The position numbers were made by a program, and so were the translations under genes. From Candidatus Daviesbacteria bacterium (GTDB lineage Bacteria > Patescibacteriota > Microgenomatia > Daviesbacterales > UBA10151): a stretch of 64,000 bases of DNA. Below the pieces are notes generated by a model that made no database searches, had not been told where the DNA came from, and saw only the letters and a program-made list of their open reading frames with translations. The stretch spans positions 113,104 to 177,103 of the forward strand of contig JACOXI010000003.1 in the NCBI GenBank assembly GCA_016176335.1, given 5' to 3'. Each line of letters begins with the position of its first letter. Positions within the stretch are counted from its first letter, which is position 1. Positions 1 through 64,000 of this stretch are shown piece after piece.

Positions 1-14
1 TACTATGCGCATAA

Positions 15-118
15 CTTAATAATATCTCAAAACTCAAATGTCAAAACTATAACTTTTAACTGCCTTCGGCAGAACAAATCTTAAAACATTTGAGATTATT
101 TTAGATCTACAGAATAAA
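15..118 (+). repeat. Dispersed ~100-bp repeat R1, copy a (ATCTCAAAACTCAAATGTCAAAACTATAACT ... AAACATTTGAGATT ... TTAGATCTAC)
   Basis: Near-identical stretches recur at 18164-18262 (same orientation) and 45630-45735 (reverse complement). Seen directly in sequence. Confidence 0.55.
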
Positions 119-1937
119 TTTTACTCCCATCAAGCAAATATACTTTCTTCCCTACTTCATCCACCACCAAATCCGTTGATGTTGCGAATTTTTCTCCCTC
201 AATTTGTCCTTTATAACTGCCGGTCTTTGTTAAGATCAAGAGTCTGGAATTGCCGGAGTCCAGAAGATACAGATTCTCTGTATCGGATGAGACAAAAAAG
301 CTCTTAGGACCCAAAACTCCTCTATCCAAACCCTCATACCCAAAATGGTCTTTTTCTCCTCTCGTGAACCTTAACATCTCCCCACCGGATTTTAATACAT
401 AGACAGAAGACTCAATCTGCATCCTTAAGCTGCCGGCAAAATCCGGCTTTGTACCGGCAGTTAAATATTCTCTTTTGCCGGAATATCCTTCAGCAATCGG
501 CAGATATTTCCAAATCTGTCCATTATTTGGCGTATCTTTGCCGATAGTATCCAGCAAATAAACATTGCCGGCAAAACCATACAAATCTGCAATTTGTCCC
601 AAATCTTGATCTGTTTTGGCAACTTCGGTGATTTTTTGACTCCCTGTATCCACCCTTAATATCCCTTTATCTTTTGAGAAAACAAAAGCTAGCGCTCCGT
701 TTAGGGAAACAAAAGTGGCTTCACCCAATGTTTGGGATCCTGCTAAAATTTGATTTGTCTTCTTTCCGATATCAACCAACACCAGTGTTTTAACAGTCGG
801 ATCCAACAGCAAAATCTTGCCTGACGATAAACTCATCCTGGTGGCATTGAAGTTTTCTTTAACCAAGTTTAAATCCAAAAATATCGGGAATTCGGAAACT
901 TTAGATTGTTGCAAAATTGAGGCCGATTCCTGACTAATCTGCGCTTTCAAATTTTTGCCCTCCTCATCTTTAGGCTTTAAAGATAAGGCTTTATCAATCT
1001 CATCCTTGGCAGAGTCCAATCTGGCTTTTGCCTCAACCCGGTTTAGGGTGGACAGACCTTTGGCCGCATTAAAATCATCCCGGGCCTGCTTTAAAGTCTG
1101 GTTGAAAAGAGTCTGTTTTTGCTCATCTTTTGCGGATTTAAATCTTAAAGCCAATCCTCCTGCCAAAAAAATTAGCAAAATTGCCGCCAAAATAAGTTTT
1201 CCTCTGCCGCTTTTGGGGATAAAAGAATTGAGCTTGATTAAAAGAAAAAAAGTCTTTTCCGGTATTTTTGTCAGGAGAAATCTGGAAAATGTGATGCTTT
1301 CTCCCCTCATTACCGGCTGTTGCTCAACTTTCTGATCTAAACTTTCAATTGCCACACTCTCTACTTCCTTTTCCACCTCAACCAAAAGTCCTGCCAAACC
1401 ATTGCCTTCCGAATTCAGCGCACCAATTCTATCTGTTAAATCCCCCTCAAAAGCATCCATCGGCAAATTTAAGGACTGATGAATATCGTCTGATAAAACA
1501 TCAGTCAAATTTTTTGTGGCAAAAAATATCCTGTCTCCCTCTTGCAAGAATCCCGAGACAAGTTGGGCAGGAGCGCCGATTGAAAAAAGCGAAGAAATTT
1601 TTTCTGCTCTTTTGAGAAAAACTTCAACATTTCCCAACCCGATAAAATACAATACTTTTCCGAGAATGGATGCCACCAGAATATCAAATTCCGCTCCTTC
1701 AAACTTTTTCTTGGCTTCCTCGTAAGTAACATTAAGTTTTTCCGAAGGAGTACCTTCCGCCTCAAAATAAAAATCGGAAAGCTCGGATAAGGCCAATCTG
1801 CCTTTGGTAAAAGCGTCATCGGACACAAGCTCCAAAACTGCAAAAAAAGCATCATCCCCGTCCCTGATCAAGGAAGTTACTTGGGCAGCTTTTTGGTCGG
1901 TGTTCAGCCCGAGAACTTGAGCAACATTTAGTTTCAC
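96..1937 (-). CDS. Membrane protein: N-terminal cytoplasmic domain, one central TM helix (ILAAILLIFLAGGLAL), C-terminal repeat region with recurring YLLD motifs (beta-propeller-like)
   Basis: 613-aa uninterrupted ORF with a coherent domain layout. Repeats: NVYLLDTIG, NLYLLDSGN, KVYLLDGSK. Function not recognised. Confidence 0.7.
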   Translation of the reverse strand: MKLNVAQVLGLNTDQKAAQVTSLIRDGDDAFFAVLELVSDDAFTKGRLALSELSDFYFEAEGTPSEKLNVTYEEAKKKFEGAEFDILVASILGKVLYFIGLGNVEVFLKRAEKISSLFSIGAPAQLVSGFLQEGDRIFFATKNLTDVLSDDIHQSLNLPMDAFEGDLTDRIGALNSEGNGLAGLLVEVEKEVESVAIESLDQKVEQQPVMRGESITFSRFLLTKIPEKTFFLLIKLNSFIPKSGRGKLILAAILLIFLAGGLALRFKSAKDEQKQTLFNQTLKQARDDFNAAKGLSTLNRVEAKARLDSAKDEIDKALSLKPKDEEGKNLKAQISQESASILQQSKVSEFPIFLDLNLVKENFNATRMSLSSGKILLLDPTVKTLVLVDIGKKTNQILAGSQTLGEATFVSLNGALAFVFSKDKGILRVDTGSQKITEVAKTDQDLGQIADLYGFAGNVYLLDTIGKDTPNNGQIWKYLPIAEGYSGKREYLTAGTKPDFAGSLRMQIESSVYVLKSGGEMLRFTRGEKDHFGYEGLDRGVLGPKSFFVSSDTENLYLLDSGNSRLLILTKTGSYKGQIEGEKFATSTDLVVDEVGKKVYLLDGSKIYSVDLK

Positions 1938-1952
1938 GTTTTTTGAATCCTT

Positions 1953-2243
1953 TCAAAGAATTCCCCAAATCAAAATGATTAATCCTATGGCCAAGCCTGC
2001 GTGTACAATTGACACTGCCGAAACAATGGGGGAAACCTTGGTAATTAAAGTTTTGGACATAAGAGTTACTTGTCTGACAATCATTATGGCAAATATAGCG
2101 TAAAATAGTAAAATTATCAAAATTGCAGTCTTCAAAAAGACCAGTACTGCATCAGAATCAAAAAGATTAGTCGGGGTGGTGGTAGGCATCTCTCCCCCTT
2201 CCGTAAATTTTGTGCGCTTCATCCAAAACAAAATCCGCCACAT
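1953..2243 (-). CDS. Small hydrophobic membrane protein (two predicted TM helices)
   Basis: 96-aa ORF, strongly hydrophobic. Overlaps the 5' end of the next gene, so its true start is uncertain. Confidence 0.3.
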   Translation of the reverse strand: MWRILFWMKRTKFTEGGEMPTTTPTNLFDSDAVLVFLKTAILIILLFYAIFAIMIVRQVTLMSKTLITKVSPIVSAVSIVHAGLAIGLIILIWGIL

Positions 2244-2739
2244 GATGCGGCCTTGGTATAGAGTGCAAATCTATATTTTTTGTGGCACCTGCTGTCTGAA
2301 TAAAAACATCACCGTAATTAAAAACGGAATTTAGTATTCCGCCCATAGAAGATGAGGTATCTTCAATGTTTCTTAAGGGGGCTACATCAATATTTTTAAA
2401 AAGGATGGAATGAAAATCAACATCAACTATGTTTTTATCGGTCACTATATACACATTAAAATACCAATATAAGAAACCCTCAAAAGCAATAATTAGAATC
2501 AGCAGATAGTTAATAATTAAAAAAACTATTCCGTATGCGGGAGGAAGAAAGGATAAATCAATCCCTGCGGATGAAAATAATCCCGGCAGCAAAATTGGGA
2601 GAAAAAACAGCAGAACAGATGGTGCTATCCAAGACAAATTTGTAATGGGGTGCGCTCTTAAAAGTAAAAGGATCTTTTCGTCCGTGTCTTGACCTTCAAA
2701 GCGGCAATTGACAGGTCTTTCTATATAAGCAGAAAACAT
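2167..2739 (-). CDS. Membrane protein with bacterial PH-like (YdbS/DUF304-type) domain
   Basis: Two TM helices followed by a soluble domain, typical of bPH_2 proteins. A second member of the family is at 55307-55900. Confidence 0.5.
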   Translation of the reverse strand: MFSAYIERPVNCRFEGQDTDEKILLLLRAHPITNLSWIAPSVLLFFLPILLPGLFSSAGIDLSFLPPAYGIVFLIINYLLILIIAFEGFLYWYFNVYIVTDKNIVDVDFHSILFKNIDVAPLRNIEDTSSSMGGILNSVFNYGDVFIQTAGATKNIDLHSIPRPHHVADFVLDEAHKIYGRGRDAYHHPD

Positions 2740-2770
2740 GACAGTTGGAGTATATCACAAGTAGCTTAAG

Positions 2771-4507
2771 TTACTTGGTTTCCACATTAAACAATGGTCC
2801 CACTATTTGAATATTGGCAGGCGCTCTTTGGTTAAAGTAATTTTTAAAATCCGAACCTGAAAAAGTTATCCCGTTAATAGTAACTGAGGTCGTTCGTCCA
2901 CTTCCAAAATCAGCACTAACAGAAACTGAGGAAGCATTATCAATAGGAGTCCCTCCTCTTGATCTAAGTTCTTGTTTTACCCTATCAGAACTCCAGTTAT
3001 CCGTTAGGGGACAACCTTGTTTAGGATCAGGTGGAGGAGCTGGTTTATCAGGTTGGAAGACAAAACATCCTAAAGAGGAATCTTTTTGCATAAGCATGAT
3101 TACATTGGCAATATCTGCAACTTCATCTAACTTAAGCCAGGCAGATTTGGCATATTCATTTCTATACCCTTGTGCCGCATAAAAACAGGGAGAATCTTTA
3201 TCATAAGCTTTGGAAAACAGATCCCCAAAGTTGCCTACATCCCCACCTATATCCCTAATTCTTTTGGTGAAAGAAGTGCCGGATCCCCAAACATCAGCGG
3301 ATGAAAAAGTATACCCTCCGTCTGTGGAAGAATACCAGGCTTTAACCGCCGACCCACCCGATACCATGACTTTTCCGTTAGTTTCGTTGACAGCCCGCTC
3401 CCAGTTTCCTCCTTTGTTGCCGCCTTTGTAAACCTGACACTGTTGGGTGGTGCAAATCTCTCCTGACCCATTGTTGGTGTAAGCCAGGGCATAAGAGCGG
3501 GCAGCAGCGGCTTGAGCTTTTAAAGCCTCAATCGGCCAGGAATCAGGCATCTCGTAAATGCCCAAAAGATAGGTTTCTAAAGGTATAGAGCCGTATCCTT
3601 GGACAGAAATATTAATGTTTGGTCTTTGTTCAAAACTAAAATCTTGGAAATAAGCTCTTAAGATATCTTCATGGCTTTGTCCAGCTTGGGCTCTACCTAA
3701 AGCCCCATACTGGTTCATACCAACTCTGTGCGGGATACCGAAAGTAAAGAAGGCAAATGCCGGTCTAAAACCCGGGTCCAAATTCCGGTCATCAGTACAA
3801 AACAGGGGGCCTGCACCCAAAGAAGTAGGCAGATTTAAGGATGCCTGTCTTTGAGCAATGATGGCTTGTTGACGAGCAGTCAGTTGAGCAATTTTTGAGG
3901 ATAGCTCGGACTGGAAGGCTTTGGCTTTGCTTATCTCCCCTCCTAAAAATTTGGCATTTTTATCTACTTCTGCTTGCAGGATGGCCAACCTGGCTTTATC
4001 TTTTTCCAGTTTATCTTTTTGGGTCAACAGATCAATCACTTCTTGAGTTATTGAGGAAATAATTTGCCTGTCTTCTTTGGCAACTGTTTGGCGGTAGGAT
4101 AATTCTCTGAATAAATCACCGGCTTGAAAGGAAGAAAGAATGACAATTAAAGGGTCTGAAAGAAATGACCTGATGTAATAGGCCCTGACCCTCTCTTCCA
4201 AAAGAGCTTGCTGAAGAGCAATTTTATCTTCTCTGACATCTAACTCTTTTTGTTTAGTCTGAATATTGGCGGATAAAGTGTTTAAGCTTGCCTGGATTTG
4301 GGCCAGTTGTCTTTGTAAAGAAGAAAACTGTCCTTCCAAAGGCTTGGTGGCGGAAACAGACAGCTCTCTTTGCTTGTTTAAATCATTAATTTGTCTTTGT
4401 AAATCCTCTATCTCATCAGCATGGACAGTTGGTAGTAAGTAGTTAGTAGTAAGTAGTAAGGAAAAAAAGGTGAAGATAGCTATCAAAAACTTTTTGCCAG
4501 AAGACAT
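2771..4507 (-). CDS. SpoIID/LytB-domain protein with N-terminal signal/TM and long coiled-coil
   Basis: Matches the SpoIID/LytB amidase-enhancer family (VGMNQYGALGRA, AAAARSYALAYT, YSSTDGGYT). ATG at 4507; an alternative TTG start lies at 4537. Confidence 0.75.
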   Translation of the reverse strand: MSSGKKFLIAIFTFFSLLLTTNYLLPTVHADEIEDLQRQINDLNKQRELSVSATKPLEGQFSSLQRQLAQIQASLNTLSANIQTKQKELDVREDKIALQQALLEERVRAYYIRSFLSDPLIVILSSFQAGDLFRELSYRQTVAKEDRQIISSITQEVIDLLTQKDKLEKDKARLAILQAEVDKNAKFLGGEISKAKAFQSELSSKIAQLTARQQAIIAQRQASLNLPTSLGAGPLFCTDDRNLDPGFRPAFAFFTFGIPHRVGMNQYGALGRAQAGQSHEDILRAYFQDFSFEQRPNINISVQGYGSIPLETYLLGIYEMPDSWPIEALKAQAAAARSYALAYTNNGSGEICTTQQCQVYKGGNKGGNWERAVNETNGKVMVSGGSAVKAWYSSTDGGYTFSSADVWGSGTSFTKRIRDIGGDVGNFGDLFSKAYDKDSPCFYAAQGYRNEYAKSAWLKLDEVADIANVIMLMQKDSSLGCFVFQPDKPAPPPDPKQGCPLTDNWSSDRVKQELRSRGGTPIDNASSVSVSADFGSGRTTSVTINGITFSGSDFKNYFNQRAPANIQIVGPLFNVETK

Positions 4508-4594
4508 GTTTTTAATTTTACCATCACGAGCTACCAACTACCATCTACTGGCTACTGATTTTAACTTGTGGTAAGCTGAAACTAATGTCCAAAG

Positions 4595-4825
4595 TTACTT
4601 AAGAAGTTTGATAAATTTATCTTTTGTAATTTCTAAATCTCTTTTGATGATTTTTGTTAACAGCCCAATACCGATGGTATCCGATGGATGAATAGGTATG
4701 GTAGTTCTCCTTCCATCAGAATGTATATAAACTGCATGGCTGCCGCTCTGATCACGGAATTGAAAACCCAATTTTAAAGTCACTTTTACTAAGTCCCGTG
4801 CTTTAATTTGGGGTAATTTTGACAT
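4595..4825 (-). CDS. hicA: HicA-family type II toxin (mRNA interferase)
   Basis: 76 aa. GSHAVYIHSDGRRTTIPIHPSDTIGIGLLTKIIKRD matches the HicA consensus (GSHxxxxhpdgrrxtvPxH). Lies immediately downstream of hicB. Confidence 0.8.
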   Translation of the reverse strand: MSKLPQIKARDLVKVTLKLGFQFRDQSGSHAVYIHSDGRRTTIPIHPSDTIGIGLLTKIIKRDLEITKDKFIKLLK

Positions 4826-5068
4826 TTAGACGGTAACTTCAAGTGAAGTTAAACTGACAGGCTGGACTTTAGGAATTTCTTGTCTGTCTTCTTTAGAAAT
4901 CTTTAAATTAAGTTTGATAGCATCACGGATGTTGGTAATTGCTTCCTCCAGTGTCTTACCTTGAGTATGACAACCCTGTATTTCAGGACAATCGGCTACA
5001 AAAAAACCGTCTTCATCTTTCTCGATAATTACAGGAAAATTGTAGGTGGTAGTTTTAATCTTTTTCAT
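4826..5068 (-). CDS. hicB: HicB-family antitoxin (UPF0150 fold)
   Basis: MKKIKTTTYNFPVIIEKDEDGFFVADCPEIQGCHTQGKTLEEAITNIRDAI is the HicB N-terminal domain. ATG at 5068; adjacent to hicA with no gap. Confidence 0.75.
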   Translation of the reverse strand: MKKIKTTTYNFPVIIEKDEDGFFVADCPEIQGCHTQGKTLEEAITNIRDAIKLNLKISKEDRQEIPKVQPVSLTSLEVTV

Positions 5069-5138
5069 AGCCAAATTGTACCATAAAATATTTTCAATCA
5101 CTAGTCCCAAAACCCTAAAATATGCTAAGCTGAAAATA

Positions 5139-6290
5139 ATGTCCAAGGTTAATAAAATTCTCGCAATAATATTTTTATTTAGTTTTGGCCTACTGGTTTA
5201 TTTCCCTCAGACAGTAGCGGCAGCCAATTGTCCCTTTACTTTTGATCCTCCTGTACCTTACCAAAATATGGGTGATTTATCGGTAACTATTACACCTCGT
5301 GATATAAAAAGTGGAACTTACCAACTTGTGACTTACAAAGGAAATATCTCCAAACCTGAAATAAATACACGTGGTGATATTCAATTAATTACAGGAAAGG
5401 CTGTTACCACTCAGCTCAAAAAACCACTCTCTGGATGGGAAGCAGGCACTTACACACTCTACCTGAGAGACCGAGATGTTGAGGGTAGTGTTCAAGATGT
5501 GGCTGCTTGTAAAACAAGCTTTTCCTTATCAGATATCCCAGCCCAACCTACATGTACGGCTAGTATAGAAACAAAACCAATTGATCCTGATACTAAAGTC
5601 GTATTAAAAATCTCCGATATTGCATCAGGTAATTACGATATATTAATAAATAATGAGTTTGCCGAGACATATAACACAAGTACCGGTGAAACAGTGTTTT
5701 TATGTAAGGGTGGAACTGAAGATAAGAATTGCAAATTTAATGTTGGTACCTATACAGTCACTATTAAAAACCAATGCGGATTCGGCGATTTCACTTGCAA
5801 AAGCCGGCTGCAGTGCAAGCCAGTAGCTTTCCAGGTTGCTCCTTTAGGAAGTGCTGGAGGTGGGCAGGTAGATACAACTCAAGTAGGGACTGCGACTACA
5901 AAGCAATGTAAAAGTAAGGATGATCCAACTTTCAATAAGAACACCGATATGGTTTGTGCTCTAGCTGGAGGGATTCCATGCGAGAATAAAAACGATGGCA
6001 GAGGACCAGCTTTTGCTACTGCCATTGGCTGTATTCATACCTCTCCTGTTGAATTTATCAAGGACTTTTTAAAGTTTATCTTGGGGATTTCCGGAGGATT
6101 GGCATTTTTGATGATGCTTTTGGGAATATTTCAGATGCTGACTTCTGCCGGTAATCCGGAGACTTTATCAGCCGGCAGGGACAGGTTGCAATCTGCCGTC
6201 ATAGGACTTTTGTTTGTAATTTTTGCTGTTCTTCTGCTTCGAATTATTGGAGTTGATATACTGGGACTGGGAGGACAGTTTGGTTTATAA
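5139..6290 (+). CDS. Secreted Cys/Thr-rich protein with C-terminal VirB2/TrbC-like pilin domain (candidate pilus-tip adhesin or major pilin precursor)
   Basis: Signal peptide (MSKVNKILAIIFLFSFGLLVYFPQTVAAA) and many Cys. The C-terminus (GIFQMLTSAGNPETLSAGRDRLQSAVIGLLFVIFAVLLL) carries the same motif as the five small pilin-like proteins downstream. Confidence 0.65.
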   Translation: MSKVNKILAIIFLFSFGLLVYFPQTVAAANCPFTFDPPVPYQNMGDLSVTITPRDIKSGTYQLVTYKGNISKPEINTRGDIQLITGKAVTTQLKKPLSGWEAGTYTLYLRDRDVEGSVQDVAACKTSFSLSDIPAQPTCTASIETKPIDPDTKVVLKISDIASGNYDILINNEFAETYNTSTGETVFLCKGGTEDKNCKFNVGTYTVTIKNQCGFGDFTCKSRLQCKPVAFQVAPLGSAGGGQVDTTQVGTATTKQCKSKDDPTFNKNTDMVCALAGGIPCENKNDGRGPAFATAIGCIHTSPVEFIKDFLKFILGISGGLAFLMMLLGIFQMLTSAGNPETLSAGRDRLQSAVIGLLFVIFAVLLLRIIGVDILGLGGQFGL

Positions 6291-6299
6291 TTTAAACCC

Positions 6300-6617
6300 A
6301 TGGAAAAGCTTGGTGATTTATTAAAAGATTCCGGTGTGCCAAACTTTAGCGGTCAAAATGCCAAACTTGGAGTACTTTTATCCGGCCTTTTAAACATAGC
6401 TTTTTATATTGCTGTTTTTTTGGCTTTTTATTGGCTGGTGTGGGGGGCTTGGGCTTATCTTTTTGCTTCAGGTAAAAAAGAAGACCTGGCCAAAGCACGG
6501 GCGCGAATCAGTTGGGCCTTAATAGGGTTAATTGTGATCTTTTTGGCTTACTTTATAGCCAAATATGCTTCGGAGTTTTTCCCAACACAATTTGGTAAAG
6601 GAGGAGGACCGTTTTGA
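6300..6617 (+). CDS. VirB2/TrbC-like pilin paralogue 1
   Basis: 105 aa, two TM helices. Family motif WGAWAYLFASGKKEDLAKARARISWALIGL (family consensus [WF]GAFxW[ML]TSGG(x)7AR(x)2I(x)2AxIG). Confidence 0.6.
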   Translation: MEKLGDLLKDSGVPNFSGQNAKLGVLLSGLLNIAFYIAVFLAFYWLVWGAWAYLFASGKKEDLAKARARISWALIGLIVIFLAYFIAKYASEFFPTQFGKGGGPF

Positions 6618-7018
6618 GAGAATTTAGAATTAAGCTTTTTTTGAATTATTTTTTTATAGCTTTATTCTTGATTCTTACAGCTTTATTCTTACCAATCCCT
6701 GCTTATGCTGCATCTCCTGCTCCCGGGGTAGATATTAAAGAGTATTTTGGTTTTGGAAATATTGGCTCTTTGGGGGAAGGGACTACCAGACTGGTGGAGC
6801 CGGCTTTTCAGTTAACAGCAGCAGTGGTGGTGATCTACTTTCTTTTGGGGGCATTTAAATACTTAAGGGCAGGTGGCAACAAAGAGGAACTGGAGGGTGC
6901 AAGGCAAATGATTATCCATGCCATTATTGGGTTTATAATACTCATGTTTGCTTTTTTGGTGTTACAGTTTATATTATCGAACTTGTTTAAAGTAACTGAT
7001 TTTCAGATAATAGGGTAA
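6614..7018 (+). CDS. VirB2/TrbC-like pilin paralogue 2
   Basis: 134 aa. Signal peptide, then GAFKYLRAGGNKEELEGARQMIIHAIIG. Overlaps the previous gene by 4 nt (operon). Confidence 0.6.
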   Translation: MREFRIKLFLNYFFIALFLILTALFLPIPAYAASPAPGVDIKEYFGFGNIGSLGEGTTRLVEPAFQLTAAVVVIYFLLGAFKYLRAGGNKEELEGARQMIIHAIIGFIILMFAFLVLQFILSNLFKVTDFQIIG

Positions 7019-7020
7019 TT

Positions 7021-7353
7021 ATGGATTTTTCAAAAAATTTCGGCTCTATTAGTCCCCCGCCTGCTATAAAAGATTTTATTGGCAGTGACCCAACAGGCGC
7101 AGGTGGAATTAGTCAGTTTTTAAGTAATCTTGTGACCCTGATTTATGGTTTAGCTGCCATAGTTTTGCTTTTTATGATCCTTTGGGGAGCTTTTGACTGG
7201 ATGACTTCCGGAGGGGAAAAAGAAAAGTTAGAATCTGCCAGAAATAAAATCATCAGTGCCATAATCGGCATCATGCTTTTTGCAGTGGCTTTTGCTATCA
7301 TCCAGGTTTTAGGCCAATTTACAGGATTTACATTTTTCGTCGGCCAAAAGTGA
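7021..7353 (+). CDS. VirB2/TrbC-like pilin paralogue 3
   Basis: 110 aa. WGAFDWMTSGGEKEKLESARNKIISAIIG. Confidence 0.6.
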   Translation: MDFSKNFGSISPPPAIKDFIGSDPTGAGGISQFLSNLVTLIYGLAAIVLLFMILWGAFDWMTSGGEKEKLESARNKIISAIIGIMLFAVAFAIIQVLGQFTGFTFFVGQK

Positions 7354-7410
7354 CCCTAATTCAACCAGCACTTGACAAGTAGTTTATACTTTGAATAAGA
7401 TTAAGACATT

Positions 7411-7785
7411 GTGAAAAAATTAGTTGTTTTATTATCAACCATTATTGCGCTTGTAGCCCCCAAGATAGCCTTTGCCGCTACTCCACCACCAGTTGTTGTT
7501 AGTCCTCCTCCTCAAGGATATCAGAATTTGGGAAATTTTATTACCCAAGCCATCACTTTGATTTTCGGGTTCGCCATTCTGGTAGTTTTGGTCATGCTGG
7601 TTTGGGGAGCATTTGAGTGGATTACCTCCGGAGGAGACAAGGAAGCTGTTGGCAAAGCCAGAAATAGAATTATTAATGCTTTGATAGGATTGGCTGTGTT
7701 GGCTGTGGCATATGCCCTGACAAAAGTGGCTGCAGATTTTGTAGGCATCAATCTTCTCAATATCACAATACCCGGACCGCCATAA
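7411..7785 (+). CDS. VirB2/TrbC-like pilin paralogue 4
   Basis: 124 aa, GTG start. Signal peptide AFAATPPP. WGAFEWITSGGDKEAVGKARNRIINALIG. Confidence 0.6.
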   Translation: MKKLVVLLSTIIALVAPKIAFAATPPPVVVSPPPQGYQNLGNFITQAITLIFGFAILVVLVMLVWGAFEWITSGGDKEAVGKARNRIINALIGLAVLAVAYALTKVAADFVGINLLNITIPGPP

Positions 7786-7830
7786 TTTTTCTATTTGATC
7801 TTTACAGCCTCTTAATGTTAACCTTAAAAT

Positions 7831-8145
7831 ATGGGTCCTGATGCAGCCGGATTAGATCAGATTGAGCAAGTTTTTACAAGTGTTATATCTGTGATGGTAG
7901 GTTTGGGGTTTGTGGCGCTTTTGGTACTTTTGGTTTTGGCCGGGTTCAAATACCTGACCTCCGGAGGAGAGCAAAAAGCTGTACAGCAGGCTCATCTAAC
8001 AGTTACCTGGGCGCTTTTGGGAATACTTTTTATGGCCATTGCCTGGCTGCTGCTGCAGCTTATTGAAAACTTTACCGGAATAAAAGTCACTACTTTTGAT
8101 ATTAAAAGTTTGTGTGAAGTTGGTGGCAAGCAATTTTGTAAGTGA
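7831..8145 (+). CDS. VirB2/TrbC-like pilin paralogue 5
   Basis: 104 aa. AGFKYLTSGGEQKAVQQAHLTVTWALLG. Confidence 0.55.
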   Translation: MGPDAAGLDQIEQVFTSVISVMVGLGFVALLVLLVLAGFKYLTSGGEQKAVQQAHLTVTWALLGILFMAIAWLLLQLIENFTGIKVTTFDIKSLCEVGGKQFCK

Positions 8146-8216
8146 ATTGTTCCAGCAAGAATTCACTTGACAGTTTAATTTAAAACAACTTAATCTTAAG
8201 TTAGGTAAAAAACCTC

Positions 8217-9529
8217 ATGAGGGAACACTGGCAACCAACCATAGAAGCTAATCGGCCACCAAACCAGCGTGATTTGCTCACACAACTACCCAGACCACTT
8301 CGAATAGTTTCTGCTGCTTTATCAGCAGCCATCAGTTTAGCACTGGCTGCCTGTGGGCCTACCCCTGCGCCTACCCCTAAACCTAGTCCTGAACAACCAG
8401 GATCATCGCCTGCTGTGGCAACTAAAGTTGAGACCCCCCCTCCGCAAGGATTCTGCCTTTGGATGGAGAGGTATATTTTACACAAGGAACTCATCCTTCA
8501 GACGGTTCTTCTACTGGTATCAAAAGTGGCATTGACTTGGCCCCCAAAAGAGTGGTCAATTGTGCCTTGGGAACTAAAGCTTTAGTAGAGGAGCAAGCCG
8601 CCCTCGCTACTGCCTCCGGCATACTCACAATTGTAGGAAACGAGAAAGATGCCAATGACCCAAATCACAGTATTGTGGAAATACAAGAGAGTGGCACTGG
8701 ATTACGGTTCGGGCTGATGCATTTGAGTCAATTACCCGACCATGTCCAAGTTGGCGGTAGGGTCTTAGCAGGAGCCCCTATTGGTAAATCTTCTTGTGAG
8801 GTCCCGAAAGGAGGCAAGACTACCGGAGTCCACCTACACCAGTATGTCAAAGATAAAACGGGTAAATATCTTCCTATTAATGGATTCACTTTTTCCGGGT
8901 GGAGAGTTGCGGGAGACACTATGACTAAGGGGAATGAAAAAAGAGTGGCAGATCAAAGACGCTGCGCCACTGATCAAGCCTGTGGCGGAATCAGGAATGA
9001 TTTAGGAACATTTTGGAGGAGTTCAAAGAGTGGTCTAGTAGACTCTGTGAAAGTCGATCCCCTACCCACAGTTACTCCTACAAGAATAGTCCCAAAATCG
9101 CCACCTCGGCAGGCAGAGTCTATCCCTACCACCCCATCCGCAGCAGCTAGGTTATTCATCCAAGCACTCGTTTCTGGGGACAGCAACAAAGCCCTGCAAT
9201 TGATGCCAGTTCCTGGTCAGGCTACATACAAAGCGGTTATGCTTGGCATTTCAGATGCACTTCGTGCATGTTCAGGGAGCGTCACTGAAGCGTCACACGG
9301 TCTTCGAAGTTACTATAATATTAGTTTTACTCCTTCATGTGGAACATTTGGCAGTTATTACGACGCGCTGCCGTCACATGATGTTGGTAATGTTAAGGCG
9401 GCATTCGCGTTGCTTGGACAAATCGACCCCTTGCGTAATCGACGTTTGGTTGGATGTACGGTAACAGTCATGTCAGTCAATGACCAATGGAGGATTATGT
9501 ACTTACCTACATGCCTACCGTCTCAATAA
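8217..9529 (+). pseudogene. Lipoprotein M23-family (LytM-like) peptidase, split by a +1/-1 frameshift at a C7 homopolymer (8434-8440)
   Basis: Frame 0 encodes a lipobox signal (ISLALAACG) and a Pro/Thr linker. Frame 2 opens at 8432 and encodes M23 motifs (GIDLA...GTKALV; GVHLHQY). The two frames meet exactly at a cccccccc tract. The segment looks GC-richer than its neighbours. Confidence 0.55.
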
Positions 9530-9601
9530 GAGTTAAAAGTCGTGTTACTTAAAGAACTTTAAAACTTGCAAAAATAGATCGGTTTGTTTTACTGTTAGAG
9601 T

Positions 9602-11395
9602 ATGATACTTAGAATCAAGCGATTAGAATTAAGCAAAGCTTTCCTTTCGCATTTGCAAAACGTAAGAATTAAGCTTTTTGTATTCTTTATGCTTACTGCT
9701 TTATTCTTTTTGCTTATTCCTACTGCTTTTGCCCAAACCTCTACCCCCAGTGCAGTGCAGTCTACTGTCTACAGTCTACCGTCTACTGTCCAGCCCACCT
9801 CCCCTCTTTATACCGACCTTTTGGTAAATAATATGTTTCATACTTTTTCCTGTCTGGCTGTGGGGTCTTCTGTCATTGGCCAGCCATGTTTAACTTACCA
9901 GATGACCCAAAATGCCCAGGGTATGCTGCAAGGAGTACCTGTTTTATCCCAAACTAACCTGTCAGGAGGGGCTTTGGGGGCCACCACCTCTTTAATTGGC
10001 ATGTTGTATCTTAATCCGCCGGTTCGAACAGCTGATTATCTGGCATCTTTGGGAGAGCAGTTTGGAGTGGTAAAAGAAGCCCGGGCACAAGTTGGGGGAT
10101 CAGGAGCCCAGGTTTTAAGTCCAATTTTAAACCTTTGGCAGGTATCAAGAAATATATCTTATGTGATTATGATCATTATTTTTGTGATTATTGGGCTGAT
10201 GGTGATGTTTAGACAAAGAATCAATCCCCAAACAGTCATTACTGCCCAGGCAGCCCTTCCTGGATTGGTAATCGGCTTAATCTTAATTACTTTTAGCTAT
10301 TTTTTGGCAGGACTGATATCAGATACGGCATTTGTGGGAACCAATGTTGTGGGATATTATTTCTCTGCAGCACAGGGTATCCCTCCACAAAATTTGGTTG
10401 AAAATATGAAAGATAAGAATGTTTTGAGTATTTTCAGCCCGCTGACGGGAATTATTGACAAAGATAATGCCGCTAGTGCGCTGAGTTCTATATGGAACGG
10501 CTTAAGCGACGGAGCACAGCGCTTATTAACACTGTTGGCTATGTTTGTAACCGCCCAAACAATTTTGCAAGGCACAGAGTTTCTAAAGCTGATCAAAACC
10601 TTCGGAGAGCCCATTCAAGCGGCACTTACCACTATAGCAGTAGGCGCTACTTTGGCTAATCCTACAGCTCTTATAGGGCTTGCCTTAGCCTTTATAGCAA
10701 CTGCTGTATTGCTTTATTCCATGTTCAAATTATTGTTACGCTTAATCAATAATTATATAACCATCATATTTTTGACAATTACTGCTCCTTTCCAATTCCT
10801 GGCTGCATCGTTGCCTGGAAGACAAAGCATAGCCACAGGTTGGATCTTAAATATGCTTTGCAATGTTTTGGCATTCCCGGCGGTTTTTGCCGCTCTTTAT
10901 TTCGTGGCTTTTATTTTGGGACCAAATGTTGATGCTGTGAAAAAGCTACCTTTTCAAACCACTACCACTTCAATAACCGGAACTTCCACATTTCCTCTTT
11001 TTGGAGGTTTGGATCTTAACTTTATTAATATTCTTCTGGCATTTGGAGTTTTAGTGGCACTACCCAGTATCCCGGATATAATTTGCCGGACAATCGGCAG
11101 GGTGGGGGTAGCAGGACAGCTGATTGGCCAGGAAATTGGGGGCGGCATTGGCCAAGGCAGACAATATGCCGGTCAATTCCAGCAGGGCGTAGGAGCTGCC
11201 AGCGGTCAATTAGCCAGAGCCAGAGGCTTGTTTAATACTCCTGGGTATAAAATGGAGTTGATTCCCGGCACTATTGATCAATATAGGATTGTAGAAACAT
11301 ACGAGGCGGGAAGGGGTGCTACTTTTGGAGCTTTGACTAGACAAGGAATTCGCAAACCACCAAAATTAGAACCAGGCGTCAGGTCGGGAATATAA
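9602..11395 (+). CDS. VirB6/TrbL-like polytopic membrane protein of the type IV secretion-like system
   Basis: 597 aa. Signal peptide, periplasmic segment, then 6 or more TM helices. Gly/Gln-rich C-terminal tail. Its position after the pilin genes is typical for VirB6/TrbL. A possible later start is M at 9689. Confidence 0.55.
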   Translation: MILRIKRLELSKAFLSHLQNVRIKLFVFFMLTALFFLLIPTAFAQTSTPSAVQSTVYSLPSTVQPTSPLYTDLLVNNMFHTFSCLAVGSSVIGQPCLTYQMTQNAQGMLQGVPVLSQTNLSGGALGATTSLIGMLYLNPPVRTADYLASLGEQFGVVKEARAQVGGSGAQVLSPILNLWQVSRNISYVIMIIIFVIIGLMVMFRQRINPQTVITAQAALPGLVIGLILITFSYFLAGLISDTAFVGTNVVGYYFSAAQGIPPQNLVENMKDKNVLSIFSPLTGIIDKDNAASALSSIWNGLSDGAQRLLTLLAMFVTAQTILQGTEFLKLIKTFGEPIQAALTTIAVGATLANPTALIGLALAFIATAVLLYSMFKLLLRLINNYITIIFLTITAPFQFLAASLPGRQSIATGWILNMLCNVLAFPAVFAALYFVAFILGPNVDAVKKLPFQTTTTSITGTSTFPLFGGLDLNFINILLAFGVLVALPSIPDIICRTIGRVGVAGQLIGQEIGGGIGQGRQYAGQFQQGVGAASGQLARARGLFNTPGYKMELIPGTIDQYRIVETYEAGRGATFGALTRQGIRKPPKLEPGVRSGI

Positions 11396-11420
11396 GGAGA
11401 TAATAATCAACTTCGGTTTA

Positions 11421-14400
11421 TTAAAGAGCCATCTTATCAAATAACCACCCAGCCCAATCTCGACCATCAAACTTTTTGACCCATTTACCATCTTCAGATA
11501 CAAAATAGTAATACGGCTGCCTAAGTAATTTGTAGATTTCTGCCTCACCTTTATATGCCTGCACTCCACCTCCGGGCCCTTTATCCAGCAGCCAGTCTAC
11601 ATAAGCATTCCAAAACATTCTGGCAATATGCCTGGAACTCCCGGTATTCCTCTCCTTTTCTAGGGCTATAGCCGGATTAAACCTGCCATCCGGTAAAAAG
11701 ACATCTGTTTTCCTCAAATCCAATGCTCCGCCGGCATTTCTACTATCCGAGTACATTGTTCTAATAGTTTTTAATGTGTCCCAAACTCTGCCAAAAGAGT
11801 CCAATAGTATATGAAACACTTCTGTTTCTCCTTCAGGCTTCTGCAAAGCATCAGTTAATTTCTGCCTTATCTCTAACACTTTTTCAGCATTATTGGTTGG
11901 TTTCATAAATAACCCTTCATGATGAAGCCCTGTTTTAGGATCAATCCCACCAATCAAAGCAAACCACAAGGAGGTACCGCTATCCATCAGGTTAATAAAT
12001 TTAGTAATAGCAAACTGGCTGGCTATTCTTTGGCCTGTTAGTTCGTGAATTTTATCATCCATCATTGAAACAGCTCCTATTACTCCTTTGCGTCCTAAAT
12101 TACCAGCCATGGTGTCTGCATGTATAGGAGCCGCAGAGAGTGCTGCGGTAAATCTTCTGGCCCATCTTTTAGGCATTTTGGCAACTAAGGCTTCGATTTG
12201 CAAAGCAAACCTGAACTCCCCTCCTTGATCCTCTGTATAGTACCCAGTACCCATATATTCCGCATTACCATCCTTAGGTAAAAATCGTTCCTTGAAAGCA
12301 TCTCTGACATTGACCCAACCCAAAAGTGACTCTTCAACTGCAGCATCAAAAACAATCCCCTCTAAAGTCATCTGTTCTCCGGGAAACGCTTTGACCCTGC
12401 ATAAAGTCGGGTCCAAAGTCAAAAGTAACCCTGCGAGAATATCTGCATCTTCTGGCCGTATTAGTCCATCCCTGATTTGCCTGGCCTGGTCAAACACATA
12501 ATCAGGCAAAAGGGTATGGGTATTGTTGCTTTGATAAGCAAAATAGGTGTGGGCAGTATGTAAGGCTAAATAACTGTCTGCTGCAGTTGGGAAATCCAAA
12601 TCAACTTCTTCAGTAAAAACACCGACAACAACACCTTCCCCGTCATTACGTTCTGTTAACACATATTCACCTTTATAAATTTGGCTGTCCAGATTGACGC
12701 GCTGACGTTCCTTTCCTCCTGGTTTATCATAGACAATAGCTTTACCCAACTCATCAAAATCGCTCTCGCCTAAACCCACAGGTCTGCCATCTTGGCCAAA
12801 AACAATAATAGGTTGACCGTTTCGGGTGTAACCGAAAACATGCGGTCTTTTTAATTTTATTTGGCTAAGAGTAAGCGGTTGAGGTTCAACCTTCTCGGGC
12901 TTTAAATTACCGTCCTTATCGAAATAATCTAAGTAATCAGCTGCATAATCAGCATCAGAAAATTTTGCCGCAAAGCCTTTTTCACTAACCGCATCTAGAG
13001 CCCTTTCAAGCGCCTTCTGCACCATAGCTGACCTATATCTGGCTCTAAAGTTACCGTGCTTACCTTCGTCGTCTTTTTCATCCAGTCTTTTTTTAAAGTC
13101 CGGTTCATCCCAGATAGGCGAGTCGTCTCTGTATTTCATCCTAGTCCAATTCACCACAGCCATAACAGTCTTTTGAGCTAAATGAGCGGGTATTTGATCA
13201 ACAATTCTTTCCCTATCTTCCGGACTTAATCCGTTATATAAAGCTTGTTCCTCTGGGGAGAAAGTATCTCGTCTTTTACCCTTTGATATTCCATCCAAAA
13301 TCCACCCGATATGTTGATCCCTCGTAAATGTTGTTTTTCTTTTTTCAAGCGACCATTCGCTAATATCAGGATCTTCAGCTTTTTGATCCTTATGATTCTT
13401 TTGCCGGAACTTTAGGTACTCCCGGACGTATTTATTTCTCTCAATAAAGTAAACTGCTCCGCCTCTGATAGTTGTTTCATGAGTTACACCTTGCATCTGC
13501 ATAGCAACTTCAAAGCTGGCTTCTGAGATGGCATAAGCTTTCTCATATCGTTTCTTCTCTTTTTTTGTAATTCGTTTTAGACTCACCAATTTATCAATTA
13601 ACGTTTCCTTTCTTCCTAGAATTATTGTCCCTGTTCTAACTTCCTGCCTCAACGTATCCATCAAGACTTGAATCTTCCCTAATTTCACAGAATCCCGTAA
13701 TCTCTTAGGAAGACGGTCCGGATCTATACGTCTTTTACCAACATATTCCTGATAGTTGTTTCTATGAACATCACCGTTATCAAAACCTTCATACAAAGCC
13801 TTAAACGCCTCAGCAGATTGATGAATACCTATCCGCTCCTGATTAGTCCTGGTATGTAATTTTGCTTGCAAATAATATTTCCGATCTTCTTCCGTTAAAC
13901 TTTCCAAGTCATCATCATTTCTTTTAAGATGCTCATCGAGCTGCTCCAGGAATGTTGCTCTGTCTAAGCGTAATTTAGGATCAGAGTCAATCTCTGCATC
14001 ACGCCAGTCATAGTCTTTTAAGACAATACCTATTCCTCTTTCTTTCAATCTTTCATAAGTGATTCTTCTAATATACTCATGTACTTGAGTACTGTCTCCA
14101 AATTGTCCTCTTGAACCTTGGGCATTAAGAGCAAATTCTACCATTGCCAAATTATCCAGATTCCACGTATGAAATCCTACCCCTCCCTCTTCCCCTGAAC
14201 GGAGAGCTCTGGTCCATCTTTCCGGTCCTTCATGCATGGCCATGGCCATCGCACCCTGTTTAGCGCCTTCCTTGTTGTAATGCTCACTGTTATAAAAAGT
14301 GTGCCACAGGAAAGCCCTTCCTTCAAATTCCTGCCTCAACTCTTTCATAAAGCCAGCTGTCATCTTATCCGGCACATCATCCATACCTTCTTGCTCTAAT

Positions 14401-15671
14401 ACCAACTCATTTCCTCTTGCGCTCAACACTTTCTTGAAATTCAGCAAATTTTGCATTAACTCATTAGGATCATATCCCAGGGCACGATTTTTAAGCATTT
14501 GCAGAAAAGTTTCTTTTGCGATACGGAATTGGGCAGGAGTTTTAGCACTGATCGTGTAATAATCCGGATAACCGCCGTATGGTTCCCAATAAGTTTCTGT
14601 TCTCTCACCTTCCTCTTCTTCGCCCGGGATACGCCATTCGCCTTCCTTGTAAGGACCAGGGTTTTCACCATTAATTATTTTCCTAAGTTTTCCGCGCGTC
14701 CATACAATATATGCAGTTTCAATATCCAATAACCTGGGGTTAACCTGAGGATCTTTTGCTTTACCGAGCAGAGCATCCTCAAGGGCCTGTCGGGCTTCCG
14801 GCTCCCTTTGTGCCAATAAAGCCAAGGCCTGTTTTTTTGAATAGGTTTTATTCTTAAAACCCAAAAATATAGCGTTATAAACTTCATCAACTTCCTTGAA
14901 TAATCCTTTTCTATGAGCTTCCTTAAAATATATAAGTAAATCTTTTTCTACTTGTTCTCTTTCGGTAATTGGAAGACGCAGATTCAGATATTTGGCGGTT
15001 AAGGTTTCTAAATTCTCACCTCTTGTTTCAATCTCGGTGAAATCTTCAGGCCCGGGCCCGTCTGTCTTTTTTGCCAGTTCAACACCTCTAGCAATTCTCT
15101 CTGCATATGCCTCTTTTATTGCCTCAATGAGCGGCTTGTCAGGCTGCTTTGTGACTTGGTGCTCTTTCTCAAGATTTAAAGGATCTTGCAGGTATCTGTC
15201 TTTTTGCTCTCTCTCTACAAAAGCTTTTAACCCTCTAGACAATTCGTACAGCCTTGGACCATTTTCGGCATTCCATCTAACCTCATAAGACAGCTCCGTC
15301 TCCATATAGGTAATCTCCTCCACCAGCCATCTCCCTCTTTCCGGACTGACTTTCCATTCCGGTCCACTGGTTGGCTCTGGTAATACTGCAGTTTCAGCTC
15401 CTGCTATTTGTCTTATCCTGGCAACTTCTTTGCCTGTTGTTGGATCGGTAAAGACAGTAAAGCCGTCTCTTTCGCTCTTTAGATATTCTCCTGCTCTTTT
15501 AGGATCATAGTCCCTTGAAATATGCCAAGGTTTTTGAGGATTTTGCTCGCCGGAAGGTTGAACCGGAGGCTGGCTTTCAACGATTGCAAAACCTGTTTGA
15601 CCCTCGCCCCCCGGGGTTGCGCCTTCTGGTCCTAGTGTTCCTTCTGCCATATTTCTTTCTGGTTGTGCCAT
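11421..15671 (-). CDS. Very large (1416 aa) soluble protein of unknown function with acidic Pro/Glu-rich N-terminus; no recognisable catalytic motif
   Basis: Uninterrupted 4.25 kb ORF on the opposite strand to the flanking T4SS-like genes. No TM helices, P-loop, HExxH or methyltransferase motifs found by eye. Confidence 0.85.
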   Translation of the reverse strand: MAQPERNMAEGTLGPEGATPGGEGQTGFAIVESQPPVQPSGEQNPQKPWHISRDYDPKRAGEYLKSERDGFTVFTDPTTGKEVARIRQIAGAETAVLPEPTSGPEWKVSPERGRWLVEEITYMETELSYEVRWNAENGPRLYELSRGLKAFVEREQKDRYLQDPLNLEKEHQVTKQPDKPLIEAIKEAYAERIARGVELAKKTDGPGPEDFTEIETRGENLETLTAKYLNLRLPITEREQVEKDLLIYFKEAHRKGLFKEVDEVYNAIFLGFKNKTYSKKQALALLAQREPEARQALEDALLGKAKDPQVNPRLLDIETAYIVWTRGKLRKIINGENPGPYKEGEWRIPGEEEEGERTETYWEPYGGYPDYYTISAKTPAQFRIAKETFLQMLKNRALGYDPNELMQNLLNFKKVLSARGNELVLEQEGMDDVPDKMTAGFMKELRQEFEGRAFLWHTFYNSEHYNKEGAKQGAMAMAMHEGPERWTRALRSGEEGGVGFHTWNLDNLAMVEFALNAQGSRGQFGDSTQVHEYIRRITYERLKERGIGIVLKDYDWRDAEIDSDPKLRLDRATFLEQLDEHLKRNDDDLESLTEEDRKYYLQAKLHTRTNQERIGIHQSAEAFKALYEGFDNGDVHRNNYQEYVGKRRIDPDRLPKRLRDSVKLGKIQVLMDTLRQEVRTGTIILGRKETLIDKLVSLKRITKKEKKRYEKAYAISEASFEVAMQMQGVTHETTIRGGAVYFIERNKYVREYLKFRQKNHKDQKAEDPDISEWSLEKRKTTFTRDQHIGWILDGISKGKRRDTFSPEEQALYNGLSPEDRERIVDQIPAHLAQKTVMAVVNWTRMKYRDDSPIWDEPDFKKRLDEKDDEGKHGNFRARYRSAMVQKALERALDAVSEKGFAAKFSDADYAADYLDYFDKDGNLKPEKVEPQPLTLSQIKLKRPHVFGYTRNGQPIIVFGQDGRPVGLGESDFDELGKAIVYDKPGGKERQRVNLDSQIYKGEYVLTERNDGEGVVVGVFTEEVDLDFPTAADSYLALHTAHTYFAYQSNNTHTLLPDYVFDQARQIRDGLIRPEDADILAGLLLTLDPTLCRVKAFPGEQMTLEGIVFDAAVEESLLGWVNVRDAFKERFLPKDGNAEYMGTGYYTEDQGGEFRFALQIEALVAKMPKRWARRFTAALSAAPIHADTMAGNLGRKGVIGAVSMMDDKIHELTGQRIASQFAITKFINLMDSGTSLWFALIGGIDPKTGLHHEGLFMKPTNNAEKVLEIRQKLTDALQKPEGETEVFHILLDSFGRVWDTLKTIRTMYSDSRNAGGALDLRKTDVFLPDGRFNPAIALEKERNTGSSRHIARMFWNAYVDWLLDKGPGGGVQAYKGEAEIYKLLRQPYYYFVSEDGKWVKKFDGRDWAGWLFDKMAL

Positions 15672-15699
15672 GGTTTTGTATAGAAAAGTTTTCCAAAAC

Positions 15700-15790
15700 C
15701 TATGGACTGATTCCCTTCGACTTCGTCCTTCGATTTCACTCAGGACTTCGCTCAGGGTTATAATCAGTGTAGAGCTTCGGTCAACTAACT
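15700..15790. repeat. R2 GC-rich motif cluster (AGTCGAAGG / CCTGAGCG direct repeats) in the 5' leader of the 1416-aa gene
   Basis: Minus-sense reads CCCTGAGCGAAGTCCTGAGTGAAATCGAAGGACGAAGTCGAAGGG. The same motifs are found at 17975-18060 and 43600-43712, always just upstream of a gene and in the same relative orientation. Confidence 0.55.
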
Positions 15791-15884
15791 GTCAATCCTT
15801 CGACACTATGCTTCGGACTGATCTCCTTTCTAGATTGTTTATCGTAACGCCTTGCGGCTCTTCGTATATCGAATATCGCGGATT

Positions 15885-15930
15885 GCCGATAAACGATAAC
15901 CGATTAACGATAAACCATTAACCAATTACC
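15885..15930. repeat. R3 module CGATAAACGATAACCGATTAACGATAAACC (degenerate tandem 8-9-bp units) in upstream region of 1416-aa gene
   Basis: 29 of 31 nt identical to a segment inside tsaD (40402-40432). Related CGTATATCG / GTTTATCGT motifs flank the gene at 46768-47130. Confidence 0.55.
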
Positions 15931-16004
15931 TGCTTGATTTAATTCTGATTAAATCCTGATGATTTTGAGGCTAAATAATAGGCCTTCTACCTGCATATAT
16001 CTAT

Positions 16005-16283
16005 CTACTTTTCTTCTTGGTATAACTGGTCGTGAGTTCCCAATAAGACAAAGTAAACAACAACAACTTCTCCTTCACTCTTCTCTGCATAAATTGCCCG
16101 CCAATTTGCAGTTATATCAATGCTTCGCAGTCCTTGGTATGGTTCTTTTAACAGGTGGTTATCTAATTCAAAGTCATTAGGGTTTCTGGAGAAAATCAAA
16201 ACTTTTTCCTTGAAGCTCTTGCGAACTCTCACATCTGCTTTTTTCAGAGTGCGTAAAAAGATAGGGGAATATCTGATGATCAT
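16005..16283 (-). CDS. yafQ: YafQ/RelE-family type II toxin (ribosome-dependent mRNA interferase)
   Basis: 92 aa. HLLKEPYQGLRSIDITANWRAIY...LLGTHDQLY parallels E. coli YafQ (HPLQGSWKGYRDAHVEPDWILIY...RTGTHAALF). Overlaps the upstream dinJ by 4 nt. Confidence 0.75.
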   Translation of the reverse strand: MIIRYSPIFLRTLKKADVRVRKSFKEKVLIFSRNPNDFELDNHLLKEPYQGLRSIDITANWRAIYAEKSEGEVVVVYFVLLGTHDQLYQEEK

Positions 16284-16564
16284 ATTCCCTGTTTTTCAAG
16301 CCAAGCAACCGCTTCCTCTCCGGTTTTAAATGCCGGGGATGTTCTGCCTGCCTTCCAATCTTTCTCTGCTTGGCGGATAGCGTTTTTTAAGTACTCGCTC
16401 GGTTCTTCATCTCTGGCGCTAAACTCCACAGACTTTGTCCTAATAAACTGTTTTAAGAATGCCTTAATGACAACAGATAAAGGCATGCCAAGCGCTTCAG
16501 CTGTGGCTTGGGCTTCTTTTTTAGTTTTGGGGTCAACTTTGGCAACAACTACTGCATAACTCAT
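16280..16564 (-). CDS. dinJ: DinJ/RelB-family antitoxin
   Basis: 94 aa. N-terminal ribbon-helix-helix region (MSYAVVVAKVDPKTKKEAQATAEALGMPLSVVIKAFLKQF) typical of DinJ. Forms an operon with the toxin. Confidence 0.75.
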   Translation of the reverse strand: MSYAVVVAKVDPKTKKEAQATAEALGMPLSVVIKAFLKQFIRTKSVEFSARDEEPSEYLKNAIRQAEKDWKAGRTSPAFKTGEEAVAWLEKQGI

Positions 16565-16607
16565 GGTATACTAAAGTATATACATTGGTACACCCATTTG
16601 TCAACAG

Positions 16608-17963
16608 CTAAATTAACGTCCCATTGCATACATAACACTTTTCAGTGCAGTAATTTACCTCTCCACAACTGATACAGCTTTTACCTTTCTTGCCTGCTTC
16701 TCCTCCAAAAACACTGCTTATGCTTCTAACTATTCCTGAAATCAAATTGCCGATCTTACTGGCAATACCTCCAACTGAAAATCCTGCTGATAATCCGCAT
16801 CCTCCTGCAACTACCCTGACTGCCTGATAACCCAGCCAGTTAACCTTCTCTTCCAAAGTCTTAAAAATAGGCATGATTTTATTTACAATTTTAGATGTCA
16901 TGCTTACCACTTTATCTTTTATACCAACTAAACCCTCCCAAATATAATCTGCTCCATTCAAAACAGCATTTAGGGCAACTTTTACCTGCTCGGGTGCAAA
17001 AACTGATCCACATATTCTATCTACCAAACAATGTATAAGGTCTGAACTCCCCTGGGCAATTTTTTGAAAACCCTCTTCTTTTAAAGCATTTTTCCTTTGT
17101 ATTAAGATCTCACCGCTACTTTCAAAAATAGGATTAGCCAGCAACCACTGATCTTTTGACCCTACCCTTCCATTAAAATAATCCGGTCTTGAAGCGGTTA
17201 TCATCTCTTCTGCCTGCTCATAACTTAAGTCTGAGGCAAAACGAGTCATTTGAACTATTCTTCTTCGAGTAAATGGGTCTTCTAAAAGCTCGTAACGATC
17301 CAAGAAATTATCAGTGAATATAGTACCTTCTACTAAACCAGGCCCTGAGATAACTTCAACTTTTAAATCTACTGGGGCGTTTGGATCTGCAAAAGCTTTC
17401 TGTATTTTTACAATACCAACCTTCTCTTGTTCTATTCTTGGAACATCATGTGATCCCATTTGCCTGTAATATTCAATGCCAACTGTTAAAACGTCTTCAA
17501 AAGCTTGATTGGGTAAATCCCTACTTCTTAACTTGCCATCATCATCAATATCATAAATAACAATACTGGTGGCTACATGGTAGCGTTCTCTTAGAGCAGT
17601 TTCTATCTGCTTTATTTCATGAAGTTTAAACTGTTTTCTTTCTTCTTCGGTTTGCAGAGTCTCAAACATTGCTCTTTCTAAAACAGGATTATAATTTCTA
17701 ACAGGCCCTCTTGCTTTTGTTTCTAAACTTCCATCAAATTGATTTTGTAATCTTGCTACTCTTGCTAAATATTCTTCAGTATCGAGTTTTTGTGTGTTAG
17801 AAACCCCTGTAGGGGGTAAGATTCGCTCGATTGGTCGCGCAATAACTATTGTATTATTAAAAGGGGAAACCTGTTCTCGTCTACCTCCTACATCCGGTTG
17901 AATTAAAATATCTAACTGCTTAAGATTTGGGGGTGTTAAATGTTGAAGTGTCTCTACTGACAT
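16608..17963 (-). CDS. Hypothetical 451-aa protein with Gly-rich segment and C-terminal Cys4 zinc-ribbon-like tail (CISCGEVNYCTEKCYVCNG)
   Basis: Long ORF. SD-like AGGAG lies 4 nt upstream of the ATG. No recognisable enzymatic motif. Confidence 0.7.
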   Translation of the reverse strand: MSVETLQHLTPPNLKQLDILIQPDVGGRREQVSPFNNTIVIARPIERILPPTGVSNTQKLDTEEYLARVARLQNQFDGSLETKARGPVRNYNPVLERAMFETLQTEEERKQFKLHEIKQIETALRERYHVATSIVIYDIDDDGKLRSRDLPNQAFEDVLTVGIEYYRQMGSHDVPRIEQEKVGIVKIQKAFADPNAPVDLKVEVISGPGLVEGTIFTDNFLDRYELLEDPFTRRRIVQMTRFASDLSYEQAEEMITASRPDYFNGRVGSKDQWLLANPIFESSGEILIQRKNALKEEGFQKIAQGSSDLIHCLVDRICGSVFAPEQVKVALNAVLNGADYIWEGLVGIKDKVVSMTSKIVNKIMPIFKTLEEKVNWLGYQAVRVVAGGCGLSAGFSVGGIASKIGNLISGIVRSISSVFGGEAGKKGKSCISCGEVNYCTEKCYVCNGTLI

Positions 17964-17974
17964 ATTGCTCCTGC

Positions 17975-18060
17975 AACGGGACCCTTCGACTACGCTCAGG
18001 GTAAATTGTGGTCGGTCTCCTGGCTCTTCGACTCGCTTCGCTCGCTCAGAGCTATAGCTT
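17975..18060. repeat. R2 GC-rich motif cluster upstream of the 451-aa gene
   Basis: Minus-sense reads TCTGAGCGAGCGAAGCGAGTCGAAGAG ... CCCTGAGCGTAGTCGAAGGG, directly before the RBS and ATG. Confidence 0.55.
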
Positions 18061-18163
18061 ACCGAATCACAGTTGCGGCACAGCCCCGGACTTACACCGG
18101 GTTCCCTTTTTGTATCTTCTCCCGCTTAAAGGCGGCATGATACACCACGTTTTAAGAATAACA

Positions 18164-18262
18164 ACTCAAAACTCAAATGTCAAAACTCAAAATTACAAAT
18201 CAAATCTCAAAACTTTTTAGATTTAAGATGTAGATTTGCGATTTGAGATCTAAGATTGAGAT
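18164..18262 (+). repeat. Dispersed ~100-bp repeat R1, copy b
   Basis: CTCAAAACTCAAATGTCAAAACT ... GATGTAGATTTGCGATTTGAGATCTAA. Matches 15-118 and the reverse complement of 45630-45735. Lies about 80 nt upstream of the gene at 18341. Confidence 0.55.
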
Positions 18263-18340
18263 TAGTAGAGATTGTCCCATAATGATCCCTTTTGTGCTGC
18301 TTGCCATCATTTTTTTCACATTGTATACATTTAAGTAATT

Positions 18341-19384
18341 ATGGAATCGCACCCAATCCCACAAAATGTCACCACTTTCCAGTTCCACCTGGTTGGGGAT
18401 ATGACCTTAAAGCAATTTATATACCTTGCCACAGGCTCCGGATTAGCCTATTTTGTGTTTATTTTTTTTGTGGCGGATTATCCATATTTTGCTTGGCCGC
18501 TGATCTTGACTGCTGCCGGGTTGGGAACAGCTTTTGCCTTCTTGCCTATAAATTCCAGACCATTGGATTATTGGACTGCAGCTTTTTTAAAAGCAATTTA
18601 TTCACCCACCAAAAGAGTCTGGAAGAAAAATAATAAATCTTACCAGGAAGATCCTACCTTTAACAGCAGGCTTTTCACATATTTAGCAGGTCTTCAGCCT
18701 ATTCAACAGCAACCTGTACCTCCCGTCTATAATCCACCGCATGTTGCAAAGTCTGTCACCGCAGAAGCTCCACCCCTGCCCACCCCCGAACAGTTGGGAA
18801 AAACAGTTGATCTGGCAAGACAGGCACAAAACCTGCAAATGAAAATAATCCAAACCGAGCGAACCCTAAATCAGATTAAGACAGCCGCACAAAGTCCAAC
18901 CCAAATACCTGTTGATTACACGCAACAAGTTAATACCGTGCTGTCAGATTTGCAAAATCTGGTCACCCAAGCATCTCAAATCAAACAACAGATTGAGTTT
19001 GTTCATCAGCCTGAACCTACAAACACCCTTCCTTTGCCAATTGCCCCAAGGCCGAAGGTGACAGTAATTGTTCCTACCAAAGCAAAAGTGACCCAAGTGG
19101 CCCTGACCACATTCCCCAATGTCATAAACGGCATAGTTAAAGATGCCAATGCCAATTACCTGGAAGGAGTGGTGGTGGTAATTTATGATAAGGAAGGATT
19201 GCCTGTCAGAGCGCTGAAAACAAACAAATTAGGTCAGTTTACAGGTTCTACCCCCTTGCCAAACAGTATTTACACTGTTGAGCTGGAGAAAGATGGATTT
19301 GCTTTTGATGTTTTGCAGGTTGAATTAACAGGCACAACTTTACCGCCTTTAACAATTACGGCAAAGGGGCCGGGAGTTTCCTGA
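18341..19384 (+). CDS. VirB3/PrgI-like membrane protein with extended Gln/Pro-rich C-terminal region
   Basis: N-terminal pair of TM helices (LAYFVFIFFVADYPYFAWPLILTAAGLGTAFAFL) resembles the VirB3/PrgI family. Lies immediately upstream of the VirB4 genes. Function is inferred from position and topology. Confidence 0.4.
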   Translation: MESHPIPQNVTTFQFHLVGDMTLKQFIYLATGSGLAYFVFIFFVADYPYFAWPLILTAAGLGTAFAFLPINSRPLDYWTAAFLKAIYSPTKRVWKKNNKSYQEDPTFNSRLFTYLAGLQPIQQQPVPPVYNPPHVAKSVTAEAPPLPTPEQLGKTVDLARQAQNLQMKIIQTERTLNQIKTAAQSPTQIPVDYTQQVNTVLSDLQNLVTQASQIKQQIEFVHQPEPTNTLPLPIAPRPKVTVIVPTKAKVTQVALTTFPNVINGIVKDANANYLEGVVVVIYDKEGLPVRALKTNKLGQFTGSTPLPNSIYTVELEKDGFAFDVLQVELTGTTLPPLTITAKGPGVS

Positions 19385-19385
19385 A

Positions 19386-20135
19386 ATGAGTACAACGCAA
19401 CAACATCTGTCCATATCTGACATCAAAGACAATATAATTTTGCTAAAAGACGGCGGCGGGGCCTTGGTTTTGCAAATTTCCGCCGTAAACTTCAGGCTTC
19501 TATCTGAACGTGAGCAAATTGCCATCATCAGTAGCTTTGCCCAAATGTTAAACTCGCTTTCTTTTTCTATCCAAATCCTAATTTTTTCAGAAAGATTAAA
19601 TATCAACTCTTATCTTGTGCTTTTGGATAAAGCCCAAAAATTACAGTCTAATCCGATGCTTTCCAATATGATCATAAATTACCGCCAGTTTATCCAAAAT
19701 ACCATCAAGGAAAACGAGGTCCTGGATAAAAAATTCTATCTAGTGATCCCGCTTTTTAATCTGGAGCTGGGGCTTGCACCCACCAGAGTTATTTTGCAAC
19801 AAAAAATCAAAACCATACTGCTTCCCAGAAGAGATCAAATAATAAGACAGCTTTCAAGAGTGGGGCTGGCAGCAATCCAACTGAACACAAATGAGCTGAT
19901 TGAACTATTTTATGATATTTACAATGGCCAGTTTGTGGAAAGTATGGCCTCAAAGCCAATTAGCGCCGATACAATGCAGGTCCAATTAAACCAACCTCAA
20001 GAGGCTGTTAAAACTTCAACATACAAATCTCAAGTTGTTGATCAACCCCAAGCTCCGCTACAACCAAGCCCTGCTACTACCCAGTCATCAAGAACACACC
20101 CGTTTGTGGTGGAGGAGTTAGATGAAAATACCTAA
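19386..20135 (+). CDS. VirB4 N-terminal-domain-like protein (no ATPase motifs)
   Basis: SISDIKDNIILLKDGGGALVLQISAVNFRLLSEREQ resembles the N-terminus of Gram-positive VirB4/TraE/PrgJ homologues. Overlaps the next ORF by 14 nt in a different frame. Confidence 0.45.
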   Translation: MSTTQQHLSISDIKDNIILLKDGGGALVLQISAVNFRLLSEREQIAIISSFAQMLNSLSFSIQILIFSERLNINSYLVLLDKAQKLQSNPMLSNMIINYRQFIQNTIKENEVLDKKFYLVIPLFNLELGLAPTRVILQQKIKTILLPRRDQIIRQLSRVGLAAIQLNTNELIELFYDIYNGQFVESMASKPISADTMQVQLNQPQEAVKTSTYKSQVVDQPQAPLQPSPATTQSSRTHPFVVEELDENT

Positions 20136-21879
20136 TCCTTTTAAAAAACAACCTGACGAGCAATCCACTCCTACCCAACTAACTATTGAGGATGTGCTTG
20201 CTCCGCAGGAGATTGAGGTTGATTTCCATAACTTAAGGATCAATGACCGTTTTTTTAGGACTTACTTTATCTCCAATTACCCGCGGTTTGTGGAACCGAA
20301 CTGGCTGGAGCCAATAATATCTTTTGATCACTCGCTTTTGATATCGATGTTTATATACCCTTCCCAATCTGCCGGTGTATTGGATGATTTAAAAAGAAAG
20401 ATTGCCGAGATGGAAGCAACAATACAAACGGATTTTGAGCGGGGAAGAGCCATAGACCCGTCTGTTGAGGTGGCTTTGGAAGACGCCAGGGGTTTACAGG
20501 AACAGTTGGTCAAAGGGGTTGAGAGATTTTTCCAGTTTGCCCTTTATGTGACCATTCCCTCCGCAAGCTTAGAAGAATTACACAATACCTCAAAACTGGT
20601 TGAATCAACGCTTGCATCTTTATCTATGAGCGCAAAAGTGACATCTTTGCAGATGGAAGACGGGTTCAAATCAACTCTCCCGCAAGGAACGGATTTGTTA
20701 AATCTAACCTATAATATGGACACTACCTCCTTGGCAACAACCTTTCCTTTTGCCTCATCGGAGCTGACAGCTAATGAAGGTATTATGTATGGAATCAACG
20801 AACATAATGATTCGCTCATACTTTTTGACAGGTTTAGCTTGGAGAACGCCAATTCTGTGATTTTTGCCAAAGCCGGAGCCGGGAAATCATATCTGGTTAA
20901 ACTTGAAGCCTTACGTTCTTTGATGTTTGGGACGGAGATTATTATCATCGATCCTGAACAGGAATACTTACCTTTATCGCAAGCTGTGGGAGGAGAATTT
21001 ATTAACTTTTCCGCCTCATCTCCTATTAAAATAAACCCGTTCGACTTAAATCCGCAACTGGCATCCGGTGAAAATGAGTTGGGGAGGAAAATTCTATCTT
21101 TGACCGCATTCTTAAAACTGGTTTTGGGTAATTTAAGCGCAACAGAGGCGGCAATACTGGACAGATCCTTAAAACAAACATACCAGCAAAAGGGAATTAC
21201 GGATGATCCTAAAACGCAAGATCGACAACCACCTTTAATGGAGGATTTGTACAAAGTTTTAATGGGCATGGAAGAACCATCTGCCCTGGAACTTGCGGCA
21301 AGATTGGAAAGATTTATTAAAGGCTCTTTGACCGGAATATTTTCTGCCCAATCAAATGTGGCAATTGCCAATGCCTTTACGGTTTTTTCGGTCAGAGACT
21401 TGCCGGACCAACTACGACCTTTGGCAATACACATGATTTTGGAGTATGTTTGGACCAAAATAAGAAGCAGGCTTAAAAAAAGAATCCTGATTGTTGATGA
21501 AGCCTGGTATCTGATGAGAAATGCTGACAGCGCAGATTTTTTGGTGGATATGGCCAAAAGGTCAAGAAAATACTATTTGGGTTTAACCACTATAACGCAG
21601 GATGTTGAGGATTTTTTGACAACGGAGAGAGGAAAAGAAATCATCTCAAATTCCTCAATTCAAGTTCTTTTAAAACAAGCGCCTGTTTCAATTGACCTTT
21701 TGGCCAAGGTGTTTAATCTGTCCGAGGGCGAACAAAGACTGCTGCTGTCAGAGGGAATAGGACAAGGATTGTTTTTTGCAGGCAATACTCATGTTGCCAT
21801 GAGAGTGGTTGCCTCACCGAAGGAACACCAACTCATCACCTCAAACCCGCAAGAGATTTTGGCAAGACAAAGTGTTTAA
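20122..21879 (+). CDS. VirB4/TraE-like conjugal-transfer-type ATPase
   Basis: Walker A FAKAGAGKSY and Walker B ILIVDEAWYLM. The N-terminal YFISNYPRFVEPNWLEPI motif is typical of VirB4. Confidence 0.75.
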   Translation: MKIPNPFKKQPDEQSTPTQLTIEDVLAPQEIEVDFHNLRINDRFFRTYFISNYPRFVEPNWLEPIISFDHSLLISMFIYPSQSAGVLDDLKRKIAEMEATIQTDFERGRAIDPSVEVALEDARGLQEQLVKGVERFFQFALYVTIPSASLEELHNTSKLVESTLASLSMSAKVTSLQMEDGFKSTLPQGTDLLNLTYNMDTTSLATTFPFASSELTANEGIMYGINEHNDSLILFDRFSLENANSVIFAKAGAGKSYLVKLEALRSLMFGTEIIIIDPEQEYLPLSQAVGGEFINFSASSPIKINPFDLNPQLASGENELGRKILSLTAFLKLVLGNLSATEAAILDRSLKQTYQQKGITDDPKTQDRQPPLMEDLYKVLMGMEEPSALELAARLERFIKGSLTGIFSAQSNVAIANAFTVFSVRDLPDQLRPLAIHMILEYVWTKIRSRLKKRILIVDEAWYLMRNADSADFLVDMAKRSRKYYLGLTTITQDVEDFLTTERGKEIISNSSIQVLLKQAPVSIDLLAKVFNLSEGEQRLLLSEGIGQGLFFAGNTHVAMRVVASPKEHQLITSNPQEILARQSV

Positions 21880-21894
21880 TGATACTCTACTAAT

Positions 21895-24135
21895 ATGGCT
21901 GGTCAAGATGTTAATTTTTATAAATATCTAGAAGCTGCTTTTAGGTTTAAATTATTTAATCCCGAAGGTCAAAGAGCCGGTTTTGATACTCATTTTAATC
22001 ACTTAAATTATAACCTGACTTACAAGCAGATTTTCTTTTATGCCAGAAAAATTCTGCCCAAATTTTATACCAGTGAATTCCCCGATACTGAAGAAGGTAA
22101 TCTGCAAATGGCCAAAAAGGTTTTGGAACAGCTGGACAAACATCAAGATACCCAGCTTGAGAATCAATTTAAATCAGTTACTGTTTCAGAGGAAAATACT
22201 CAAATCATAACTGAAGCGCAAGCACAGTCACAACAAACTGAAGCGATATCCACACAAACACCAGTTGGTACATCCGAAGGTATGATGAGTGGGCCAGGTT
22301 TACCTTCTGCTCCATCTAAATCTTTCGGGCCGCGGCGTGTTTTTATTGCCAACCAGACCCCTCCACCTGCAGGAGGCATGGAGGGAGGAATAGGCCAAGG
22401 CACGGCTGCTACTAATAAAGCAAATGCCAAAGCAAGCAGGCTGGAAGCTGAAACAAACCGGCTAAATGTGCAAACTGCTGCTCCCCGAAGATTTAACTGG
22501 GGTGGCTTTAAAATACCTGCCTCATTTACAAATGCAGCCAAAAATTTTGGTTCTGAGTCCCAAAGATTTATCGGTACAAATTTAGGGAGAATTGGCAAGG
22601 GTCTTGGAGAAATAGCCGGAGGATTAGGCAGAGGGATTGCCGGCCCTGCTCTTACCGGTACATACAATCTCCTGGGAAAAGCAGGCAGTGGCAGCCTTAA
22701 TGCTTTTGAAAGAATAACCAGACCAGGAGGCACAGGAGGAGGCGGAATAGGCAGAGGATTATCCAAATCCTCAAACAAATTAGCCTGGGGTTTGATCGGG
22801 ATAATGTTGTTTTTTGTCTTATTCGGCAGTATGTTAGGCGGCCTGGCAGGAACTACACCCACCGGTCAAGCCAGCCCAATTGGATCCATTGGATCTTTTG
22901 ATATTAGTAGTTGTAAATTTACAAGAGGCCAAGAAAATCCCAAAGAAGCCACTTTTAAAAGCAATAAACTTCTTTCGTATATTCAAGAGGCATCCCAAAA
23001 ATCAAACATCCCTCCTGCAGTACTTGCAGCCTTTATCAGGGTAGAGTCCCCCTCTTCATCCAATATGTCAGACGATCAGATTTCCAATTATTCTGCAAAT
23101 TGTGTACAAAGCTCTACAGGAGCACTGGGAATTATGCAGATCCAACCTTCTGGTACAACTTCTGCTAGAGGAGACCCGGCAAGTTGCGATGACTGCATTG
23201 ATGCGGGAGCCAAACTGATGGGTAAAACTGTTTCCACTATGACTAGGCAGGATTATTGTGATCCAAGAACAAATATCATTGTAGGAGCTGGTTGGATTTT
23301 AAAAAAAATGAGCAAATTAGGTTATGGCGATAGCACAAAATGGGATACTGCATGGACTAATGACAGAAAAGCAATTGAAGCCTTGGTCAATACTTACTAT
23401 GGATGCTTGCAATATGGAGACGCAACAAAAGACTGCGCCGGCCCCTATAACTATGCCGATGATGTTTCCACTAGTATCCAAAACTGCCAAGCGCAATCCC
23501 AAACAGTTCCGCCCCCACTAGCAGATGGAAATTATAAAAAATGGGTTCAGGATTTTGGAATCAATATTAATGACGGCTTTGTGCCGGATGTTTATAAATG
23601 GGCTTATGAAGTTTTAGCTTCTACATCTAGTATAGCGCCCAAATTTAAAGACCGCCTGGGTAGTACTCTCATTGAGATCAAACCAACCTGCGATATTTCC
23701 AAAACTAGCGGACGGATAATCTTTCTAAGAAATAAAATTCAATTCTGTCCCGGAGCAACTAAAGATGGGCCAACCGCTGATGAAAAACTGTTTAAACAAG
23801 TCTTTATTCACGAACTGGGACATATTATTAATGGATCATCCAGACCAGGCAAATATGGAGATCAAATCAAACAAGCTATTGCTGCTGAGGGATATCTCAC
23901 TGCTTATTCTCAAAAAGCAGCTACTGCAGATGATGAAATCTGCGGAGCCGCCGACTTAAATACCAGAGCTGATGAAGACTTTGCAGAAAGTATCTCTTAC
24001 TTTGTTAACCAAGGAATCAAAGAACAAGATTATGGGTGTGGTACAAACCTTAATCAAAACCCCATCTATGCTCAAGATAACAATCATCCTTTATACCTTA
24101 AGCATATTCAACTAATGATTGATTTGTTAAGATAA
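21895..24135 (+). CDS. Bifunctional cell-wall hydrolase: Gly-rich region + TM + lytic transglycosylase (SLT) domain + C-terminal HExxH metallopeptidase-like domain (VirB1/PrgK-type role)
   Basis: SLT signature ES...GALGIMQIQP, and FIHELGHIING. Position directly after virB4 matches T4SS-associated muramidases. Confidence 0.65.
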   Translation: MAGQDVNFYKYLEAAFRFKLFNPEGQRAGFDTHFNHLNYNLTYKQIFFYARKILPKFYTSEFPDTEEGNLQMAKKVLEQLDKHQDTQLENQFKSVTVSEENTQIITEAQAQSQQTEAISTQTPVGTSEGMMSGPGLPSAPSKSFGPRRVFIANQTPPPAGGMEGGIGQGTAATNKANAKASRLEAETNRLNVQTAAPRRFNWGGFKIPASFTNAAKNFGSESQRFIGTNLGRIGKGLGEIAGGLGRGIAGPALTGTYNLLGKAGSGSLNAFERITRPGGTGGGGIGRGLSKSSNKLAWGLIGIMLFFVLFGSMLGGLAGTTPTGQASPIGSIGSFDISSCKFTRGQENPKEATFKSNKLLSYIQEASQKSNIPPAVLAAFIRVESPSSSNMSDDQISNYSANCVQSSTGALGIMQIQPSGTTSARGDPASCDDCIDAGAKLMGKTVSTMTRQDYCDPRTNIIVGAGWILKKMSKLGYGDSTKWDTAWTNDRKAIEALVNTYYGCLQYGDATKDCAGPYNYADDVSTSIQNCQAQSQTVPPPLADGNYKKWVQDFGININDGFVPDVYKWAYEVLASTSSIAPKFKDRLGSTLIEIKPTCDISKTSGRIIFLRNKIQFCPGATKDGPTADEKLFKQVFIHELGHIINGSSRPGKYGDQIKQAIAAEGYLTAYSQKAATADDEICGAADLNTRADEDFAESISYFVNQGIKEQDYGCGTNLNQNPIYAQDNNHPLYLKHIQLMIDLLR

Positions 24136-24143
24136 AACTTACA

Positions 24144-24611
24144 ATGAGGCAAAAAACAATAGTTATATTGGGGATTTTGGGAGCGATAATTTTACTGTTA
24201 ATCTCTCAAAAAGTTTTGCTTGTCAGACCGATTTCTCTTCCATCCGGCACCCAGCCATCATCAACGCCTTCCCAGAACTCAACTCAACCAAATGAATCCC
24301 CCAAAATTTTATCCACCAAACCAGATCCTTTGGATCAGGCTGTTATATCATCGGATCAGCAGATTGAAATTGTATTTAACAGAGGCTTGGAAAACGAGGG
24401 CGAGTTTAAGATCAGAATAGAACCAAAAGTAAAGTATAAAATAACTCTTTCCGGGGATCATAAAACCGCCAAAATTACCCCAGAGGAATCATATGAGCTG
24501 GGAGTTGGCTACACCATGTTTATCACAGGAGATACCAAATTCGAAGGTGTGGGGCCTTGGGGGGAGGAAAAAACCTTCCATTTCCAAACCATAAAATACA
24601 GAGGTATCTAA
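24144..24611 (+). CDS. Small membrane-anchored protein with Ig-like beta-rich ectodomain
   Basis: 155 aa. N-terminal TM anchor and a Ser/Thr/Pro linker. Last gene of the + strand T4SS-like block. Confidence 0.5.
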   Translation: MRQKTIVILGILGAIILLLISQKVLLVRPISLPSGTQPSSTPSQNSTQPNESPKILSTKPDPLDQAVISSDQQIEIVFNRGLENEGEFKIRIEPKVKYKITLSGDHKTAKITPEESYELGVGYTMFITGDTKFEGVGPWGEEKTFHFQTIKYRGI

Positions 24612-25708
24612 TTGGTCCTGACCGGCATTACAATATATTCCAACCCCTCAACTCCGACAGGTTTTACTCGCGCAGCAGAAAGAGATCCTGAAAATTCAAT
24701 CATAATTTGTAAAGACGGAGAATTTGTCACTGCATCCAGCAAAAACTTTGAATTAAAAGCAATCTGAAGGTTGTCACCCTCAACATTTGCCTCAATCTCG
24801 TTTTGTTGGCTGCCCAATTCTTTGGCAGAGGATTCGATTTTCATTCTGCTTTTTTCCAGGGTCAAAATAACAATATTGGTTTCGTTTTTGGCAAAAACAG
24901 CTGCCAATTTTACGGCCTTTAAAAGCTCTTCTTTATCCACCATCACTCTTGTGACTATTTCTGTCGGGATGATTTTTTCCCAAGAGGGGAATTGACCTTC
25001 AATCAGCCTGGAGGAAAGTAATGTTTTCCCTAAATTAAAAACCACCTGGTTTTGATCACTAGAGGCTGCAAGCTCAATCTTATCCACCTCTGTTTCCGAA
25101 ATAATCCGCAATACTTCCTCAAATGTTCTTCTTGGGATCAAGCTTTTAAACTGAATCTCTTTACCTTGAAGTTTAACTCTCCTGTGAGCCAGCCTAAAGC
25201 CGTCTGTTGCCACAAAATCAACCTTTCCCCCTGAAACATCAGTCAAAACTCCTGTTAAAACAGGACGCCCTTCGTCAACAGCCGCTGCAAAAAGGATTTG
25301 GGAAGAAGACAAAACTATTTCTTTTGACAGCTCTACCCCGTCTTTGGCAGATAAAGGAATAGCAGGGAATTCTGTTGCCGGAATACAGTTTATACTAGCC
25401 TTAAACTTGTTGCTTTCAACCACCAGACCCTCTCCTTCTGTTGTAACAGTCACTTTGGATTGACCCAAGCCGGAGACCAGTTCAATCAGGGTTTTTGCGG
25501 GAACCGTGATACTGCCTTCCTCAAAAACCTCCACATTAATAGACCGTATAACCCCAATCTCCAAATTGGTGGCAGCAACTTTCAGCTTTTTACCTTCTGT
25601 CGAAAGCAGAATATTATCCAAAACAGGCAGGGTGGATCTTATTCCTACAGACCTCCCGACAGCTTGCAAGTGCGGCAATAAATCCTGTTGTAAAGTGGAA
25701 AATTTCAT
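24608..25708 (-). CDS. dnaN: DNA polymerase III beta sliding clamp
   Basis: 366 aa. Typical DnaN start (MKFSTLQQDLL..LQAV) and three-domain length. Follows dnaA with one gene in between. Confidence 0.9.
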   Translation of the reverse strand: MKFSTLQQDLLPHLQAVGRSVGIRSTLPVLDNILLSTEGKKLKVAATNLEIGVIRSINVEVFEEGSITVPAKTLIELVSGLGQSKVTVTTEGEGLVVESNKFKASINCIPATEFPAIPLSAKDGVELSKEIVLSSSQILFAAAVDEGRPVLTGVLTDVSGGKVDFVATDGFRLAHRRVKLQGKEIQFKSLIPRRTFEEVLRIISETEVDKIELAASSDQNQVVFNLGKTLLSSRLIEGQFPSWEKIIPTEIVTRVMVDKEELLKAVKLAAVFAKNETNIVILTLEKSRMKIESSAKELGSQQNEIEANVEGDNLQIAFNSKFLLDAVTNSPSLQIMIEFSGSLSAARVKPVGVEGLEYIVMPVRTN

Positions 25709-26166
25709 TCCCGACCTTCTTTCTTGGCAGTAACAAATTTTTGTATCTCTTCTTCGGTAACCTTTATTAATCTGAAGTTAACACGACCGGCAGCAATTAG
25801 GTTTTTAATGTGTTTTTCCTCGTCTGTCAAGAGGAAACTTTGTCCACTCTTTACTTCGATAAAATCAATTTTGTCCCCGTTTTTTATACCGATAAAATCA
25901 ATAGGCCAGCCAAGCGGGATGATTCTGTCGTAATCATAGCGTAGTTCGGCGTAGGTCAAAAGTTCTGCCATTCTTCCTTTTTGAGGGTTGATAGAACCCT
26001 GAATTGTTTGTAAAATCCTCAAAGGTAAATCCTGCACTCCTTTGTACAAATCTATTAAATCTTGTGGTATATCGGTTTTCCCTCTTCCGTGTAGTCTTCC
26101 AAAAAGATAAGTAATGATAAGTGCTGAGACAATTAAGATGATAACAACCCAGTTAAAATTATCCAC
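25705..26166 (-). CDS. Membrane-anchored NERD/Hjc-like PD-(D/E)xK nuclease-fold protein
   Basis: N-terminal TM (VVIILIVSALIITYLF). Catalytic-core-like AELLTYAELRY...PIDFIGIKNGDKIDFIEVKSG (E...D...EVK). Sits between dnaA and dnaN. Confidence 0.55.
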   Translation of the reverse strand: MDNFNWVVIILIVSALIITYLFGRLHGRGKTDIPQDLIDLYKGVQDLPLRILQTIQGSINPQKGRMAELLTYAELRYDYDRIIPLGWPIDFIGIKNGDKIDFIEVKSGQSFLLTDEEKHIKNLIAAGRVNFRLIKVTEEEIQKFVTAKKEGRE

Positions 26167-26298
26167 CGCGTCTTCCGATTATACTACAGCTTATTAATAT
26201 TAATAGTAGTAAATAATATGTTCGGTGGATATGTTGAGAACTTAAAACTTTGTGTTTGGGATTCGCCAAAAATTCGTGTTGATGCTCGGTTTATTTTT

Positions 26299-26338
26299 AG
26301 TGGATAACTTGTGGACAAACTAATTTGTATGTGGATAA
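26299..26338. promoter_or_regulatory. Cluster of three DnaA boxes (aGTGGATAA, TGTGGACAA, TGTGGATAA) with adjacent AT-rich tract (26195-26220); candidate oriC / DnaA-regulated region
   Basis: Matches the 9-mer consensus TTATCCACA / TGTGGATAA at 26299-26307, 26310-26318 and 26330-26338. A further 8/9 box lies at 26159-26167. Confidence 0.6.
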
Positions 26339-26343
26339 ATCAG

Positions 26344-27660
26344 TTAATTTGTAATTCTGTTTTTTATCTCAATAAGCATCCGCTGTACTTCTCTGTCTGT
26401 GGCGACAAGTTTTTTTATCTTGTCCCTGCCGTGCATGACAGTGGTATGGTCCCTGCCGCCTAAAATTTGTCCGATTCTTTCAACAGTCATTTTAAGATGT
26501 TCGCTTAAGATAAACATGGTGATGTGTCTTGGTAAGACCAACTCTTTTTGTCTTTTGGAGCCGGCCAGTTCTTTTTGAGTCAGGTTGAAGTAACCGCATA
26601 CTGTTGCCAAGACCTGTTTAGAGTCAACCTTGGGGTTGTTTTTGGGGGGGCTTTGTAAATACCTGCCTATATTTTCTGTTGTAGGAGGTAAATTTTGAGT
26701 TTTTAACATCTGTAAAATCCCAACAAGTTTCCCCTCAAGCTCTCTGATATTGGTATCAAAAGATGAGGCTAAAAGCTGCAGGGCTTCTTCTTCCAAAATT
26801 ACTCCTTGTTCCAAGCATTTTGCCCGGAGAATTGCCACCCGGGTGTCAAAATCAGGTTGTTGTATATCAATCATTAAGCCTCCGGCAAAGCGTGATTTTA
26901 ATCTGTCTTCGATTTTTGCTATTTCGTTGGGAGATCTGTCAGATGTTAAAACTATCTGGGAGTTTTTGCCGATTAGTTCGTTAAATGTATGAAAAAACTC
27001 CTCCTGTGTTCCTTCTCTGCCTGAAAAGAATTGGATGTCATCTACCAACAGAACATCCGAAGAACGGTATTTTTTTCTTAAATCCCCCATTTTATGAGTT
27101 TGTATGGCCTCAACATAATCGTTCATAAATTTTTCAGAAGAGCAGTAAATAATTTTGCCATGAGGTTTCTTAGATAAAATTGCATTGCCGATACCAAGCA
27201 TAAGATGCGTTTTGCCAACACCGGTTCCGCCATAAATAAACAAAGGATTGTATGATGCTCCGGGGCTTGTGACAACTGCCAAAGCTGCGGCATATGCAAC
27301 ATTGTTGGAAGGCCCCACCACAAAATTTTCCAAGCTATATTTGGGGTTTAGGTAAGAAGTTTGCCTTTGTGCCGGCTGGAAAAAATCTTCATCGTTCGTT
27401 TCTGGTTGTTTATCAACCTCTTTTACAATAAACTCAACATTTATTTTTTTATCTAAAAGTTTTTCAAAAGTATCCGCAATAATTTCTTTATATTTTTGCT
27501 GCAGAGTTTCTTTTATAAAAGCTGAAGGCGTGCTTAAAATAATTTTGTCCCCCACATAACTTTTTACAGTGGTTTTTATAAAATAGGCCTTAAAATTATC
27601 AGCTCCTGCCAAGGGTTTGATAAGTTGTAAAAATTTATGCCAGAGCCTTAAATTATCCAT
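26344..27660 (-). CDS. dnaA: Chromosomal replication initiator DnaA
   Basis: 438 aa. AAA+ Walker A GGTGVGKTHLMLGIGNAI and Walker B LLVDDIQFFSG. C-terminal DNA-binding helix-turn-helix. Confidence 0.95.
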   Translation of the reverse strand: MDNLRLWHKFLQLIKPLAGADNFKAYFIKTTVKSYVGDKIILSTPSAFIKETLQQKYKEIIADTFEKLLDKKINVEFIVKEVDKQPETNDEDFFQPAQRQTSYLNPKYSLENFVVGPSNNVAYAAALAVVTSPGASYNPLFIYGGTGVGKTHLMLGIGNAILSKKPHGKIIYCSSEKFMNDYVEAIQTHKMGDLRKKYRSSDVLLVDDIQFFSGREGTQEEFFHTFNELIGKNSQIVLTSDRSPNEIAKIEDRLKSRFAGGLMIDIQQPDFDTRVAILRAKCLEQGVILEEEALQLLASSFDTNIRELEGKLVGILQMLKTQNLPPTTENIGRYLQSPPKNNPKVDSKQVLATVCGYFNLTQKELAGSKRQKELVLPRHITMFILSEHLKMTVERIGQILGGRDHTTVMHGRDKIKKLVATDREVQRMLIEIKNRITN

Positions 27661-27680
27661 GGTTCGGTAAACTCTTCACA

Positions 27681-27713
27681 TGTGTGGAAAACTTATCCAC
27701 AATTTAATCCACA
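27681..27713. promoter_or_regulatory. DnaA-box cluster upstream of dnaA (TTTTCCACA on minus strand, TTATCCACA, TAATCCACA)
   Basis: Consensus 9-mers at 27682-27690 (reverse complement), 27693-27701 and 27705-27713. Likely a dnaA autoregulation site or an alternative oriC half. Confidence 0.55.
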
Positions 27714-27815
27714 AAATAAAAAGAGGCAATATGCAGAAACTATTAAAAAGTAGATCAAAAATTTTTATTAGGAAAATATTGGATAAACCACTAAAGTCTG
27801 TTATAATTTTTCTTG

Positions 27816-28085
27816 ATGGACGAATCGAAGCCTGTTGGAAGCCAACAAATAACGGTAAGAGTTCCGGATAGTGTTGGGGGTGGAGTTTACGCAACCGTGG
27901 TTAAAGTGAACATAACGGATAATGAGGTTGTATTAGATTTTATCTTCAATACAAATAATCCAGGGGAACAAGCAATGCTGGTTAGTAGGACTGTAGTTTC
28001 TATCAAGACGGCGCAGCAATTATCTGATATACTAGAAGCCCTTCTTAGGAAACGAGAGCATGCATTGAAAGGAGATGAAAAATGA
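27816..28085 (+). CDS. DUF3467-like small protein
   Basis: ITVRVPDSVGGGVYATVVKVNITDNEVVLDFIFNT...AMLVSRTVVSIKTAQQL fits the DUF3467 pattern (GVYaN...EFVlDF...vvSRi.mSp.hAk.L). ATG at 27816. An extended -10 TGTTATAAT lies at 27799-27807. Confidence 0.5.
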   Translation: MDESKPVGSQQITVRVPDSVGGGVYATVVKVNITDNEVVLDFIFNTNNPGEQAMLVSRTVVSIKTAQQLSDILEALLRKREHALKGDEK

Positions 28086-28300
28086 CACAAGTAATGATTG
28101 TACCTACGAATATCGGGAAAATAAACTATAAACCCTCTTTAAATCAATACACCCTTACATACCCAGCAGCAGTCGATCCTGAAACCCGCAAAGATTTAAG
28201 CGACAAAAAACACCTGTCTGCTGTTAAAAGCGCGAGAAAGGATTACGGAAAAGGATTATTAGTAGAAGAGGATAAGATTATTAAAAAGCTAAAGGGTTAA
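28082..28300 (+). CDS. Putative antitoxin partner of the downstream RelE/ParE-like toxin
   Basis: 72-aa ORF ending 10 nt upstream of the toxin gene. Assigned by operon context only. Confidence 0.4.
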   Translation: MTQVMIVPTNIGKINYKPSLNQYTLTYPAAVDPETRKDLSDKKHLSAVKSARKDYGKGLLVEEDKIIKKLKG

Positions 28301-28309
28301 CGGTTAAAA

Positions 28310-28582
28310 GTGACTGCTAATGATTTTCGAATCAATTATACAAAATCCTTTACTAAAAATTTATTCAAATTAGTTAAAGGTGATCCCCCGCTAAATAAAA
28401 AATTTTTAAAAGCAATTGGTAAGCTAAAAAGAGATCCTTACCAAGGACAAAGACTTGAGGATGTAAGCTTAGGCGAGAGACGTATTTGGGTAGGAGATAA
28501 TTATAGACTCTTTTATGATATTGAGGGAGGAGATATCGTTTTACTTTATCTAAAGAAGAAAGATAAAAAGACTTACAGGTGA
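28310..28582 (+). CDS. RelE/ParE-family type II toxin
   Basis: 90 aa. C-terminal RIWVGDNYRLFYDIEGGDIVLLYLKKKDKKTY matches the RelE/ParE core (RIxxGDYRhhYxI.....I.hL.h.hRKD.Y). Confidence 0.7.
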   Translation: MTANDFRINYTKSFTKNLFKLVKGDPPLNKKFLKAIGKLKRDPYQGQRLEDVSLGERRIWVGDNYRLFYDIEGGDIVLLYLKKKDKKTYR

Positions 28583-28618
28583 TTGATTTTTTTCAAGTAA
28601 GTTTGTAAACTTACGCAT

Positions 28619-28756
28619 ATGCCAAAGAGAACGTATCAGCCTAAAAAATTAAAAAGAAAAAGAAAACACGGTTTCCGCTCAAGGATGGCAACCCGGGACG
28701 GAGCTAAAGTTTTACAAAGAAGAAGAGCCCGCGGCAGGAGAAAGTTAACAGTCTGA
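28619..28756 (+). CDS. rpmH: 50S ribosomal protein L34
   Basis: Translation [45 protein letters not shown] (45 aa). It is below the ORF-track cutoff and was found by manual translation. Directly precedes rnpA. Confidence 0.85.
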
Positions 28757-29094
28757 TGCTTCCAAAATCCAAACGCCTTAACCTCAAAAAAGATTTTAAA
28801 TGGGTTGCATCTGGCAAAAAAATAGAAAGCAAGTACGCAAAACTTTTTATTAAGATCGGGGATAATACAAATCCTCGGGTTAGTATTGCTGTTTCATCCA
28901 GTCTTTTTAAAAAAGCGACTGAACGAAACAGAGCTAGACGACTTGTTGCCGAAGCTTTCCATAATACATACTACTTACTACCTAATACTATTAATATAGT
29001 GGCTCTTCCCAAACATAAGGTACTTGAGGTAAAATCATCTGACGTGTTTTTGGATTTGCAGAAACTATTAAAGGATGAAAAGATTATTGGGTAG
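28756..29094 (+). CDS. rnpA: RNase P protein component
   Basis: 112 aa, basic. Start overlaps the rpmH stop (TGATG). Canonical rpmH-rnpA-yidD-yidC order. Confidence 0.85.
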   Translation: MLPKSKRLNLKKDFKWVASGKKIESKYAKLFIKIGDNTNPRVSIAVSSSLFKKATERNRARRLVAEAFHNTYYLLPNTINIVALPKHKVLEVKSSDVFLDLQKLLKDEKIIG

Positions 29095-29275
29095 TTTAAT
29101 TTCGGTTTATCAAACTTATCTTTCTTTTGACAGAGGGCTGCTGTCTGTATTTGCTCCGGGAGGTGCTTGTAGATTTTCTCCAACTTGTTCGGAGTACACA
29201 AAACTGATGATCGGGGAATTCGGGGCATTCAGAGGAAGTTGGATGGGGTTAAAAAGACTGTGGAGGTGTCGTTAA
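29075..29275 (+). CDS. yidD: Membrane protein insertion efficiency factor YidD
   Basis: 66 aa. FAPGGACRFSPTCSEYTKLMIGEFGAFRGSWMGLKRLWRC is the conserved YidD core. Confidence 0.85.
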   Translation: MKRLLGSLISVYQTYLSFDRGLLSVFAPGGACRFSPTCSEYTKLMIGEFGAFRGSWMGLKRLWRCR

Positions 29276-29280
29276 TAAAA

Positions 29281-30126
29281 ATGGGCGGGATTGTTGATCT
29301 TTTTAATTTAGTTTTCATGGGGCCTGTAATCAATCTCTTGGTACTTATATTCCAGGGATTGCAAGCTGTGCATATTCCCGGAGCCCTGGGCTTTGCGATA
29401 GTAATTTTAACTGTTGCTATAAGGATTTTGGTGTGGCCTTTTATGTCAAGTCAGATCAAAGCTACAAAAAAAATGAGTGATTTAAAGCCTCACTTGGATG
29501 AGTTAAAGAAGCAACACAAAGACGACAAAAAAGCCTTAGCTTCTGCACAAATGGCTTTATATAAAGAGCACGGAGTCAATCCTGCCGGCGGTTGTTTGCC
29601 GGCTCTGATCCAAATTCCGGTATTCATTGCACTATATCAATCAATAATCAATATCTTGCCGGGGGCAGGTGGACATATTGATCGGATTAACTCGCTGTTG
29701 TATTTTCCGCAGTTGAAGCTTCCTGCAACTTTAGATCCTAATTTTTTAGGACTTAATTTAGGATTTAAGCCGTCTGAATTTGGGAACCATGGGGCGTATC
29801 TTCTTTTAGTCCCCCTTATTACAGCCCTTTTAACATTTGTTCAATCTAAAATGGCTTTGCCTGTACCGATCAAGCATCATGTGGGTGAACCGGCTAAGGA
29901 GACCAAAGAAAAAGAAGGACTGGAGGAGAGTATGGGTCAGGTGCAGTCGCAAATGGTTTATATGATGCCTTTGATGATTGGGTATTTTGCTTTCTCATTT
30001 CCAATAGGGCTTGCAATTTATTGGAATACATATACAATACTGGGAATTATCCAGCAGCATAGAATATCAGGCTGGGGAGGGATATCCGGCTTCGCTGGAA
30101 AGTTCAAAATTTTAAGCATAAAGTGA
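29281..30126 (+). CDS. yidC: Membrane protein insertase YidC (short Gram-positive-type form)
   Basis: ATG at 29281, after the yidD stop. Five TM helices and the conserved C-terminal region. In the rnpA-yidD-yidC operon. Confidence 0.85.
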   Translation: MGGIVDLFNLVFMGPVINLLVLIFQGLQAVHIPGALGFAIVILTVAIRILVWPFMSSQIKATKKMSDLKPHLDELKKQHKDDKKALASAQMALYKEHGVNPAGGCLPALIQIPVFIALYQSIINILPGAGGHIDRINSLLYFPQLKLPATLDPNFLGLNLGFKPSEFGNHGAYLLLVPLITALLTFVQSKMALPVPIKHHVGEPAKETKEKEGLEESMGQVQSQMVYMMPLMIGYFAFSFPIGLAIYWNTYTILGIIQQHRISGWGGISGFAGKFKILSIK

Positions 30127-30133
30127 AAAGTTT

Positions 30134-30646
30134 ATGGAACAGCAACTATCTGAAGTTTTAGATAATATATTGGGGTTGTTACTTCTTGAGGGAAGTTATG
30201 AAATAGAGGAGACCGAAGACGGATTTATTGTTTCCATAGAAACACAAGATGCAGGGAGGCTGATTGGGGTCAGGGGGGAATCTTTAGATGCTCTCCAGTT
30301 AATTATTAACCAAATTATGTCCCGTGGTCAAAAGATCGGTGAGTTTAAAAGGATGATTTTGGATGTTTCCGGTTGGAGAAAGCAGAGGGAAGAAGATTTA
30401 AAAAGGAGTGCAGAGGATTGGGGTAAACAAGTTCTGGATTCAGGTAAGGAAATGGAGCTTGAGCCAATGAGTTCTTGGCAAAGAAGAGTTGTGCATATGG
30501 TGGTGGGTGAGATGAAAGGATTGGAGACTGAAAGTTTGGGAGAGGGTAGAGACAGACATGTGGTGATAAAACTCAAATCTCAAAATTCAAAACTCAAAAC
30601 TAAAAAAGAAGAGCCAAATACAGATGCTGAAACTAAAGAAGATTGA
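30134..30646 (+). CDS. jag: Jag/KhpB-like RNA-binding protein (KH + R3H domains)
   Basis: RLIGVRGESLDALQLII (KH motif) and a C-terminal R3H-like region (WQRRVVHMVVGEM). Conserved partner immediately downstream of yidC. Confidence 0.8.
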   Translation: MEQQLSEVLDNILGLLLLEGSYEIEETEDGFIVSIETQDAGRLIGVRGESLDALQLIINQIMSRGQKIGEFKRMILDVSGWRKQREEDLKRSAEDWGKQVLDSGKEMELEPMSSWQRRVVHMVVGEMKGLETESLGEGRDRHVVIKLKSQNSKLKTKKEEPNTDAETKED

Positions 30647-31817
30647 AGGTTTTCTTCTCTTCCTAACAATCCTTTTTCTGCCAACACAACTGGGACGACA
30701 TTTTTGGCCGGAGTTTGCTTTCGTATATTCCCTGCCAATAGATTACCTATCTCCTACAATTTATTTTTGGGATGTGTTAGCTATTACGCTTTGTATTTTT
30801 TTCATCCTACAAAAAAAACATATTAATAGACTGGCTTTGAACTTGTTCTATTTTTTTATTTTGACTCAAACCTTATCCCTGTTGCAAAACTTCACCAACA
30901 CAGGTTCGGGGCTGGTCAGATTAGAACAATACCTGATAGCTGGTTTGTTTGGAGTTTATCTTGCTTCTTCAAAGTTGTCCGAAATAAGATCAGTAATTTT
31001 TTGGGCGTTGGCATTGTCCATATTAGGTGAAAGTATTTTGGCAATTGCACAATTTATAAAGGCGGGAACTTTAGGCCTTTGGATTTTGGGCGAAAGAACA
31101 TTTAGCATCTCAACTCCGGCGATTGCCAAGTTTGATTTTCATGGAAGCGAATTTTTAAGACCGTATGCCACTTTCCCCCACCCAAATGTGTTGGCTGCTT
31201 TTATGATAATCGGTATTTTGCTGATTGACCAATTGTCCCGAAAGGGTAGCTTAACAAAAACAGGTATTTTTATTGCAGCTTCCGCCACGACCATTTTGAG
31301 TTTTTCCAGAGTTTCAATAATGACACTTGTAGTTGTACTTGTTTCAGCTGGGAAAAGGTGGATCATTTTTGCGGCCCTCATATTTTTACTGGCCTCCCCC
31401 TTTTTGTATACTCGTTACTACTCCTTGCTTAATTTTGATAACTTGGCTTATTTTAGAAGAGAGGAGCTTTTAGAGATAAGTTTGAATCTTTTCAAACACT
31501 ATCCATTTTTTGGGGTGGGCTTGAATCAATTTATCATCGAGGCTTCGGATCAGATATTGGTAGGTCCGAACCGTTTTTTGCAACCGGTGCATAATATATT
31601 TCTTTTAACGCTCGCTGAAACAGGTGTAGTAGGGTTGGTAGGTCTTTTGGGCTTAATAGGTTATCCGGTCTTAAGACTTTTTAAACATAGGACTACAGTT
31701 TTGCTTTGGGGGACTGTTTTATTTCTAGGGTTGTTTGATCATTATTTTTTAACCTTACCCCAAGGTCAAAGAATGCTGTTTTTGGTATGGGGTTTAACTC
31801 TATCCGTGTTAAAATAA
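30624..31817 (+). CDS. O-antigen ligase/polymerase-like polytopic membrane protein
   Basis: 397 aa with about 10 TM helices and a periplasmic loop, matching the Wzy_C/O-antigen ligase family layout. Confidence 0.55.
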   Translation: MLKLKKIEGFLLFLTILFLPTQLGRHFWPEFAFVYSLPIDYLSPTIYFWDVLAITLCIFFILQKKHINRLALNLFYFFILTQTLSLLQNFTNTGSGLVRLEQYLIAGLFGVYLASSKLSEIRSVIFWALALSILGESILAIAQFIKAGTLGLWILGERTFSISTPAIAKFDFHGSEFLRPYATFPHPNVLAAFMIIGILLIDQLSRKGSLTKTGIFIAASATTILSFSRVSIMTLVVVLVSAGKRWIIFAALIFLLASPFLYTRYYSLLNFDNLAYFRREELLEISLNLFKHYPFFGVGLNQFIIEASDQILVGPNRFLQPVHNIFLLTLAETGVVGLVGLLGLIGYPVLRLFKHRTTVLLWGTVLFLGLFDHYFLTLPQGQRMLFLVWGLTLSVLK

Positions 31818-31831
31818 TTTTTAAGGCGCCA

Positions 31832-33028
31832 ATGTTTTTAAAAATCTTTCAGCAAACTTCTTGGCAAATTTTCGGTAAGGCAGTAACCGTTATCTCAACT
31901 TTTATTATTTTGGGAACAATCACCAGAAATTATGGTGAGGTGGGAACAGGGGTTATAACTTTGGCCTTAACCTACATAAATATGTTTTTTCTTCTGGCGG
32001 ATTTTGGATTAAATGCTCATATCCAAAGAACCATGGAGCATTTGGATAAGGATCAACAAGAGCAAATTTTTAGAAAGCTCTTAGGCACCAGATTACTGTG
32101 GGCTTGTGCTTTGGTTGTGTTATCAATGATTTTATTACCTTTTTTCAAATTCGCATCAGGACAATTTAGCGTCCTGGTAATTTTTGGCAGTCTGGCAATT
32201 GTCGGATCCGCTGTTTTTTTGACAGCAAATTTAATCTTCCAAAGAAAATTCAGATATGATCTGTCCATTTTGGCCTCAATTGCCGGAACCTTTATATATC
32301 TTGGGCTTGTGCTTTGGTTTGCACGATTCAGATTACCGCTGTATTTTTTAATACTCGCACAAACCATCAACTGGATTTTGACGGCTGTCATAGCTCTGAT
32401 TTTTATCAGAAAATTTTTTCGTACAATCACGCCTTGTTTTGACGGCAGTTTTATTTTGAAGGAAGTTAAAAGTGCTTGGCCAATAGGCATAACTTTAATT
32501 TTGAATGTTATATATTTTAGGGCTGATTCATTTATAATTGCCTACTTCCGTTCCGTTTCCGAATCGGGAATTTACAATGTGGCTTTTCAGTTTTTTCAAT
32601 CTGTTCTGGTTTTACCGGCATTTATTATGAATGCTTATTACCCAATGATGCTTAAATCTTTTAAAGACATAAAAATTGTAGGTCTGGGGCTTTTTGGTGC
32701 AGCATTTTTAGGTACACTCATAACTTTTATGTTCTCACCTGTGATTTTATCTGTTTTAACCGGAGGAGGTTTCGCTGGGTCTTCTCAAAGCTTACAAATT
32801 TTATCACTGGGATTTCCTGCATTTTTTTTATCAGCACTTTTTATGTGGATTTATGTAACTCGCGGGATGTATAAAAAATTATTTATAATTTATGCGTTCG
32901 GGCTTTTAGTAAACTTGGTTCTGAACTTTATATTTATTCCGCAGTATTCTTTTTATGCAGCTGCAACAACAACGGTTATTTCCGAGTACTTGATTTTGCT
33001 TTTGTTGGTTGTTAGTCTTTTTCTATGA
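31832..33028 (+). CDS. Polysaccharide biosynthesis/flippase-type transporter (MOP/Wzx-like)
   Basis: About 12 TM helices with the length and topology of the polysaccharide-biosynthesis protein family. ATG at 31832, preceded by AAGG. Confidence 0.6.
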   Translation: MFLKIFQQTSWQIFGKAVTVISTFIILGTITRNYGEVGTGVITLALTYINMFFLLADFGLNAHIQRTMEHLDKDQQEQIFRKLLGTRLLWACALVVLSMILLPFFKFASGQFSVLVIFGSLAIVGSAVFLTANLIFQRKFRYDLSILASIAGTFIYLGLVLWFARFRLPLYFLILAQTINWILTAVIALIFIRKFFRTITPCFDGSFILKEVKSAWPIGITLILNVIYFRADSFIIAYFRSVSESGIYNVAFQFFQSVLVLPAFIMNAYYPMMLKSFKDIKIVGLGLFGAAFLGTLITFMFSPVILSVLTGGGFAGSSQSLQILSLGFPAFFLSALFMWIYVTRGMYKKLFIIYAFGLLVNLVLNFIFIPQYSFYAAATTTVISEYLILLLLVVSLFL

Positions 33029-33438
33029 ATTTACATATATACACAGACGGTGCATCTCGGGGAAATCCCGGCCCTGCATCCTACGGATTTGTGGTTTTGG
33101 ACGGGATGGGAAATATATTACACAAAGAGGGTAGGGCAATTGGAATTACCACCAACAATGTGGCGGAATACACAGCAGTTTATGAAGCTTTAAAATTTGT
33201 CAAAAACAGCCTGCCTTCTAAATACTCCTCAATAATTTTAAAGGCAGACTCCAAATTAGTGGCCGAACAACTGTCAGGTAATTTTAAAGTTAAAAGCAAA
33301 CATTTAAAGCCGATCATTGAGCAGATTAAGATTTTAGCACTGGAGCTTGGCGGAATAACTTTTAGTCATATTCCTCGCCAGAAAAATGCTCTGGCAGATT
33401 CAATGGCGAATCGAGCTTTAGACTCCCCCACACTTTAG
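33025..33438 (+). CDS. rnhA: Ribonuclease HI
   Basis: IYTDGASRGNPGPASYGFVV, followed by conserved acidic catalytic residues. 137 aa. Confidence 0.85.
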   Translation: MNLHIYTDGASRGNPGPASYGFVVLDGMGNILHKEGRAIGITTNNVAEYTAVYEALKFVKNSLPSKYSSIILKADSKLVAEQLSGNFKVKSKHLKPIIEQIKILALELGGITFSHIPRQKNALADSMANRALDSPTL

Positions 33439-33484
33439 TTACTTATACCACTTTGTTATCTTTTAGCTATCTTGCAAATCTTAC

Positions 33485-36358
33485 TTGCGGTGCTACGATT
33501 TACTCGTGGGCGATTATATTGAATCTATCAATAAAAAAACTATTATTTCTCTTGCACGAAACGTGCCTTCGGCTTTAGTCGTGGGGGCGGCAGGTTTTTT
33601 GGGATCGCATTTGGTTGACAGACTGTTGGGCCTTGGTATTCAGGTCATTGGTGTTGATAATCTTTCAAGCGGGGATAAGAAGAATTTGTCAGGAGCGGTA
33701 AAAAATAGGAACTTCCATTTGTTGATTGAAGATGCAAAGGATTTGAGTATTGAGGTTGTAAGGCTGGACTATGTTTTTATTACAGCAGGTCAGGGCTGGG
33801 ATTTGGATAATCTTTTAAAAATAATTAGGGACAAGGACACGAAATGTTTATTTGTATCAAAAGTAGAATTATATGATGAAGAGAGGGCCAAAGATTTTGA
33901 GTGGTTCAAAAAATCAGAGGTAAAGATTGCCAGATATGCTTCCGAAAAAGGACTTAATGTTAGAGTTTTAAGATTAGGTACTGTTTTCGGCCCCAGAATG
34001 AACTTTCACACCAAGGATCCGATTGTCAAGCTAATTCAGGCTGCGCTCAACAATCAACTACAAAAAGACGTTTCTTTGGAATTTTCCACCAGGGCCCTAT
34101 ACATTATGGATGCCTGTGATTTGTTAATCAAAGCTGTGCTTTCCGGCGCAACTGCTCTTAAAATCTTTGACGGAGTGCTGCCCACTCCGATCAAAGTAGC
34201 GGAGATCAAGCAGGTGCTTTTGGATCCTGTTTGGTATGAAACAAAAAATTTCGCGCCCTCGGAACTTCCTCCTTGGCCAACACCCAATTTAGTAAGGACC
34301 ATGAAATTTTTAAGCTGGCATCCGAGGGCCAATATAGTTGAGCAGCTTAAGAAAACTCTGACTTTTTTCAAGGATAACGAAATCACAGTTCCCAAAATTG
34401 ATCGGGAAGAAAAGGAGATGGTTGGGGCACAGACTTGGAAAGAAGAAAAAAGCAAGGAGATAAGGGGTTTTAAAAAAGAGGTTTTAGAAACAAAACAGAC
34501 CATAAAAAAAATTAGATTTAGCTGGGGCAGAATTGTTGCGGCAGGGGTAATTCTGTTGGTTTTTTTCGCTTTGGTGTTTCCGGTTATTGAGATTGGATTT
34601 GGGATTGCCACATTTAGGTTCCAACTGGCCGATGCTTTGAATAATTTGGGGAAGGGGGAGTTTGAAAAAAGCAAATCCAGCCTGGAGGCTGCGCAAAAGG
34701 GGGTTTTGGGGGCAAAATCCGTTTTTGATTCATTTGAACCAATCAGAAGGACAGGACAATTTAAAAAAGTCTTTGAGCTTGGTGACAATCTTTACAATTT
34801 AGCCTCACTTTCCTTGTCTTCATCTAAATCAACTGTGGCGGGGATTCAGGCTTTGTATGGCGGTGTTTTGGCAGTCACGGGGGAAAGCAACGAGGCGCCG
34901 AATGATTATTTTTTACTGGCCCAATCTCAACTGACGAGCGCTTTTGAGGACCTGTCGAAGGTGGAACTGCTTTTGTCGAATCCGGATTTTGGCCGATCAA
35001 TTCCGCAAATCTTACAGGGGAGGTTGAACAGTCTGAAGATGAGGCTGGCCTTATATTCAAAGTTGGTGGAGAAAGGCAGGGCTGCCAGTGTACTTTTGCC
35101 TGAAATAGTTGCCTTAGACGGAAGTAAAAACTATCTGGTGCTTTTGCAAAATAATAATGAGCTTCGGCCGACAGGAGGTTTTATAGGATCATTTGCCAAA
35201 ATTTCCTTTGCCGGCGGAAAGCTCAAGAATATTGATGTCAACGATATCTATGCAATTGACGGGCAACTTAATATTCATGTTGAGCCGCCGCAGGATATAA
35301 AAAACGATTTAGGTCAAAAGGATTGGTATCTTAGGGATTCAAATTGGGAGAGTGATTTTCCGTCTTCTGCCAAACAGGCAGAGTGGTTTTTCACCAAAGA
35401 AACAGGGGAAAAAGTATTGGGTGTGGTTGCCGTAGATGTTTCGGCAATAGAAAAACTGCTGCAGGCCACAGGGCCTTTGGACATTGCTGATTATGATGAA
35501 AAAATTACTGCTGATAATTTGTTTGAGCGGGCAATAACGCATGCAGAAACTTCGTTCTTTGCCGGATCACAGGCGAAGAAAAACTTTTTAACTGCGCTGA
35601 CTAATACTTTGTTTAACAAAATCTTTTTTTCCAAAAATCCCAACTGGCCGGGGATTGTCAAAGCTTTAGGAGATTCTTTGGAAACAAAGCACATGAGTAT
35701 ATTTTTGGATGATCCAAAACTGTTCTCTTACCTTGTTGCCCAAAATTGGGCAGGGGTGCTACCTCGGGAAATTCAACAGGATGGGGTATTTGATGATTTT
35801 ATAGCCCCTGTTGAGGCAAATCTGGGAGCCAATAAAGCCAACTATTACCTGGACAGAAGCTATAATCTGGAAACTGTGATAGGCAAAGAAGGAGAAATTA
35901 AGCATAGGTTGAGGATTACTTATATAAATAACAGCCCGTCCGATACTTGGCCTGCCGGAAAGTATAAGAACAGGTTAAGAATATATCTTCCTTTTGGGTC
36001 AAAGTTGACCAGGGTTTTGTGGGGGGAAACAAATATCACCAAGGAGACGAGCGCATTTGTGGATTACGGCAGATCAGCCTTCTCAATGTTATTGGAAGTG
36101 TTGCCTAAACAGCAGAGGATTTTAGTTTTTGATTATGAGGCGCCGAGAAAATTACAATTTAAACAAAATGCGGCAACCTATAAGCTGAATGTGGTTAAAC
36201 AAGCAGGAACACTTAAGGATCCTTTTATCTGGAGAGTGTCTTTCCCAATAAATTATAGTCTGGCTTCAGAACAAACTAAAAAATTAGGCCCGCAGGAGCA
36301 GACAATTCAAACTGATTTATCCACTGATCGGAGTTTTGAGGTAGAATTTAAAAAATAA
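33485..36358 (+). CDS. Fusion protein: N-terminal NAD-dependent epimerase/dehydratase (Rossmann GAAGFLGSHL) + TM + large DUF4012-like extracytoplasmic domain
   Basis: 957 aa. VVGAAGFLGSHLVDRLL is the SDR/epimerase glycine motif. A TM helix is at about aa 350. The C-terminal 600 aa resemble DUF4012 proteins from cell-envelope polysaccharide loci. Confidence 0.65.
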   Translation: MRCYDLLVGDYIESINKKTIISLARNVPSALVVGAAGFLGSHLVDRLLGLGIQVIGVDNLSSGDKKNLSGAVKNRNFHLLIEDAKDLSIEVVRLDYVFITAGQGWDLDNLLKIIRDKDTKCLFVSKVELYDEERAKDFEWFKKSEVKIARYASEKGLNVRVLRLGTVFGPRMNFHTKDPIVKLIQAALNNQLQKDVSLEFSTRALYIMDACDLLIKAVLSGATALKIFDGVLPTPIKVAEIKQVLLDPVWYETKNFAPSELPPWPTPNLVRTMKFLSWHPRANIVEQLKKTLTFFKDNEITVPKIDREEKEMVGAQTWKEEKSKEIRGFKKEVLETKQTIKKIRFSWGRIVAAGVILLVFFALVFPVIEIGFGIATFRFQLADALNNLGKGEFEKSKSSLEAAQKGVLGAKSVFDSFEPIRRTGQFKKVFELGDNLYNLASLSLSSSKSTVAGIQALYGGVLAVTGESNEAPNDYFLLAQSQLTSAFEDLSKVELLLSNPDFGRSIPQILQGRLNSLKMRLALYSKLVEKGRAASVLLPEIVALDGSKNYLVLLQNNNELRPTGGFIGSFAKISFAGGKLKNIDVNDIYAIDGQLNIHVEPPQDIKNDLGQKDWYLRDSNWESDFPSSAKQAEWFFTKETGEKVLGVVAVDVSAIEKLLQATGPLDIADYDEKITADNLFERAITHAETSFFAGSQAKKNFLTALTNTLFNKIFFSKNPNWPGIVKALGDSLETKHMSIFLDDPKLFSYLVAQNWAGVLPREIQQDGVFDDFIAPVEANLGANKANYYLDRSYNLETVIGKEGEIKHRLRITYINNSPSDTWPAGKYKNRLRIYLPFGSKLTRVLWGETNITKETSAFVDYGRSAFSMLLEVLPKQQRILVFDYEAPRKLQFKQNAATYKLNVVKQAGTLKDPFIWRVSFPINYSLASEQTKKLGPQEQTIQTDLSTDRSFEVEFKK

Positions 36359-36429
36359 TTCCTGCACGTGAGAAAACTATGGGTTTTATTTGGATTGCCT
36401 CTTTCCTCTGAAAAACCAACAAGGGTTAA

Positions 36430-36437
36430 TGTATAAT
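36430..36437 (+). promoter_or_regulatory. Extended -10 promoter element TGTATAAT upstream of SemiSWEET gene
   Basis: TGnTATAAT lies 8-14 nt upstream of the ATG at 36445/36451. No properly spaced -35 was found. Confidence 0.3.
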
Positions 36438-36444
36438 TTAAAGA

Positions 36445-36705
36445 ATGAATATGTTTTTTATTCAAACTTTGGGGTTAATTGCAGGGGGCTTTGTAGTGTT
36501 TGCCTCATTACCACAGATTGTTAAAATTATTAAAACCAAAAGAACAAGCGATATTTCCCTGCCCATGTATATTATCTTAAATATCGGCATTTTTCTGTGG
36601 GTAGTATATGGTTTTCTGACTCAACAGGTGGCAATAATTATTACTAATGTTATTTTCCAACTGGTTAATCTGATAATACTTTTCCTCAAGATTAAACACG
36701 GATAA
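36445..36705 (+). CDS. SemiSWEET / PQ-loop sugar transporter (3-TM unit)
   Basis: 86 aa with three TM helices. The PQ motif (ASLPQIVKIIKTKRTSDIS) is characteristic of bacterial SemiSWEETs. Confidence 0.7.
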   Translation: MNMFFIQTLGLIAGGFVVFASLPQIVKIIKTKRTSDISLPMYIILNIGIFLWVVYGFLTQQVAIIITNVIFQLVNLIILFLKIKHG

Positions 36706-36756
36706 TTAGGCCTTGCCGAGTGAGCTTGAATATGATAAATTACCCTAGTCAAAAAC

Positions 36757-37575
36757 ATGGATAGATTAAGTTTGCATGCTGACGAGAGGGAAATTTTAGG
36801 CAAAAAGGTCAAACAGCTTCGTCGTAAGGGCAGCTTGCCAGCTCACGTTTTTGGTAAAGGTCTTGATACCGAGCCTGTTACTGTTTCAACCCATGACTTC
36901 TTGGAAACTTTTCAGCTGGCAGGGGAGACTGGCTTAATTGATCTTAAGATTGGCTCTGAAAAAGTCCGACCGGTTTTGGTGCGTGATGTCCAATATGACC
37001 CGATTACAGGTGAGCCTATTCATATTGATTTTTATCAGGTGAACCTGACTGAAAAAGTTAAGGTGCCTGTGCCTTTGGTATTGGTGGGGGAACAGCCGGA
37101 GTCTGTTCATTTGGGTGAAACCATAGTGTTACAGACTTTGAATGAAGTTGAGGTAGAAGCACTGCCTATGGATTTGGTAGAAAAAATTGAAGTTGATATA
37201 ACTTCGCTGAAAAACATTGATGATCAGATAAACATTGGGCAATTGGATTACAACAGAAGTAAATTAACTATTAACGCGGATGCGGAAGAAATTGTGGTGA
37301 AACTGGCTCCGGCTGTGTCTAAAGAAACGGAGAAGCTGCTGGAGGAGGAAGCTGCGGAGCAAGCTGCCGCCGCTCAAGAAGCTGTGACAGAGGAGGGTGT
37401 TACTGAAGGTGAACCAGCCTCCGCTGAAGCTGCGGCGGGCAAGGAAGGTGAACAAGCTCCAACTGAAGGAGCAGCCGGTGCCGAAGGCTCCGGCCCGCTT
37501 CGCCAAAGCTCCAGCGAGGCGAGCGAGCCAAAGGCAGGTGGAAAGAAGCCAGCAGAAGATGTACAGGAGAAGTAG
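36757..37575 (+). CDS. rplY: 50S ribosomal protein L25/general stress protein Ctc, with acidic Ala/Glu-rich C-terminal extension
   Basis: N-terminal L25 beta-barrel (LHADEREILGKKVKQLRRKGSLPAHVFGKG) and the Ctc-type second domain. Confidence 0.85.
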   Translation: MDRLSLHADEREILGKKVKQLRRKGSLPAHVFGKGLDTEPVTVSTHDFLETFQLAGETGLIDLKIGSEKVRPVLVRDVQYDPITGEPIHIDFYQVNLTEKVKVPVPLVLVGEQPESVHLGETIVLQTLNEVEVEALPMDLVEKIEVDITSLKNIDDQINIGQLDYNRSKLTINADAEEIVVKLAPAVSKETEKLLEEEAAEQAAAAQEAVTEEGVTEGEPASAEAAAGKEGEQAPTEGAAGAEGSGPLRQSSSEASEPKAGGKKPAEDVQEK

Positions 37576-37622
37576 TTTAAATTTTATGCGGCTAATTTGC
37601 GGTAATTCTGCGGGAAACTAGC

Positions 37623-38063
37623 TTAAACCTTAGGAAATTCAAAAGTTTTTGTGTTTTGTGGGTTGGTGAGCGCGACCGAGCGCCAATGTGGTAAATCCGG
37701 ATGGCCATTTATAGCGATTTGCAAGAAGGGTAAACCCAAAGTCGAATCTGGATTGCGGTGAGAAAACGTTACCGAGCTGATAAACTTTTCAGTCAGTTCG
37801 TGTGTTGGTAAACCTTGTTCATCAATGGCCTGGCGTTGCAGCAACAATTCAGTGGATCCTATTGTTAGATGCCAATAGCCTGACCTGGGAGTTGCTCTGA
37901 GTCGATAAGGCGCTCCAACATCTTCTACTAGCTGTGTTGCAAATTGCCCAAAAACCTCAAGATCTGGCTTTGGGGATGGATCCCCGGGTGTAGTTGCTGG
38001 TGCCTGATGCAAGAGTGATTCGGCATTGGCTATTACCCTATCAACCTGTTCTGGGGTTACCAT
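37623..38063 (-). CDS. Hypothetical protein (GC-rich ORF downstream of valS)
   Basis: The ORF runs to 38150 and overlaps the valS 3' end. An internal ATG at 38063 would avoid the overlap. Composition is coding-like, but there is no homology cue. Confidence 0.3.
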   Translation of the reverse strand: MVTPEQVDRVIANAESLLHQAPATTPGDPSPKPDLEVFGQFATQLVEDVGAPYRLRATPRSGYWHLTIGSTELLLQRQAIDEQGLPTHELTEKFISSVTFSHRNPDSTLGLPFLQIAINGHPDLPHWRSVALTNPQNTKTFEFPKV

Positions 38064-38086
38064 AAATAATATCTTATCATGTCCGG

Positions 38087-40237
38087 TCAAGTGGCAGATG
38101 GCCAATTGGCCAGCATGATACTTTTTCCTGTATGTGGAAGACGCTGCCATAATTCCTCGGTTATAAAAGGCATGAATGGATGGAGAAGCTCCAGGCTGGT
38201 CTTAAAAACATATTCCAAAACAGGTTGAGCTTCGGCCCGGCGGTTTTTGGTGGATTCAATATACTTATCTGCAAACTGGTGCCAGATAAACTCATATAAA
38301 GAATCAGTAGCAAGATGAAGCTGGAATGAGTCAAGATTACTGGTGACTTGTTTGATGGTTTTTTTAAGTTTTCCTAAAATTGCCTGGTCATCTGGATGAT
38401 TCATTTTGTTTTCGATTGAAGAGTTGTTGTCGAGGTGGCGAGCATCTTGGGGAGCCAGATCGACAATAAAACGGGCAATATTTATCAGTTTGGTTCCAAA
38501 GTTCCTAAAGTTTTTAGCCCTCTCATCCATAGTTTGCTTGGAGGCTCTGCCGTCTCTTCCAGGAATGGAATATGTGTAAAGTGCCATTCTGGTTGCGTCT
38601 GTGCCCCACTGATTGCGCAGTTCATTGGGATCAATGCCATTACCTAAAGATTTGGAAAACTTCCTGCCTTGCAAATCTCTTAACATGCCATGGAAAAACA
38701 TATTTTTAAAAGGAATATCATCAGCAAACCAAAGTCCCAACATAATCATTCTGGCAATCCATAAAAACTTTATTTCAGGAGCAGAGATTTCAAAGCTCCA
38801 GGGATAGTATTTTTTAACTTCTTTGGTGTCGGAGGGCCAGCCTAAAGTAGACAGCGGCCATAACCCCGAAGAAAACCAGGTATCCAAAACTTGTTCGTCT
38901 TGTATCCAATGTTTTTGACTACAACTCTGGCAGGTTTTACCGGGTTCATCCATTGAGACCATCATATCTTTATCCTTACCAACTAGATGGTTAGGATTGC
39001 ACTTTTGGCAATACCAAACAGGAATGCGATGGCCCCACCAAAGCGAGCGCGAAATGGACCAGTCGTGAATCTCTTTAATCCACAAGGAGATGATTTTTAA
39101 GAAAGTTTTGGGCACAAAATTGACCTTTTTTATTTTTTTTAAGCCCCTTTGGGCCAAGGGTTTCATTTTAATAAACCACTCCTCGGAAATAAGCGGCTCA
39201 ACTGTAGTTTTGCATCTTTCACAAACAGGCACAGAATGAATGTAATCTTTTGTTTCTTCAACCAGGATATGACCTTTTTCGGCTAAGTATGTGACTATTT
39301 TAGCGCGAGCTTCATCAACTTTTAGACCACCTATAATTTGAGTATCCTCTACAATTCTCCCATCTTTACCTATGACTTGAAGTATACGAAGATTATTTTC
39401 TTTTCCTATCGCATAATCTAATAGATCATGGCCTGGCGTAATTTTTAATGCACCAGTGCCAAAATTTTTATCTACTCGCTCATCTTGGATAATGGGGATT
39501 TCATTGTGTGTTATTGGATTTTCGGCCTGTTTACCATAGAATTTACTAAATTCTGGGTGATTAGGATAAATAGCTATGGCCACATCAGCTGGAATTGTTT
39601 CTGGTCGAGCAGTAGCAACAGTTATATAACCACCCACACCCGAAACTTTATATCTTACAAAGTAAAGCTTTTCCTTTCTTTCTTCATACTCCATTTCAAT
39701 GTCTTCAATGGCACTGCCGCATTTGGGGCACCACTGGACAATGTAGGCTCCTTTATAAAGTAAATCCTGTTCCCAAAAGGTTTTAAATTCTTCAAAGGTG
39801 GCTTTTTGTACTTTTTCCTCCAAAGTAAAAACTTCCCGCTCCCAGTCGGCAGACAGCCCCATAAATCTCCAGGTAGAGGAAACAGAATTATAAACTTCTT
39901 CCTTAAACTGCCAGGCTTTTTTAAGCCACTCATCCCTGCCTAGTTTTTGTTTGGATAAACCCTCTTTGGCCAAGCATTTATCAAAAGTGCCTTCAAATTG
40001 TATTCCGGCATGGTCAACTCCGGGAAGAAGGAGTACATCAAAACCCTGCATTCTCTTGAAACGAGCTATGGCATCCAAAATTGAATGTTGCATGGCATGG
40101 CCTAAATGCAGATCTCCTGTTAAATTGGGAGGGGGAACCAATAATCCATAAGGGGGACTGGGAGATTTCGGATTTGCTCTAAAAAAGCCATTCTCTTCCC
40201 AGAATTTGTACCATTTTTCTTCCTTATTACTATCCAT
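38087..40237 (-). CDS. valS: Valyl-tRNA synthetase (short form lacking C-terminal coiled-coil)
   Basis: Class I HIGH (PPPNLTGDLHLGHA) and KMSKS (KFSKSLGN) motifs. CP1 editing-domain region present. 716 aa. Confidence 0.9.
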   Translation of the reverse strand: MDSNKEEKWYKFWEENGFFRANPKSPSPPYGLLVPPPNLTGDLHLGHAMQHSILDAIARFKRMQGFDVLLLPGVDHAGIQFEGTFDKCLAKEGLSKQKLGRDEWLKKAWQFKEEVYNSVSSTWRFMGLSADWEREVFTLEEKVQKATFEEFKTFWEQDLLYKGAYIVQWCPKCGSAIEDIEMEYEERKEKLYFVRYKVSGVGGYITVATARPETIPADVAIAIYPNHPEFSKFYGKQAENPITHNEIPIIQDERVDKNFGTGALKITPGHDLLDYAIGKENNLRILQVIGKDGRIVEDTQIIGGLKVDEARAKIVTYLAEKGHILVEETKDYIHSVPVCERCKTTVEPLISEEWFIKMKPLAQRGLKKIKKVNFVPKTFLKIISLWIKEIHDWSISRSLWWGHRIPVWYCQKCNPNHLVGKDKDMMVSMDEPGKTCQSCSQKHWIQDEQVLDTWFSSGLWPLSTLGWPSDTKEVKKYYPWSFEISAPEIKFLWIARMIMLGLWFADDIPFKNMFFHGMLRDLQGRKFSKSLGNGIDPNELRNQWGTDATRMALYTYSIPGRDGRASKQTMDERAKNFRNFGTKLINIARFIVDLAPQDARHLDNNSSIENKMNHPDDQAILGKLKKTIKQVTSNLDSFQLHLATDSLYEFIWHQFADKYIESTKNRRAEAQPVLEYVFKTSLELLHPFMPFITEELWQRLPHTGKSIMLANWPSAT

Positions 40238-40258
40238 GGGCTAAGTATATTGGCTTTA

Positions 40259-41500
40259 TCAGGCGAGCGCAAGACTGGGGTCTGCTTGTAATTTTAAGGG
40301 AGTAGCAATAGGTTTTTGACCCGCCTTGCCGCGAGGCAGGAAAAAAGCAGCTGCTGCTATCATGGCAGCGTTATCAGTGCAAAGATGTGGTGGAGGAACC
40401 GCCAGGTTTATCGTTAATCGTGAATCGTTTATCGTTTTTAGAAATTGTTCACGAAGCTTTTTATTAGAGGCAACGCCGCCGGCAATCATAATATTTTTTA
40501 CCTTATAAATTTTGGCAGCCTTTATGGTTTTGGCAACTAAAACATCAACAATGGCAGATTCAATGGAAGCGGCCAAGTTAGCCAGCTCGTCACGGCTGAA
40601 AAAACCGCTCGCGCGACCAGATCGCTCGCTTGGAGTTTGTTTCGTGCCAAGCTCTGGATTCGTGGTTTCGATAGTTTGTGGTGCGCTCAACTGCACTACA
40701 TTTTTTCTAGCTCGCGACTTCGCTGTCTTTTCGTGTTCGCTTAAAAAATTTGCTACGGATGTTTTGAGCCCGGAAAAGGAGAAGTCAAAGTCTTTAGAAT
40801 CTATCATGGGTCTAGGTAGATCAAAAGCTTTGGGATTTCCTTTTTGGGCAAGTTTGGAAATTTGGGGTCCGCCCGGATAAGACAGTCCCAGCAGGCGGGC
40901 GCATTTGTCAAAACACTCGCCAGCAGCATCATCTCTGGTGCCACCCAGGTATTTATATTTACCATGATCTGTGAAGAGTACCAAATCTGTATGCCCGCCG
41001 GAAACTAGTAAGCCTATGCAGGGAAAGGATGGTTTATCGGTTATCGTTAATCGTGAATCGTTTTTTTCTTCCGATATACGATATTCGATATCCGATTGAC
41101 TAATTTCGACCCAGTTTGCATAAAAGTGTCCAATAAGATGATTTACAGGAATTAGGGGTCTATTCCAAACAAGAGCCAGTGTTTTGGCTGTTTCCACTCC
41201 CACTAGAAGGGAGCCGATCAGCCCTGGACCATAGGTAACAGCTATAGCATCAATTGGCGGGTAGTTGGTAGTTGGTAGTTGGTAGTTGGGAAAGGCTTGA
41301 GTTAATGCCTCTTGTATCACTGGTATTATCGACCGCAACTGTTCTCTGGCTGCCTGTTCCGGAATGATCCCACCATATTTAGCTTGTAAGGAGGCCGAGG
41401 ATGCCACCACATTGGATAAAATTGTTATTCGATTATCGTTATTCGTCAACACAGCTGCTGCTGTTTCATCACAAGAAGTCTCAATACCCAAAATAATCAT
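40259..41500 (-). CDS. tsaD: tRNA N6-adenosine threonylcarbamoyltransferase TsaD (Kae1/Gcp family) with three short in-frame insertions
   Basis: MIILGIETSCDETAAAV start (ATG at 41500; the ORF extends to 41539) and conserved His/Asp metal ligands. Inserts NDSRLTI (x2) and NDNRITI are encoded by CGATAAACG-type repeat DNA. Confidence 0.85.
   Translation of the reverse strand: MIILGIETSCDETAAAVLTNNDNRITILSNVVASSASLQAKYGGIIPEQAAREQLRSIIPVIQEALTQAFPNYQLPTTNYPPIDAIAVTYGPGLIGSLLVGVETAKTLALVWNRPLIPVNHLIGHFYANWVEISQSDIEYRISEEKNDSRLTITDKPSFPCIGLLVSGGHTDLVLFTDHGKYKYLGGTRDDAAGECFDKCARLLGLSYPGGPQISKLAQKGNPKAFDLPRPMIDSKDFDFSFSGLKTSVANFLSEHEKTAKSRARKNVVQLSAPQTIETTNPELGTKQTPSERSGRASGFFSRDELANLAASIESAIVDVLVAKTIKAAKIYKVKNIMIAGGVASNKKLREQFLKTINDSRLTINLAVPPPHLCTDNAAMIAAAAFFLPRGKAGQKPIATPLKLQADPSLALA
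40400..40437. repeat. R3 module copy inside tsaD coding sequence (rc: CGATAAACGATTCACGATTAACGATAAACC)
   Basis: 29 of 31 nt identical to 15889-15919. Encodes TINDSRLTIN in the tsaD frame. Confidence 0.6.
41036..41072. repeat. R3 module copy (permuted) inside tsaD coding sequence (rc: AACGATTCACGATTAACGATAACCGATAAACC)
   Basis: Encodes KNDSRLTITDKP. A weaker third copy lies at 41428-41450 (NNDNRITI). Confidence 0.55.
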
Positions 41501-41539
41501 TTGTGGTATTGTAGCAAATTTGGGTGTAGAATTTGACAA

Positions 41540-42385
41540 ATGATTGCAAAACAGGAAGATAAGTTTATAAAAGGGGCTTTATTTCTCTCGTATACTTCAT
41601 TAAAAGATTTTGAAAAATGTCCGCGTTCTTTTTATTTGAAAGATATCTATCGCGACCCAAAAACAGGTTTTAGGATGCAAATACCTGCTTCTTATATGAC
41701 CTTGGGGGCTTTGGTTCACGATGCTATAAAGTGGTTTTTGCAAAAAGACAGACTTCCCGGTAAAGATGAGATGATAGATCAGTATAGAAATCATTGGCGC
41801 AAGTATAGAGGCAAAAGAGGCGGCTTTACATCTTTAGAGGATGAGGCCGCTTTAGGTAAAAGGGGTTTGGAAATGCTGGATAATTTTTACCGGAATTTTA
41901 CACAGCTGGAACCTAATATGCCTGCGTATGGTTTTCTTAGATATATACTTGATGAAAAAATAATACTGAACGGAAAGGTTGATTTTCTTGGTTTGTTGCC
42001 AGATGACAGCTTGCGTGTTGTGGATTTCAAAACTGGAAAAAATGACGAGAAGGATCCGATACAGCTTCATATTTATGCGATATTGGCAGAATCGAATTTC
42101 CAAAAATCAGTATCGAAGATAGGTTATTGGTATTTAGATAGAGAGGACTCACCTAAAAATGCAGTTTTAGATCCTTTAGAGGGTGAGTTGGCACAACTGG
42201 AAAAGAAAGCCCGAGAAATAGAACAAGCTGTTGGAGAGGGTAATTGGGTATGCGTAAAAGGAGACACATTATGTGATGATTGTAGAAACTATCAGGCGAT
42301 AATTGATGGTAAGGGAGAATATTTATTTTCAGATGAAGAGTTCCGTAAGGATATATTCTATTTAGACAAATCTAAGATAACTTAA
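41540..42385 (+). CDS. PD-(D/E)xK nuclease, Cas4/RecB-like with four-Cys cluster
   Basis: VVDFKTGK (D..K) and QLHIYA (QxxxY). One N-terminal Cys (FEKCPRSF) plus CVKGDTLCDDC at the C-terminus, the Fe-S arrangement seen in Cas4/AddB nucleases. No CRISPR array nearby. Confidence 0.55.
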   Translation: MIAKQEDKFIKGALFLSYTSLKDFEKCPRSFYLKDIYRDPKTGFRMQIPASYMTLGALVHDAIKWFLQKDRLPGKDEMIDQYRNHWRKYRGKRGGFTSLEDEAALGKRGLEMLDNFYRNFTQLEPNMPAYGFLRYILDEKIILNGKVDFLGLLPDDSLRVVDFKTGKNDEKDPIQLHIYAILAESNFQKSVSKIGYWYLDREDSPKNAVLDPLEGELAQLEKKAREIEQAVGEGNWVCVKGDTLCDDCRNYQAIIDGKGEYLFSDEEFRKDIFYLDKSKIT

Positions 42386-42932
42386 CTTCTGCCAAGGTGT
42401 TGTGTTTGTGGAGGCCGTTTTGGGGTTCAGATTCAAAAAGTTTTATGGAGGTTATTTTGATAGGGTCAAATGAGGCAGCCATCATTTTTTCTAAGCTCAC
42501 TTCCAGATTTCTGTCAATTCGGAAATGATTATTAAATTTGGCTATGGTAATATGTGGAATAAATCTACGTTCATCAGCTGGCAAGTGTAAACCTTCTAAT
42601 CCATCCTTGACTCTTTCTCTGATTAGTAAAATTTTATCAATGTCACCTTTGACTCCTACCCAAAGTACAAGGGGGTGATGAATATTAGGAAATCCATCAA
42701 GGTAGGCCGGAGTGACTTCAAAGGCGGGTACACCTTGAGCAGCTTGTTTGATGATGGCGATTAAGCGGTTTTTCACTACCTCAGGTTGTTCGCCAACAAA
42801 GGCTAAAGTGAGGTGAATTTTATCCAAATCAGTTAATCTGGCTTGAGGAATTAATGTATGCAAACTATCCTGAATAGTCTTAAACTGAAGCAAATTCTCA
42901 CTCGGAATTTCTAAAGCTACAAAGAATCTCAT
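42372..42932 (-). CDS. thpR: RNA 2',3'-cyclic phosphodiesterase / 2'-5' RNA ligase (2H family)
   Basis: Two H-x-T-x motifs (IHLTLAFVG; PHITIAKF) typical of LigT/ThpR. ATG at 42932. Its 3' end overlaps the convergent nuclease gene by 14 nt. Confidence 0.75.
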   Translation of the reverse strand: MRFFVALEIPSENLLQFKTIQDSLHTLIPQARLTDLDKIHLTLAFVGEQPEVVKNRLIAIIKQAAQGVPAFEVTPAYLDGFPNIHHPLVLWVGVKGDIDKILLIRERVKDGLEGLHLPADERRFIPHITIAKFNNHFRIDRNLEVSLEKMMAASFDPIKITSIKLFESEPQNGLHKHNTLAEVKLS

Positions 42933-42999
42933 ACCACCCAGTATTGTATCTGAAAGAACATCATTTGACAAAGATGTTAAATCTATTATATGACTAAAT

Positions 43000-43455
43000 A
43001 TGCCCTATAACTTTATGATAGAGATTGCTAGAAGGCTACAAGACGTAGCTGATATGCTTGCTAAGGTAGAACCGGGTGTAACTGTGGCTGGACCTGATTT
43101 GAATGGGGGCTTTGGTCTTACTACCCGACATAATAGATATATTGTCCATTTGGGAATTGAGCAGTTACGCCCGTGTCATGAAGGTGATAGTACAACATTT
43201 ATAGCTTTGGGGAAACTTTACTTAGATCCAAAGCCTCCAGATGACGGGCCTCCTTTCGTTGATCTTGTGAGAAAGGGATTGCCTGGTAATTGTGGTCTAT
43301 ATTCCCTACCTGATCATGTAATATCAACAGATCTTTTTGGAAGAGACCAAGTCGAATGGCCGGTGGGGATTATTGTCACAGGACCAGGGATGGCAGCATC
43401 AAACCCGGGACAAAATAGTTTCTTCATTACACCTCGACAATCTTGGATATACTAA
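43000..43455 (+). CDS. Hypothetical protein (GC-rich islet gene 1)
   Basis: 151-aa ORF with no TM helices. The segment is about 50% GC against about 40% for its surroundings. Confidence 0.5.
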   Translation: MPYNFMIEIARRLQDVADMLAKVEPGVTVAGPDLNGGFGLTTRHNRYIVHLGIEQLRPCHEGDSTTFIALGKLYLDPKPPDDGPPFVDLVRKGLPGNCGLYSLPDHVISTDLFGRDQVEWPVGIIVTGPGMAASNPGQNSFFITPRQSWIY

Positions 43456-43599
43456 GAAAATTATTCTTTTGCATTTGCATTGCTTACTTGACAGAGCGGA
43501 TAAATTCAGCTAATGTTTTATATACAATTGAATATTAATCAAGAGTGATGGGGAGAGATTTGGCTTGATGATCCATCCAGCAACTGATTCGAACGGAGT

Positions 43600-43712
43600 G
43601 AGAATCATCCTGAGTACTGAGCGTAGTCGAAGTATCGAAGGACCTCTATTTGACCGCGGTGCTAAACCCAAACCCTGTAAAGGGAAGGATTAGTCCTGAG
43701 CGTAGTCGAAGG
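43600..43712 (+). repeat. R2 GC-rich motif cluster (CCTGAGTACTGAGCGTAGTCGAAGTATCGAAGGACC ... CCTGAGCGTAGTCGAAGG) in leader of gene at 43773
   Basis: Same motifs, in the same gene-relative orientation, as those upstream of the 1416-aa and 451-aa genes. Confidence 0.55.
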
Positions 43713-43721
43713 AAAAATTTT

Positions 43722-43750
43722 AACCTCTCTTTACAAGAGAGGTTTTTTAA
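43722..43750 (+). terminator. Rho-independent terminator-like hairpin (AACCTCTC-TTTACAA-GAGAGGTT + TTTTTT) placed 12 nt before the RBS of the next gene; possible attenuator or sRNA 3' end
   Basis: Perfect 8-bp stem, 7-nt loop and a T6 tract. RBS AAAGGAG at 43762-43768 and ATG at 43773. Confidence 0.6.
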
Positions 43751-43772
43751 TGGTTAAAAAGAAAGGAGATAA

Positions 43773-44015
43773 ATGTCTACGGAGATAAATGTAAGGGAGA
43801 TATCGGATCCTGCAGGTATAAGTAGGGTGGATGAAACTGTGGGTACAGCGTGTCCCATTCACAGGCAGGGACAGAGCTTAAATGTTGTTGGGGGTGTACT
43901 CGATCCAGATGCCTTGTGGTTTGACGGCCCAGATTTGGAACTTCGGCCTGGGATTGATGTTGACTGGTCGATTCCTCAAGTAGGTCGGGAGGAAAGTTGG
44001 GCAATAGAGGACTGA
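43773..44015 (+). CDS. Hypothetical 80-aa acidic protein (islet gene 2)
   Basis: Good RBS (AAAGGAG, 5-nt spacer). GC-rich coding composition. Confidence 0.5.
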   Translation: MSTEINVREISDPAGISRVDETVGTACPIHRQGQSLNVVGGVLDPDALWFDGPDLELRPGIDVDWSIPQVGREESWAIED

Positions 44016-44045
44016 GAATTATATGTTTGAAGGGAGGTGATTTTA

Positions 44046-44366
44046 ATGCCAATTTCAAAAGAAGTAATTGCAAGGATTATAGATTTTCATCCTGGGGAAG
44101 CGGCTAAAGGAGGAAGAGCAATAGACTTAGGAGAGATTGAGGAAGGTATAAAAGTAGTTTATGATTTATTCCCTTACCAGAGAAGAGCTGTAGCACTTCA
44201 AGGAGAACCATTAGTTTTAGCTTGGACTAGACAACCGGTTGTAGCTTTGATAACAAGAGCAGGTATTACCCCACTTCCTTATGCTGCAGACGTTAGAGCT
44301 ATAGGAGAGGAATTAGCTGTCAAAGTAGTCGATCGTTTAGATGCTGTAAGGGCAAGACAAATTTAA
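44046..44366 (+). CDS. Hypothetical 106-aa protein (islet gene 3)
   Basis: Strong SD GGGAGGTGA at 44025-44033, with the ATG at 44046. Confidence 0.55.
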   Translation: MPISKEVIARIIDFHPGEAAKGGRAIDLGEIEEGIKVVYDLFPYQRRAVALQGEPLVLAWTRQPVVALITRAGITPLPYAADVRAIGEELAVKVVDRLDAVRARQI

Positions 44367-45619
44367 GTGCCTTCGTTCCAGGAGGATAAATAACGTTTTT
44401 GCTCATCAGTCAACTGATCAATCTTAATCCCTAATGATTCCAATTTTAATTGAGCAATCATCTGATCCAATTCCTCTGGTACAGTGTGGACACCCTTTTT
44501 GAGCTTGCCGCGGTTTTGTACCAGATATTCTGCTGCCAAAGCCTGATTGGCAAAGGACATATCCATCACATCAGGCGGATGTCCTTCTGCCACCACCAGA
44601 TTAACCAGTCTTCCTTCTGCCAAAAGATAAATCTTTTTGTTATCTGGTAATAGATATTCCTCAACGCCGTCTCGCACAAATTTTTTTGATTTTTTGACTT
44701 TTTCCAGATACAAAACATCAATCTCCACATTAAAATGTCCGGTATTGGCCAAAATAACTCCGTCTTTTAAATTTTTAATGATACTCTCATCAACTATATG
44801 TTTATCTCCTGTGGCTGTGACAATGATCTCTGCCATCTTGGCTGCATCAGCAAGTGGCATGACTTGGTACCCGTCCATGATCGCCTCGAGGGCTCTGACA
44901 GGATTGACTTCCGTCACGATAACATGTGAGCCCATTCCTCTGGCCCGCATGGCCACTCCTCTGCCGCACCAGCCGTATCCTGCTACCACAAATACTTTTC
45001 CTGCCAAAAGAATGTTTGTGGCCCGTATGATTCCGTCAATTGTTGATTGGCCTGTGCCGTAGCGGTTATCAAAAAGATATTTGGTTTGGCTTTCATTAAC
45101 AGCCATAACAGGGATAGCCAGTGTTTTATCCTTTTCCATGGCTTTCAGGCGCAACACTCCTGTGGTTGTTTCCTCTGATGAGCCAATCACATCTTTAAGC
45201 TGGGATCTTCTCTCTGTATGCAAAAGTGTGACTAAATCCGCCCCGTCATCCATGGTAATGTGAGGATGGGTATCAAGGACCTGATTCAGATGCTGATAAT
45301 AAGTTTTCTTATCCTCTCCTGATATGGCAAAGGTGGGAATTGCAAAGTCTTCCACAAGGGACGCTGCAATATCATCTTTGGTTGATAGCGGATTACAAGC
45401 ACAAAGCGAAACTTGGGCACCCCCTGCCTTAAGAGTCAGCATCAGATTGGCAGTTTCCGAACTGACATGCAGACAGGCTGCTATGCGGATACCGTCAAAA
45501 GGTTTTTCTTTGGTAAAGCGTTCTTTTATCAGCTGGAGCACTTTCATTTGAGATCCGGCCCACTCAATTTTGAGTTTTCCCTTAGCAGCTAATTTTTTAT
45601 CCTTAATATCGTATTTCAT
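44363..45619 (-). CDS. ahcY: Adenosylhomocysteinase (S-adenosyl-L-homocysteine hydrolase)
   Basis: 418 aa. NAD-binding GYGWCGRG (Rossmann) and conserved substrate-domain motifs (HVSSETANL, CNPLSTKDD). Confidence 0.9.
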   Translation of the reverse strand: MKYDIKDKKLAAKGKLKIEWAGSQMKVLQLIKERFTKEKPFDGIRIAACLHVSSETANLMLTLKAGGAQVSLCACNPLSTKDDIAASLVEDFAIPTFAISGEDKKTYYQHLNQVLDTHPHITMDDGADLVTLLHTERRSQLKDVIGSSEETTTGVLRLKAMEKDKTLAIPVMAVNESQTKYLFDNRYGTGQSTIDGIIRATNILLAGKVFVVAGYGWCGRGVAMRARGMGSHVIVTEVNPVRALEAIMDGYQVMPLADAAKMAEIIVTATGDKHIVDESIIKNLKDGVILANTGHFNVEIDVLYLEKVKKSKKFVRDGVEEYLLPDNKKIYLLAEGRLVNLVVAEGHPPDVMDMSFANQALAAEYLVQNRGKLKKGVHTVPEELDQMIAQLKLESLGIKIDQLTDEQKRYLSSWNEGT

Positions 45620-45629
45620 ATCTTCAATC

Positions 45630-45735
45630 TTAAATGTTAGATCTCAAATCGCAAATCTACATCTAAAATCTCAAATGTTTTAAAAGTTTTAAGATTTGAG
45701 TTATAGTTTTGACATTTGACATTTGAGTTTTGAGA
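45630..45735 (-). repeat. Dispersed ~100-bp repeat R1, copy c (reverse orientation), immediately upstream of ahcY
   Basis: The reverse complement matches 18164-18262 over about 90 nt, including CTCAAAACTCAAATGTCAAA and GATGTAGATTTGCGATTTGAGATCTAA. Confidence 0.55.
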
Positions 45736-45738
45736 TAC

Positions 45739-46707
45739 CTATAGATTAAGTTCTCCTCCAAAATTCTCTTTGTATCTTTCACAGAACTCTTGGATTGTGA
45801 AGGTGTGATTACTTGTACCATATTTTTCTATAGCGTAACAAGCAGCAACTGATCCCATTTGTCCGCAAGTTTTTAAATTTAAACCCCTACTGTATCCTGC
45901 TAAAAATCCAGCCCGGTAAGCATCTCCTGCGCCTGTTGGGTCAACAACCCCCGTGTCATTGCGAGGAGCCGCAGGCGACGTGGCAATCTTTTCGTCTTTA
46001 GTTTCTATAACTGATCCTTTTTCTCCTAAGGTTGTAATTACAACTTGCGCATTTTCCAACAGATTTGACATCTGACATTTGCCGCCCCTGGCGAGCCTCG
46101 CCTCTGGCGGGAGTTTTGACATTAATAACTCTATTTCATAATCATTACCTATTAAAATAGTTGCTCCATTTATCATGCTTTTTAACTCTTCTGTATTTAG
46201 CGTAGGAAGTTGCATGCCCGGATCCAGCATGTAGGGGATTTTTGCATCTTGGCATTCTTTTGTGAACTTAACCATAGATTTTGGATCATTTGGAGAAATG
46301 ACTACTAAAGTGGGATTACCCTCTAAAGAAAGTTGGGAATTTTTAGTCATGGCCCCAGGATAAAAAGCTGAAATCTGGTTATCAGATGAATCAGTCATAA
46401 TATAGGCAGAAGAGGTGGTTTCACCCTCAAGAATTTTTATTTTAGAAATATCCACTCCAGCATTTTTCAAAAAATTACCATATTCTGCAAAATCAGATCC
46501 AGCTGCACCTAATATAGACACAGGAGACTGTAAAAGCGCTAGATTATAGGCAATATTGCCGGCTGTGCCACCTTTTTGTTTTTGTAAAGTGTTTACCAAA
46601 AAGGAGAGGTTAATTTGATGGATTTTATCAGGCATGATGTGATCTGAAAACTTGCCTGGAAAATCCATAATATGATCAAAAGCCAAAGAACCAGTTACAG
46701 TAATCAT
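45739..46707 (-). CDS. PfkB-family carbohydrate/nucleoside kinase (ribokinase-like)
   Basis: 322 aa. N-terminal GG motif region and C-terminal DPTGAGDAYRAGFLAG anion-hole motif, as in ribokinase/adenosine kinase. Confidence 0.8.
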   Translation of the reverse strand: MITVTGSLAFDHIMDFPGKFSDHIMPDKIHQINLSFLVNTLQKQKGGTAGNIAYNLALLQSPVSILGAAGSDFAEYGNFLKNAGVDISKIKILEGETTSSAYIMTDSSDNQISAFYPGAMTKNSQLSLEGNPTLVVISPNDPKSMVKFTKECQDAKIPYMLDPGMQLPTLNTEELKSMINGATILIGNDYEIELLMSKLPPEARLARGGKCQMSNLLENAQVVITTLGEKGSVIETKDEKIATSPAAPRNDTGVVDPTGAGDAYRAGFLAGYSRGLNLKTCGQMGSVAACYAIEKYGTSNHTFTIQEFCERYKENFGGELNL

Positions 46708-46716
46708 TTCAAATCT

Positions 46717-46765
46717 AGTATATCGTATATGGTTTATCGTATATCGTAAAGAGCAAATAAATTCT
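46717..46765. repeat. R3-type AT-rich motif block (TATCGTATATGGTTTATCGTATATCG ... TTATCGTTTATCGG) flanking four-helix-bundle gene (left)
   Basis: Shares the 13-mer GTTTATCGTATAT with the right flank (47136-47148). Confidence 0.5.
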
Positions 46766-46767
46766 AC

Positions 46768-47130
46768 TTATCGTTTATCGGATTTCAAGAATTTCTTGTA
46801 AGAACGTATTTTACGGATTATCTTTTCAGCCGCCTCATAGAGTTGATTCCTGACTGATTTATCTAAATAATTTAATTCAAGTGCTATCTGGATTTCAGAA
46901 GTAGTTTCCAGTGCAGACTTAACTGCAATATCCAAATAATGCATTTTATCAGTAACGCTGCTGGCTCCTGAGCCTTCGGCAATATTTGCTGAAATAGATA
47001 CAGCTGCACGTCTAAGTTGATTAGTCAGACCATAAATTTCAGATCTGGGGAATTTATCAGTTACTTTGTAGATGGTGCGAGCATACTCTATGGCAAGTTT
47101 CCAAATATCAAGCGATTCGTAGGTAAACAT
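46768..47130 (-). CDS. Four-helix-bundle protein (23S rRNA intervening-sequence protein family, TIGR02436-like)
   Basis: MFTYESLDIWKLAIEYARTIYKVTDKFPRSEIYGLTNQLRRAAVSISANIAEGSG matches the family core. ATG at 47130 (the ORF runs to 47325 and overlaps the vanW-like gene). Confidence 0.75.
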   Translation of the reverse strand: MFTYESLDIWKLAIEYARTIYKVTDKFPRSEIYGLTNQLRRAAVSISANIAEGSGASSVTDKMHYLDIAVKSALETTSEIQIALELNYLDKSVRNQLYEAAEKIIRKIRSYKKFLKSDKR

Positions 47131-47134
47131 ATTT

Positions 47135-47190
47135 AGTTTATCGTATATTGAATAAACGATATACGAAGAACGAAGTGTTACGATAAACGA
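47135..47190. repeat. R3-type motif block flanking four-helix-bundle gene (right): GTTTATCGTATAT + 8-bp inverted repeat TCGTATAT/ATATACGA + ACGATAAACGA
   Basis: Direct repeat of the left-flank 13-mer, plus an internal palindrome. Seen directly in sequence. Confidence 0.5.
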
Positions 47191-47192
47191 AT

Positions 47193-48995
47193 TTACTCCT
47201 TTGTCCCTACCAAGTATACAGCTTGCCAGGGTTTGTAGGAAGAGTTCCAAGTTTCTTTTATTAAAACTTGCCCATCTCTTGTGACAGTTCTTGTAAAAGA
47301 GACCTTTGCCCCCCAAGCTGCCCAATCTACTTGTTTTACAGTGCCTTTTGGCAAAGTGGGATCATCCTGCCTTAGTTCCGGAGGCGGAGGAGTTTGATCG
47401 GCAACCACAGATTTGGAGATGGCGGCGATTCTGCCGTCGGATGTACCATATAAATCAACATAAAGGGTAGCTCCTTCGGTGTATGCCTGGATTAAGATGT
47501 GAGCTGGGGTATCATTTTGGAACTGAAAATCAACTGATGGATAAAAAACAGTGGCATCCAAACCAGGGGGAAAACCCTGTTCATAATAGCCAACTCGGTA
47601 AGTATGGGCTGTTCTTTTTACAACAGGTAATCCGGCATTTAAAACTGCCCGGAAAAGAGTGGTGGAATCCTGACAAACCCCGCCCCCGTCATCCAAAACA
47701 GTTCTGCCTTCTTTGATGACATAGGCCTGTTTAAAGCCGGTGGCAGCTGTGATGTCACCCACTGTTTGATTAAAAGAAAAGATTTCACCCGGAGGAACTA
47801 AGACCCCGTTAATTTTTTGGGCAGTGAGGTTAATATTATAGATTCTGTTGGGAATTGATCCGGCAAAATTGGAGATACCCTGGCCGATCAATTCCTTGAT
47901 CCCCAAGGAATTGACATCTGAGGTTTGAATCTTGGGTTTGATAATTACAACAGGCAAAACAATTGTTTTTGAAGAAGGCGAGGTCAGTGCTTCTGTAATT
48001 AAGTTGTAAGTTTTTTCTATATCAAGCTTTTGCCCTTCTTGTGAGGGCCTGAAAGTAATGACTCTTTTGGTTTTGGGATTAAATTCGAATAAGCCTTCTT
48101 GAACTTCCTGGTCTATTTCTTTGGCAATCTTGCTTATATAAGTTTTGGTTTTCCCCTGGTCCAAAAGCAAGTCCCCGCCGCTTGTTAAATCCAAAAGAGC
48201 AAGCAGTTGTTTTGTATCTAAAAAATATGAAGTTTTTTCAAAAGTAAGTCTGATTGGTTGTTTTTGGGTTTGTTCAAGTGCCTGTTTTGCTCTTTTGACG
48301 TGTTCTGTGGTGATTTTTGGTGGGACAACTTTTGTGGGCAGCAAAGATTGGTATTTGCCAAAAAGCAGATAATCTGCAATGGCTTTTTCAACTGATAATC
48401 TATCTAAGCTTAGGCCATCTTTTCCTTCTTTGATTTGAATACGGGCTGAAGGACTGCCTTCTGTGTTGGGGCTTTCATCAAAAAGCAGTTGGGCATCAGT
48501 ATATGGTTTATCAACAATCTTGGCAATTTGCTCAAGTTGAGATTCCAAAGACATGTTAACTGTCAGTAAGATTTGTTGAGGGTAAAAAAGGGTAGAAAAT
48601 TGCCTTAAAATCTTATCCCAAACAAAACCTGCTTGCTGCTTTGCCAAACTTTGATCAAGTAAAGAGTAATCAATTCTGGCAGAAGAGGTGGCGAGGTCTA
48701 TGGTGAATGATTGGTTCTGGTAAACAAAAGCTAGTTTTTGGGCAGATCTTTGCTGGAGGCTGCTTTCCACCTGTCTTATGGCTTGACCTTGAGTGAGGAA
48801 TGAGATATTGGAAGAACCAATATATGTCAGAGGATAGAACTTATCTGTTATGAAGGCTGAATATAAAAAAATGAGTAAAAGTAACAAAATTATCGACAGA
48901 ACAGAAGGTAAACTGTTTTTTTTAAAAAAGACCACTGTTTTTTTAAAGGGATTGCTTTTAATTTTTTCCTTTTTCGAAGATTTTTCTTTGGCCAC
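47193..48995 (-). CDS. VanW-family protein with N-terminal TM anchor
   Basis: Signature GGGVCQDSTTLFRAV (VanW GGGVCQxSTTLY) and a preceding PG-binding-like region. 600 aa. Confidence 0.75.
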   Translation of the reverse strand: MAKEKSSKKEKIKSNPFKKTVVFFKKNSLPSVLSIILLLLLIFLYSAFITDKFYPLTYIGSSNISFLTQGQAIRQVESSLQQRSAQKLAFVYQNQSFTIDLATSSARIDYSLLDQSLAKQQAGFVWDKILRQFSTLFYPQQILLTVNMSLESQLEQIAKIVDKPYTDAQLLFDESPNTEGSPSARIQIKEGKDGLSLDRLSVEKAIADYLLFGKYQSLLPTKVVPPKITTEHVKRAKQALEQTQKQPIRLTFEKTSYFLDTKQLLALLDLTSGGDLLLDQGKTKTYISKIAKEIDQEVQEGLFEFNPKTKRVITFRPSQEGQKLDIEKTYNLITEALTSPSSKTIVLPVVIIKPKIQTSDVNSLGIKELIGQGISNFAGSIPNRIYNINLTAQKINGVLVPPGEIFSFNQTVGDITAATGFKQAYVIKEGRTVLDDGGGVCQDSTTLFRAVLNAGLPVVKRTAHTYRVGYYEQGFPPGLDATVFYPSVDFQFQNDTPAHILIQAYTEGATLYVDLYGTSDGRIAAISKSVVADQTPPPPELRQDDPTLPKGTVKQVDWAAWGAKVSFTRTVTRDGQVLIKETWNSSYKPWQAVYLVGTKE

Positions 48996-49036
48996 GGCGC
49001 TATTTTAGCGTTTTTGGGATATAATTGAAAGAAGAC

Positions 49037-49060
49037 TGGTGGTGAGCGGAGTCGAACCAT
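49037..49060. repeat. tRNA 3'-end-like 23-mer (rc CATGGTTCGACTCCGCTCACCAC: T-loop GGTTCGACTCC + acceptor-like) abutting the start codon; direct-repeat copy 1
   Basis: Repeated at 51743-51767 with 1 mismatch. No complete tRNA cloverleaf can be drawn. Confidence 0.5.
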
Positions 49061-50357
49061 GAAACGAATTATCATAATTGTTCTTTCTTTGGCAATTGTT
49101 GTCGGATTTTTGTTTTGGAAATTTGGTCCGAGCATTACTCTATTTAAGAAAGAGCCACAACAAGGCCCGATACGCTTGGTTTATTGGGGTCTTTGGGAAG
49201 AGGAAAGCTTGCTGCGGCCCCTGTTTGCAGAATACCAAAGACAAAATCCTAATGTGAGTATCACATACGAGAGAAAATCCTCAATAAATTACAGAACCAG
49301 GGTGCAAGCTCAAATACAGGAAGGGAGCGGTCCGGATGTTTTCCGCCTTCATAATTCCTGGTTGCCGATGTTTTTAAAAGATAATTTTTTATCTCCTGCT
49401 CCGGCAGATATATTTGGTTTACCTGAATATCAAGGTCTTTTTTACCCGGTGGCTTTAGAGAGTTTTGTCAAAAACAGTCAAATTTATGCAGCGCCTTTGG
49501 AGATTGACGGATTGGCGCTTTTTTATAATGAAGAACTTTTACATAATGTTGGAGGAAAGGTCCCCGGGAATTGGCAGGAATTTATAGACTCGGCAACCAA
49601 GATGACTGTGAGGAATGCCGATGGTATTCAAACAGCAGGGGCCTCAATGGGCACTGCTTCAAACGTAGATCATTGGTCGGATATTTTGGGTCTTCTGCTA
49701 CTGCAGCAACCGGGAGTGGATCTTTCCAATCTTGCATCGGAGTCTGTTTCGGAAATTTTCAGGTTTTATACCGAGTTTGTGACAGATCCGAGAAAAAAAA
49801 CCTGGGATGTTAATCTTCCCAACTCAACTTCCATGTTTGCCCAAGGAAGATTGGGATTTTATTTTGCTCCTTCTTGGAGAGCACATGAACTGCGGATTGC
49901 AAATCCCAATCTAAAGTTCAAAGTTGTAAGCGTGCCGCAACTTGCCGGAAAACAAGTTGGCTGGGCCAGCTTTTGGGGAGAGGCAGTATCTGCCAAAAGT
50001 AGAAATGCCAAGGAGGCCTGGAAGTTTGTCAAATATCTCACTTCCGCGCCATCTCAAAGATTGTTATATCAGGAAGCCTCCAAGGTGAGACTGTTTGGGG
50101 AGCCCTATTCTCAAACCTCTTTATCAGGAGAATTGATTTCTGATCCGATTGTGGGAGCATTTGTTGCCCAAGGGCCTGTATATAAAACCTGGTATCTTTC
50201 CTCCAACACTTTTGACAACGGCATAAATGATGAGATGATCAAATACTTCGGAGATGGCATCAATGCCACACTGGCCGGGACTGATCCGCAAGTGGCTTTA
50301 CAAACAGTGGATCGTGGAGTAAAACAAGTGTTGGATAAATATACTGGAAAACTATGA
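49059..50357 (+). CDS. ABC transporter extracellular solute-binding protein (family 1, sugar-type)
   Basis: 432 aa. N-terminal TM/signal anchor and the SBP_bac_1-like fold length. No permease or ATPase genes are adjacent. Confidence 0.7.
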   Translation: MKRIIIIVLSLAIVVGFLFWKFGPSITLFKKEPQQGPIRLVYWGLWEEESLLRPLFAEYQRQNPNVSITYERKSSINYRTRVQAQIQEGSGPDVFRLHNSWLPMFLKDNFLSPAPADIFGLPEYQGLFYPVALESFVKNSQIYAAPLEIDGLALFYNEELLHNVGGKVPGNWQEFIDSATKMTVRNADGIQTAGASMGTASNVDHWSDILGLLLLQQPGVDLSNLASESVSEIFRFYTEFVTDPRKKTWDVNLPNSTSMFAQGRLGFYFAPSWRAHELRIANPNLKFKVVSVPQLAGKQVGWASFWGEAVSAKSRNAKEAWKFVKYLTSAPSQRLLYQEASKVRLFGEPYSQTSLSGELISDPIVGAFVAQGPVYKTWYLSSNTFDNGINDEMIKYFGDGINATLAGTDPQVALQTVDRGVKQVLDKYTGKL

Positions 50358-50779
50358 AGATAGTGGTTGCCTCTGATGAAAGAAATAAAGTGACTGATGC
50401 GGTGGTGGATTACTTAACATCCAAAGAACACAAACTCATACTATTGGGAGCCTTGGGTGAGTCTGCCTCTGATAAATGGGTAGAGATTGGTAAAAGAGCA
50501 GCTTTAATGGTGGTAGAAGGTAGAGTAGAGAGGGGTATACTTTTTTGTTGGAGTGGGACTGGTATTTGTATGGCAGCCAATAGAGTGAAAGGGGCCAGAG
50601 CAGCTCTCTGTTGGAACAAAGACATTGCCAGACTATCAAGGAAATGGGATGATGCCAATATTTTGTGCATGGCCCTGGTCAATACCAAAGAGGAAGCAGC
50701 CAAAGAGATGGTAGATGTTTTCTTCTCCACTCAATTTAATGAAGAAGGCCTAAATGAAGCACATAAATTAGATGAATGA
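50354..50779 (+). CDS. rpiB: Ribose-5-phosphate isomerase B / sugar-phosphate isomerase RpiB-LacAB family
   Basis: 141 aa. CWSGTGICMAANRVKGARAA contains the catalytic Cys motif of the RpiB family. Confidence 0.8.
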   Translation: MKIVVASDERNKVTDAVVDYLTSKEHKLILLGALGESASDKWVEIGKRAALMVVEGRVERGILFCWSGTGICMAANRVKGARAALCWNKDIARLSRKWDDANILCMALVNTKEEAAKEMVDVFFSTQFNEEGLNEAHKLDE

Positions 50780-51721
50780 TTAAGTAAGAGGTGGTAAGTT
50801 GATTAACTGCACTTCTGGTTCCAAAGTAATGCCAAATTTTTGTTTGACTTTTTGGGCATAAGTTTTGGCCAGATCATAAAAAGCTTTGGCAGTGCCACTG
50901 CCCTGATTTACAAATAAATTAGCATGATAGTCTGCTATATAAATTCCATCCAAAGTCTGCCCTTTTGCACCAACACTTTCCAATAAAAATCCGGCAGATA
51001 ATTTTCCATAAACAATTGCTTCTTTGGGAATTTTATCTAAAATTTCTTTTGGTAAAGTTTCAGCAACTATATTTTTGAAAAAAGATCCAGGACATTTTAT
51101 GCCTTTGGGGTATTTAACCAAACGTTTTGACAACACATCATCTGCTTCTTGCTGCAGGGTTTTTGGATCTCCATTTTCCAGCTGAAAAGTTACTTCTAAA
51201 ATGTGGTCTTTAGTTTGTTTAAAAATGCTGTTTCTATAATTAAAACCGCATTGATCTTTTGATAAAGTCTTGAGATCTTTTGCGGAGTTTAAGATGACAA
51301 TGGAGGTGATATAATCAGAAATGGTTTGTCCGTATGCTCCGGCATTACCATAAACTGCCCCTCCAACTGTTCCCGGAATTCCTGTTAATTTCTGGAGACC
51401 GGATAGTCCGTGAGAAATGGAATAATCAACTATATTTTGTAAAAGGGTACCGCTTTTCACTATTAAAGTTCCGTTTCTTTCCTGGATTCCTGTTATTTCA
51501 TTTTTAATAACCAGGCAATCAATACCATGATCGTTTACCAATAAATTACTTCCTCCGCCAATCAAAAGATAATCCATTTTGTTTTGTTTGGCATAATCTA
51601 TGGCCTCTTGTAGTTCCTCTTCTGATTTAACAGCTACAAACTTTTCGGCAGACCCACCAATTTGCAGGGTGGTTACATTACTCATGGGATAGTTTTTCCT
51701 AAATTTGAGCATGTATTGCAT
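50780..51721 (-). CDS. murB: UDP-N-acetylenolpyruvoylglucosamine reductase
   Basis: FAD-binding LQIGGSAEKF...LLIGGGSNLL and the C-terminal MurB domain. An alternative ATG lies at 51685. Confidence 0.85.
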   Translation of the reverse strand: MQYMLKFRKNYPMSNVTTLQIGGSAEKFVAVKSEEELQEAIDYAKQNKMDYLLIGGGSNLLVNDHGIDCLVIKNEITGIQERNGTLIVKSGTLLQNIVDYSISHGLSGLQKLTGIPGTVGGAVYGNAGAYGQTISDYITSIVILNSAKDLKTLSKDQCGFNYRNSIFKQTKDHILEVTFQLENGDPKTLQQEADDVLSKRLVKYPKGIKCPGSFFKNIVAETLPKEILDKIPKEAIVYGKLSAGFLLESVGAKGQTLDGIYIADYHANLFVNQGSGTAKAFYDLAKTYAQKVKQKFGITLEPEVQLINLPPLT

Positions 51722-51742
51722 TTTAACAGATCACTGCTAAAC

Positions 51743-51767
51743 TTGTGGTGAGCGAAGTCGAACCATG
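51743..51767. repeat. tRNA 3'-end-like 23-mer direct-repeat copy 2 (GTGGTGAGCGAAGTCGAACCATG) abutting start codon of next gene
   Basis: See copy 1 at 49037-49060. Confidence 0.5.
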
Positions 51768-52652
51768 GAAAAAGCTATTTTAAAAACTTTAATTTATGCT
51801 GATATTTTTGATTATCCGCTAAATACTTACGAAATTCATAAATGGTTGATTGGTAAAAAGGCTCGACTTCGGCAGGTAGAATCCGCCTTAGGCGGATTAG
51901 TGCAAAGTGCAAAGCTCAAAGTACAAAGTGGATATTATTTTCTTCCCAGAAGAGATGGGTTGGTAGTAAAAAGGAAGCGTAGAGAAGAACAGTCAGAAAA
52001 GTATTTGCGAAAAGCACAGGTTTTAGCCTCACTTTTAAAGATCGTGCCCTGGATTAAACTGATAGGTGTTTCTGGTGGATTGGCGATGGGGAATGCCAGT
52101 AAGAGTGATGATATTGACCTTTTTATTATTACCAGTAAAAATCGCCTGTGGATTTCAAGGCTTTTGGCATTAGGATTGCTATCTTTAACAGGACAAAGGA
52201 GAAAAGTTGGGGATTTTGGCAGAAAAATTGCCGGAAAATTATGTTTAAATATCTTACTCGAAGAGGATAGATTAGAGCAAAACAATAAAGATATCTATCT
52301 TGCACATGAGGTTTTACAAATGAGGGTTTTATGGCAAAGGGATGGGATTTATTCAAAATATCTTTCCGATAATGAATGGGCTTTCAAGTTTTTACCGAAT
52401 TGGGTGGGAGAAAGAATCAAGAATAATGAATTAAGAATTAAGCATAAAAAGCATAATTCTTTATTCTTACCGCTTAATTCTACTTTGAACATTTTCGAGA
52501 GAATGGCACAAAAATTCCAACTTTGGTATATGCAAACTCCGCAAGGCATGGAGAGGATAGAAGATGGGGCGCTATATTTCCATCCGTTGGATTATAGGAG
52601 CAGAATACTTGATGCATACCAAAAGAAAGTAGTAAAACTTATCAGTCCTTGA
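51765..52652 (+). CDS. Nucleotidyltransferase-fold (Pol-beta superfamily) protein
   Basis: GVSGGLAMGNASKSDDIDLFIIT fits the GS...D.D nucleotidyltransferase motif. 295 aa. Confidence 0.5.
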   Translation: MEKAILKTLIYADIFDYPLNTYEIHKWLIGKKARLRQVESALGGLVQSAKLKVQSGYYFLPRRDGLVVKRKRREEQSEKYLRKAQVLASLLKIVPWIKLIGVSGGLAMGNASKSDDIDLFIITSKNRLWISRLLALGLLSLTGQRRKVGDFGRKIAGKLCLNILLEEDRLEQNNKDIYLAHEVLQMRVLWQRDGIYSKYLSDNEWAFKFLPNWVGERIKNNELRIKHKKHNSLFLPLNSTLNIFERMAQKFQLWYMQTPQGMERIEDGALYFHPLDYRSRILDAYQKKVVKLISP

Positions 52653-52712
52653 CAAGTAGTGCTAAGTTCTGGTATAAATCATACTCGATCCTGCTCCACT
52701 GTCGTCATTCAT

Positions 52713-53033
52713 ATGCCAAAAGTAAATAAAGGAAACAGTTCTAAAGTTTCGATCAAGCCCTTAATGGGTTATGTGTTAGTGCAACCTAGTGAGGCAGATA
52801 CCAAAACTGCATCAGGAATTATTTTGCCGGAATCTGCTCAAGAAAAACCAGCCCAAGGGAAAGTGTTGGCTTGTGGAGATGAGATGGTGATGGAAAATGG
52901 CAAAACAGTCAAATGCCCGGTTAAAGTTGGAGATAAAGTAGTTTATAAAAAATGGGGTGGAGATGAGATAAAAGTGGAAGGAAAAGAATTAAAGCTAGTT
53001 AAGTTTGATGACTTAATGGCAATTTTGGAGTAA
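52713..53033 (+). CDS. groS: Co-chaperonin GroES
   Basis: IKPLMGYVLVQPSEADTKTASGIILPESAQEKPAQGKVLACG is the canonical GroES mobile-loop region. ATG at 52713. Confidence 0.9.
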   Translation: MPKVNKGNSSKVSIKPLMGYVLVQPSEADTKTASGIILPESAQEKPAQGKVLACGDEMVMENGKTVKCPVKVGDKVVYKKWGGDEIKVEGKELKLVKFDDLMAILE

Positions 53034-53038
53034 AAAAT

Positions 53039-53326
53039 ATGGGAGAAAGTATTAACAGACAACTTATAACACGAGAACAACAGGAGCAAGTATTTAAGAG
53101 GGCGGATGAGTTAATTGAAGGTGTTAACCATCGGCAGAGACTTCTGGGGCCAGATGATCCAGCGGGGCATGCTTACCGTTCTATAGTAGCTACACTGGCT
53201 GGTTTCAAATTAGGAATATTGGCAGCTTCCGGAGCACTAGATCCTGAGGCTTTTCTTGGAATGAAAGCAAATGATGTAGAGATAGTCAGTTTAGTAGCTA
53301 AATATCCAGAGGTATTAAAAAGGTAA
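53039..53326 (+). CDS. Hypothetical 95-aa protein inserted between groES and groEL
   Basis: Clean ORF that fills the intergenic space exactly. GC-richer than the flanks. No homology cue. Confidence 0.45.
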   Translation: MGESINRQLITREQQEQVFKRADELIEGVNHRQRLLGPDDPAGHAYRSIVATLAGFKLGILAASGALDPEAFLGMKANDVEIVSLVAKYPEVLKR

Positions 53327-53330
53327 AAAT

Positions 53331-53660
53331 ATGGCAGAAAGAAGAGGAGCACAAATGAGATCAGGAGCAGAAATTGAAGAAGCATTGAAGGCCTTAAAAA
53401 TGGATTTGGGTCCTTTGGATCGCTTAGGTGATGTTGTATTGGGGGTTGTTCCAGGGATAGGTGACCCTGGTAGACAAAGAAGATTGGGGCGAATAGAAGC
53501 TTTAGAATGGGTTATGAAACAAAGAGGAAGCGGACCAACAGCTATAAATGATGTTATAAAGGGAGCAGGAAGAAGCGCTCTTTTAACAGGAAGTTTACCA
53601 AAGATAGCAGTTCTGGGTTCAGAAGCCCAACTTGAGATTATGGGAGGAGGCCACGCATAG
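53331..53660 (+). CDS. Hypothetical 109-aa Gly/Arg-rich protein inserted between groES and groEL
   Basis: Clean ORF ending 3 nt before the groEL start. No homology cue. Confidence 0.45.
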   Translation: MAERRGAQMRSGAEIEEALKALKMDLGPLDRLGDVVLGVVPGIGDPGRQRRLGRIEALEWVMKQRGSGPTAINDVIKGAGRSALLTGSLPKIAVLGSEAQLEIMGGGHA

Positions 53661-55286
<1,626 letters not shown>

Positions 55287-55306
55287 ATCTGCTACAATGT
55301 AGCTAA

Positions 55307-55900
55307 ATGGCCAAGTTTCATTATCGCGATTCTCCAATTCAGAAGCAAAAGGATGCTTTTAAAAAGTATCTGTCAGAGGATGAAGAGTTGGTTTTGGCAG
55401 CAGGTTTCTCCCAAGCTTACATCCGTTCAAAATTTATCATTTATCTTTTGTTTCCGGGTCTGCTTTTTGCAGGAATTGGTTTGGGATTAGGATGGCTTTT
55501 GGGTCTGGATAAAATTTGGGCTGCTATTTTGGCAGCAGGATTTTGGAGCGCAGCTGCCATCTTAAAAACAATGCATACATACCATTCAAACAGATATTTA
55601 TTAACAACAAGAAGGGTAATTATTAAAAAAGGAATTTTTGGGGTAAAACTTACCACAACATTATATGATAAAATTACCCACTTGGAGGTTGACCAAACCA
55701 TTATGGATCGTCTACTTTTGCACCACGGAAGTATTATTATCAATACAGCAGGAGTGACCAAAGGTGAAATTATTTTAAAATATGTGGATTACCCGCTAGA
55801 GCTTAAAAATCTTTTGGAAAGACTGATCAATCGCGAAAGGGAACAGTTTGGTTTGAGGAGTAGTCCTCTGCAAGCTGTTGAGGGAGAAATTATTTCGTAG
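55307..55900 (+). CDS. Membrane protein with bacterial PH-like (YdbS/DUF304) domain
   Basis: Two TM helices followed by LLTTRRVIIKKGIFGVKLTTTLYDKITHLEVDQTIMDRLL, typical of the bPH_2 family. Confidence 0.6.
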   Translation: MAKFHYRDSPIQKQKDAFKKYLSEDEELVLAAGFSQAYIRSKFIIYLLFPGLLFAGIGLGLGWLLGLDKIWAAILAAGFWSAAAILKTMHTYHSNRYLLTTRRVIIKKGIFGVKLTTTLYDKITHLEVDQTIMDRLLLHHGSIIINTAGVTKGEIILKYVDYPLELKNLLERLINREREQFGLRSSPLQAVEGEIIS

Positions 55901-56438
55901 AAGCGGGCATATTGGGAATATCAGGAAGGATAGTTTGCGGATCAATATAATCCCCATCTTTAGTAATCTCCAAATGAGTGTGGGGGCCAGAAGTGCGACC
56001 AGTTAAACCAACCTCACCAAGGGTATTCTGGGAGGTGATTTTATCTCCGACCTTAACATAAATCTTTCCCATATGGGCATATTTAGACTTAAAGCCGTTT
56101 TGGTGCACAACTTCCACAAAGTTGCCTAGACCAAAAAAGTCTCTGCCTACTTGAGAAACCTCGCCTGAAGTGACGGGATGAATCGGCATTCCCAAACCAG
56201 CGGCAATATCTATTCCAGGATGCCAGGTAGAAAATCTGGTTGATAGGTAACCAGGATGCGGTAAGACCAAAGGTTGGGAAAAGGAAGCGGCAATGATTTC
56301 TGCTTTTTGCTCTTGGTTTGAAGCTTGCACCAAAGATTGTTTAACAGGGGGTATCGCAAAAGTCGGATAATATCCTAATGATAAAATTCCAAAACAGATA
56401 ATTATTGACAGCCATCGAACTTTTTTTTGAGAAAACAT
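55890..56438 (-). CDS. M23-family (LytM-like) peptidase with N-terminal anchor
   Basis: HPGIDIAAGLGMPIHPVTSGEV and GRTSGPHTHLEI are the M23 HxxxD and HxH motifs. Confidence 0.8.
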   Translation of the reverse strand: MFSQKKVRWLSIIICFGILSLGYYPTFAIPPVKQSLVQASNQEQKAEIIAASFSQPLVLPHPGYLSTRFSTWHPGIDIAAGLGMPIHPVTSGEVSQVGRDFFGLGNFVEVVHQNGFKSKYAHMGKIYVKVGDKITSQNTLGEVGLTGRTSGPHTHLEITKDGDYIDPQTILPDIPNMPASTK

Positions 56439-56561
56439 TTTTCAAAACAAATCCCGTACCAGACGTGAGCTCATCGCCCAAAGACGGTACAGGACAGGTG
56501 CGTATAATAGCAAACTTGGGCTTAAAGGTCAAGTGTTTAGGGTATAATTAAAATACTTCAA

Positions 56562-57362
56562 ATGAAAAAAACTATAGTTTATATTCTAATTTTTATTAGT
56601 ATTTTAGCTTTGGTTTTAAGATTTAGCAGTGTGATAGTTGATATGTTGGGATTCAGGCAAAAAAGCGGTATTTCCGTTACTTCAACTCCAAAAGATGCAA
56701 CAGTCTTTCTAAATAAGCGGGAAGTTGGCAAAACTCCTTATGAGATAGGAGATTTGGAAGTTTCGGAATATATCGTTAGATTGGAAAAAGATCAGGCTGT
56801 TTGGCAGGGAAATGTGAAATTGCACGGAGGGACCATGACTATTATAAATAGGGATCTGGCAAAAGATCTCACCTCTTCTGCGGGAGAAGTATTAACTTTA
56901 ACTCGTGGTAAGGGGTTAACCATAATATCAAATCCAAATAATGCCAAAGTTTATATTGACAGTAAAGAGGAGGGGAATACTCCTTTGGATGTTGGTTCGG
57001 GAAATGGTGAACATACTATTTTAGTAGAGCACCCAAACTACGTCAAAAGAAGTATCAGAGCAACTTTGCCTGAAGGTTTTAACTTAACTATCTTTGTTGA
57101 TTTGGCACTTTCCGAGGCTGATTTAAGTACTATCTCAACACCGGTAGTAAGAACTACCCCGGAGGTAATTGTGAAAACTACCCCAACGGGATTTTTAAGG
57201 GTTAGAGAGAAACCCTCGCTTGCTGGCCAAGAAATAGCGCAGGTAAGCGCAGGCGACACCCTGATCCTTTTGGAGGAATTAAGCGGTTGGGATAGAGTAA
57301 GACTGTCCGGTGGATTGGAAGGGTATGTCGCCTCAACCTATGTGGAAAAGAAAAATCCCTAA
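56562..57362 (+). CDS. PEGA-domain / SH3b-domain envelope protein
   Basis: N-terminal TM. Two PEGA-like repeats (TSTPKDATVFLNKREVGKTPYEI; ISNPNNAKVYIDSKEEGNTPLDV). C-terminal SH3_3-like region (GFLRVREKPSLAGQEIAQVSAGDTLILLEELSGWDRV). Confidence 0.6.
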   Translation: MKKTIVYILIFISILALVLRFSSVIVDMLGFRQKSGISVTSTPKDATVFLNKREVGKTPYEIGDLEVSEYIVRLEKDQAVWQGNVKLHGGTMTIINRDLAKDLTSSAGEVLTLTRGKGLTIISNPNNAKVYIDSKEEGNTPLDVGSGNGEHTILVEHPNYVKRSIRATLPEGFNLTIFVDLALSEADLSTISTPVVRTTPEVIVKTTPTGFLRVREKPSLAGQEIAQVSAGDTLILLEELSGWDRVRLSGGLEGYVASTYVEKKNP

Positions 57363-58291
57363 GCACCCAAGTAATAGTTAATACCGATTACCAAAAAAAG
57401 CCACAAAACTACTGTTGTCAGTAGAGGTTTGTCAGAAAGCAAGACTCGTTCAGGCGATTCCCCTTCCTTTTTTTCATAAATAATATACAGATATCTCATG
57501 ACTGCATAAATTACAACCGGGATTGTGACCATCAAAAATTTCGCCTCGGTAAAAGGTAAAGCAAGACCTCCTAATAAATTTGACACTAATTTGGTTGTTT
57601 GGATGGGAGGTTGCAAAAAGGCGAAGAAAGCATAAGTTAGCCAGGCAGCTGTTGCAAACATTGAAGTTAATATATCCAATAAGTTTTCCGGATAATGCAG
57701 TAAAGTTTCCCTATGACTTGGGGCTTGGCCCTGCATTAAAGTAAGTTCTGAACGTCTTTTTCCAATTGCCAAAAATAAGGCAAAGGAAGTAACAGACAAA
57801 AGGAACCAGACATTCAAGTGTGCATCTATTGCCCAAACACCGCCGTACACTCGTAAAACAAATCCAGCGGCAATTACCAAAACATCTATTAAAATGATCT
57901 GTTTCAAGATTACGGAATAGAACAGTTGTAGGATCAGATACGCCAAAGATGCAAAGAAAAATGCGGGAGAGAGTTTATAGGAAAGAGGAAGGGCAACTAT
58001 AATTGTAAAAAGAGCTAAACTGGTGGCTAAGGGAACAGGTACCAATCCTGATGCAATCGGCCGCTTTCTTTTAAAAGGATGTAACTTATCTCTGTCTATG
58101 TCAAAAACGTCATTTAACAAATAGGTTGCGGAGGAGAAAGCGCAAAACAGGACAAAGGCAATGATACTGGTTGTTAGCGCATTTTGATCAAAAAGAGTAC
58201 CTGAAAAAATCACAGCCGCAAAAACCGCAAAGTTTTTTATCCATTGTCGGGGCCTTGTTGATTTGATAATCCCCCAAAGAAGTTTAACCAT
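57359..58291 (-). CDS. UbiA-family prenyltransferase (decaprenyl-phosphate phosphoribosyltransferase-like)
   Basis: NDVFDIDRDKLHPFKRKRPIASG is the UbiA Asp-rich motif. 8-9 TM helices. Confidence 0.8.
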   Translation of the reverse strand: MVKLLWGIIKSTRPRQWIKNFAVFAAVIFSGTLFDQNALTTSIIAFVLFCAFSSATYLLNDVFDIDRDKLHPFKRKRPIASGLVPVPLATSLALFTIIVALPLSYKLSPAFFFASLAYLILQLFYSVILKQIILIDVLVIAAGFVLRVYGGVWAIDAHLNVWFLLSVTSFALFLAIGKRRSELTLMQGQAPSHRETLLHYPENLLDILTSMFATAAWLTYAFFAFLQPPIQTTKLVSNLLGGLALPFTEAKFLMVTIPVVIYAVMRYLYIIYEKKEGESPERVLLSDKPLLTTVVLWLFLVIGINYYLGA

Positions 58292-59322
58292 AGTATTGCG
58301 CCCAAAGTTACTGTTGCAATGACAATGCCTGCAAAGAGTTTGCCGGAAGAGGACAAACTTAAGGCCGCTGCCCCTAAGATAGCAGATGCCAATATATAAA
58401 ACAAGGATATCATCTTGTGAGATAACCCCTGTTCTAAAAGTTTATGGTGTAGGTGTCCCCTGTCTCCCCAAACAGGTGATTTGCCCTGTAGAACTCTTCT
58501 TACAAAAGTGTAGGCAAAATCAGTTGCAGGGATTAAAAGTACCAGTCCTGCTGTTGCCAATTTTGCCCCCGAAAGAATTGCCAGCGTTGCTATCATAAAC
58601 CCTAAAATTGTTGAGCCTGAAAAACCGGGAAATATTTTTGCCGGATACCAATTAAACAACAGGAGGGAAAAGGAGACACCTGCCGTAATAAAAGAAAGTT
58701 TGGCAACGTTTGATTGAACAGGGTCCCCCAAAAGGTAGAGTTTTACAGATAAAAGACCCAAGATTAAACTGGCAATTGTTACAATTCCCGGCATCTGACC
58801 ATCCACACCTTTGGACCAGTTAATCATATTCATGACCCAAACGATCCAGATGATAGTTAACAAACTTGCCAAATTTATATCTATGGAGACCCCTAAAAAA
58901 TTTAGGGAAAATGTGATGGTATCAAGATAAAGAATTCCTCCTAAGGGGTTGGTGATAAATTTTATGCCCACACCGCTTATTACCATCATTAGGCTCGCTA
59001 TGAATTGAACAACTAATCTGATATAAGGGGAAAGATTTTGATACTTATCATCTAAAAGACCAATGATAAGTAAAATGATGAGGCCGGCAATTAAACCTGG
59101 CGTATAAGTTTGAAAAGGAATAAAAATTAAAATAGAAATCAAAAGACCAATGAAACAAGCTAAACCTCCTGCCCTGGGAACTATTCTTTTTTGCACATGA
59201 GCAGGGTGCAATCTGACCTTTGGGTTGTCCAAAAGATTAAACTTATTGGCAATTTTTATTGTTGGAAAAAACGATAAGGAAGTTATCAGGAATGAAAAAA
59301 TAGCTGGGATAAGAAATTCCAT
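58237..59322 (-). CDS. Glycosyltransferase family 4 polyprenyl-phosphate sugar-1-phosphate transferase (WecA/MraY-like)
   Basis: NMINWSKGVDGQ corresponds to the NxxNxxDGxDGL motif. About 10 TM helices. The likely ATG at 59322 avoids overlap with the upstream small ORF; the ORF extends to 59436. Confidence 0.8.
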   Translation of the reverse strand: MEFLIPAIFSFLITSLSFFPTIKIANKFNLLDNPKVRLHPAHVQKRIVPRAGGLACFIGLLISILIFIPFQTYTPGLIAGLIILLIIGLLDDKYQNLSPYIRLVVQFIASLMMVISGVGIKFITNPLGGILYLDTITFSLNFLGVSIDINLASLLTIIWIVWVMNMINWSKGVDGQMPGIVTIASLILGLLSVKLYLLGDPVQSNVAKLSFITAGVSFSLLLFNWYPAKIFPGFSGSTILGFMIATLAILSGAKLATAGLVLLIPATDFAYTFVRRVLQGKSPVWGDRGHLHHKLLEQGLSHKMISLFYILASAILGAAALSLSSSGKLFAGIVIATVTLGAILWLNFFGGLSNQQGPDNG

Positions 59323-59705
59323 TATGCAAAAATTAAAAATATTTTTATCACAGTTGTCAAAAAGATTAAAGTAATTATAAGTGATGCCAATATCAAGATA
59401 TTTTTGAAGAACCCTTGGGAAGGATGGAGATGCCAAATTAAAATTAAGTTTATCAGGTCAATTAAAGCAATAGTTGCAGGAATAATAAAAAATTGCTGGT
59501 GATAAACAAGCTGTGCATTACCCCAGGGAAGTGAGTAAAAGAGCGGAAGTTTGGGGGGTAAAAACTGAAAAAAGATTAAAATAAAAAAAGTAAGCAGTAA
59601 AGATAAACCTAAAGGTAAAGATGCAAGATAGAGGTATAAATTCTTATTTAAATTTTCAATGTAGAATTCGTTTTTAAACTGGGACATAACTTCAGGCTTT
59701 CTCAA
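59322..59705 (-). CDS. Small polytopic membrane protein
   Basis: 127 aa with 3-4 TM helices. Lies between the GT2 and GT4 genes on the same strand. Confidence 0.4.
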   Translation of the reverse strand: MRKPEVMSQFKNEFYIENLNKNLYLYLASLPLGLSLLLTFFILIFFQFLPPKLPLFYSLPWGNAQLVYHQQFFIIPATIALIDLINLILIWHLHPSQGFFKNILILASLIITLIFLTTVIKIFLIFA

Positions 59706-61470
59706 GTAAACGTGCCTTGTTGGTGACCCTAAATTCTAATTTTTTACCGAACATTAAAGAGGTTTGGGCATCTATTGCAGGAAGAGACGAAATGGTGATC
59801 AGTATGATTGGCACCAAAATCCATTGCAAAAAAGACCAAATTTTTCTAAAAATTGACCAATTTTTTGGCCTTTTTGGAACTAATTTTTCATGAATATAGA
59901 TGGTGGCAAAAAGCCCTAAAAAGGCGGCAGTCAAAATCCAGGAAGAAACAATAGGTAAGTTAACCGATAGAACTGATTCTTTAAAATTGGGGTTGACTAT
60001 CGGGATTAAAATACTGCCGAAAGTGACGAAAATTGCCAAAAACCCCCACTTTAAGTCACCCCAAATTTTAAACAATACCTTATCAGTTTTGTCCCAAAAA
60101 TCAATTTCTTTGGTAAAGTATTGCCTGATAATAAAGGGGATATGTTCAACCCCGTACGCCCATCTTCTAATTTGTAAATACTGATTTTGAAAGGTTTTAA
60201 GTAAGGTGGTGTCTTGTACAGCATCAGCTGAAATCGGCAAAAAATGTGGGATCACCTTGTAGTCTCCGTTGAAGTGAAAATAGGCTTTCCAATAGAAACC
60301 GTTATCATCATTTACTTTATCCGGTATCCAACCACCAATATCCAACAAAGCTTTTAAACTTATAGACATTGAGGAGTAGTTCATATATTTGTCAGATCCT
60401 ACCATTTCCGCAAGTTGCCAAAACGATGTCCCAACAGCCATCAGTCTCATAGGGGTGGGGGTTTGCCAATAGTTATTGTGATATAAAAATACTCCGGTGA
60501 AAGTCCGCTGATCTCTTTGGTTTTGTGGTAAAGACAAATACTTGTGTAGAGCCCCGGAAAGAAATTGGGGGTGCATAACAAAATCAGCATCCAATGTTGT
60601 GACAAAAACGTCTTCTATTTTTACATCCATTTTTTTGAGATCTTCTACTATATGTTTGATCATCCAGTTTTTATTTGATCCCTGACCCGGTACCTCACCT
60701 GCCAATCCAAAGGGGTGGATTGTGGTAAAAACCTTGGCAATTTTTCTCTCTATATTTTTTTTAAGGTATTCTTTAGTTTGTTCAATTTTTTCCGGATTAT
60801 CCCTTTCTTCAAATCCTACTGCTAAAAAAATTTTATCTTTCGGGTAATCGGATTTAGTAATTGCATCAAATGTTGGACCGAGAATATACGGAGCTTCCTT
60901 ATATGTTGGGACCAGTATCAGATGATAGTATTTATTCCAATCATTGGGAAAATCTTTTTGTAATCTTTTAAACCAATCTTGTTTTTTGGCCCATTCCATT
61001 TTTTTGTAACCTATCAAGATAAATCCCCCTATTCTCAAAGCAACCAACAGCCAGTAAACATCAGCTATAAGTATCAGATATGCCACAGCATAAGGTAACG
61101 TAAAAGATAGCCAGATAGGGGAGGTGAGGGCAAGCCAGGTGAGTGATCCCGGCAAAATTTCCAACAATCTTTCAAAAGCAGTTTCGTGTTTTAAAACAAA
61201 CTCCTTTTCAGGGCCCTCGAAGAAAACAAATTTTTGTGAAAGGAGGTGGTGGATTATCATCCCAAGACCTGACCCGATCAACAAAGAAGATAACAAAACA
61301 TTTAGTCCTCCCTCAAGGAGAGATCCGCCAAAAAGACCTACTACAAACCCTAAAATAACCAACATGAGTCCCAAAATGGAATATCTGATACCTGAAATCA
61401 GGCGGTGGATAATTTCTGAAATATAAAAAAAAGATAAAAACCCGAGAAAAAAGAATAATAAAAAGCGCAT
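59692..61470 (-). CDS. Membrane-embedded family 2 glycosyltransferase (processive synthase-like)
   Basis: FVTTLDADFVMHP (DxD) and QIRRWAYG (QxxRW-like, characteristic of processive GT2 synthases). Multiple N- and C-terminal TM helices. 592 aa. Confidence 0.75.
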   Translation of the reverse strand: MRFLLFFFLGFLSFFYISEIIHRLISGIRYSILGLMLVILGFVVGLFGGSLLEGGLNVLLSSLLIGSGLGMIIHHLLSQKFVFFEGPEKEFVLKHETAFERLLEILPGSLTWLALTSPIWLSFTLPYAVAYLILIADVYWLLVALRIGGFILIGYKKMEWAKKQDWFKRLQKDFPNDWNKYYHLILVPTYKEAPYILGPTFDAITKSDYPKDKIFLAVGFEERDNPEKIEQTKEYLKKNIERKIAKVFTTIHPFGLAGEVPGQGSNKNWMIKHIVEDLKKMDVKIEDVFVTTLDADFVMHPQFLSGALHKYLSLPQNQRDQRTFTGVFLYHNNYWQTPTPMRLMAVGTSFWQLAEMVGSDKYMNYSSMSISLKALLDIGGWIPDKVNDDNGFYWKAYFHFNGDYKVIPHFLPISADAVQDTTLLKTFQNQYLQIRRWAYGVEHIPFIIRQYFTKEIDFWDKTDKVLFKIWGDLKWGFLAIFVTFGSILIPIVNPNFKESVLSVNLPIVSSWILTAAFLGLFATIYIHEKLVPKRPKNWSIFRKIWSFLQWILVPIILITISSLPAIDAQTSLMFGKKLEFRVTNKARLLEKA

Positions 61471-61590
61471 AATTTTCTAAGAAAATTAACAGGTTCTGCG
61501 AGCACGAAGTATAATATTTCATACTGAAGTGCGAAGCAGGTCCTTATGATTTATTGTTAAGTTTAAGGTTTACTCTGGTAAAAAGCAAAT

Positions 61591-62427
61591 TTAGTTTAGC
61601 TTCAAAAGTTTCTTAACGTTTTCTGTTGTTTGAATTCCTATTTCCTTCAAAGATATTCCTTTTTCTTCTGCAATAAGTTGGGCAATTTCTAAAACATTTA
61701 CAGGTTCATTTCTTTGGCCCCGCTTGCTTTGAGGGGGTAAAAACGGGCAATCTGTTTCCAACACTATTCTACCCAATGGTAGTATCTTGACAGCTTCTCT
61801 TAAGTAATCATTTTTAGGATAAGTTAGAGTTCCTGCAAAAGAAACCAGAAACTTGGTGGTTTGTAGTATGTAGTCGGTAATTTGGGGTAAACCACTGTAG
61901 CAATGGAATATGCCAAAATGATCTTGGGTCATATTAATTATCTCTTCCCAAGCCTCTGAAGTTTGGGGGTTTTGAGATCGGTCATCACGACAGTGAACTA
62001 TTAAAGGTAAGTTTAATTTTTTAGCCAAGTCAATTTGGGCTTGAAAAAGCTTTCTTTGTGAATCTTTTTGTTGATCGATTGATAGGGAAGATGGCAGGTA
62101 ATCCAAACCGCATTCGCCAACAGCCACCACCTTGGATGTACTAGAAAGATATATTTGTTCTAACCTCTCCATGTCCTTATGTATGGATACAGCATTAGGA
62201 TATTTAATAGATTCATGTGGATGAATACCAATTGTGGAATAAGCAGAAAAACCTGGCATTGTTGCCAGTTTACCCTGAACCTGTTGCAGTGCTATCTGAC
62301 TTTTCTCAACATCAACACCGACATTTATTATAGTTGTTACGCCAGCATCCACAGAGCGCTTTATAACCTCATCTAGATCATCTTTATATGAATCCCAATA
62401 TAAATGAGCATGAGTATCAATTAACAT
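61591..62427 (-). CDS. tatD: TatD-family metal-dependent hydrolase/DNase
   Basis: MLIDTHAHL start and conserved His/Glu/Asp ligands (IGECGLD, HCRD). 278 aa. Confidence 0.85.
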   Translation of the reverse strand: MLIDTHAHLYWDSYKDDLDEVIKRSVDAGVTTIINVGVDVEKSQIALQQVQGKLATMPGFSAYSTIGIHPHESIKYPNAVSIHKDMERLEQIYLSSTSKVVAVGECGLDYLPSSLSIDQQKDSQRKLFQAQIDLAKKLNLPLIVHCRDDRSQNPQTSEAWEEIINMTQDHFGIFHCYSGLPQITDYILQTTKFLVSFAGTLTYPKNDYLREAVKILPLGRIVLETDCPFLPPQSKRGQRNEPVNVLEIAQLIAEEKGISLKEIGIQTTENVKKLLKLN

Positions 62428-62428
62428 T

Positions 62429-63841
62429 TTAGATTCTAGGAAAAAGTGGAGTACCTGATTTAATATGGCCTTTGAATTGTTCTAGGATTTTTTCTACAGT
62501 TTCCGGCAAAAATGGTTGGAGGTTAAAAGCTATATGTTGGATTCTTTTAACTAATTCCACTAAAACTTCTTCTAACTTTTCACCAGATAATTCCCAGGGT
62601 TTTTCTTCGTTAACCTGTTTATCTGCTTGGGTTATTTCTCCCCAAATATGGTTCAATGCCTCGTTAAACTTAAAAGATGCAAGATAAACTGTCATCTTTG
62701 GGTCAAACTCTGTTGGTAAATTGGGAGCATTTAAATTAACTTTCTCACAAAGCTTGGCAACTCTGGCCACCAAATTCCCCAAACCATTGGCCAAATCTGC
62801 ATTGTAAATTTCTCTGAATCTTTCTTCAGTAAAATCTCCATCAGCATCTATTGGAATTTGGGAGAGCATATAGTAGCGAAGAGGTTCCAGCCCATATTGT
62901 TTTACCACATCTTGCGGAGAAATAACATTCCCCACTGACTTACTAATCTTTTCTCCTTTTAAATTAACAAATCCATGAATTAAAATTTGTTTTGGCAAGG
63001 GAAGCCCTGCTGATAAAAGCATAGCCGGCCAATAAACTGTATGGAATCGATTGATATCTTTACCGATAATATGCAAATCCGCAGGCCACCATTTTTTCCA
63101 TTTTTCCTCATCCCAGCCAAACCCTATTCCTGTCATATAAATATTTAAAGCATCAAACCAGACATAAATTTTTTGAGTTGGATCTTCCGGGACTGGTACA
63201 CCGACGCCTCTGGCACGCTCATTTGATCTGGAAACACTGAAATCTTCTAGACCGGATTTAATAAAGGATAAGACTTCTCTCTTTTTGTTTTCTGGAATAA
63301 TTTTAAATTCATTTGTTTCAATTGCATGAATCAATTTATCCTGATATCTTGATAATCTGAAAAAATAATTTTCTTCTTTCACCGGTTCTGGTTTTTTCTG
63401 ATGGGTTGGACAAATTCCATCAACCAATTCTTCAGCGGTTTTAAAAGATTCACATCCAACACAATAAAGCCCCGCATATGCTTTTTTATAAATATCGCCA
63501 TTTTTTTCGCAAAGTTTCCACAGTTTTTGTACACCGGGCCAGTGTTTTTTTTGATCCGAACCTCTTTGAAAAACATCCAAATGCACTCCTAAAAATTCAT
63601 AAGTGTCATGCCAGATTTTGGAATTTCTATCTAAGAATTGCTGGACTGGTAAACCTTCTGTTTCTGCTGCCTGTACGTTTTTCAAAGCGTTTTCGTCAGC
63701 ACCAGAAAGCAGCAGTGTTTGGTAACCTTTTAATCGGTAATATCTTCGGACAGTATCTGCCTGAAAATATTCCAATGAATGACCGACATGGGGTAACCCG
63801 TTTACATACGGTATTGCTGTTGTTAAATAGAATTTTTTCAT
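62429..63841 (-). CDS. metG: Methionyl-tRNA synthetase (minimal form, no C-terminal tRNA-binding domain)
   Basis: HIGH-type motif PYVNGLPHVGHS and KMSKS-type motif GEKISKSVGN. Zn-knuckle CVGCESF. Confidence 0.9.
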   Translation of the reverse strand: MKKFYLTTAIPYVNGLPHVGHSLEYFQADTVRRYYRLKGYQTLLLSGADENALKNVQAAETEGLPVQQFLDRNSKIWHDTYEFLGVHLDVFQRGSDQKKHWPGVQKLWKLCEKNGDIYKKAYAGLYCVGCESFKTAEELVDGICPTHQKKPEPVKEENYFFRLSRYQDKLIHAIETNEFKIIPENKKREVLSFIKSGLEDFSVSRSNERARGVGVPVPEDPTQKIYVWFDALNIYMTGIGFGWDEEKWKKWWPADLHIIGKDINRFHTVYWPAMLLSAGLPLPKQILIHGFVNLKGEKISKSVGNVISPQDVVKQYGLEPLRYYMLSQIPIDADGDFTEERFREIYNADLANGLGNLVARVAKLCEKVNLNAPNLPTEFDPKMTVYLASFKFNEALNHIWGEITQADKQVNEEKPWELSGEKLEEVLVELVKRIQHIAFNLQPFLPETVEKILEQFKGHIKSGTPLFPRI

Positions 63842-64000
63842 GCTTTACTTTCGTACATGCGTCAGTTTAGGGATTTTTGGCAGTTTAGTCAAATTTTTAA
63901 ATCCTGAGTTTATCGAAGGACTTCTTTTTTTCATTTTCCTAAAATAGCTTATCGAAAGGATAATCATCACCGCGGCAATACCTCCGGTTACTAAATTTAG

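Follow-up and report, generated by a model that had tools for sequence, protein, structure and literature searches.

Three gene units, one of them under a cobalamin riboswitch, within a T4SS locus of a Daviesbacteria bacterium

In this study, we concluded that the four minus-strand genes lying inside a T4SS locus of an ultra-small bacterium, Candidatus Daviesbacteria (Patescibacteria/CPR), probably represent three independent units, a conclusion that we hold with some reserve. These units would be a gene for a B12-handling 451-aa protein, a toxin–antitoxin (TA) pair in a cassette hot spot, and a gene for a 1416-aa giant that would serve as a T4SS-linked substrate or adaptor. The window, which is the whole stretch of 64,000 nucleotides that was analysed, had been described in a first-pass annotation as carrying a single acquired cassette at this place. 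That annotation overlooked a cobalamin riboswitch at 17993-18164 (minus strand), and with it the membership of the 451-aa gene in the B12 regulon.

Layout of the locus and its conservation

The ORF list of the window contains four co-directional minus-strand ORFs (1416, 92, 94 and 451 aa) within an oriC-proximal, conjugation-like chromosomal T4SS locus. Together with the T4SS-like flanks, it agrees with the first-pass description of four such genes between pilus-locus halves. The features are as follows.

5046-7785, flank: T4SS_pilin genes
9602-11395, plus strand: polytopic 597-aa membrane protein in the VirB6 position, about seven hydrophobic segments, convergent with the giant gene
11421-15671, minus strand: 1416-aa orphan protein (the giant)
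15766-15795, minus strand: promoter-like site of the giant gene, TTGACA-18-TACACT (consensus scan; putative promoter)
15931-15974, minus strand: cassette-boundary repeat of about 45 nt, 'TTTAGCCTCAA....TCAGGATTTnnTnAGnAnTnAATCAAGCA' (conserved pattern)
16005-16283, minus strand: RelE/StbE-family (ParE/YafQ superfamily) toxin, 92 aa (TIGR02385, 33.3 bits, cut-off 27.9)
16280-16564, minus strand: RelB/DinJ-family antitoxin, 94 aa (Pfam RelB PF04221, 26.1 bits, cut-off 22.4)
16575-16604, minus strand: promoter-like site of the TA pair, TTGACA-18-TATACT (consensus scan, 11/12 matches; putative promoter)
16608-17963, minus strand: 451-aa protein of an unnamed CPR family, riboswitch-controlled
17993-18164, minus strand: cobalamin riboswitch aptamer (RF00174, clan CL00101) in the 5' leader of the 451-aa gene
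18155-18183, minus strand: promoter-like site TTGACA-17-TATTCT with a TG extension, at the 5' edge of the riboswitch (consensus scan; putative promoter)
18341-19384, plus strand: PrgI (VirB3-like), flank, divergent from the riboswitch-controlled gene
Between PrgI and VirB4 in 18341-21879, plus strand: TraC/TrsD-like protein, 249 aa
20122-21879, plus strand: VirB4 ATPase (P-loop_TraG match, 3e-23)
Beyond VirB4, flank: SLT lytic enzyme, then dnaN

In Patescibacteria, a chromosomal T4SS of the MPF-FATA-like type has been reported close to dnaA (Quinonero-Coronel et al., 2025; PMC12102498). Judged by the criteria of that survey, the present locus is of this kind, with VirB4, PrgI/VirB3, a TrsD/TraC-like protein, an array of VirB2-like pilins and a lytic enzyme, a chromosomal position adjoining dnaA/dnaN, and no relaxase. 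Neither a T4CP nor a recognisable VirB8 was found at the locus. The 597-aa protein in the VirB6 position has no Pfam match, and its orthologues occupy the same place in five loci (L001, L003, L004, L009 and L013). In contrast, the riboswitch, the slot gene of about 450 aa, the TA hot spot and the giant are not described in the survey, where they would be part of the unannotated 'grey' genes.

The first-pass annotation had proposed one horizontally acquired, TA-stabilised cassette between the pilus/T4SS halves, with the giant as cargo effector, to be refuted by a conserved arrangement in relatives. The four genes do run in one direction, against that of the T4SS genes, TA pairs are a usual mark of acquired DNA, and both big proteins are orphans. 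However, all Daviesbacteria relatives examined share one order, namely the PrgI-VirB4 half, a riboswitch-controlled gene of about 450 aa, a variable slot, the giant, and the VirB6-like and pilin half. This whole conserved order adjoins dnaA/dnaN, and VirB4 is 82-89% identical among these genomes. Furthermore, the GC content of the interval is not anomalous, plasmid and phage searches found neither big protein, and each of the three units is preceded by its own promoter-like site in the consensus scan. Co-occurrence of the two big proteins, suggested as a check, was not obligatory: the 451-aa family occurs without the giant in at least eight loci (L007, L008, L015, L016/18, L020, L021, L026, L028 and L029), and in L001, L003 and L004 the giant is accompanied by slot proteins that are non-homologous. 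Only the TA pair changes as a cassette. A single acquisition is largely refuted by the conserved order and fails for the 451-aa and 1416-aa genes; as an account of the entire interval it is extremely improbable.

In the three-unit arrangement that we favour, unit 1 would comprise a promoter, the cobalamin riboswitch and the 451-aa gene, unit 2 the RelB/RelE pair with its own promoter in the hot spot, and unit 3 the 1416-aa gene behind a conserved promoter of its own. No terminator-like site was found between the units on the minus strand, and transcription from the riboswitch promoter may run on into the TA genes and the gene of the giant.

The cobalamin riboswitch and the 451-aa protein family

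The aptamer was identified by cmscan over model positions 1-189 of 189 (RF00174, 62.2 bits against a gathering score of 31.5, E 5.3e-13) and contains the B12 box 'AGCCAGGAGACCGACC'. It ends 30 nt from the ATG of the 451-aa gene on the same strand, with an AGGAG ribosome-binding site 7 nt 5' of this ATG. Given the riboswitch start at 18164, the position of the promoter-like site at 18155-18183 fits a leader transcript. A cobalamin-clan aptamer was located 5' of the 451-aa-family gene, or of a non-homologous replacement, in 19 of 20 distinct loci. Thirteen were above the Rfam threshold (at or above the gathering score in L001, L003, L004, L005, L007, L008, L009, L014, L016, L017, L019 and L021) and six were correctly placed below it (L015, L023, L025, L026, L028 and L029); L020 was the sole locus of the 20 without a cobalamin-clan match. 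The pairing persists where the family gene is far from any T4SS. Judged from its leader, the 451-aa gene is part of the B12 regulon. Cobalamin bound to the leader would turn the gene off, so that the protein would be made when B12 is scarce. Riboswitch control denotes regulation by B12 and is not proof of a B12-metabolic function; B12 riboswitches also govern B12-independent substitutes. A literature search found no paper that mentions cobalamin riboswitches alongside Patescibacteria or the Candidate Phyla Radiation.

The 451-aa protein is disordered at its N-terminus. Its core is of a PAS-like alpha/beta type with a helical bundle, and it also has a Gly-rich linker and, at the C-terminus, a five-Cys zinc ribbon. 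The Cys-rich tail had been noticed before, as three CxxC pairs; the actual arrangement is CxxC-x5-C-x3-C-x2-C, with five cysteines (C430, 433, 439, 443 and 446). The family has no name and comprises at least 371 clusters at 50% identity. Its 19 near-invariant residues include the tail cysteines and the invariant Cys389, which lies within 'GGCGLSAGFS'. An N-terminal hydrophobic segment was found in none of the 166 members examined, and no homology or fold likeness to a known corrinoid-binding or -processing protein was found. In sister genomes, the riboswitch-controlled slot encodes unrelated bodies (types B and C) with the same Cys and zinc-ribbon tail, and across the exchange of bodies (A, B and C) the N-terminal 'MSVETL' is retained as well as the tail. 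Such unrelated bodies are odd for a dedicated enzyme.

Members of the family recur beside B12 genes. The family gene follows PduO in L015, NrdJ and PduO in L026, DUF4430 and DUF6580 in L028, and the series NrdJ, AdoCbl riboswitch, DUF4430, DUF6580/ECF-S and PduO in L029; PduO is therefore a neighbour in three loci, and NrdJ and the DUF4430 plus DUF6580/ECF-S pair in two each. Transcobalamin-type B12 binders carry DUF4430 as their C-terminal domain (PMC4350170). Within the 64-kb window itself, neither a B12 enzyme nor a B12 transporter was found. The position beside NrdJ, PduO, DUF4430 and ECF genes makes the family a candidate for a missing step in the supply of the B12-dependent ribonucleotide reductase. 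We infer that the 451-aa protein is a B12-repressed cytoplasmic cobalamin-handling protein, which would capture, process or escort corrinoid between uptake and NrdJ. Its working parts would be a conserved polar pocket (E126, R127, R176, E180, D222, R241, D271 and D339), the invariant Cys389 and the zinc-ribbon tail.

Riboswitch regulons of B12 auxotrophs consist of uptake and salvage genes and B12-independent isozymes. The present gene resembles them in carrying a cobalamin-clan aptamer in its 5' leader, and its bearer is apparently a B12 importer as well. However, its product fits none of the described B12 families, lacks both a TM segment and a signal peptide, and in sister genomes has its body swapped for unrelated ones. 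PPE proteins leave the cell through a specialised secretion system. In Mycobacterium tuberculosis, a B12 riboswitch lies 5' of ppe2, the function of which is uncertain (PMC11260477), and the 451-aa gene is likewise riboswitch-controlled with an uncertain function.

A further resemblance concerns the tail. The class II ribonucleotide reductase NrdJ has a C-terminal cysteine-rich zinc domain, the CRD (Loderer et al., 2017; PMC5704485). The CPR NrdJ encoded beside family members ends in 'CPECG-x9-CKKCYSCGYSEC' and the 451-aa protein in 'CISCG-x4-CTEKCYVC', so that a terminal Cys array with CxxCG and CYxC is common to both. Alignment of the tail with the CRD by hhalign gave E 6e-4 and a probability of 28% over 27 columns, in a class of Cys-rich matches that is prone to composition artefacts. 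Unlike NrdJ, the 451-aa protein lacks the 150-220-aa CRD body and has no Pfam TSCPD match. The likeness is taken as a lead, not as membership.

The toxin–antitoxin pair and its cassette slot

The antitoxin passes the RelB cut-off and scores 40.7 bits with TIGR02384, under the cut-off of that model. For the toxin, the YafQ models were under cut-off (TIGR00053, 28.6 vs 87.25 bits; PF15738, 23 vs 30 bits). As the RelE/StbE and RelB models pass and YafQ fails, the pair is of the RelB/RelE type, in the superfamily of DinJ/YafQ; the earlier DinJ/YafQ label thus holds for the superfamily and not for the YafQ family. The antitoxin gene comes first, and the toxin start overlaps its stop by 4 nt (ATGA). 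With this organisation, small proteins and its own promoter-like site with a palindrome, the pair is like type II RelBE, ParDE and DinJ-YafQ systems. It differs from these in its position, a slot bounded by repeats in which relatives have TA pairs of other types. At this place between the two big genes, related genomes carry from one to five different cassettes, namely TA pairs of the PIN, ParE or AbiE type and AAA_14 ATPases, which supports the first-pass view of the TA pair as an acquired, exchangeable element.

The boundary repeat contains an imperfect inverted repeat, GGATTT-N10-AAATCA, and its pattern occurs once in the window, against 0 occurrences expected by chance. Many of the cassettes in relatives, 13 in total, end in this repeat. 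In L004 (3 copies), L005 (4 copies), L001, L003, L008, L009 and L023, it recurs 10-35 nt beyond the stop codons of one TA or AAA_14 cassette after another. We read it as a putative protein-binding recombination or regulatory site. An integron-like array, with the repeat as an attC-type capture site, would be in keeping with a repeat that trails each of up to four successive cassettes and with cassettes that are mostly TA pairs, as in chromosomal integrons. However, attC is defined by structure, whereas the repeat yielded no consensus secondary structure or hairpin and no covarying pairs; R''/R' core sites are not evident, every cassette has its own promoter, and the locus gene tables contain no integrase gene. 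By the criteria for integron cassette arrays and CALINs (attC hairpins and IntI), the repeats are conserved in sequence only and the integrase is absent, and we consider such an array very unlikely.

The giant protein and its possible relation to the T4SS

The start of the giant is ambiguous (M1 or M8), and the database copy P0001 has 1409 aa. Its highest 19-residue Kyte-Doolittle mean is 1.32, indicating a protein without a TM segment, and motif inspection found no P-loop (no Walker A), HExxH or CxxC motif. The first-pass annotation had correctly reported the lack of TM segment, P-loop and HExxH, as well as an acidic, Pro/Glu-rich start (net charge of the protein -24; 12 Pro, 12 Gly and 11 Glu in the first 100 residues). 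A hypervariable Pro/Gly/Glu-rich N-terminus of about 100 aa is followed by an alpha-helical body with a small beta-rich insert (about aa 905-1025) and by a highly conserved C-terminal part of about 390 aa with dozens of invariant residues. AF2 on aa 217-1416 gave a pLDDT of 70.6 and a pTM of 0.45. Searches found no sequence or fold relative. The giant is soluble, mostly alpha-helical and restricted to Daviesbacteria.

The -35 and -10 hexamers of its promoter-like site are invariant across six aligned orthologous upstream regions, and the gene is always convergent with the VirB6-like gene in the loci examined. Identity among relatives is 82-89% for VirB4, 66-78% for the VirB6-like protein and 34-75% for the giant, which falls to 34-37% in genomes with VirB4 84-85% identical. 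In P0021, encoded in the giant's position beside the VirB6-like gene, only the N-terminal leader is kept (aa 16-91, E 1e-14) and the 1281-aa body is unrelated; in the giant of L009 the middle region is deleted. The giant would most likely be a T4SS-associated substrate or adaptor and not a housekeeping part, and the secreted or T4SS-linked role raised in the first-pass annotation may still hold. No secretion signal is defined for the T4SS of Patescibacteria, and reading the giant as an effector is based, indirectly, on locus linkage and fast divergence. The conserved C-terminal part and the single copy per locus would also suit a core structural part.

We regard it as unlikely that the giant belongs to the T4SS core of this lineage, as a structural or cytoplasmic part specific to it, for example a platform replacing VirD4 or VirB8 functions that are missing locally. 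Its presence once, and always in the same place, in all loci examined, the conserved promoter-like site, the invariant C-terminal residues, and a locus without T4CP or recognisable VirB8 (PMC12102498) all speak for such a role. However, a protein with neither P-loop nor TM segment, far more divergent than VirB4, with its whole body swapped in P0021 and its middle deleted in L009, fits it poorly, and the giant is absent within 10 kb downstream in the related Microgenomates locus L008. Helicobacter CagA is a large alpha-helical T4SS effector encoded inside its secretion island. The candidate substrate or adaptor described here is like CagA in exceeding 1200 aa, in being mainly helical and of narrow lineage, in its gene position in a T4SS locus and in its fast divergence. 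In contrast to CagA, with which it shares no sequence or fold similarity, it has an unusually conserved C-terminal domain.

Patescibacteria are unable to make nucleotides or cofactors. Their T4SS is essential in Southlakia epibionticum (PMC12857230), and its role has been called 'completely unknown', with nutrient acquisition proposed (PMC11665869). In line with that proposal, the slot proteins could be B12-starvation-induced T4SS substrates or adaptors that act on the host for corrinoids, with the giant as a co-delivered effector; we consider this quite unlikely. The slot gene adjoins PrgI/VirB4 in the window and in L001, L003-L005, L008, L009, L023 and L025, and in L015 and L029 a VirD4-like coupling protein is encoded two to three genes away from it; divergence is fast, and bodies are exchanged while 'MSVETL' and the tail are kept, as in polymorphic effectors. 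However, the family occurs away from any T4SS gene in at least eight loci, the tail is present in several sequence types, the strong conservation of the polar pocket suggests an enzyme that acts within the cytoplasm of the producing cell, and the pathways of the B12 clusters with PduO and NrdJ are cytoplasmic. For a T4SS substrate, the A, B and C bodies would be interchangeable, with the Cys, Gly-rich and zinc-ribbon tail as a putative recognition module.

The wider proposal, that the Daviesbacteria T4SS is wired to B12 scavenging and that a starvation-released polymorphic protein and a co-delivered giant extract corrinoids or other cofactors from the host, is likewise very unlikely. In it, the shared Cys and zinc-ribbon tail would dock the protein to the T4SS, as substrate or adaptor. 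If true, it would provide the first functional handle on Patescibacteria T4SS cargo. If the adjacency is merely positional, the result is a useful annotation (a riboswitch-defined family and a cassette hot spot) and not a new mechanism. The present analysis places a widespread unnamed CPR family in the B12 regulon. In one lineage, the middle of the T4SS locus harbours a gene under B12 control, a TA hot spot bounded by repeats and a hypervariable giant, an arrangement that provides testable cargo or adaptor candidates.

Gene layout of the T4SS-like locus

The four co-directional minus-strand ORFs that the first-pass annotation had described as one cassette, possibly acquired, were reproduced in the ORF list, and their surroundings in the window are a T4SS-like locus, with the following features:

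5046-7785: three T4SS_pilin genes (Pfam)
9602-11395: polytopic membrane protein of 597 aa at the VirB6 position
11421-15671, minus strand: giant gene, 1416 aa
16005-16283, minus strand: RelE/StbE-family toxin, 92 aa
16280-16564, minus strand: RelB antitoxin, 94 aa
16608-17963, minus strand: 451-aa gene
18341-19384: PrgI
PrgI-VirB4 side of the locus: 249-aa protein at the TraC/TrsD position
20122-21879: VirB4 (P-loop_TraG, 3e-23)
Beyond VirB4: SLT-domain lytic enzyme, Big_5 protein, then dnaN

This locus type corresponds to the described MPF-FATA-like T4SS of Patescibacteria, which lies near dnaA, contains pilin arrays and is without a relaxase (PMC12102498; PMC12857230). The cumulative GC skew of the window has its minimum near 25-26 kb, consistent with an origin close by. 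The databases contain an identical copy of the 451-aa protein, P0022, which comes from a Candidatus Daviesbacteria MAG.

A 356-aa ORF (8459-9529, plus strand; TTG start; weak Peptidase_M23 match) separates the pilin array from the VirB6-like gene and overlaps the ORF at 8217-8585. At its position a Fic gene is found in the related locus L004 and a MazE/PIN pair in L003, which points to a second variable slot. Small bAvd/23S_rRNA_IVP-domain genes were also observed inside pilin arrays and beside prgI (L004 19551-19937; L009 9324-9707 and 20430-20786). bAvd is the accessory protein of diversity-generating retroelements, so the pilins of these loci are possible candidates for diversification. The record holding L012/L004 (CAZJNI010000001.1) is titled 'uncultured Gammaproteobacteria bacterium'; since its locus is of the typical Daviesbacteria T4SS/dnaA kind, the label is probably wrong.

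Cobalamin riboswitch and the 451-aa family

Alignment with related loci revealed a conserved structured leader upstream of the 451-aa gene, which was identified as a cobalamin riboswitch, RF00174 (17993-18164, minus strand; Rfam score 62.2 bits, gathering score 31.5, E 5e-13), an element absent from the first-pass annotation. A promoter-like TTGACA-17-TATTCT lies at the 5' edge of the riboswitch, and the gene has an AGGAG ribosome-binding site 7 nt before its ATG. We surveyed 20 distinct loci with upstream DNA that encode a 451-aa relative or its replacement protein. A cobalamin-clan aptamer (RF00174 or AdoCbl-II RF01689) scored above the Rfam threshold in 13 of them, the window included, in each case immediately 5' of the gene and in its orientation; in six further loci a clan match occupied precisely this position but fell below the threshold, leaving L020 as the sole locus of the 20 with no clan match upstream. 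The association was kept where the gene is far from T4SS genes (L007, L016/18, L019, L021, L026 and L028). The riboswitch gene and prgI are transcribed divergently, and the promoter region that separates them (18165-18270) has ATCTCAA repeats opposite TTTTGAG repeats. The resulting palindrome, long but imperfect, overlaps the -35 hexamer and recurs in L001; it is a possible operator.

Run in a full HMMER scan, the family profile matched at least 371 representatives clustered at 50% identity; 251 lay below 1e-30, and those looked up carried no name for the family. Neither the 451-aa nor the giant protein had a match in Pfam, NCBIfam, PHROGs, PADLOC or PDB sequences by single-sequence or profile searches, and neither was found on known plasmids or phages. 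Weak PHROG tape-measure matches (E 0.009-0.024) fell in the Gly-rich tail of the 451-aa protein and were put down to composition. In the AlphaFold model, graded confident (pLDDT 76.6, core above 90), the N-terminus is disordered, the alpha/beta core has five strands and is accompanied by helical bundles, and a low-confidence Gly-rich linker leads to a small terminal ribbon. Across 167 diverse members, 19 positions were at least 90% identical (E126, R127, G162, R176, E180, G183, S206, F220, D222, R241, D271, L275, P278, D339, C389, G394, C430, C433 and C446). The Cys-rich tail noted at first pass was borne out, but its pattern is five Cys arranged as CxxC-x5-C-x3-C-x2-C; a CxxC occurs within the last 70 residues in 162 of 166 members, and an N-terminal hydrophobic segment in none of the 166. 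Taken together with the model, these features describe a protein that is predicted to be cytoplasmic and to combine a conserved polar pocket with an invariant cysteine and a putative zinc ribbon. For 'AAGCGLS', readings as a lipobox, a glycyl-radical motif or a Hedgehog-type 'GC' processing motif were dropped, since a signal peptide, an RVxGY motif and a Hint domain are all missing.

Family members in other CPR lineages stand in B12-gene clusters. The gene order in L026 is a class II-type ribonucleotide reductase (RNR barrel + TSCPD), a PduO-type cobalamin adenosyltransferase and the family member, and in L015 the member is preceded by PduO. It is preceded by DUF4430 and DUF6580 in L028, while L029 carries NrdJ, an AdoCbl riboswitch (45.9 bits), DUF4430, DUF6580/ECF S-component, PduO and then the family member. 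Transcobalamin-type B12 binders have DUF4430 as their C-terminal domain (PMC4350170). These clusters, together with the riboswitch, place the family in cobalamin acquisition or handling, where it would perform a putative intracellular step of corrinoid capture, processing or escort between uptake and NrdJ; similarity to any known corrinoid protein was looked for and none was found. The six-Cys C-terminal array of CPR NrdJ, 'CPECG-x9-CKKCYSCGYSEC' (L026 3032-3634; L029 1811-2386), resembles the 451-aa tail 'CISCG..CTEKCYVC' (window 16608-16700), and the two tails matched weakly (hhalign E 6e-4, probability 28%). The cysteine-rich domain of NrdJ binds zinc and acts as an electron relay (PMC5704485), and a possible kinship of the family tail with it is a weak lead. 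In the related loci L015 and L029, the B12-linked member is followed, two to three genes on, by a VirD4-like coupling-protein gene (DUF8128, DUF87, TrwB_AAD_bind; L015 5460-7823, L029 6308-8707), a second, independent closeness of the family to T4SS parts.

Interchangeable bodies in the riboswitch-controlled slot

Although Daviesbacteria T4SS cores are nearly identical (VirB4 82-89% identity), the riboswitch-controlled gene beside PrgI encodes three unrelated bodies:

Type A (451-aa family): window, L005, L008, L009, L023, L025
Type B: L003 6702-8051; L004 3809-5215; P0050/P0051 (L014 336-1712)
Type C (302-aa protein): L001 8109-9017

Types B and C match the 451-aa family solely in the last ~40 residues (hhalign probability 97% and 95%, respectively), so the L001 protein, with a match in the tail alone, was rejected as a truncated 451-aa homologue. 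A small-residue-Cys motif, a Gly/Ser linker and the zinc ribbon are common to all three types, a 'MSVETL' start is often common to types B/C and the 451-aa family, and different bodies carry the same tail variants. Mainly because of this modularity of body and tail, the tail is still considered for a role in docking or secretion.

Cassette hot spot, giant protein and significance

Acquisition as a cassette was retained for the toxin-antitoxin (TA) pair and rejected for the 451-aa and giant genes. The pair had been called DinJ/YafQ; it is a TA pair, but one of RelB and a RelE/StbE-family toxin, YafQ models falling below cut-offs. Its genes overlap by ATGA and have their own strong promoter-like site (11/12 matches). 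The interval between the 451-aa and giant genes is filled differently in related loci, and a conserved ~45-nt element lies ~10-35 nt past the last stop codon of many cassettes, TA or AAA_14, before the next promoter:

Contents of the TA slot and copies of the boundary element
Window: RelB/RelE; 15931-15974, minus strand
L001: HTH_17/PIN; one copy
L003: two PIN pairs; one copy
L004: four TA pairs and an AAA_14 ATPase; three copies (7661, 8388, 9826)
L005: Phd/PIN twice, ParE, two AAA_14 genes; four copies (13245, 14690, 15362, 16858)
L008: PIN; one copy (12168)
L009: AbiEii; one copy (12803)
L023: one copy (9242)

The core of the element is 'TCAGGATTTnnTnAGnAnTnAATCAAGCA' (invariant pattern TCAGGATTT..T.AG.A.T.AATCAAGCA), present once in the window (15931-15959) against 0 copies expected by chance. 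The lack of a conserved hairpin argues against reading the element as an attC site, as a terminator or as a structured RNA. Since it has no consensus secondary structure and no integrase nearby, the element is read not as a classical attC but as a putative site of sequence-specific protein binding by which the cassette hot spot is marked.

The giant protein, as described at first pass, has no TM segment (maximum KD19 1.32), Walker A or HExxH; it also contains no CxxC motif. Its acidic, Pro/Glu-rich N-terminus was confirmed and is rich in Gly too, the first ~100 residues being hypervariable and of low complexity. Residues 217-1416 were modelled with AlphaFold (pLDDT 70.6, pTM 0.45), which gave a mainly helical structure. 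The homologues recovered number ~20, with lengths of 1320-1560 aa, all on Daviesbacteria-type contigs; through a word/pattern pre-filter that missed the L009 homologue, a profile search with the family alignment gave no new members and a genome scan only three species representatives. The gene has its own invariant promoter-like TTGACA-18-TACACT and two in-frame start candidates, M1 and M8 (15651-15671), with 'MAxxERNMAE' conserved among family members; P0001, its database copy, begins at M8 and has 1409 aa. A 301-aa protein of L008 was rejected as a fragment of the giant protein.

The giant protein was rejected as a T4CP or relaxase, having no P-loop and no family match. Its gene always converges on the VirB6-position gene, and identity between proteins at the orthologous position falls to 34-37% where VirB4 is 84-85% identical. 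The L009 protein is without the middle region, and P0021 (1281 aa; L013 15-3860), encoded at the same position and convergent to a VirB6-like gene 48% identical to that of the window, keeps only the leader (aa 16-91, 42% identity, E 1e-14) on an unrelated body. This pattern fits a putative T4SS-linked substrate or adaptor that is under pressure to diversify better than it fits a housekeeping part of the core. A structural part of the T4SS is kept alive as an explanation by the conserved C-terminal domain: most invariant positions fall in the last ~390 residues.

Neither the riboswitch class nor the TA family is new. A B12-riboswitch-defined protein family, interchangeable bodies with a common Cys and zinc-ribbon tail, a repeat-bounded TA hot spot and the Daviesbacteria giant protein were not found in the searchable literature. 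We class the finding as a B12 regulon member together with lineage-specific T4SS-locus accessory genes; among them are candidates, open to testing in CPR bacteria, for a part in B12 handling and for cargo of the T4SS.

Follow-up and report, generated by a model that had tools for sequence, protein, structure and literature searches.

A repeated mini-hairpin in gene leaders of a Daviesbacteria genome: a probable REP-like mobile element rather than an operator

Motif copies and predicted riboswitches in the window

The window, by which we mean the whole 64,000-nucleotide stretch of DNA analysed here, derives from a genome of Candidatus Daviesbacteria, a lineage of the Microgenomates within the CPR. 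It spans the replication origin region, as marked by dnaA, dnaN, rnpA and yidC and by a minimum of the cumulative GC skew at ~24-28 kb. Its ORFs include three, of 1416, 451 and 80 amino acids, ahead of which a preliminary description had reported a common repeat, placed in the same gene-relative orientation and GC-richer than the surrounding DNA. Both observations hold. The 18-mer CCTGAGCGWAGTCGAAGG (written out, CCTGAGCG(T/A)AGTCGAAGG) has four matches in the window at three or fewer mismatches, against 0.02 expected from dinucleotide shuffles; all four lie upstream of, and are co-oriented with, one of these three ORFs; and the motif exceeds its surroundings in GC content (~0.37-0.44 for the window).

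Three more sites were recovered beyond those originally described (Table 1). Two of these are complete copies in which the stem differs (GGTGAGCGRAGTCGAACC), each adjoining a start codon: the 12-nt core GAGCGNAGTCGA recurs here at 49044(+) and 51750(+), flanked by a GGT/ACC stem and placed directly 5' of the two start codons. The third is the shell variant TCCTGAGTTTATCGAAGGA. The motif loci of the window thus comprise at least six leaders.

Table 1. Features of the window that bear on the repeat (positions are those of the window)
Feature	Position	Strand	Evidence or remark
Matches to CCTGAGCGWAGTCGAAGG (at most 3 mismatches)	15727-15744; 17983-18000; 43616-43633; 43695-43712	-; -; +; +
Nested composite copy, leader of the 1416-aa gene	15713..15757	-	sequence, fold, shell scan
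Promoter-like site: TTGACA, 18-nt spacer, TACACT	15766..15795	-	consensus scan
Degenerate copy CCGAAGCATAGTGTCGAAGG	15797..15816	-	just 5' of the promoter-like site; assignment weak
Hairpin copy ACCCTGAGCGTAGTCGAAGGGT, between cobalamin aptamer and ribosome binding site (GGAG at -10) of the 451-aa ORF	17981..18002	-
Predicted cobalamin riboswitch aptamer, upstream of the 451-aa ORF	17993..18164	-	RF00174, 62.2 bits (gathering score 31.5), E 5e-13
Variant copy GCTCTGAGCGAGCGAAGCGAGTCGAAGAGC, capping the variable peripheral helix of the cobalamin riboswitch	18023..18052	-	sequence, fold, shell scan
dnaN	24608-25708	-	replication origin region
dnaA	26344-27660	-	replication origin region
rnpA	28756-29094	+	replication origin region
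yidC	29185-30126	+	replication origin region
Predicted SAM-I (S-box) riboswitch aptamer, 62-nt insert in P3 apical loop	43533..43695	+	RF00162, 39.5 bits, E 2.5e-7
Nested composite copy TCCTGAGTA[CTGAGCGTAGTCGAAG]TATCGAAGGA, inside the SAM-I P3 loop	43608..43642	+
Copy TCCTGAGCGTAGTCGAAGGA, between SAM-I P1 3' strand and terminator	43694..43713	+
Predicted intrinsic terminator of the SAM-I expression platform, AACCTCTCTTTACAAGAGAGGTT then a T run	43722..43750	+
Complete 24-nt unit CTGG-TGGT-GAGCGGAGTCGA-ACCA	49036..49059	+	ends on the first base of the ATG of a solute-binding-protein gene
Complete 24-nt unit CTTG-TGGT-GAGCGAAGTCGA-ACCA	51742..51765	+	ends on the first base of the ATG of a 295-aa ORF
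Shell variant	63902..63920	+	same GAGTTTATCGA form as L376; downstream gene past the window end

The leader of the 1416-aa gene. This leader carries a nested composite with the layout CCCTGAGCGAAGT[CCTGAGTGAAATCGAAGGA]CGAAGTCGAAGGG, in which an outer copy (CCCTGAG...TCGAAGGG) encloses an inner one (GTCCTGAGTGAAATCGAAGGAC, at 15725-15746); the whole caps a longer palindrome (CTGATT/AATCAG). The hairpin begins 9 nt past the -10 hexamer of a promoter-like site, a putative promoter whose TTGACAG and -10 hexamer are kept in three orthologs (L374, L376 and L377). One of these, L376 (55% protein identity), keeps the promoter, the hairpin shell at the matching position (in a simple form, CCCTGAGTTTATCGAAGGG) and all of the remaining leader, and has the entire promoter-hairpin-leader cassette in a second copy. 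In L374 (73% identity) the promoter is directly followed by a short Shine-Dalgarno leader and the hairpin is absent. The degenerate copy just 5' of the promoter-like site was not found in the aligned orthologous leaders. A search of the window for further promoter-hairpin cassettes returned only that at 15692-15795, and an Rfam search of the 1416-aa leader gave no match to an RNA family.

The leader of the 451-aa gene. Here the covariance-model match to the cobalamin riboswitch family is above the gathering score and spans the full model (positions 1-189), and the homologous genes in four related loci (L123-L126) also have riboswitches of the cobalamin clan. One motif copy, a variant whose inner part GAGCGAAGCGA corresponds to the core without its bulged U, caps the variable peripheral helix; unrelated AGTTGGTAGT-type repeats occupy that helix in L125 and L126. 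A second copy forms a linker hairpin, placed 3' of the aptamer and 5' of the ribosome binding site. At this place in the linker, the more distant homolog L126 (47% amino acid identity) carries CCCTGAGCGAAGTTGAAGGG, with a change from C to T that gives a G-U and is thus pairing-compatible; L125 (68% identity) has an unrelated linker hairpin, CCACGTTCA...TGAACGTGG. A 188-aa gene that lies behind a SAM-I/IV riboswitch in L126 was considered as a relative of the small ORFs of the window and proved unrelated.

The leader of the 80-aa ORF. The match to the SAM-I family covers the full model length (positions 1-108) and scores below the gathering threshold of 44.4 bits because the consensus 7-nt loop of P3 is replaced by 62 nt. 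This insert is a nested copy of the motif, and the same composite type (GAGTA...TATCGA) is also seen in two viral contigs (L164 and L215). The ortholog L367 (75% identity) conserves both the aptamer core and the terminator; its P3 ends in a plain hairpin, GTCCTGAA-CTTGT-TTCAGGAC, and its linker sequence differs at the position of the second window copy. The two riboswitch leaders share one arrangement: a second motif copy follows the aptamer, in the linker that leads to the expression signals.

Two of the leaders are therefore predicted riboswitches for different ligands, cobalamin and SAM, as judged from their covariance-model matches. This bears directly on the earlier proposal that the repeats are operators through which one transcription factor co-regulates the 1416-aa, 451-aa and 80-aa genes. 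The over-representation of the motif, its place upstream of genes in a constant orientation and the position of the copy at 15757, directly after the promoter-like site, are all as this proposal would have it. Against it, two of the sites are far 3' of any promoter: their four copies fall within riboswitch aptamers or beyond them, and the ligands of the two aptamers differ; further, the orthologous leaders either do without the motif (L374) or have unrelated hairpins in its place (L125 and L367). Partial tandem copies spaced 8-11 bp apart do exist, as had been noted; they arise where an inner copy interrupts an outer one and separates its two halves, so that the apparent direct repeats are hairpin halves in a nested arrangement and not helically phased half-sites. 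Since one leader is plain and the other two are RNAs that sense different ligands, the three loci do not make up one operator-controlled, three-promoter regulon: the genes are linked only by a common repeat and not by a regulator. We consider the operator explanation extremely improbable.

Fold, covariation and insertion of the hairpin

Each hairpin consists of a variable stem of 4-8 bp around the invariant 12-nt core. The complete unit of ~24 nt is characterized by four successive parts: a 4-nt 5' tag, a variable 4-bp stem strand, GAGCGNAGTCGA and the complementary stem strand. The tag is unpaired, conserved and directly 5' of the stem. It takes the form CYTG in the family with GTGGT stems, and GCCTG-Y or (C/T)GTCA-Y in the family with CCT stems; the (C/T)GTC-A-Y version is present in ~45% of the CCT-stem copies from other taxa. 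The copies of the window have either no tag or a CTGG/CTTG tag, and the CGTC tag is absent from them.

We searched ~3 Mb of DNA from genomes, viral contigs and metagenomes for the motif and its structure. At least four complementary flanking pairs are present at 321 of the 350 exact cores, and near-miss cores with two mismatches mostly have no complementary flanks. The stems that surround the fixed core include CCT/AGG, GGT/ACC, GTT/AAC, ACT/AGT, GCT/AGC, TCC/GGA and GTC/GAC. Covariation in the stems of the hairpin is strong. In a set of 66 copies whose stems were not fixed by the search patterns, 86.6% of the cells are paired, versus 67.3% in shuffles and 30-45% when the partners are slid; double-sided stem changes number 110, versus 35 in shuffles, a count reached in 0 of 500 shuffles. 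At stem position 4, G-T pairs (45) far outnumber A-C (6), which identifies the strand reading GAGCGNAGTCGA as the strand that folds. Varying stems around a constant core are the mark of a folded single strand and not of a duplex binding site, a further point against an operator.

The 12-nt core itself is predicted to fold as tandem sheared G.A/A.G mismatches, a G-C pair, a bulged U/T and a C-G pair closing a GNA triloop. Tandem mismatches of the Y-GA-R type and C-GNA-G triloops (GCGAAGC type) are very stable in both DNA and RNA. Rare core variants agree with the predicted fold: in four cases C-G is replaced by T-A as a double change at positions 4 and 8, and positions 3 and 10 show G-T. As a stand-alone DNA or RNA sequence, the proposed fold with its tandem G.A, bulged U and GNA triloop would read CCCTGAGCGAAGTCGAAGGG. 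Rfam 15 assigns no family to the motif at the gathering score in 18 loci; in the window it places nothing besides the riboswitch, and a search of one nested copy at E values up to 10 gave nothing relevant. By eye, against consensus sequences, none of the hammerhead, k-turn, boxB, SRP-like and sarcin-ricin motifs fits. We also considered a tRNA-like origin, given the resemblance of the reverse complement of the core to a T-arm, and rejected it: ARAGORN reports no tRNA and the flanks form no T stem.

Comparison of filled and empty sites points to the unit as a block of fixed length. Four filled/empty pairs were found, none with a target duplication: the difference is exactly 24 nt in three and a net 24 nt in the fourth (L141 versus L201). 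The other three are: L285, which reads CCTCGCG|ACCTGTGGTGAGCGTAGTCGAACC|AAGGCGAGG versus its empty paralog; L259 versus its own paralog, with a 24-nt difference; and L296 versus L270, where the unit sits at a hairpin tip (GGCT|unit|TCAGCC). Some exact 24-nt insertions are inside coding sequence. The units are often found in the loops of hairpins or in the triloop of another copy. At least 23 distinct nested contexts were found; the inner unit occupies either another unit's GNA triloop or, in a CGTC-1-type REP, the C-GAA-G loop. Such CGTC-1-type hairpins (CGTCATCCTCGCGAAGGCGAGGATC) host the 24-nt unit in L285, L325, L358 and L359. In the window, the outer and inner copies of the two composites have the same layered organization.

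Many copies cap longer hairpins, some of which are followed by T runs. This, together with a predicted core built from elements noted for their stability, is what one would expect if a stable mini-hairpin (tandem G.A and GNA triloop) were not mobile and had arisen repeatedly by convergent selection for caps, for instance of terminators. Such convergence leaves unexplained the identity at 11 of 11 fixed core positions, the bulged T, the conserved unpaired 5' tag and the exact 24-nt filled/empty differences between near-identical paralogous sequences. We regard it as very improbable.

Distribution, orientation and the origin of the repeat

The exact 18-mer is found at a minimum of 120 loci in a collection of species genomes; for its 17 fixed bases our own arithmetic gives a chance expectation of ~70 matches in the whole collection. 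An extra complementary pair is present in 124 of the 134 genome matches listed (89 expected), many genome matches have a common 5' flank and several loci are multi-copy, so that most of the 18-mer matches are genuine. The hosts among the matches listed include cyanobacteria, several CPR groups, Bacteroidota, Acidobacteriota, Chloroflexota, Spirochaetota, Verrucomicrobiota, Planctomycetota, Nitrospirota, Alpha-, Beta- and Gammaproteobacteria, and Clostridia. At least 120 matches come from viral contigs, and on the metagenome side the GTGGT...ACC variant is found in at least 120 contigs, as is the unit type CYTG-TGGT-core-ACCA that is seen at 49036..49059 of the window. Overall, the bacterial phyla with the core number well over a dozen, and viral contigs and metagenomes contain it too. 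In Sphingomonas parapaucimobilis there are 10-31 copies per plasmid. Nothing is annotated under the copies in annotated plasmids and phages, and a full-text literature search with the DNA and RNA sequence, its variants and the translated peptides returned no paper giving the motif sequence.

The search of other genomes thus found the 18-mer dispersed in many phyla and with no consistent link to gene starts or orientation, essentially the pattern that the preliminary description had itself set against its regulon. An identical sequence in many phyla and viral contigs is likewise at odds with an operator for one transcription factor. Outside the lineage, co-directional copies are sense versus antisense at 28 to 33 for GC <0.5 and 35 to 37 for GC >0.5, and no association with promoters or orientation was seen in other taxa, these orientation statistics being based on crude ORF calls. 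An apparent initial sense bias of 29 to 14 in genomes was gone once viral and metagenome loci were added and stratified by GC. As to intergenic position, convergent sites outnumber divergent ones in the genome sample (33 versus 12). With GC skew as a proxy for the replication strand, no association is seen in genome or metagenome loci; at the copies in viral contigs the skew is negative. The possibility that the hairpin together with an ATG serves as a translation-start device was also rejected: in the metagenome set, 3 of 26 ACC-ATG cases open a long ORF versus 14 of 96 controls, an equal rate.

The situation within the lineage is of a different kind. Across the window and the related CPR loci, each of the ~10 copies is in sense orientation and is found either 5' of a start codon or at one. 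This, and the folding of the motif-bearing strand itself, would fit a selected functional RNA module of 5' leaders whose spread is secondary; it could be a highly stable 5'-proximal stem-loop acting against 5'-end-dependent decay or a part of riboswitch expression platforms. The placement of the 1416-aa hairpin 9 nt after a conserved -10 hexamer, the retention and duplication of that cassette in L376 and the retention in L126 of the cobalamin linker hairpin with its G-U-forming change also speak for such a module. The persistence of two copies at the same leader position in orthologs of 47-55% protein identity suggests either selection or long persistence.

Set against this are several observations. 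Closer orthologs have no hairpin (L374) or an unrelated one (L125 and L367): with the motif in some relatives and missing in closer ones, its presence does not follow relatedness. Outside the lineage there is no bias to the sense strand or to 5' regions, and the excess of convergent over divergent sites is not that of a leader element; nor would nesting and exact 24-nt insertions, some of them coding, be expected of a selected one. Finally, the sense orientation in the window is fully confounded with the replication strand: copies to the left of dnaA/oriC are all on the minus strand and those to the right all on the plus strand, i.e. on the lagging-strand template on both sides. An RNA role and an effect of replication strand are inseparable here because sense orientation coincides exactly with the lagging-strand template at the six loci of the window. 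We judge a selected leader module to be unlikely. The related suggestion of a structured 5' UTR element, made as an alternative in the preliminary description, survives in part: the hairpin, its covarying stems and its sense placement in 5' leaders of this lineage stand, and the idea of a dedicated leader linking three genes gives way to a generic element.

We accordingly favor, as the likely explanation, a REP-like miniature mobile hairpin that has landed in unrelated leaders. The 24-nt unit is gained and lost as a block without target-site duplication and often lands in existing hairpin loops, including the triloop of another copy, giving rise to nested copies. The Daviesbacteria genome would have been colonised in at least six leaders, among them sites at which riboswitches appear tolerant of insertion: the P3 tip of the SAM-I riboswitch, the variable peripheral helix of the cobalamin riboswitch, and the linkers of both. 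Once in place, the unit would probably contribute at most an extra-stable hairpin cap to the transcript. Spread might proceed, and this we propose with lower confidence, via a single-stranded DNA intermediate like those of REP/RAYT and IS200/IS605.

Certain observations run counter to a mobile hairpin. The sense placement of all ~10 CPR copies in leaders is not predicted by a neutral DNA parasite, and the retention in orthologs of 47-55% identity and the want of a transposase among the window ORFs scanned point the same way. The 12-nt core is near-invariant across phyla, unlike the classical REPs, which are species-specific (PMC6006769). The notion of single-stranded DNA and the lagging strand draws on six loci in one window, and GC skew elsewhere shows no association.

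Going further, and tentatively, the copies may all belong to one family of ultra-small mobile elements that extends over well over 12 phyla and phages, homes into GNA-type loops without duplication, regenerates its target and is moved by an enzyme, possibly a broadly conserved one that acts on single-stranded DNA; riboswitches would tolerate it in their peripheral loops. This is a possible reading to which we attach less than even weight. If there is such a single family, a unit that regenerates its own target would explain the nesting.

Even for this one genome the reinterpretation has consequences. It removes a false regulon and brings to light two predicted riboswitches in a CPR genome, ahead of genes without assigned function. 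A 24-nt hairpin in the peripheral loops of a riboswitch lowers covariance-model scores, the SAM-I match here falling below the Rfam gathering score, and insertions of this kind can mislead motif-based prediction of regulons. Were a cross-phylum family to be borne out, it would constitute a general source of variation and of annotation failure in structured RNAs; and if one family does span phyla and phages, the identity of its mover and the invariance of its core become directly testable questions.

Relationship to known repeats

The closest described kinds of element are the following: the SDRs of cyanobacteria, the CGTC-tagged REPs, and the classical REP/RAYT repeats together with the ends of IS200/IS605 elements. 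The Nostoc repeats SDR4-6, which Elhai and colleagues reportedly described in 2008, are said to be mobile repeats of 21-27 nt without coding capacity that are inserted at specific small sites, nested, and present also in hairpins of structured RNAs. The element reported here resembles them in its 24-nt unit, in insertion as a block, in nesting (at least 23 contexts) and in its presence in riboswitch hairpins. It differs in being found in the CPR, in many phyla and in viral contigs, whereas SDRs are reported only from the Nostocaceae (PMC5861425); this comparison is one of descriptions and not of sequences.

The superfamily of CGTC-tagged REPs includes dRS3 of Neisseria and RPE-4/RPE-6 of Rickettsia (Di Nocera et al., 2013; PMC3733652). 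According to that paper, these repeats occur in several phyla, within palindromes and in some cases in genes, with no dedicated transposase known; their tag is often TGTC or CCTC, and their families have stems of 8-9 bp and loops of 4-5 nt. Several features are shared: each is a short, tagged stem-loop scattered through the intergenic DNA of several phyla, with some copies inside genes, and each forms head-to-head dimers, which in our data are seen in Bacteroidota (L008, L068, L101, L102 and L111). In contrast to the stems so described, the stem here has 4-5 Watson-Crick base pairs around a 12-nt core, and a stem of 8-9 bp with A-T first pairs, as given in that text, is reached only if the G.A and inner pairs are counted as stem. 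Further, a second tag, CYTG, is as common here as (C/T)GTC-A, and the window copies are without the CGTC tag. The accessible text of PMC3733652 does not describe triloop insertion or nesting, and the strings GAGCG and GTCGA are absent from it.

Classical REPs are species-specific and carry GTAG or GTGG (PMC6006769). Like REP/RAYT repeats, the present element is a short imperfect palindrome with many intergenic copies. Unlike them, it has no GTAG/GTGG 0-2 nt 5' of the hairpin foot, its tags being CYTG or (C/T)GTCA, and it has the same core across phyla, viral contigs and metagenomes. No transposase of any kind, including Y1_Tnp, was found among the window ORFs scanned. IS608 and ISDra2 have a preference for the lagging-strand template (PMC6006769), on which the window copies also lie. 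Taken together, the comparison, which is with published descriptions and not with published consensus listings, sets the element apart from the CGTC-tagged REPs, the SDRs and the REP/RAYT and IS200/IS605 ends by its core, its short stem, its tags and its breadth.

Repeat families and their insertion sites

The window holds several repeat families beside the REP-like 24-nt unit (see table). The first, AT-rich and intergenic (CTCAAAACTCAAATGTCAAAACTC...), occurs in both orientations, with one copy immediately upstream of the cobalamin riboswitch. The second (CGATAAACGATAACCGATTAACG...) has two of its copies inside the ORF called as TsaD, whose Pfam match is split in two; therefore, these copies may have inserted in frame into a conserved gene. 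Repeats of a further type (AGTTGGTAGT) are present as well, and in two orthologous leaders (L125 and L126) repeats of this type occupy the cobalamin riboswitch's variable helix. It would seem that whichever repeat family is present accumulates in peripheral riboswitch helices of these genomes.

We also recognized a promoter-hairpin-leader cassette (TTGACAG...TAAACT...CCCTGAG..TCGAAGGG..AGTCCATAGGTTTTGGA), single-copy in the window. The locus of the ortholog of the 1416-aa gene (L376) has two copies, at 405-485 and 1400-1480, which precede a MazE-like antitoxin gene and a 1494-aa gene.

Features of the window, with coordinates and strand
Feature	Position	Strand	Remarks
AGTTGGTAGT-type repeats	4427-4464, 41263-41286, 61851-61874
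Pilin array	5046-8145		six ORFs in a row, all with a PF18895 domain (type IV secretion pilin)
Promoter-hairpin-leader cassette	15692-15795
CGATAAACGATAACCGATTAACG family	15881-15924, 40405-40434, 41029-41063, 46709-46759, 47130-47163
451-aa ORF and cobalamin riboswitch	16608-18164	(-)
CTCAAAACTCAAATGTCAAAACTC family	18-61, 18157-18272, 30568-30631, 45618-45737
VirB4/TraG-like, PrgI-like and SLT-domain genes	18341-24135		after the pilin array
Chromosomal origin region	24608-30126		dnaN, resolvase-like ORF, dnaA, intergenic stretch, rnpA, yidC
Intergenic stretch, dnaA to rnpA	27661-28755		1.1 kb
ORF called as TsaD	40259-41539		426 aa; Pfam match in two separate stretches
SAM-I riboswitch with terminator, two small ORFs	43533-44366	(+)
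Adenosylhomocysteinase	44363-45619	(-)	convergent with the two small ORFs
TATAAT box	49020-49025
24-nt unit sites at start codons	49020-49061, 51716-51767

Contexts of the 24-nt unit

At both start-codon sites the last A of the 24-nt unit is the A of the start codon. Without the units the ATG at the first site would lie merely ~10 nt past the TATAAT box, and the gene would be nearly leaderless. Copies were also seen within open reading frames of other loci: L376 (1521-1540), L259 (1934) and L038 (358-423), the last with three tandem units at a period of 24 nt. With a length of 24 nt, divisible by 3, such an insertion causes no frameshift. A hairpin family (TTTGTGGGTCGCGGCT...AGCCGCGACAT) that recurs in metagenome contigs (L270, L288, L296, L302 and L343) shows compensatory changes in its stem and carries the unit at its tip; L270 has an empty copy of this host hairpin lacking the unit.

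Riboswitch-linked genes and their neighborhood

The cumulative GC skew minimum falls within the origin region. The probable SAM-I riboswitch, with its terminator, controls a pair of short GC-rich ORFs of 80 aa and ~106-109 aa; neither has a Pfam match, and a protein search returned just one homolog cluster. The 451-aa protein behind the cobalamin riboswitch likewise has no Pfam domain. In four further loci from Microgenomates/Daviesbacteria (L123-L126), homologs of this protein also have an upstream riboswitch of the cobalamin clan (RF00174 or AdoCbl-II), and type IV secretion-like genes adjoin them in three of the four. Together, the protein and its homologs constitute a candidate B12-related family in CPR bacteria.

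What the first reader, a model, noticed from the sequence alone, without database searches (positions are those of the whole stretch)
15885..15930. A 31-nt AT-rich repeat module appears both in an intergenic promoter region and twice in-frame inside the essential tsaD gene
CGATAAACGATAACCGATTAACGATAAACC at 15889-15919 is 29/31 identical to the reverse complement of 40402-40432 inside tsaD. A permuted copy is at 41036-41072 and a weaker one at 41428-41450. In tsaD the copies are in frame and encode NDSRLTI / NDNRITI peptide inserts. This makes TsaD about 80 aa longer than typical (426 versus about 340 aa). It looks like a dispersed short repeat that has been exapted into coding sequence. Related CGTATATCG/GTTTATCGT blocks flank the four-helix-bundle gene.
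Basis: seen in the sequence. Interest (0 to 1): 0.6.

Follow-up and report, generated by a model that had tools for sequence, protein, structure and literature searches.

The report
Seven-base tandem repeats inside tsaD
The "31-nt module" is one of many short runs of 7-base tandem repeats scattered through this candidate-phyla-radiation bacterial genome; some survive inside the essential tsaD gene because they add multiples of 21 bases, avoid stop codons and sit in tolerant loops, so this is an unusual instance of a known repeat class and not a new mobile element.

Summary
The similarity is real but overstated: 27/30, not 29/31. The "module" is about four tandem 7-nt units of the family CGAT[A/T]A[A/C].

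Period-7 arrays are specifically enriched in the window: 13-17 arrays against 0.3 in shuffles, with almost none at other periods. They are also enriched in related Microgenomates-like genomes and in 72 metagenome contigs that carry the same unit.

In tsaD only two regions are true insertions: loop 2 (+7 aa) and loop 3 (+21 aa). Both are multiples of 21 nt and are modelled as coil (loop 2) or disordered (loop 3). "TINDSRLTIN" and "NNDNRITI" are native-length, well-ordered segments conserved across the lineage. Even so, the loop-5 DNA is heptamer-periodic in 9 of 10 species, each with its own unit. That points to an old array evolving in concert.

The shared unit order among copies is largely forced by stop-codon avoidance: only phases of RLTINDK are open. 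Most of TsaD's extra length comes from an unrelated 156-nt in-frame hairpin element with covariation support.

Best reading: heptanucleotide simple-sequence (STRR-like) arrays filtered by reading-frame selection. This is a new variant of a known kind. The mechanism is inferred, not shown.

The parts
15886..15928 (+). The finding's non-coding copy. About 6 tandem heptamers: CGATAAA-CGATAAC-CGATTAA-CGATAAA-CCATTAA-CCAATTA.
   Evidence: TRF period 7/14/21. It lies in the 333-nt gap between the YafQ-like toxin gene and the start of the 1416-aa gene. It matches the reverse complement of 40405-40434 at 27/30.
15836..15885 (+). Block A (GTTTATCGTAAC..CTTCGTATATCGAATATCG) of a composite A+B non-coding element. 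Block B is the array at 15886-15928.
   Evidence: The same A+B arrangement lies upstream of the IVP/Avd-like gene in the window (47135-47200) and in L085 (alignment A5).
40259..41500 (-). tsaD coding sequence (413 aa from the ATG at 41500). The catalytic motifs are intact.
   Evidence: Pfam TsaD 5.9e-83. PDB TsaD hits at 2e-71. H121/H125/D376 and other invariant columns are conserved. Identical to NCBI protein P0001.
40405..40437 (-). Loop-5 heptamer array ACGATAA-ACGATTC-ACGATTA-ACGATAA, encoding TINDSRLTIN. Native length and ordered (helix end, turn, beta-strand).
   Evidence: 18/21 lag-7 matches against a gene-core 99th percentile of 10. No length change relative to relatives. pLDDT 95-98. 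Relatives carry other units at the same place.
41030..41063 (-). Loop-3 array 2 (CGATTCA-CGATTAA-CGATAAC-CGATAAA), encoding NDSRLTITDK. Part of a 21-aa insertion.
   Evidence: Exact 23-mer shared with 40408-40430 (D13). Loop 3 is 28 aa here against 6-7 aa in P0090, P0070 and P0010. pLDDT below 50.
41069..41096 (-). Loop-3 array 1 (CGGATAT-CGAATAT-CGTATAT-CGG), encoding SDIEYRIS.
   Evidence: TRF period 7, 3.6 copies. 76% complementary to 46709-46749 over 41 nt (I5).
41257..41291 (-). Loop-2 array, a perfect (AACTACC)x4.3 encoding PNYQLPTTNY. A 7-aa insertion.
   Evidence: TRF 100% matches. 21/21 lag-7 matches. Loop 2 is 14 aa here against 7 in insert-free relatives. Orthologous 4-unit arrays with diverged units in L082 and L083.
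41428..41450 (-). Weakly periodic CGAATAA/CGATAAT segment encoding the native beta-hairpin TNNDNRIT. Not an insert.
   Evidence: The peptide is conserved as TNNDKRIT in relatives. Modelled as an ordered hairpin. Only 12/21 lag-7 matches.
40586..40741 (-). Loop-4 insert: a 156-nt (52-aa) in-frame hairpin element, not built from heptamers. The largest contributor to the extra length.
   Evidence: Ends are 94-96% identical to L081, and third-codon-position identity is 1.00/0.87 against 0.51 gene-wide. Consensus structure has 95% of cells paired and 10 compensatory pairs, against 0-2 in slid controls. No other copy in 473 kb.
30568..30606 (+). AAAACTC-family array at the site of a 14-aa (42-nt) insert near the C-terminus of KhpB/Jag.
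   Evidence: Alignment with the L085 orthologue shows a clean 14-aa gap. TRF period 7, 5.6 copies.
46709..46749 (-). Non-coding CGATATA/CGATAAA array, 11 nt upstream of the pfkB start codon.
   Evidence: true start is MITVTGS. The spacer is 95% identical to L085, more conserved than the flanking genes (A6).
46768..46780 (-). CGATAAACGATAA, supplying the last codons and the stop codon of the IVP/Avd-like gene.
   Evidence: Sequence. Pfam PF05635 at 1.8e-32 for 46768-47130.
47130..47200 (-). CGATA-type heptamer blocks upstream of the IVP/Avd-like gene (a second copy of the A+B element).
   Evidence: (D6).
4427..4462 (-). CTTACTA-family array within the N-terminal hydrophobic segment of a SpoIID-domain protein.
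9681..9790 (+). Two arrays (period 7/14 at 9681-9729; GTCTACT at 9758-9790) in the N-terminal region of a 597-aa protein.
28960..28981 (+). Short CATACTA/CTTACTA array inside rnpA.
51899..51930 (+). AGTGCAA array in a 295-aa ORF.
52412..52448 (+). AAGAATT array in the same 295-aa ORF.
18157..18272 (+). Composite ~115-nt non-coding element made of two opposed heptamer arrays (CTCAAAA... / ...TTTGAGA).
   Evidence: I1-I3. Alignment A3.
45618..45737 (-). Second copy of the composite element. It fills the gap between the pfkB stop and the AdoHcyase start.
   Evidence: 80-89% identical to the 18157 copy. RNA fold -26.9 kcal/mol, z = -3.1.

Best explanation
The finding is one array in a genome-wide population of short heptanucleotide tandem repeats (STRR/LSSR-like). 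This one belongs to the unit family CGAT[A/T]A[A/C].

Inferred mechanism: a DNA-level process specific to a 7-nt register creates arrays and keeps them homogeneous. The likely candidates are slipped-strand mispairing, or short-tract conversion between misaligned units and between nearby arrays of the same family.

Shown: selection then filters what survives in genes.
(i) Net length changes are multiples of 21 nt (7 aa).
(ii) Units carry the variants that remove in-frame TAA.
(iii) The resulting 7-aa-periodic, hydrophilic peptides sit in tolerant loops, tails or signal peptides.

In tsaD, loop 2 (+7 aa) and loop 3 (+21 aa) are real array insertions, modelled as coil and disordered loop respectively. 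The loop-5 array (TINDSRLTIN) is old. It predates the divergence of these Microgenomates-like species, is now part of the fold, and evolves in concert, with a different unit in each species at constant length.

The 27/30 resemblance between the non-coding copy and the tsaD copies reflects a shared unit family plus the forced unit order. The exact 23-mer shared by the two tsaD copies suggests intragenic copying or conversion (inferred).
For: Period specificity: 13-17 arrays at lag 7, against 0-4 at lags 4-12 and 0.3 in shuffles. CGAT..CGAT occurs 15 times at spacing 7 and 0-1 times at other spacings.

Lineage breadth: relatives L081-L086 have 15 lag-7 arrays and none at lags 5, 6, 8, 9 or 10. 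Unrelated bacteria (495 kb) have 8, with no lag preference.

Same unit elsewhere: 76 matches in 72 metagenome loci. Their contigs hold 99 further lag-7 arrays, against 2-23 at other lags.

21-nt quantum: TsaD loop 2 +7 aa and loop 3 +21 aa; KhpB +14 aa. Loop lengths in 120 relatives step 8->15, 10->17->24 and 27->34.

Stop constraint: only 2-4 of 16 unit combinations are open per frame, and all are phases of RLTINDK. ORF-embedded metagenome copies read ...KRLTINDK....

Depletion in genes: 8 of 20 arrays lie in the 8.5% of the window that is non-coding (p = 1.4e-4).

Concerted evolution: loop 5 has at least 15/21 lag-7 matches in 9 of 10 species, with different units at constant length. Loop 2 has exactly 4 units between conserved flanks; they are perfect in the window and mixed in L082 and L083. 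Peptide lag-7 identity is 0.21/0.19/0.13 in loops 5/2/3, against 0.06 in the core, over 119 proteins.

Structure: loop-3 insert disordered, loop-2 insert coil, loop 5 and loop 1 ordered.

Literature: heptanucleotide repeats are the most abundant long simple-sequence-repeat class in many prokaryotes, with slippage proposed as the cause (Mrazek 2007, as summarised in PMC4679880). [quoted passage not shown]
Against: - Stepwise slippage by one unit would frameshift an essential gene. Coding arrays must therefore change by three units at once, or by conversion without length change. Neither event was observed directly.
- Nothing here explains why the register is exactly 7 nt.
- Arrays fall into a few unit families shared between distant loci. 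The same 22-mer occurs in different tsaD loops of two species. The IVP-pfkB spacer array is 95% conserved between species. A purely local, neutral slippage model predicts none of these.
- tsaD is roughly a 20-fold hot spot, and this is unexplained.
- No strain-level data on copy-number polymorphism were available.
Confidence: 0.62

Rival explanations
1. A very small mobile element. On this view a ~30-nt heptamer module, like the small dispersed repeats of Nostoc or a miniature Rickettsia palindromic element, is copied to new sites by some enzyme and is occasionally tolerated in frame.
For: - Copies at distant loci share variant-unit order: 27/30, 28/34 and an exact 23-mer.
- The same 22-mer lies in loop 2 of L088's tsaD but in loops 3 and 5 of the window's.
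- The non-coding copy is part of a longer composite element repeated upstream of the IVP gene in two species.
- A ~115-nt composite element made of heptamer arrays is present in 3 copies.
- The unit family is found in contigs with GC from 16% to 62%. The literature on TAACTGA repeats likewise suspects horizontal spread (PMC4679880).
Against: - Unit order is largely dictated by stop avoidance.
- No defined ends, target-site duplications or empty-versus-filled sites were seen.
- Arrays at one orthologous site carry different units in different species at constant length. That fits in-place turnover better than repeated insertion.
- Arrays of many unrelated units coexist.
- No candidate transposase was identified, and IVP homologues are not associated with the arrays (1 of 72 loci).
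Confidence: 0.17
2. A functional cis-element. On this view the heptad arrays are binding sites on DNA or mRNA for a protein that reads one heptamer per domain (for example cold-shock or S1-like proteins). Selection maintains them in 5' UTRs and, secondarily, in tsaD mRNA.
For: - The array 11 nt upstream of the pfkB start is 95% conserved between species, more than the flanking genes.
- Another array pair ends 7 nt from the AdoHcyase start.
- Periodicity persists at tsaD loop 5 in 9 of 10 species.
- Published proposals exist for Beggiatoaceae and Nostoc heptamers as regulatory sites, and CspB is reported to bind heptamer repeats (PMC4679880; bioRxiv 10.1101/2022.06.06.494920).
Against: - Units differ completely between arrays and between species at the same site, so no single sequence-specific reader fits.
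- Many arrays lie in signal peptides, linkers and tails with no obvious regulatory logic.
- No binding protein was identified or tested here.
Confidence: 0.12
3. Coincidence. On this view AT-rich codon usage for N, D, K, R, L, T and I happens to resemble the intergenic sequence.
For: TINxxRLTIN and NNDKRITI are conserved peptides in the lineage. Part of the DNA similarity could therefore follow from protein constraint.
Against: - Shuffles gave 0 matches for the 30-mer.
- The 7-nt (not 21-nt) periodicity, at 18/21, cannot come from selection on the protein.
- Only lag 7 is enriched genome-wide.
Confidence: 0.03

Closest known systems
Heptanucleotide simple-sequence repeats in bacteria: cyanobacterial STRR, long simple-sequence repeats (Mrazek 2007), GGGNATC repeats of Xanthomonas/Nostoc (PMC4692102), and TAACTGA repeats of Beggiatoaceae, Cyanobacteria and Bacteroidetes (PMC4679880)
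   Same: Tandem 7-nt units. Many dispersed loci per genome. A few preferred unit families. A typical size of about 4 units. Enrichment in non-coding DNA, often next to start or stop codons. Occasional ORF-embedded copies whose orientation is limited by stop codons. Origin and function unresolved.
   Different: The host is a CPR/Microgenomates-like genome, a setting my literature searches did not turn up. 12 of 20 arrays lie in coding sequence, four of them strong arrays in one essential enzyme. One array sits in an ordered part of the fold and has persisted, with unit turnover, across species. There are no G-tracts, so the G-quadruplex explanation for the four-unit preference does not apply.
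Rickettsia palindromic elements (RPE; Ogata et al. 2000, recalled from my own knowledge and not retrieved here)
   Same: Short repeats found in frame inside conserved, essential protein genes. They are translated and located in surface-exposed segments without destroying function.
   Different: RPEs are 100-150-nt palindromic elements with a defined consensus. The arrays here are ~30-nt direct tandem repeats with no palindrome. The tsaD loop-4 hairpin element looks more RPE-like, but no second copy was found.
Small dispersed repeats (SDR) of Nostoc punctiforme (Elhai et al. 2008, recalled from my own knowledge; the paper could not be retrieved)
   Same: Dispersed sequences of 21-27 nt, associated with heptameric tandem repeats and sometimes inserted conservatively in genes.
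   Different: SDRs are unique-sequence modules inserted into other repeats. Here the module is itself the heptamer array. No evidence of insertion events was obtained.
Tandem repeats creating disordered regions in Borg elements (PMC9879509, abstract seen)
   Same: Nucleotide-level tandem repeats inside ORFs that evolve quickly and add disordered peptide segments.
   Different: As I recall (not checked here), Borg in-ORF repeat units are themselves multiples of 3 nt. Here the unit is 7 nt, so only triple-unit steps are viable, and each unit is read in all three frames.

Membership tests
Heptanucleotide simple-sequence repeat arrays (STRR/LSSR type) | Head-to-tail tandem copies of a 7-nt unit | tested here: met
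   TRF period 7 at 15887, 40406, 41032, 41072, 41260 and elsewhere. Lag-7 self-identity up to 21/21.
Heptanucleotide simple-sequence repeat arrays (STRR/LSSR type) | Many dispersed loci per genome, well above chance, and specific to period 7 | tested here: met
   13-17 arrays against 0.3 in shuffles, with other lags at 0-4. 8 arrays in 495 kb of control genomes.
Heptanucleotide simple-sequence repeat arrays (STRR/LSSR type) | Over-representation in non-coding DNA, often close to start or stop codons | tested here: met
   8 of 20 arrays lie in 8.5% of the DNA (p = 1.4e-4). Arrays lie 7-11 nt from the pfkB and AdoHcyase starts, and one overlaps the IVP stop codon.
Heptanucleotide simple-sequence repeat arrays (STRR/LSSR type) | Unit-number variation between strains (slippage) | not testable with these tools
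   No near-identical strains were found (the best relative is 69% identical in protein). The only evidence is indirect: 7-aa steps in loop lengths among species.
In-frame mobile mini-elements (RPE/SDR type) | A defined consensus element with fixed ends, shared by copies at unrelated sites | tested here: inconclusive
   27/30 and exact 23-mer matches exist. However, the unit order is forced by stop avoidance, and no fixed boundaries were seen.
In-frame mobile mini-elements (RPE/SDR type) | Presence/absence polymorphism at orthologous sites with clean insertion boundaries | tested here: inconclusive
   Loops 2 and 3 are filled in some relatives and empty in others, in 7-aa steps. The DNA is too diverged to define boundaries or target duplications.
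In-frame mobile mini-elements (RPE/SDR type) | Palindromic (hairpin) architecture, which defines RPEs | tested here: not met
   The arrays are direct repeats. Only the separate loop-4 element and the ~115-nt composite elements are hairpins.
Diversity-generating retroelement target (considered because an Avd-like IVP gene is flanked by the same repeats) | A template/variable repeat pair with adenine-specific differences, plus a nearby reverse transcriptase | not tested
   No systematic search for a reverse transcriptase was made in the window. The copies differ at T/A/C positions with no adenine-specific pattern. IVP homologues are not associated with the arrays in metagenomes (1 of 72 loci).

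The most novel reading that the evidence does not exclude
In some CPR lineages, a DNA process specific to a 7-nt register continually writes and re-homogenises heptamer arrays inside essential genes, including ordered parts of the fold. Loop 5 of TsaD would then have been encoded by a four-unit array since before these species diverged, with its unit sequence turning over by concerted evolution while the length stays fixed. On this reading, a nucleotide-level repeat process generates lineage-specific protein sequence in highly reduced genomes, and tsaD is a roughly 20-fold hot spot for it. The same gene also carries an in-frame, covariation-supported ~150-nt hairpin element.
Probability: 0.3. 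Interest if true: 0.7.

Novelty: new variant of a known kind. Interest (0 to 1): 0.5.

Why it matters
Heptanucleotide repeats have been recognised as the dominant long simple repeat in many bacteria since 2007, but their origin, and the reason for a 7-nt unit, remain unexplained.

Arrays embedded in an essential, well-understood enzyme give a natural experiment. The reading frame permits only 21-nt steps, stop codons restrict which units are allowed, and orthologous arrays in related species let turnover be followed through time.

If the concerted-evolution reading holds, it shows a route by which CPR bacteria acquire lineage-specific loops in core proteins. It is also a warning to annotators and structure predictors that such segments are driven by DNA repeats.

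If the ordinary reading holds, the finding is simply one more genome rich in known heptamer repeats.

Tried and rejected
1. A link between the repeats and the IVP/Avd-like four-helix-bundle gene. CGATAA blocks flank this gene in the window and in L085, but only 1 of 72 metagenomic array loci encodes an IVP homologue and 0 of 80 control loci do. Rejected as a general association.

2. Known RNA families. Rfam at gathering threshold finds only a cobalamin riboswitch at 17993-18164. A permissive scan of tsaD gives one meaningless miRNA hit at E = 0.71.

3. A promoter role for the finding's copy. No sigma-70-like site overlaps 15886-15928, and the nearest promoter-like sites are at 15735-15795. One -35/-10 pair spans the array at the IVP stop codon, but this is only a consensus match.

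4. The loop-4 hairpin as a dispersed element. Neither blastn-short nor a covariance model finds another copy in 473 kb.

5. Strain-level comparison. The closest relative is 69% identical in protein, and the species-representative genomes reach only 47%. Polymorphism could therefore not be assessed.

6. Elhai et al. 2008 could not be retrieved. A literature search for heptamer repeats in CPR bacteria found nothing relevant.

7. Resemblance of ACGAUAA to a tRNA anticodon loop (TsaD's substrate). I considered this and dropped it without a test, because the other units (AACTACC, ATTGTCA, GATTAAA and so on) do not fit.

8. Assembly artefact. Rejected, because in-frame arrays recur in independent NCBI, ENA and Logan assemblies.

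Full report
**Observation.** The sequence at 15886-15928 reads CCGATAAACGATAACCGATTAACGATAAACCATTAACCAATTA. The best ungapped match is 27/30 (15887-16 vs 40405-34; I8). No dinucleotide shuffle of the window gave a match at 3 mismatches or fewer. The second tsaD copy (41030-41063) matches at 28/34 and shares an exact 23-mer with the first (I6, D13). The third (41428-41450) is weaker, at about 23/29. The similarity is therefore real, though it was overstated and the coordinates were slightly off.

**What the module is.** Tandem Repeats Finder calls every copy a period-7 array of about 4 units, and it lists many other period-7 arrays with different units: GTAGTAA, GTCTACT, AAAACTC, GGTAGTT (perfect, 4.3 copies), GTATATC, AGTGCAA, AAGAATT and CTCAAAA.
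- A lag scan finds 13-17 arrays at lag 7, 0-4 at lags 4-12, and 0.3 in locally shuffled sequence.
- CGAT..CGAT occurs 15 times at spacing 7 and 0-1 times at every other spacing.
- 495 kb from 80 unrelated bacteria hold 8 such arrays, with no preference for lag 7.

**Organism and relatives.** The window's TsaD is an NCBI protein on a 457-kb contig (P0001). The nearest species-representative genomes are CPR/Patescibacteria at 47% identity. Closer relatives (57-69%) include Candidatus Daviesbacteria. Syntenic loci from six relatives carry 15 lag-7 arrays and none at lags 5, 6, 8, 9 or 10.

**Which tsaD segments are inserts.** I aligned against 22 lineage relatives and against canonical TsaDs, and against T. 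maritima TsaD.
- Loop 2 is +7 aa, from the perfect AACTACC array (PNYQLPTTNY).
- Loop 3 is +21 aa, from two adjacent arrays (ISQSDIEYRISEEKNDSRLTITDK).
- Loop 4 is about +43-52 aa and is not heptamer-based.
- The C-terminus is +7 aa.
- TINDSRLTIN (loop 5) and NNDNRITI (loop 1) cause no length change relative to lineage relatives. Many relatives read KTINxxRLTINL and TNNDKRIT.

An AlphaFold2 model (pLDDT 86, pTM 0.85) agrees. Residues 137-154 have pLDDT below 50, residues ~270-300 about 50, and loop 2 is coil. Loop 5 (helix end, turn, strand) and the loop-1 hairpin score 88-98. All catalytic and invariant residues are present.

**The 21-nt quantum.** A 7-nt unit can only be added in frame three units at a time.
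- TsaD loop 2 is +7 aa and loop 3 is +21 aa.
- KhpB/Jag has a clean 14-aa gap against its L085 orthologue, exactly at the AAAACTC array.
- Among 120 relatives, loop lengths step 8->15, 10->17/18->24/25 and 27->34, though other sizes also occur.

**Stop-codon constraint.** Perfect CGATAAA or CGATTAA arrays contain TAA in every frame. Of the 16 possible four-unit combinations, only 2-4 are open in a given frame, and all of those encode a phase of RLTINDK. The opposite strand is open in all frames but encodes the hydrophobic FIVYRLS. This explains much of the 'permuted' resemblance among the copies. It also explains why ORF-embedded copies elsewhere read ...KRLTINDK....

**Distribution of the unit family.** An exact scan of metagenome contigs with ACGATWMMCGATTAACGATAA returned 76 matches in 72 loci. 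About 30 are in long ORFs of unrelated proteins. The rest are non-coding, and some of those arrays have more than 10 units. The host contigs range from 16% to 62% GC. They carry 99 other lag-7 arrays in 379 kb, against 2-23 at other lags. So both the unit family and general heptamer richness extend well beyond this genome.

**Persistence and concerted evolution.** At loop 5, 9 of 10 species have 15-21 of 21 lag-7 matches. The 99th percentile for the gene core is 10-11, and other lags never exceed 12. Each species has its own unit (ACGATAA, GATTAAA, AATTAGA, ATTGTCA in a perfect x4 array, GCTGTCA, GGTTACA, CAATTAA), and the loop length is constant. At loop 2, exactly four units sit between conserved flanks: all AACTACC in the window, 2+2 in L083, and four variants in L082.

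Across 119 proteins, residue identity at lag 7 is 0.21, 0.19 and 0.13 in loops 5, 2 and 3, against about 0.06 in the core and at most other lags. Selection on the protein cannot produce 7-nt periodicity, so a DNA-level process must be maintaining it. Among 77 tsaD genes from diverse bacteria, only two reach 15/21, and both are CPR. One of them (Doudnabacteria) again has its array at loop 5. tsaD holds 10 of 15 arrays in the relatives' loci and 4 strong arrays in the window, roughly a 20-fold excess. Part of that excess may be ascertainment bias.

**Non-coding context.** The finding's copy lies in a 333-nt gap upstream of a 1416-aa gene, about 100 nt beyond the nearest promoter-like site. It is block B of a composite A+B element that recurs immediately upstream of a 23S-rRNA-IVP/Avd-like gene (PF05635) in the window and in L085. 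That gene's stop codon is supplied by CGATAAACGATAA. The array 11 nt upstream of pfkB is 95% identical between the two species. IVP homologues are not generally associated with such arrays. Overall, 8 of 20 arrays lie in the 8.5% of the window that is non-coding (p = 1.4e-4).

**Comparison with known systems.** Heptanucleotide repeats are reported as the most abundant long simple-sequence-repeat class in many prokaryotes, with polymerase slippage proposed as the cause (Mrazek 2007, as summarised in PMC4679880). TAACTGA repeats in Beggiatoaceae, Cyanobacteria and Bacteroidetes are mostly intergenic, with a few ORF copies at protein termini, and stop codons limit their orientation. GGGNATC repeats in Xanthomonas and Nostoc prefer four units and avoid coding DNA (PMC4692102). 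The present case has all the defining features of this class. It differs in host lineage, in the high share of coding copies, and in the persistence of an array within an ordered segment of an essential enzyme. It fails the palindrome criterion for RPEs, and no mobility signature was obtained.

**Mechanism.**
- Shown: period-7 specificity, family structure, frame and stop filtering, 7-aa steps, loop location, and cross-species persistence with unit turnover.
- Inferred: that slipped-strand mispairing or short-tract conversion between misaligned units creates and homogenises the arrays, and that the two tsaD CGATAA copies exchanged sequence.
- Unexplained: why the register is 7 nt, why tsaD is a hot spot, and why some non-coding arrays are more conserved than the neighbouring genes.

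**Side discovery.** The 156-nt loop-4 insert (40586-40741) has ends 94-96% identical to L081's. Third-codon-position identity there is 1.00/0.87, against 0.51 gene-wide. A consensus hairpin over five orthologous copies has 95% of cells paired (32-42% when partners are slid). It has 10 compensatory pairs, against 0-2 in slid controls and 3.4 in shuffles (0 of 500 shuffles reach the observed value). A covariance model finds no other copy in 473 kb, and there is no Rfam match. This element, not the CGATAA arrays, accounts for most of TsaD's extra length.

**Verdict.** The feature is a new variant of a known repeat class. Interest is moderate (0.5), mainly because of the coding-embedded arrays that evolve in concert.

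Noticed in passing
window 40586-40741 (minus strand), inside tsaD: A 156-nt (52-aa) in-frame insert forms a long hairpin. Covariation across five orthologous copies supports the structure: 10 compensatory pairs and 95% of cells paired. Its ends are conserved at third codon positions far above the gene average. There is no Rfam match and no other copy in 473 kb. It could be an RPE-like relic or a cis-acting mRNA structure.
   Followed up: partly
window 18157-18272, 45618-45737 and 18-106: Three copies of a ~115-nt non-coding element built from two opposed heptamer arrays (CTCAAAA... / ...TTTGAGA), 80-89% identical to each other. The 45618 copy folds at -26.9 kcal/mol (z = -3.1) and exactly fills the gap between the pfkB stop and the AdoHcyase start.
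   Followed up: partly
window 17993-18164 (minus strand): A cobalamin riboswitch (RF00174, 62 bits) upstream of a 451-aa ORF with no Pfam match. Its 5' end abuts the composite heptamer element.
   Followed up: no
window 46768-47130 (minus strand); L085 5860-6219: A 23S-rRNA-IVP/Avd-like four-helix-bundle gene flanked on both sides by CGATAA-type heptamer blocks in two species. The IVP-pfkB spacer is 95% identical between species, more conserved than the genes. A sigma-70-like -35/-10 pair spans the array at the IVP stop codon.
   Followed up: partly
window 49035-49077 and 51741-51783: A shared leader, ACTKGTGGTGAGCGRAGTCGAACCATG, ends at the start codons of two genes: a solute-binding protein at 49059 and an unknown 295-aa ORF at 51765.
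   Followed up: no
relatives' TsaD loops 2-4 and valyl/isoleucyl-type tRNA synthetases (P0013, P0025, P0050, P0101, P0109; L082 aaRS): Other repeat-like peptides occupy the same variable loops in relatives: VIPAKAGIY.., VIPNEVRNLP.., DPSLIVQDDK, ARNDK, and a 3x NKVSSSAY repeat. These loops appear to accept several kinds of inserted repeat, not only heptamer arrays.
   Followed up: no
window ~24000-30700: Cumulative GC skew reaches its minimum near 24-26 kb, and rnpA, yidC and khpB/jag lie at 28.7-30.6 kb. The replication origin is therefore probably in this window. tsaD (minus strand, at 40 kb) would then be transcribed head-on to replication.
   Followed up: no
L114, L138, L141, L126, L152 (metagenome loci): Orthologous proteins carry the same CGATTAA array as ...HQT[GS]DKRLTINDK[LF][IV]LLDFG..., apparently between a catalytic-loop-like motif and a DFG-like motif of a kinase-like protein. 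This is another conserved enzyme hosting the same heptamer family.
   Followed up: no
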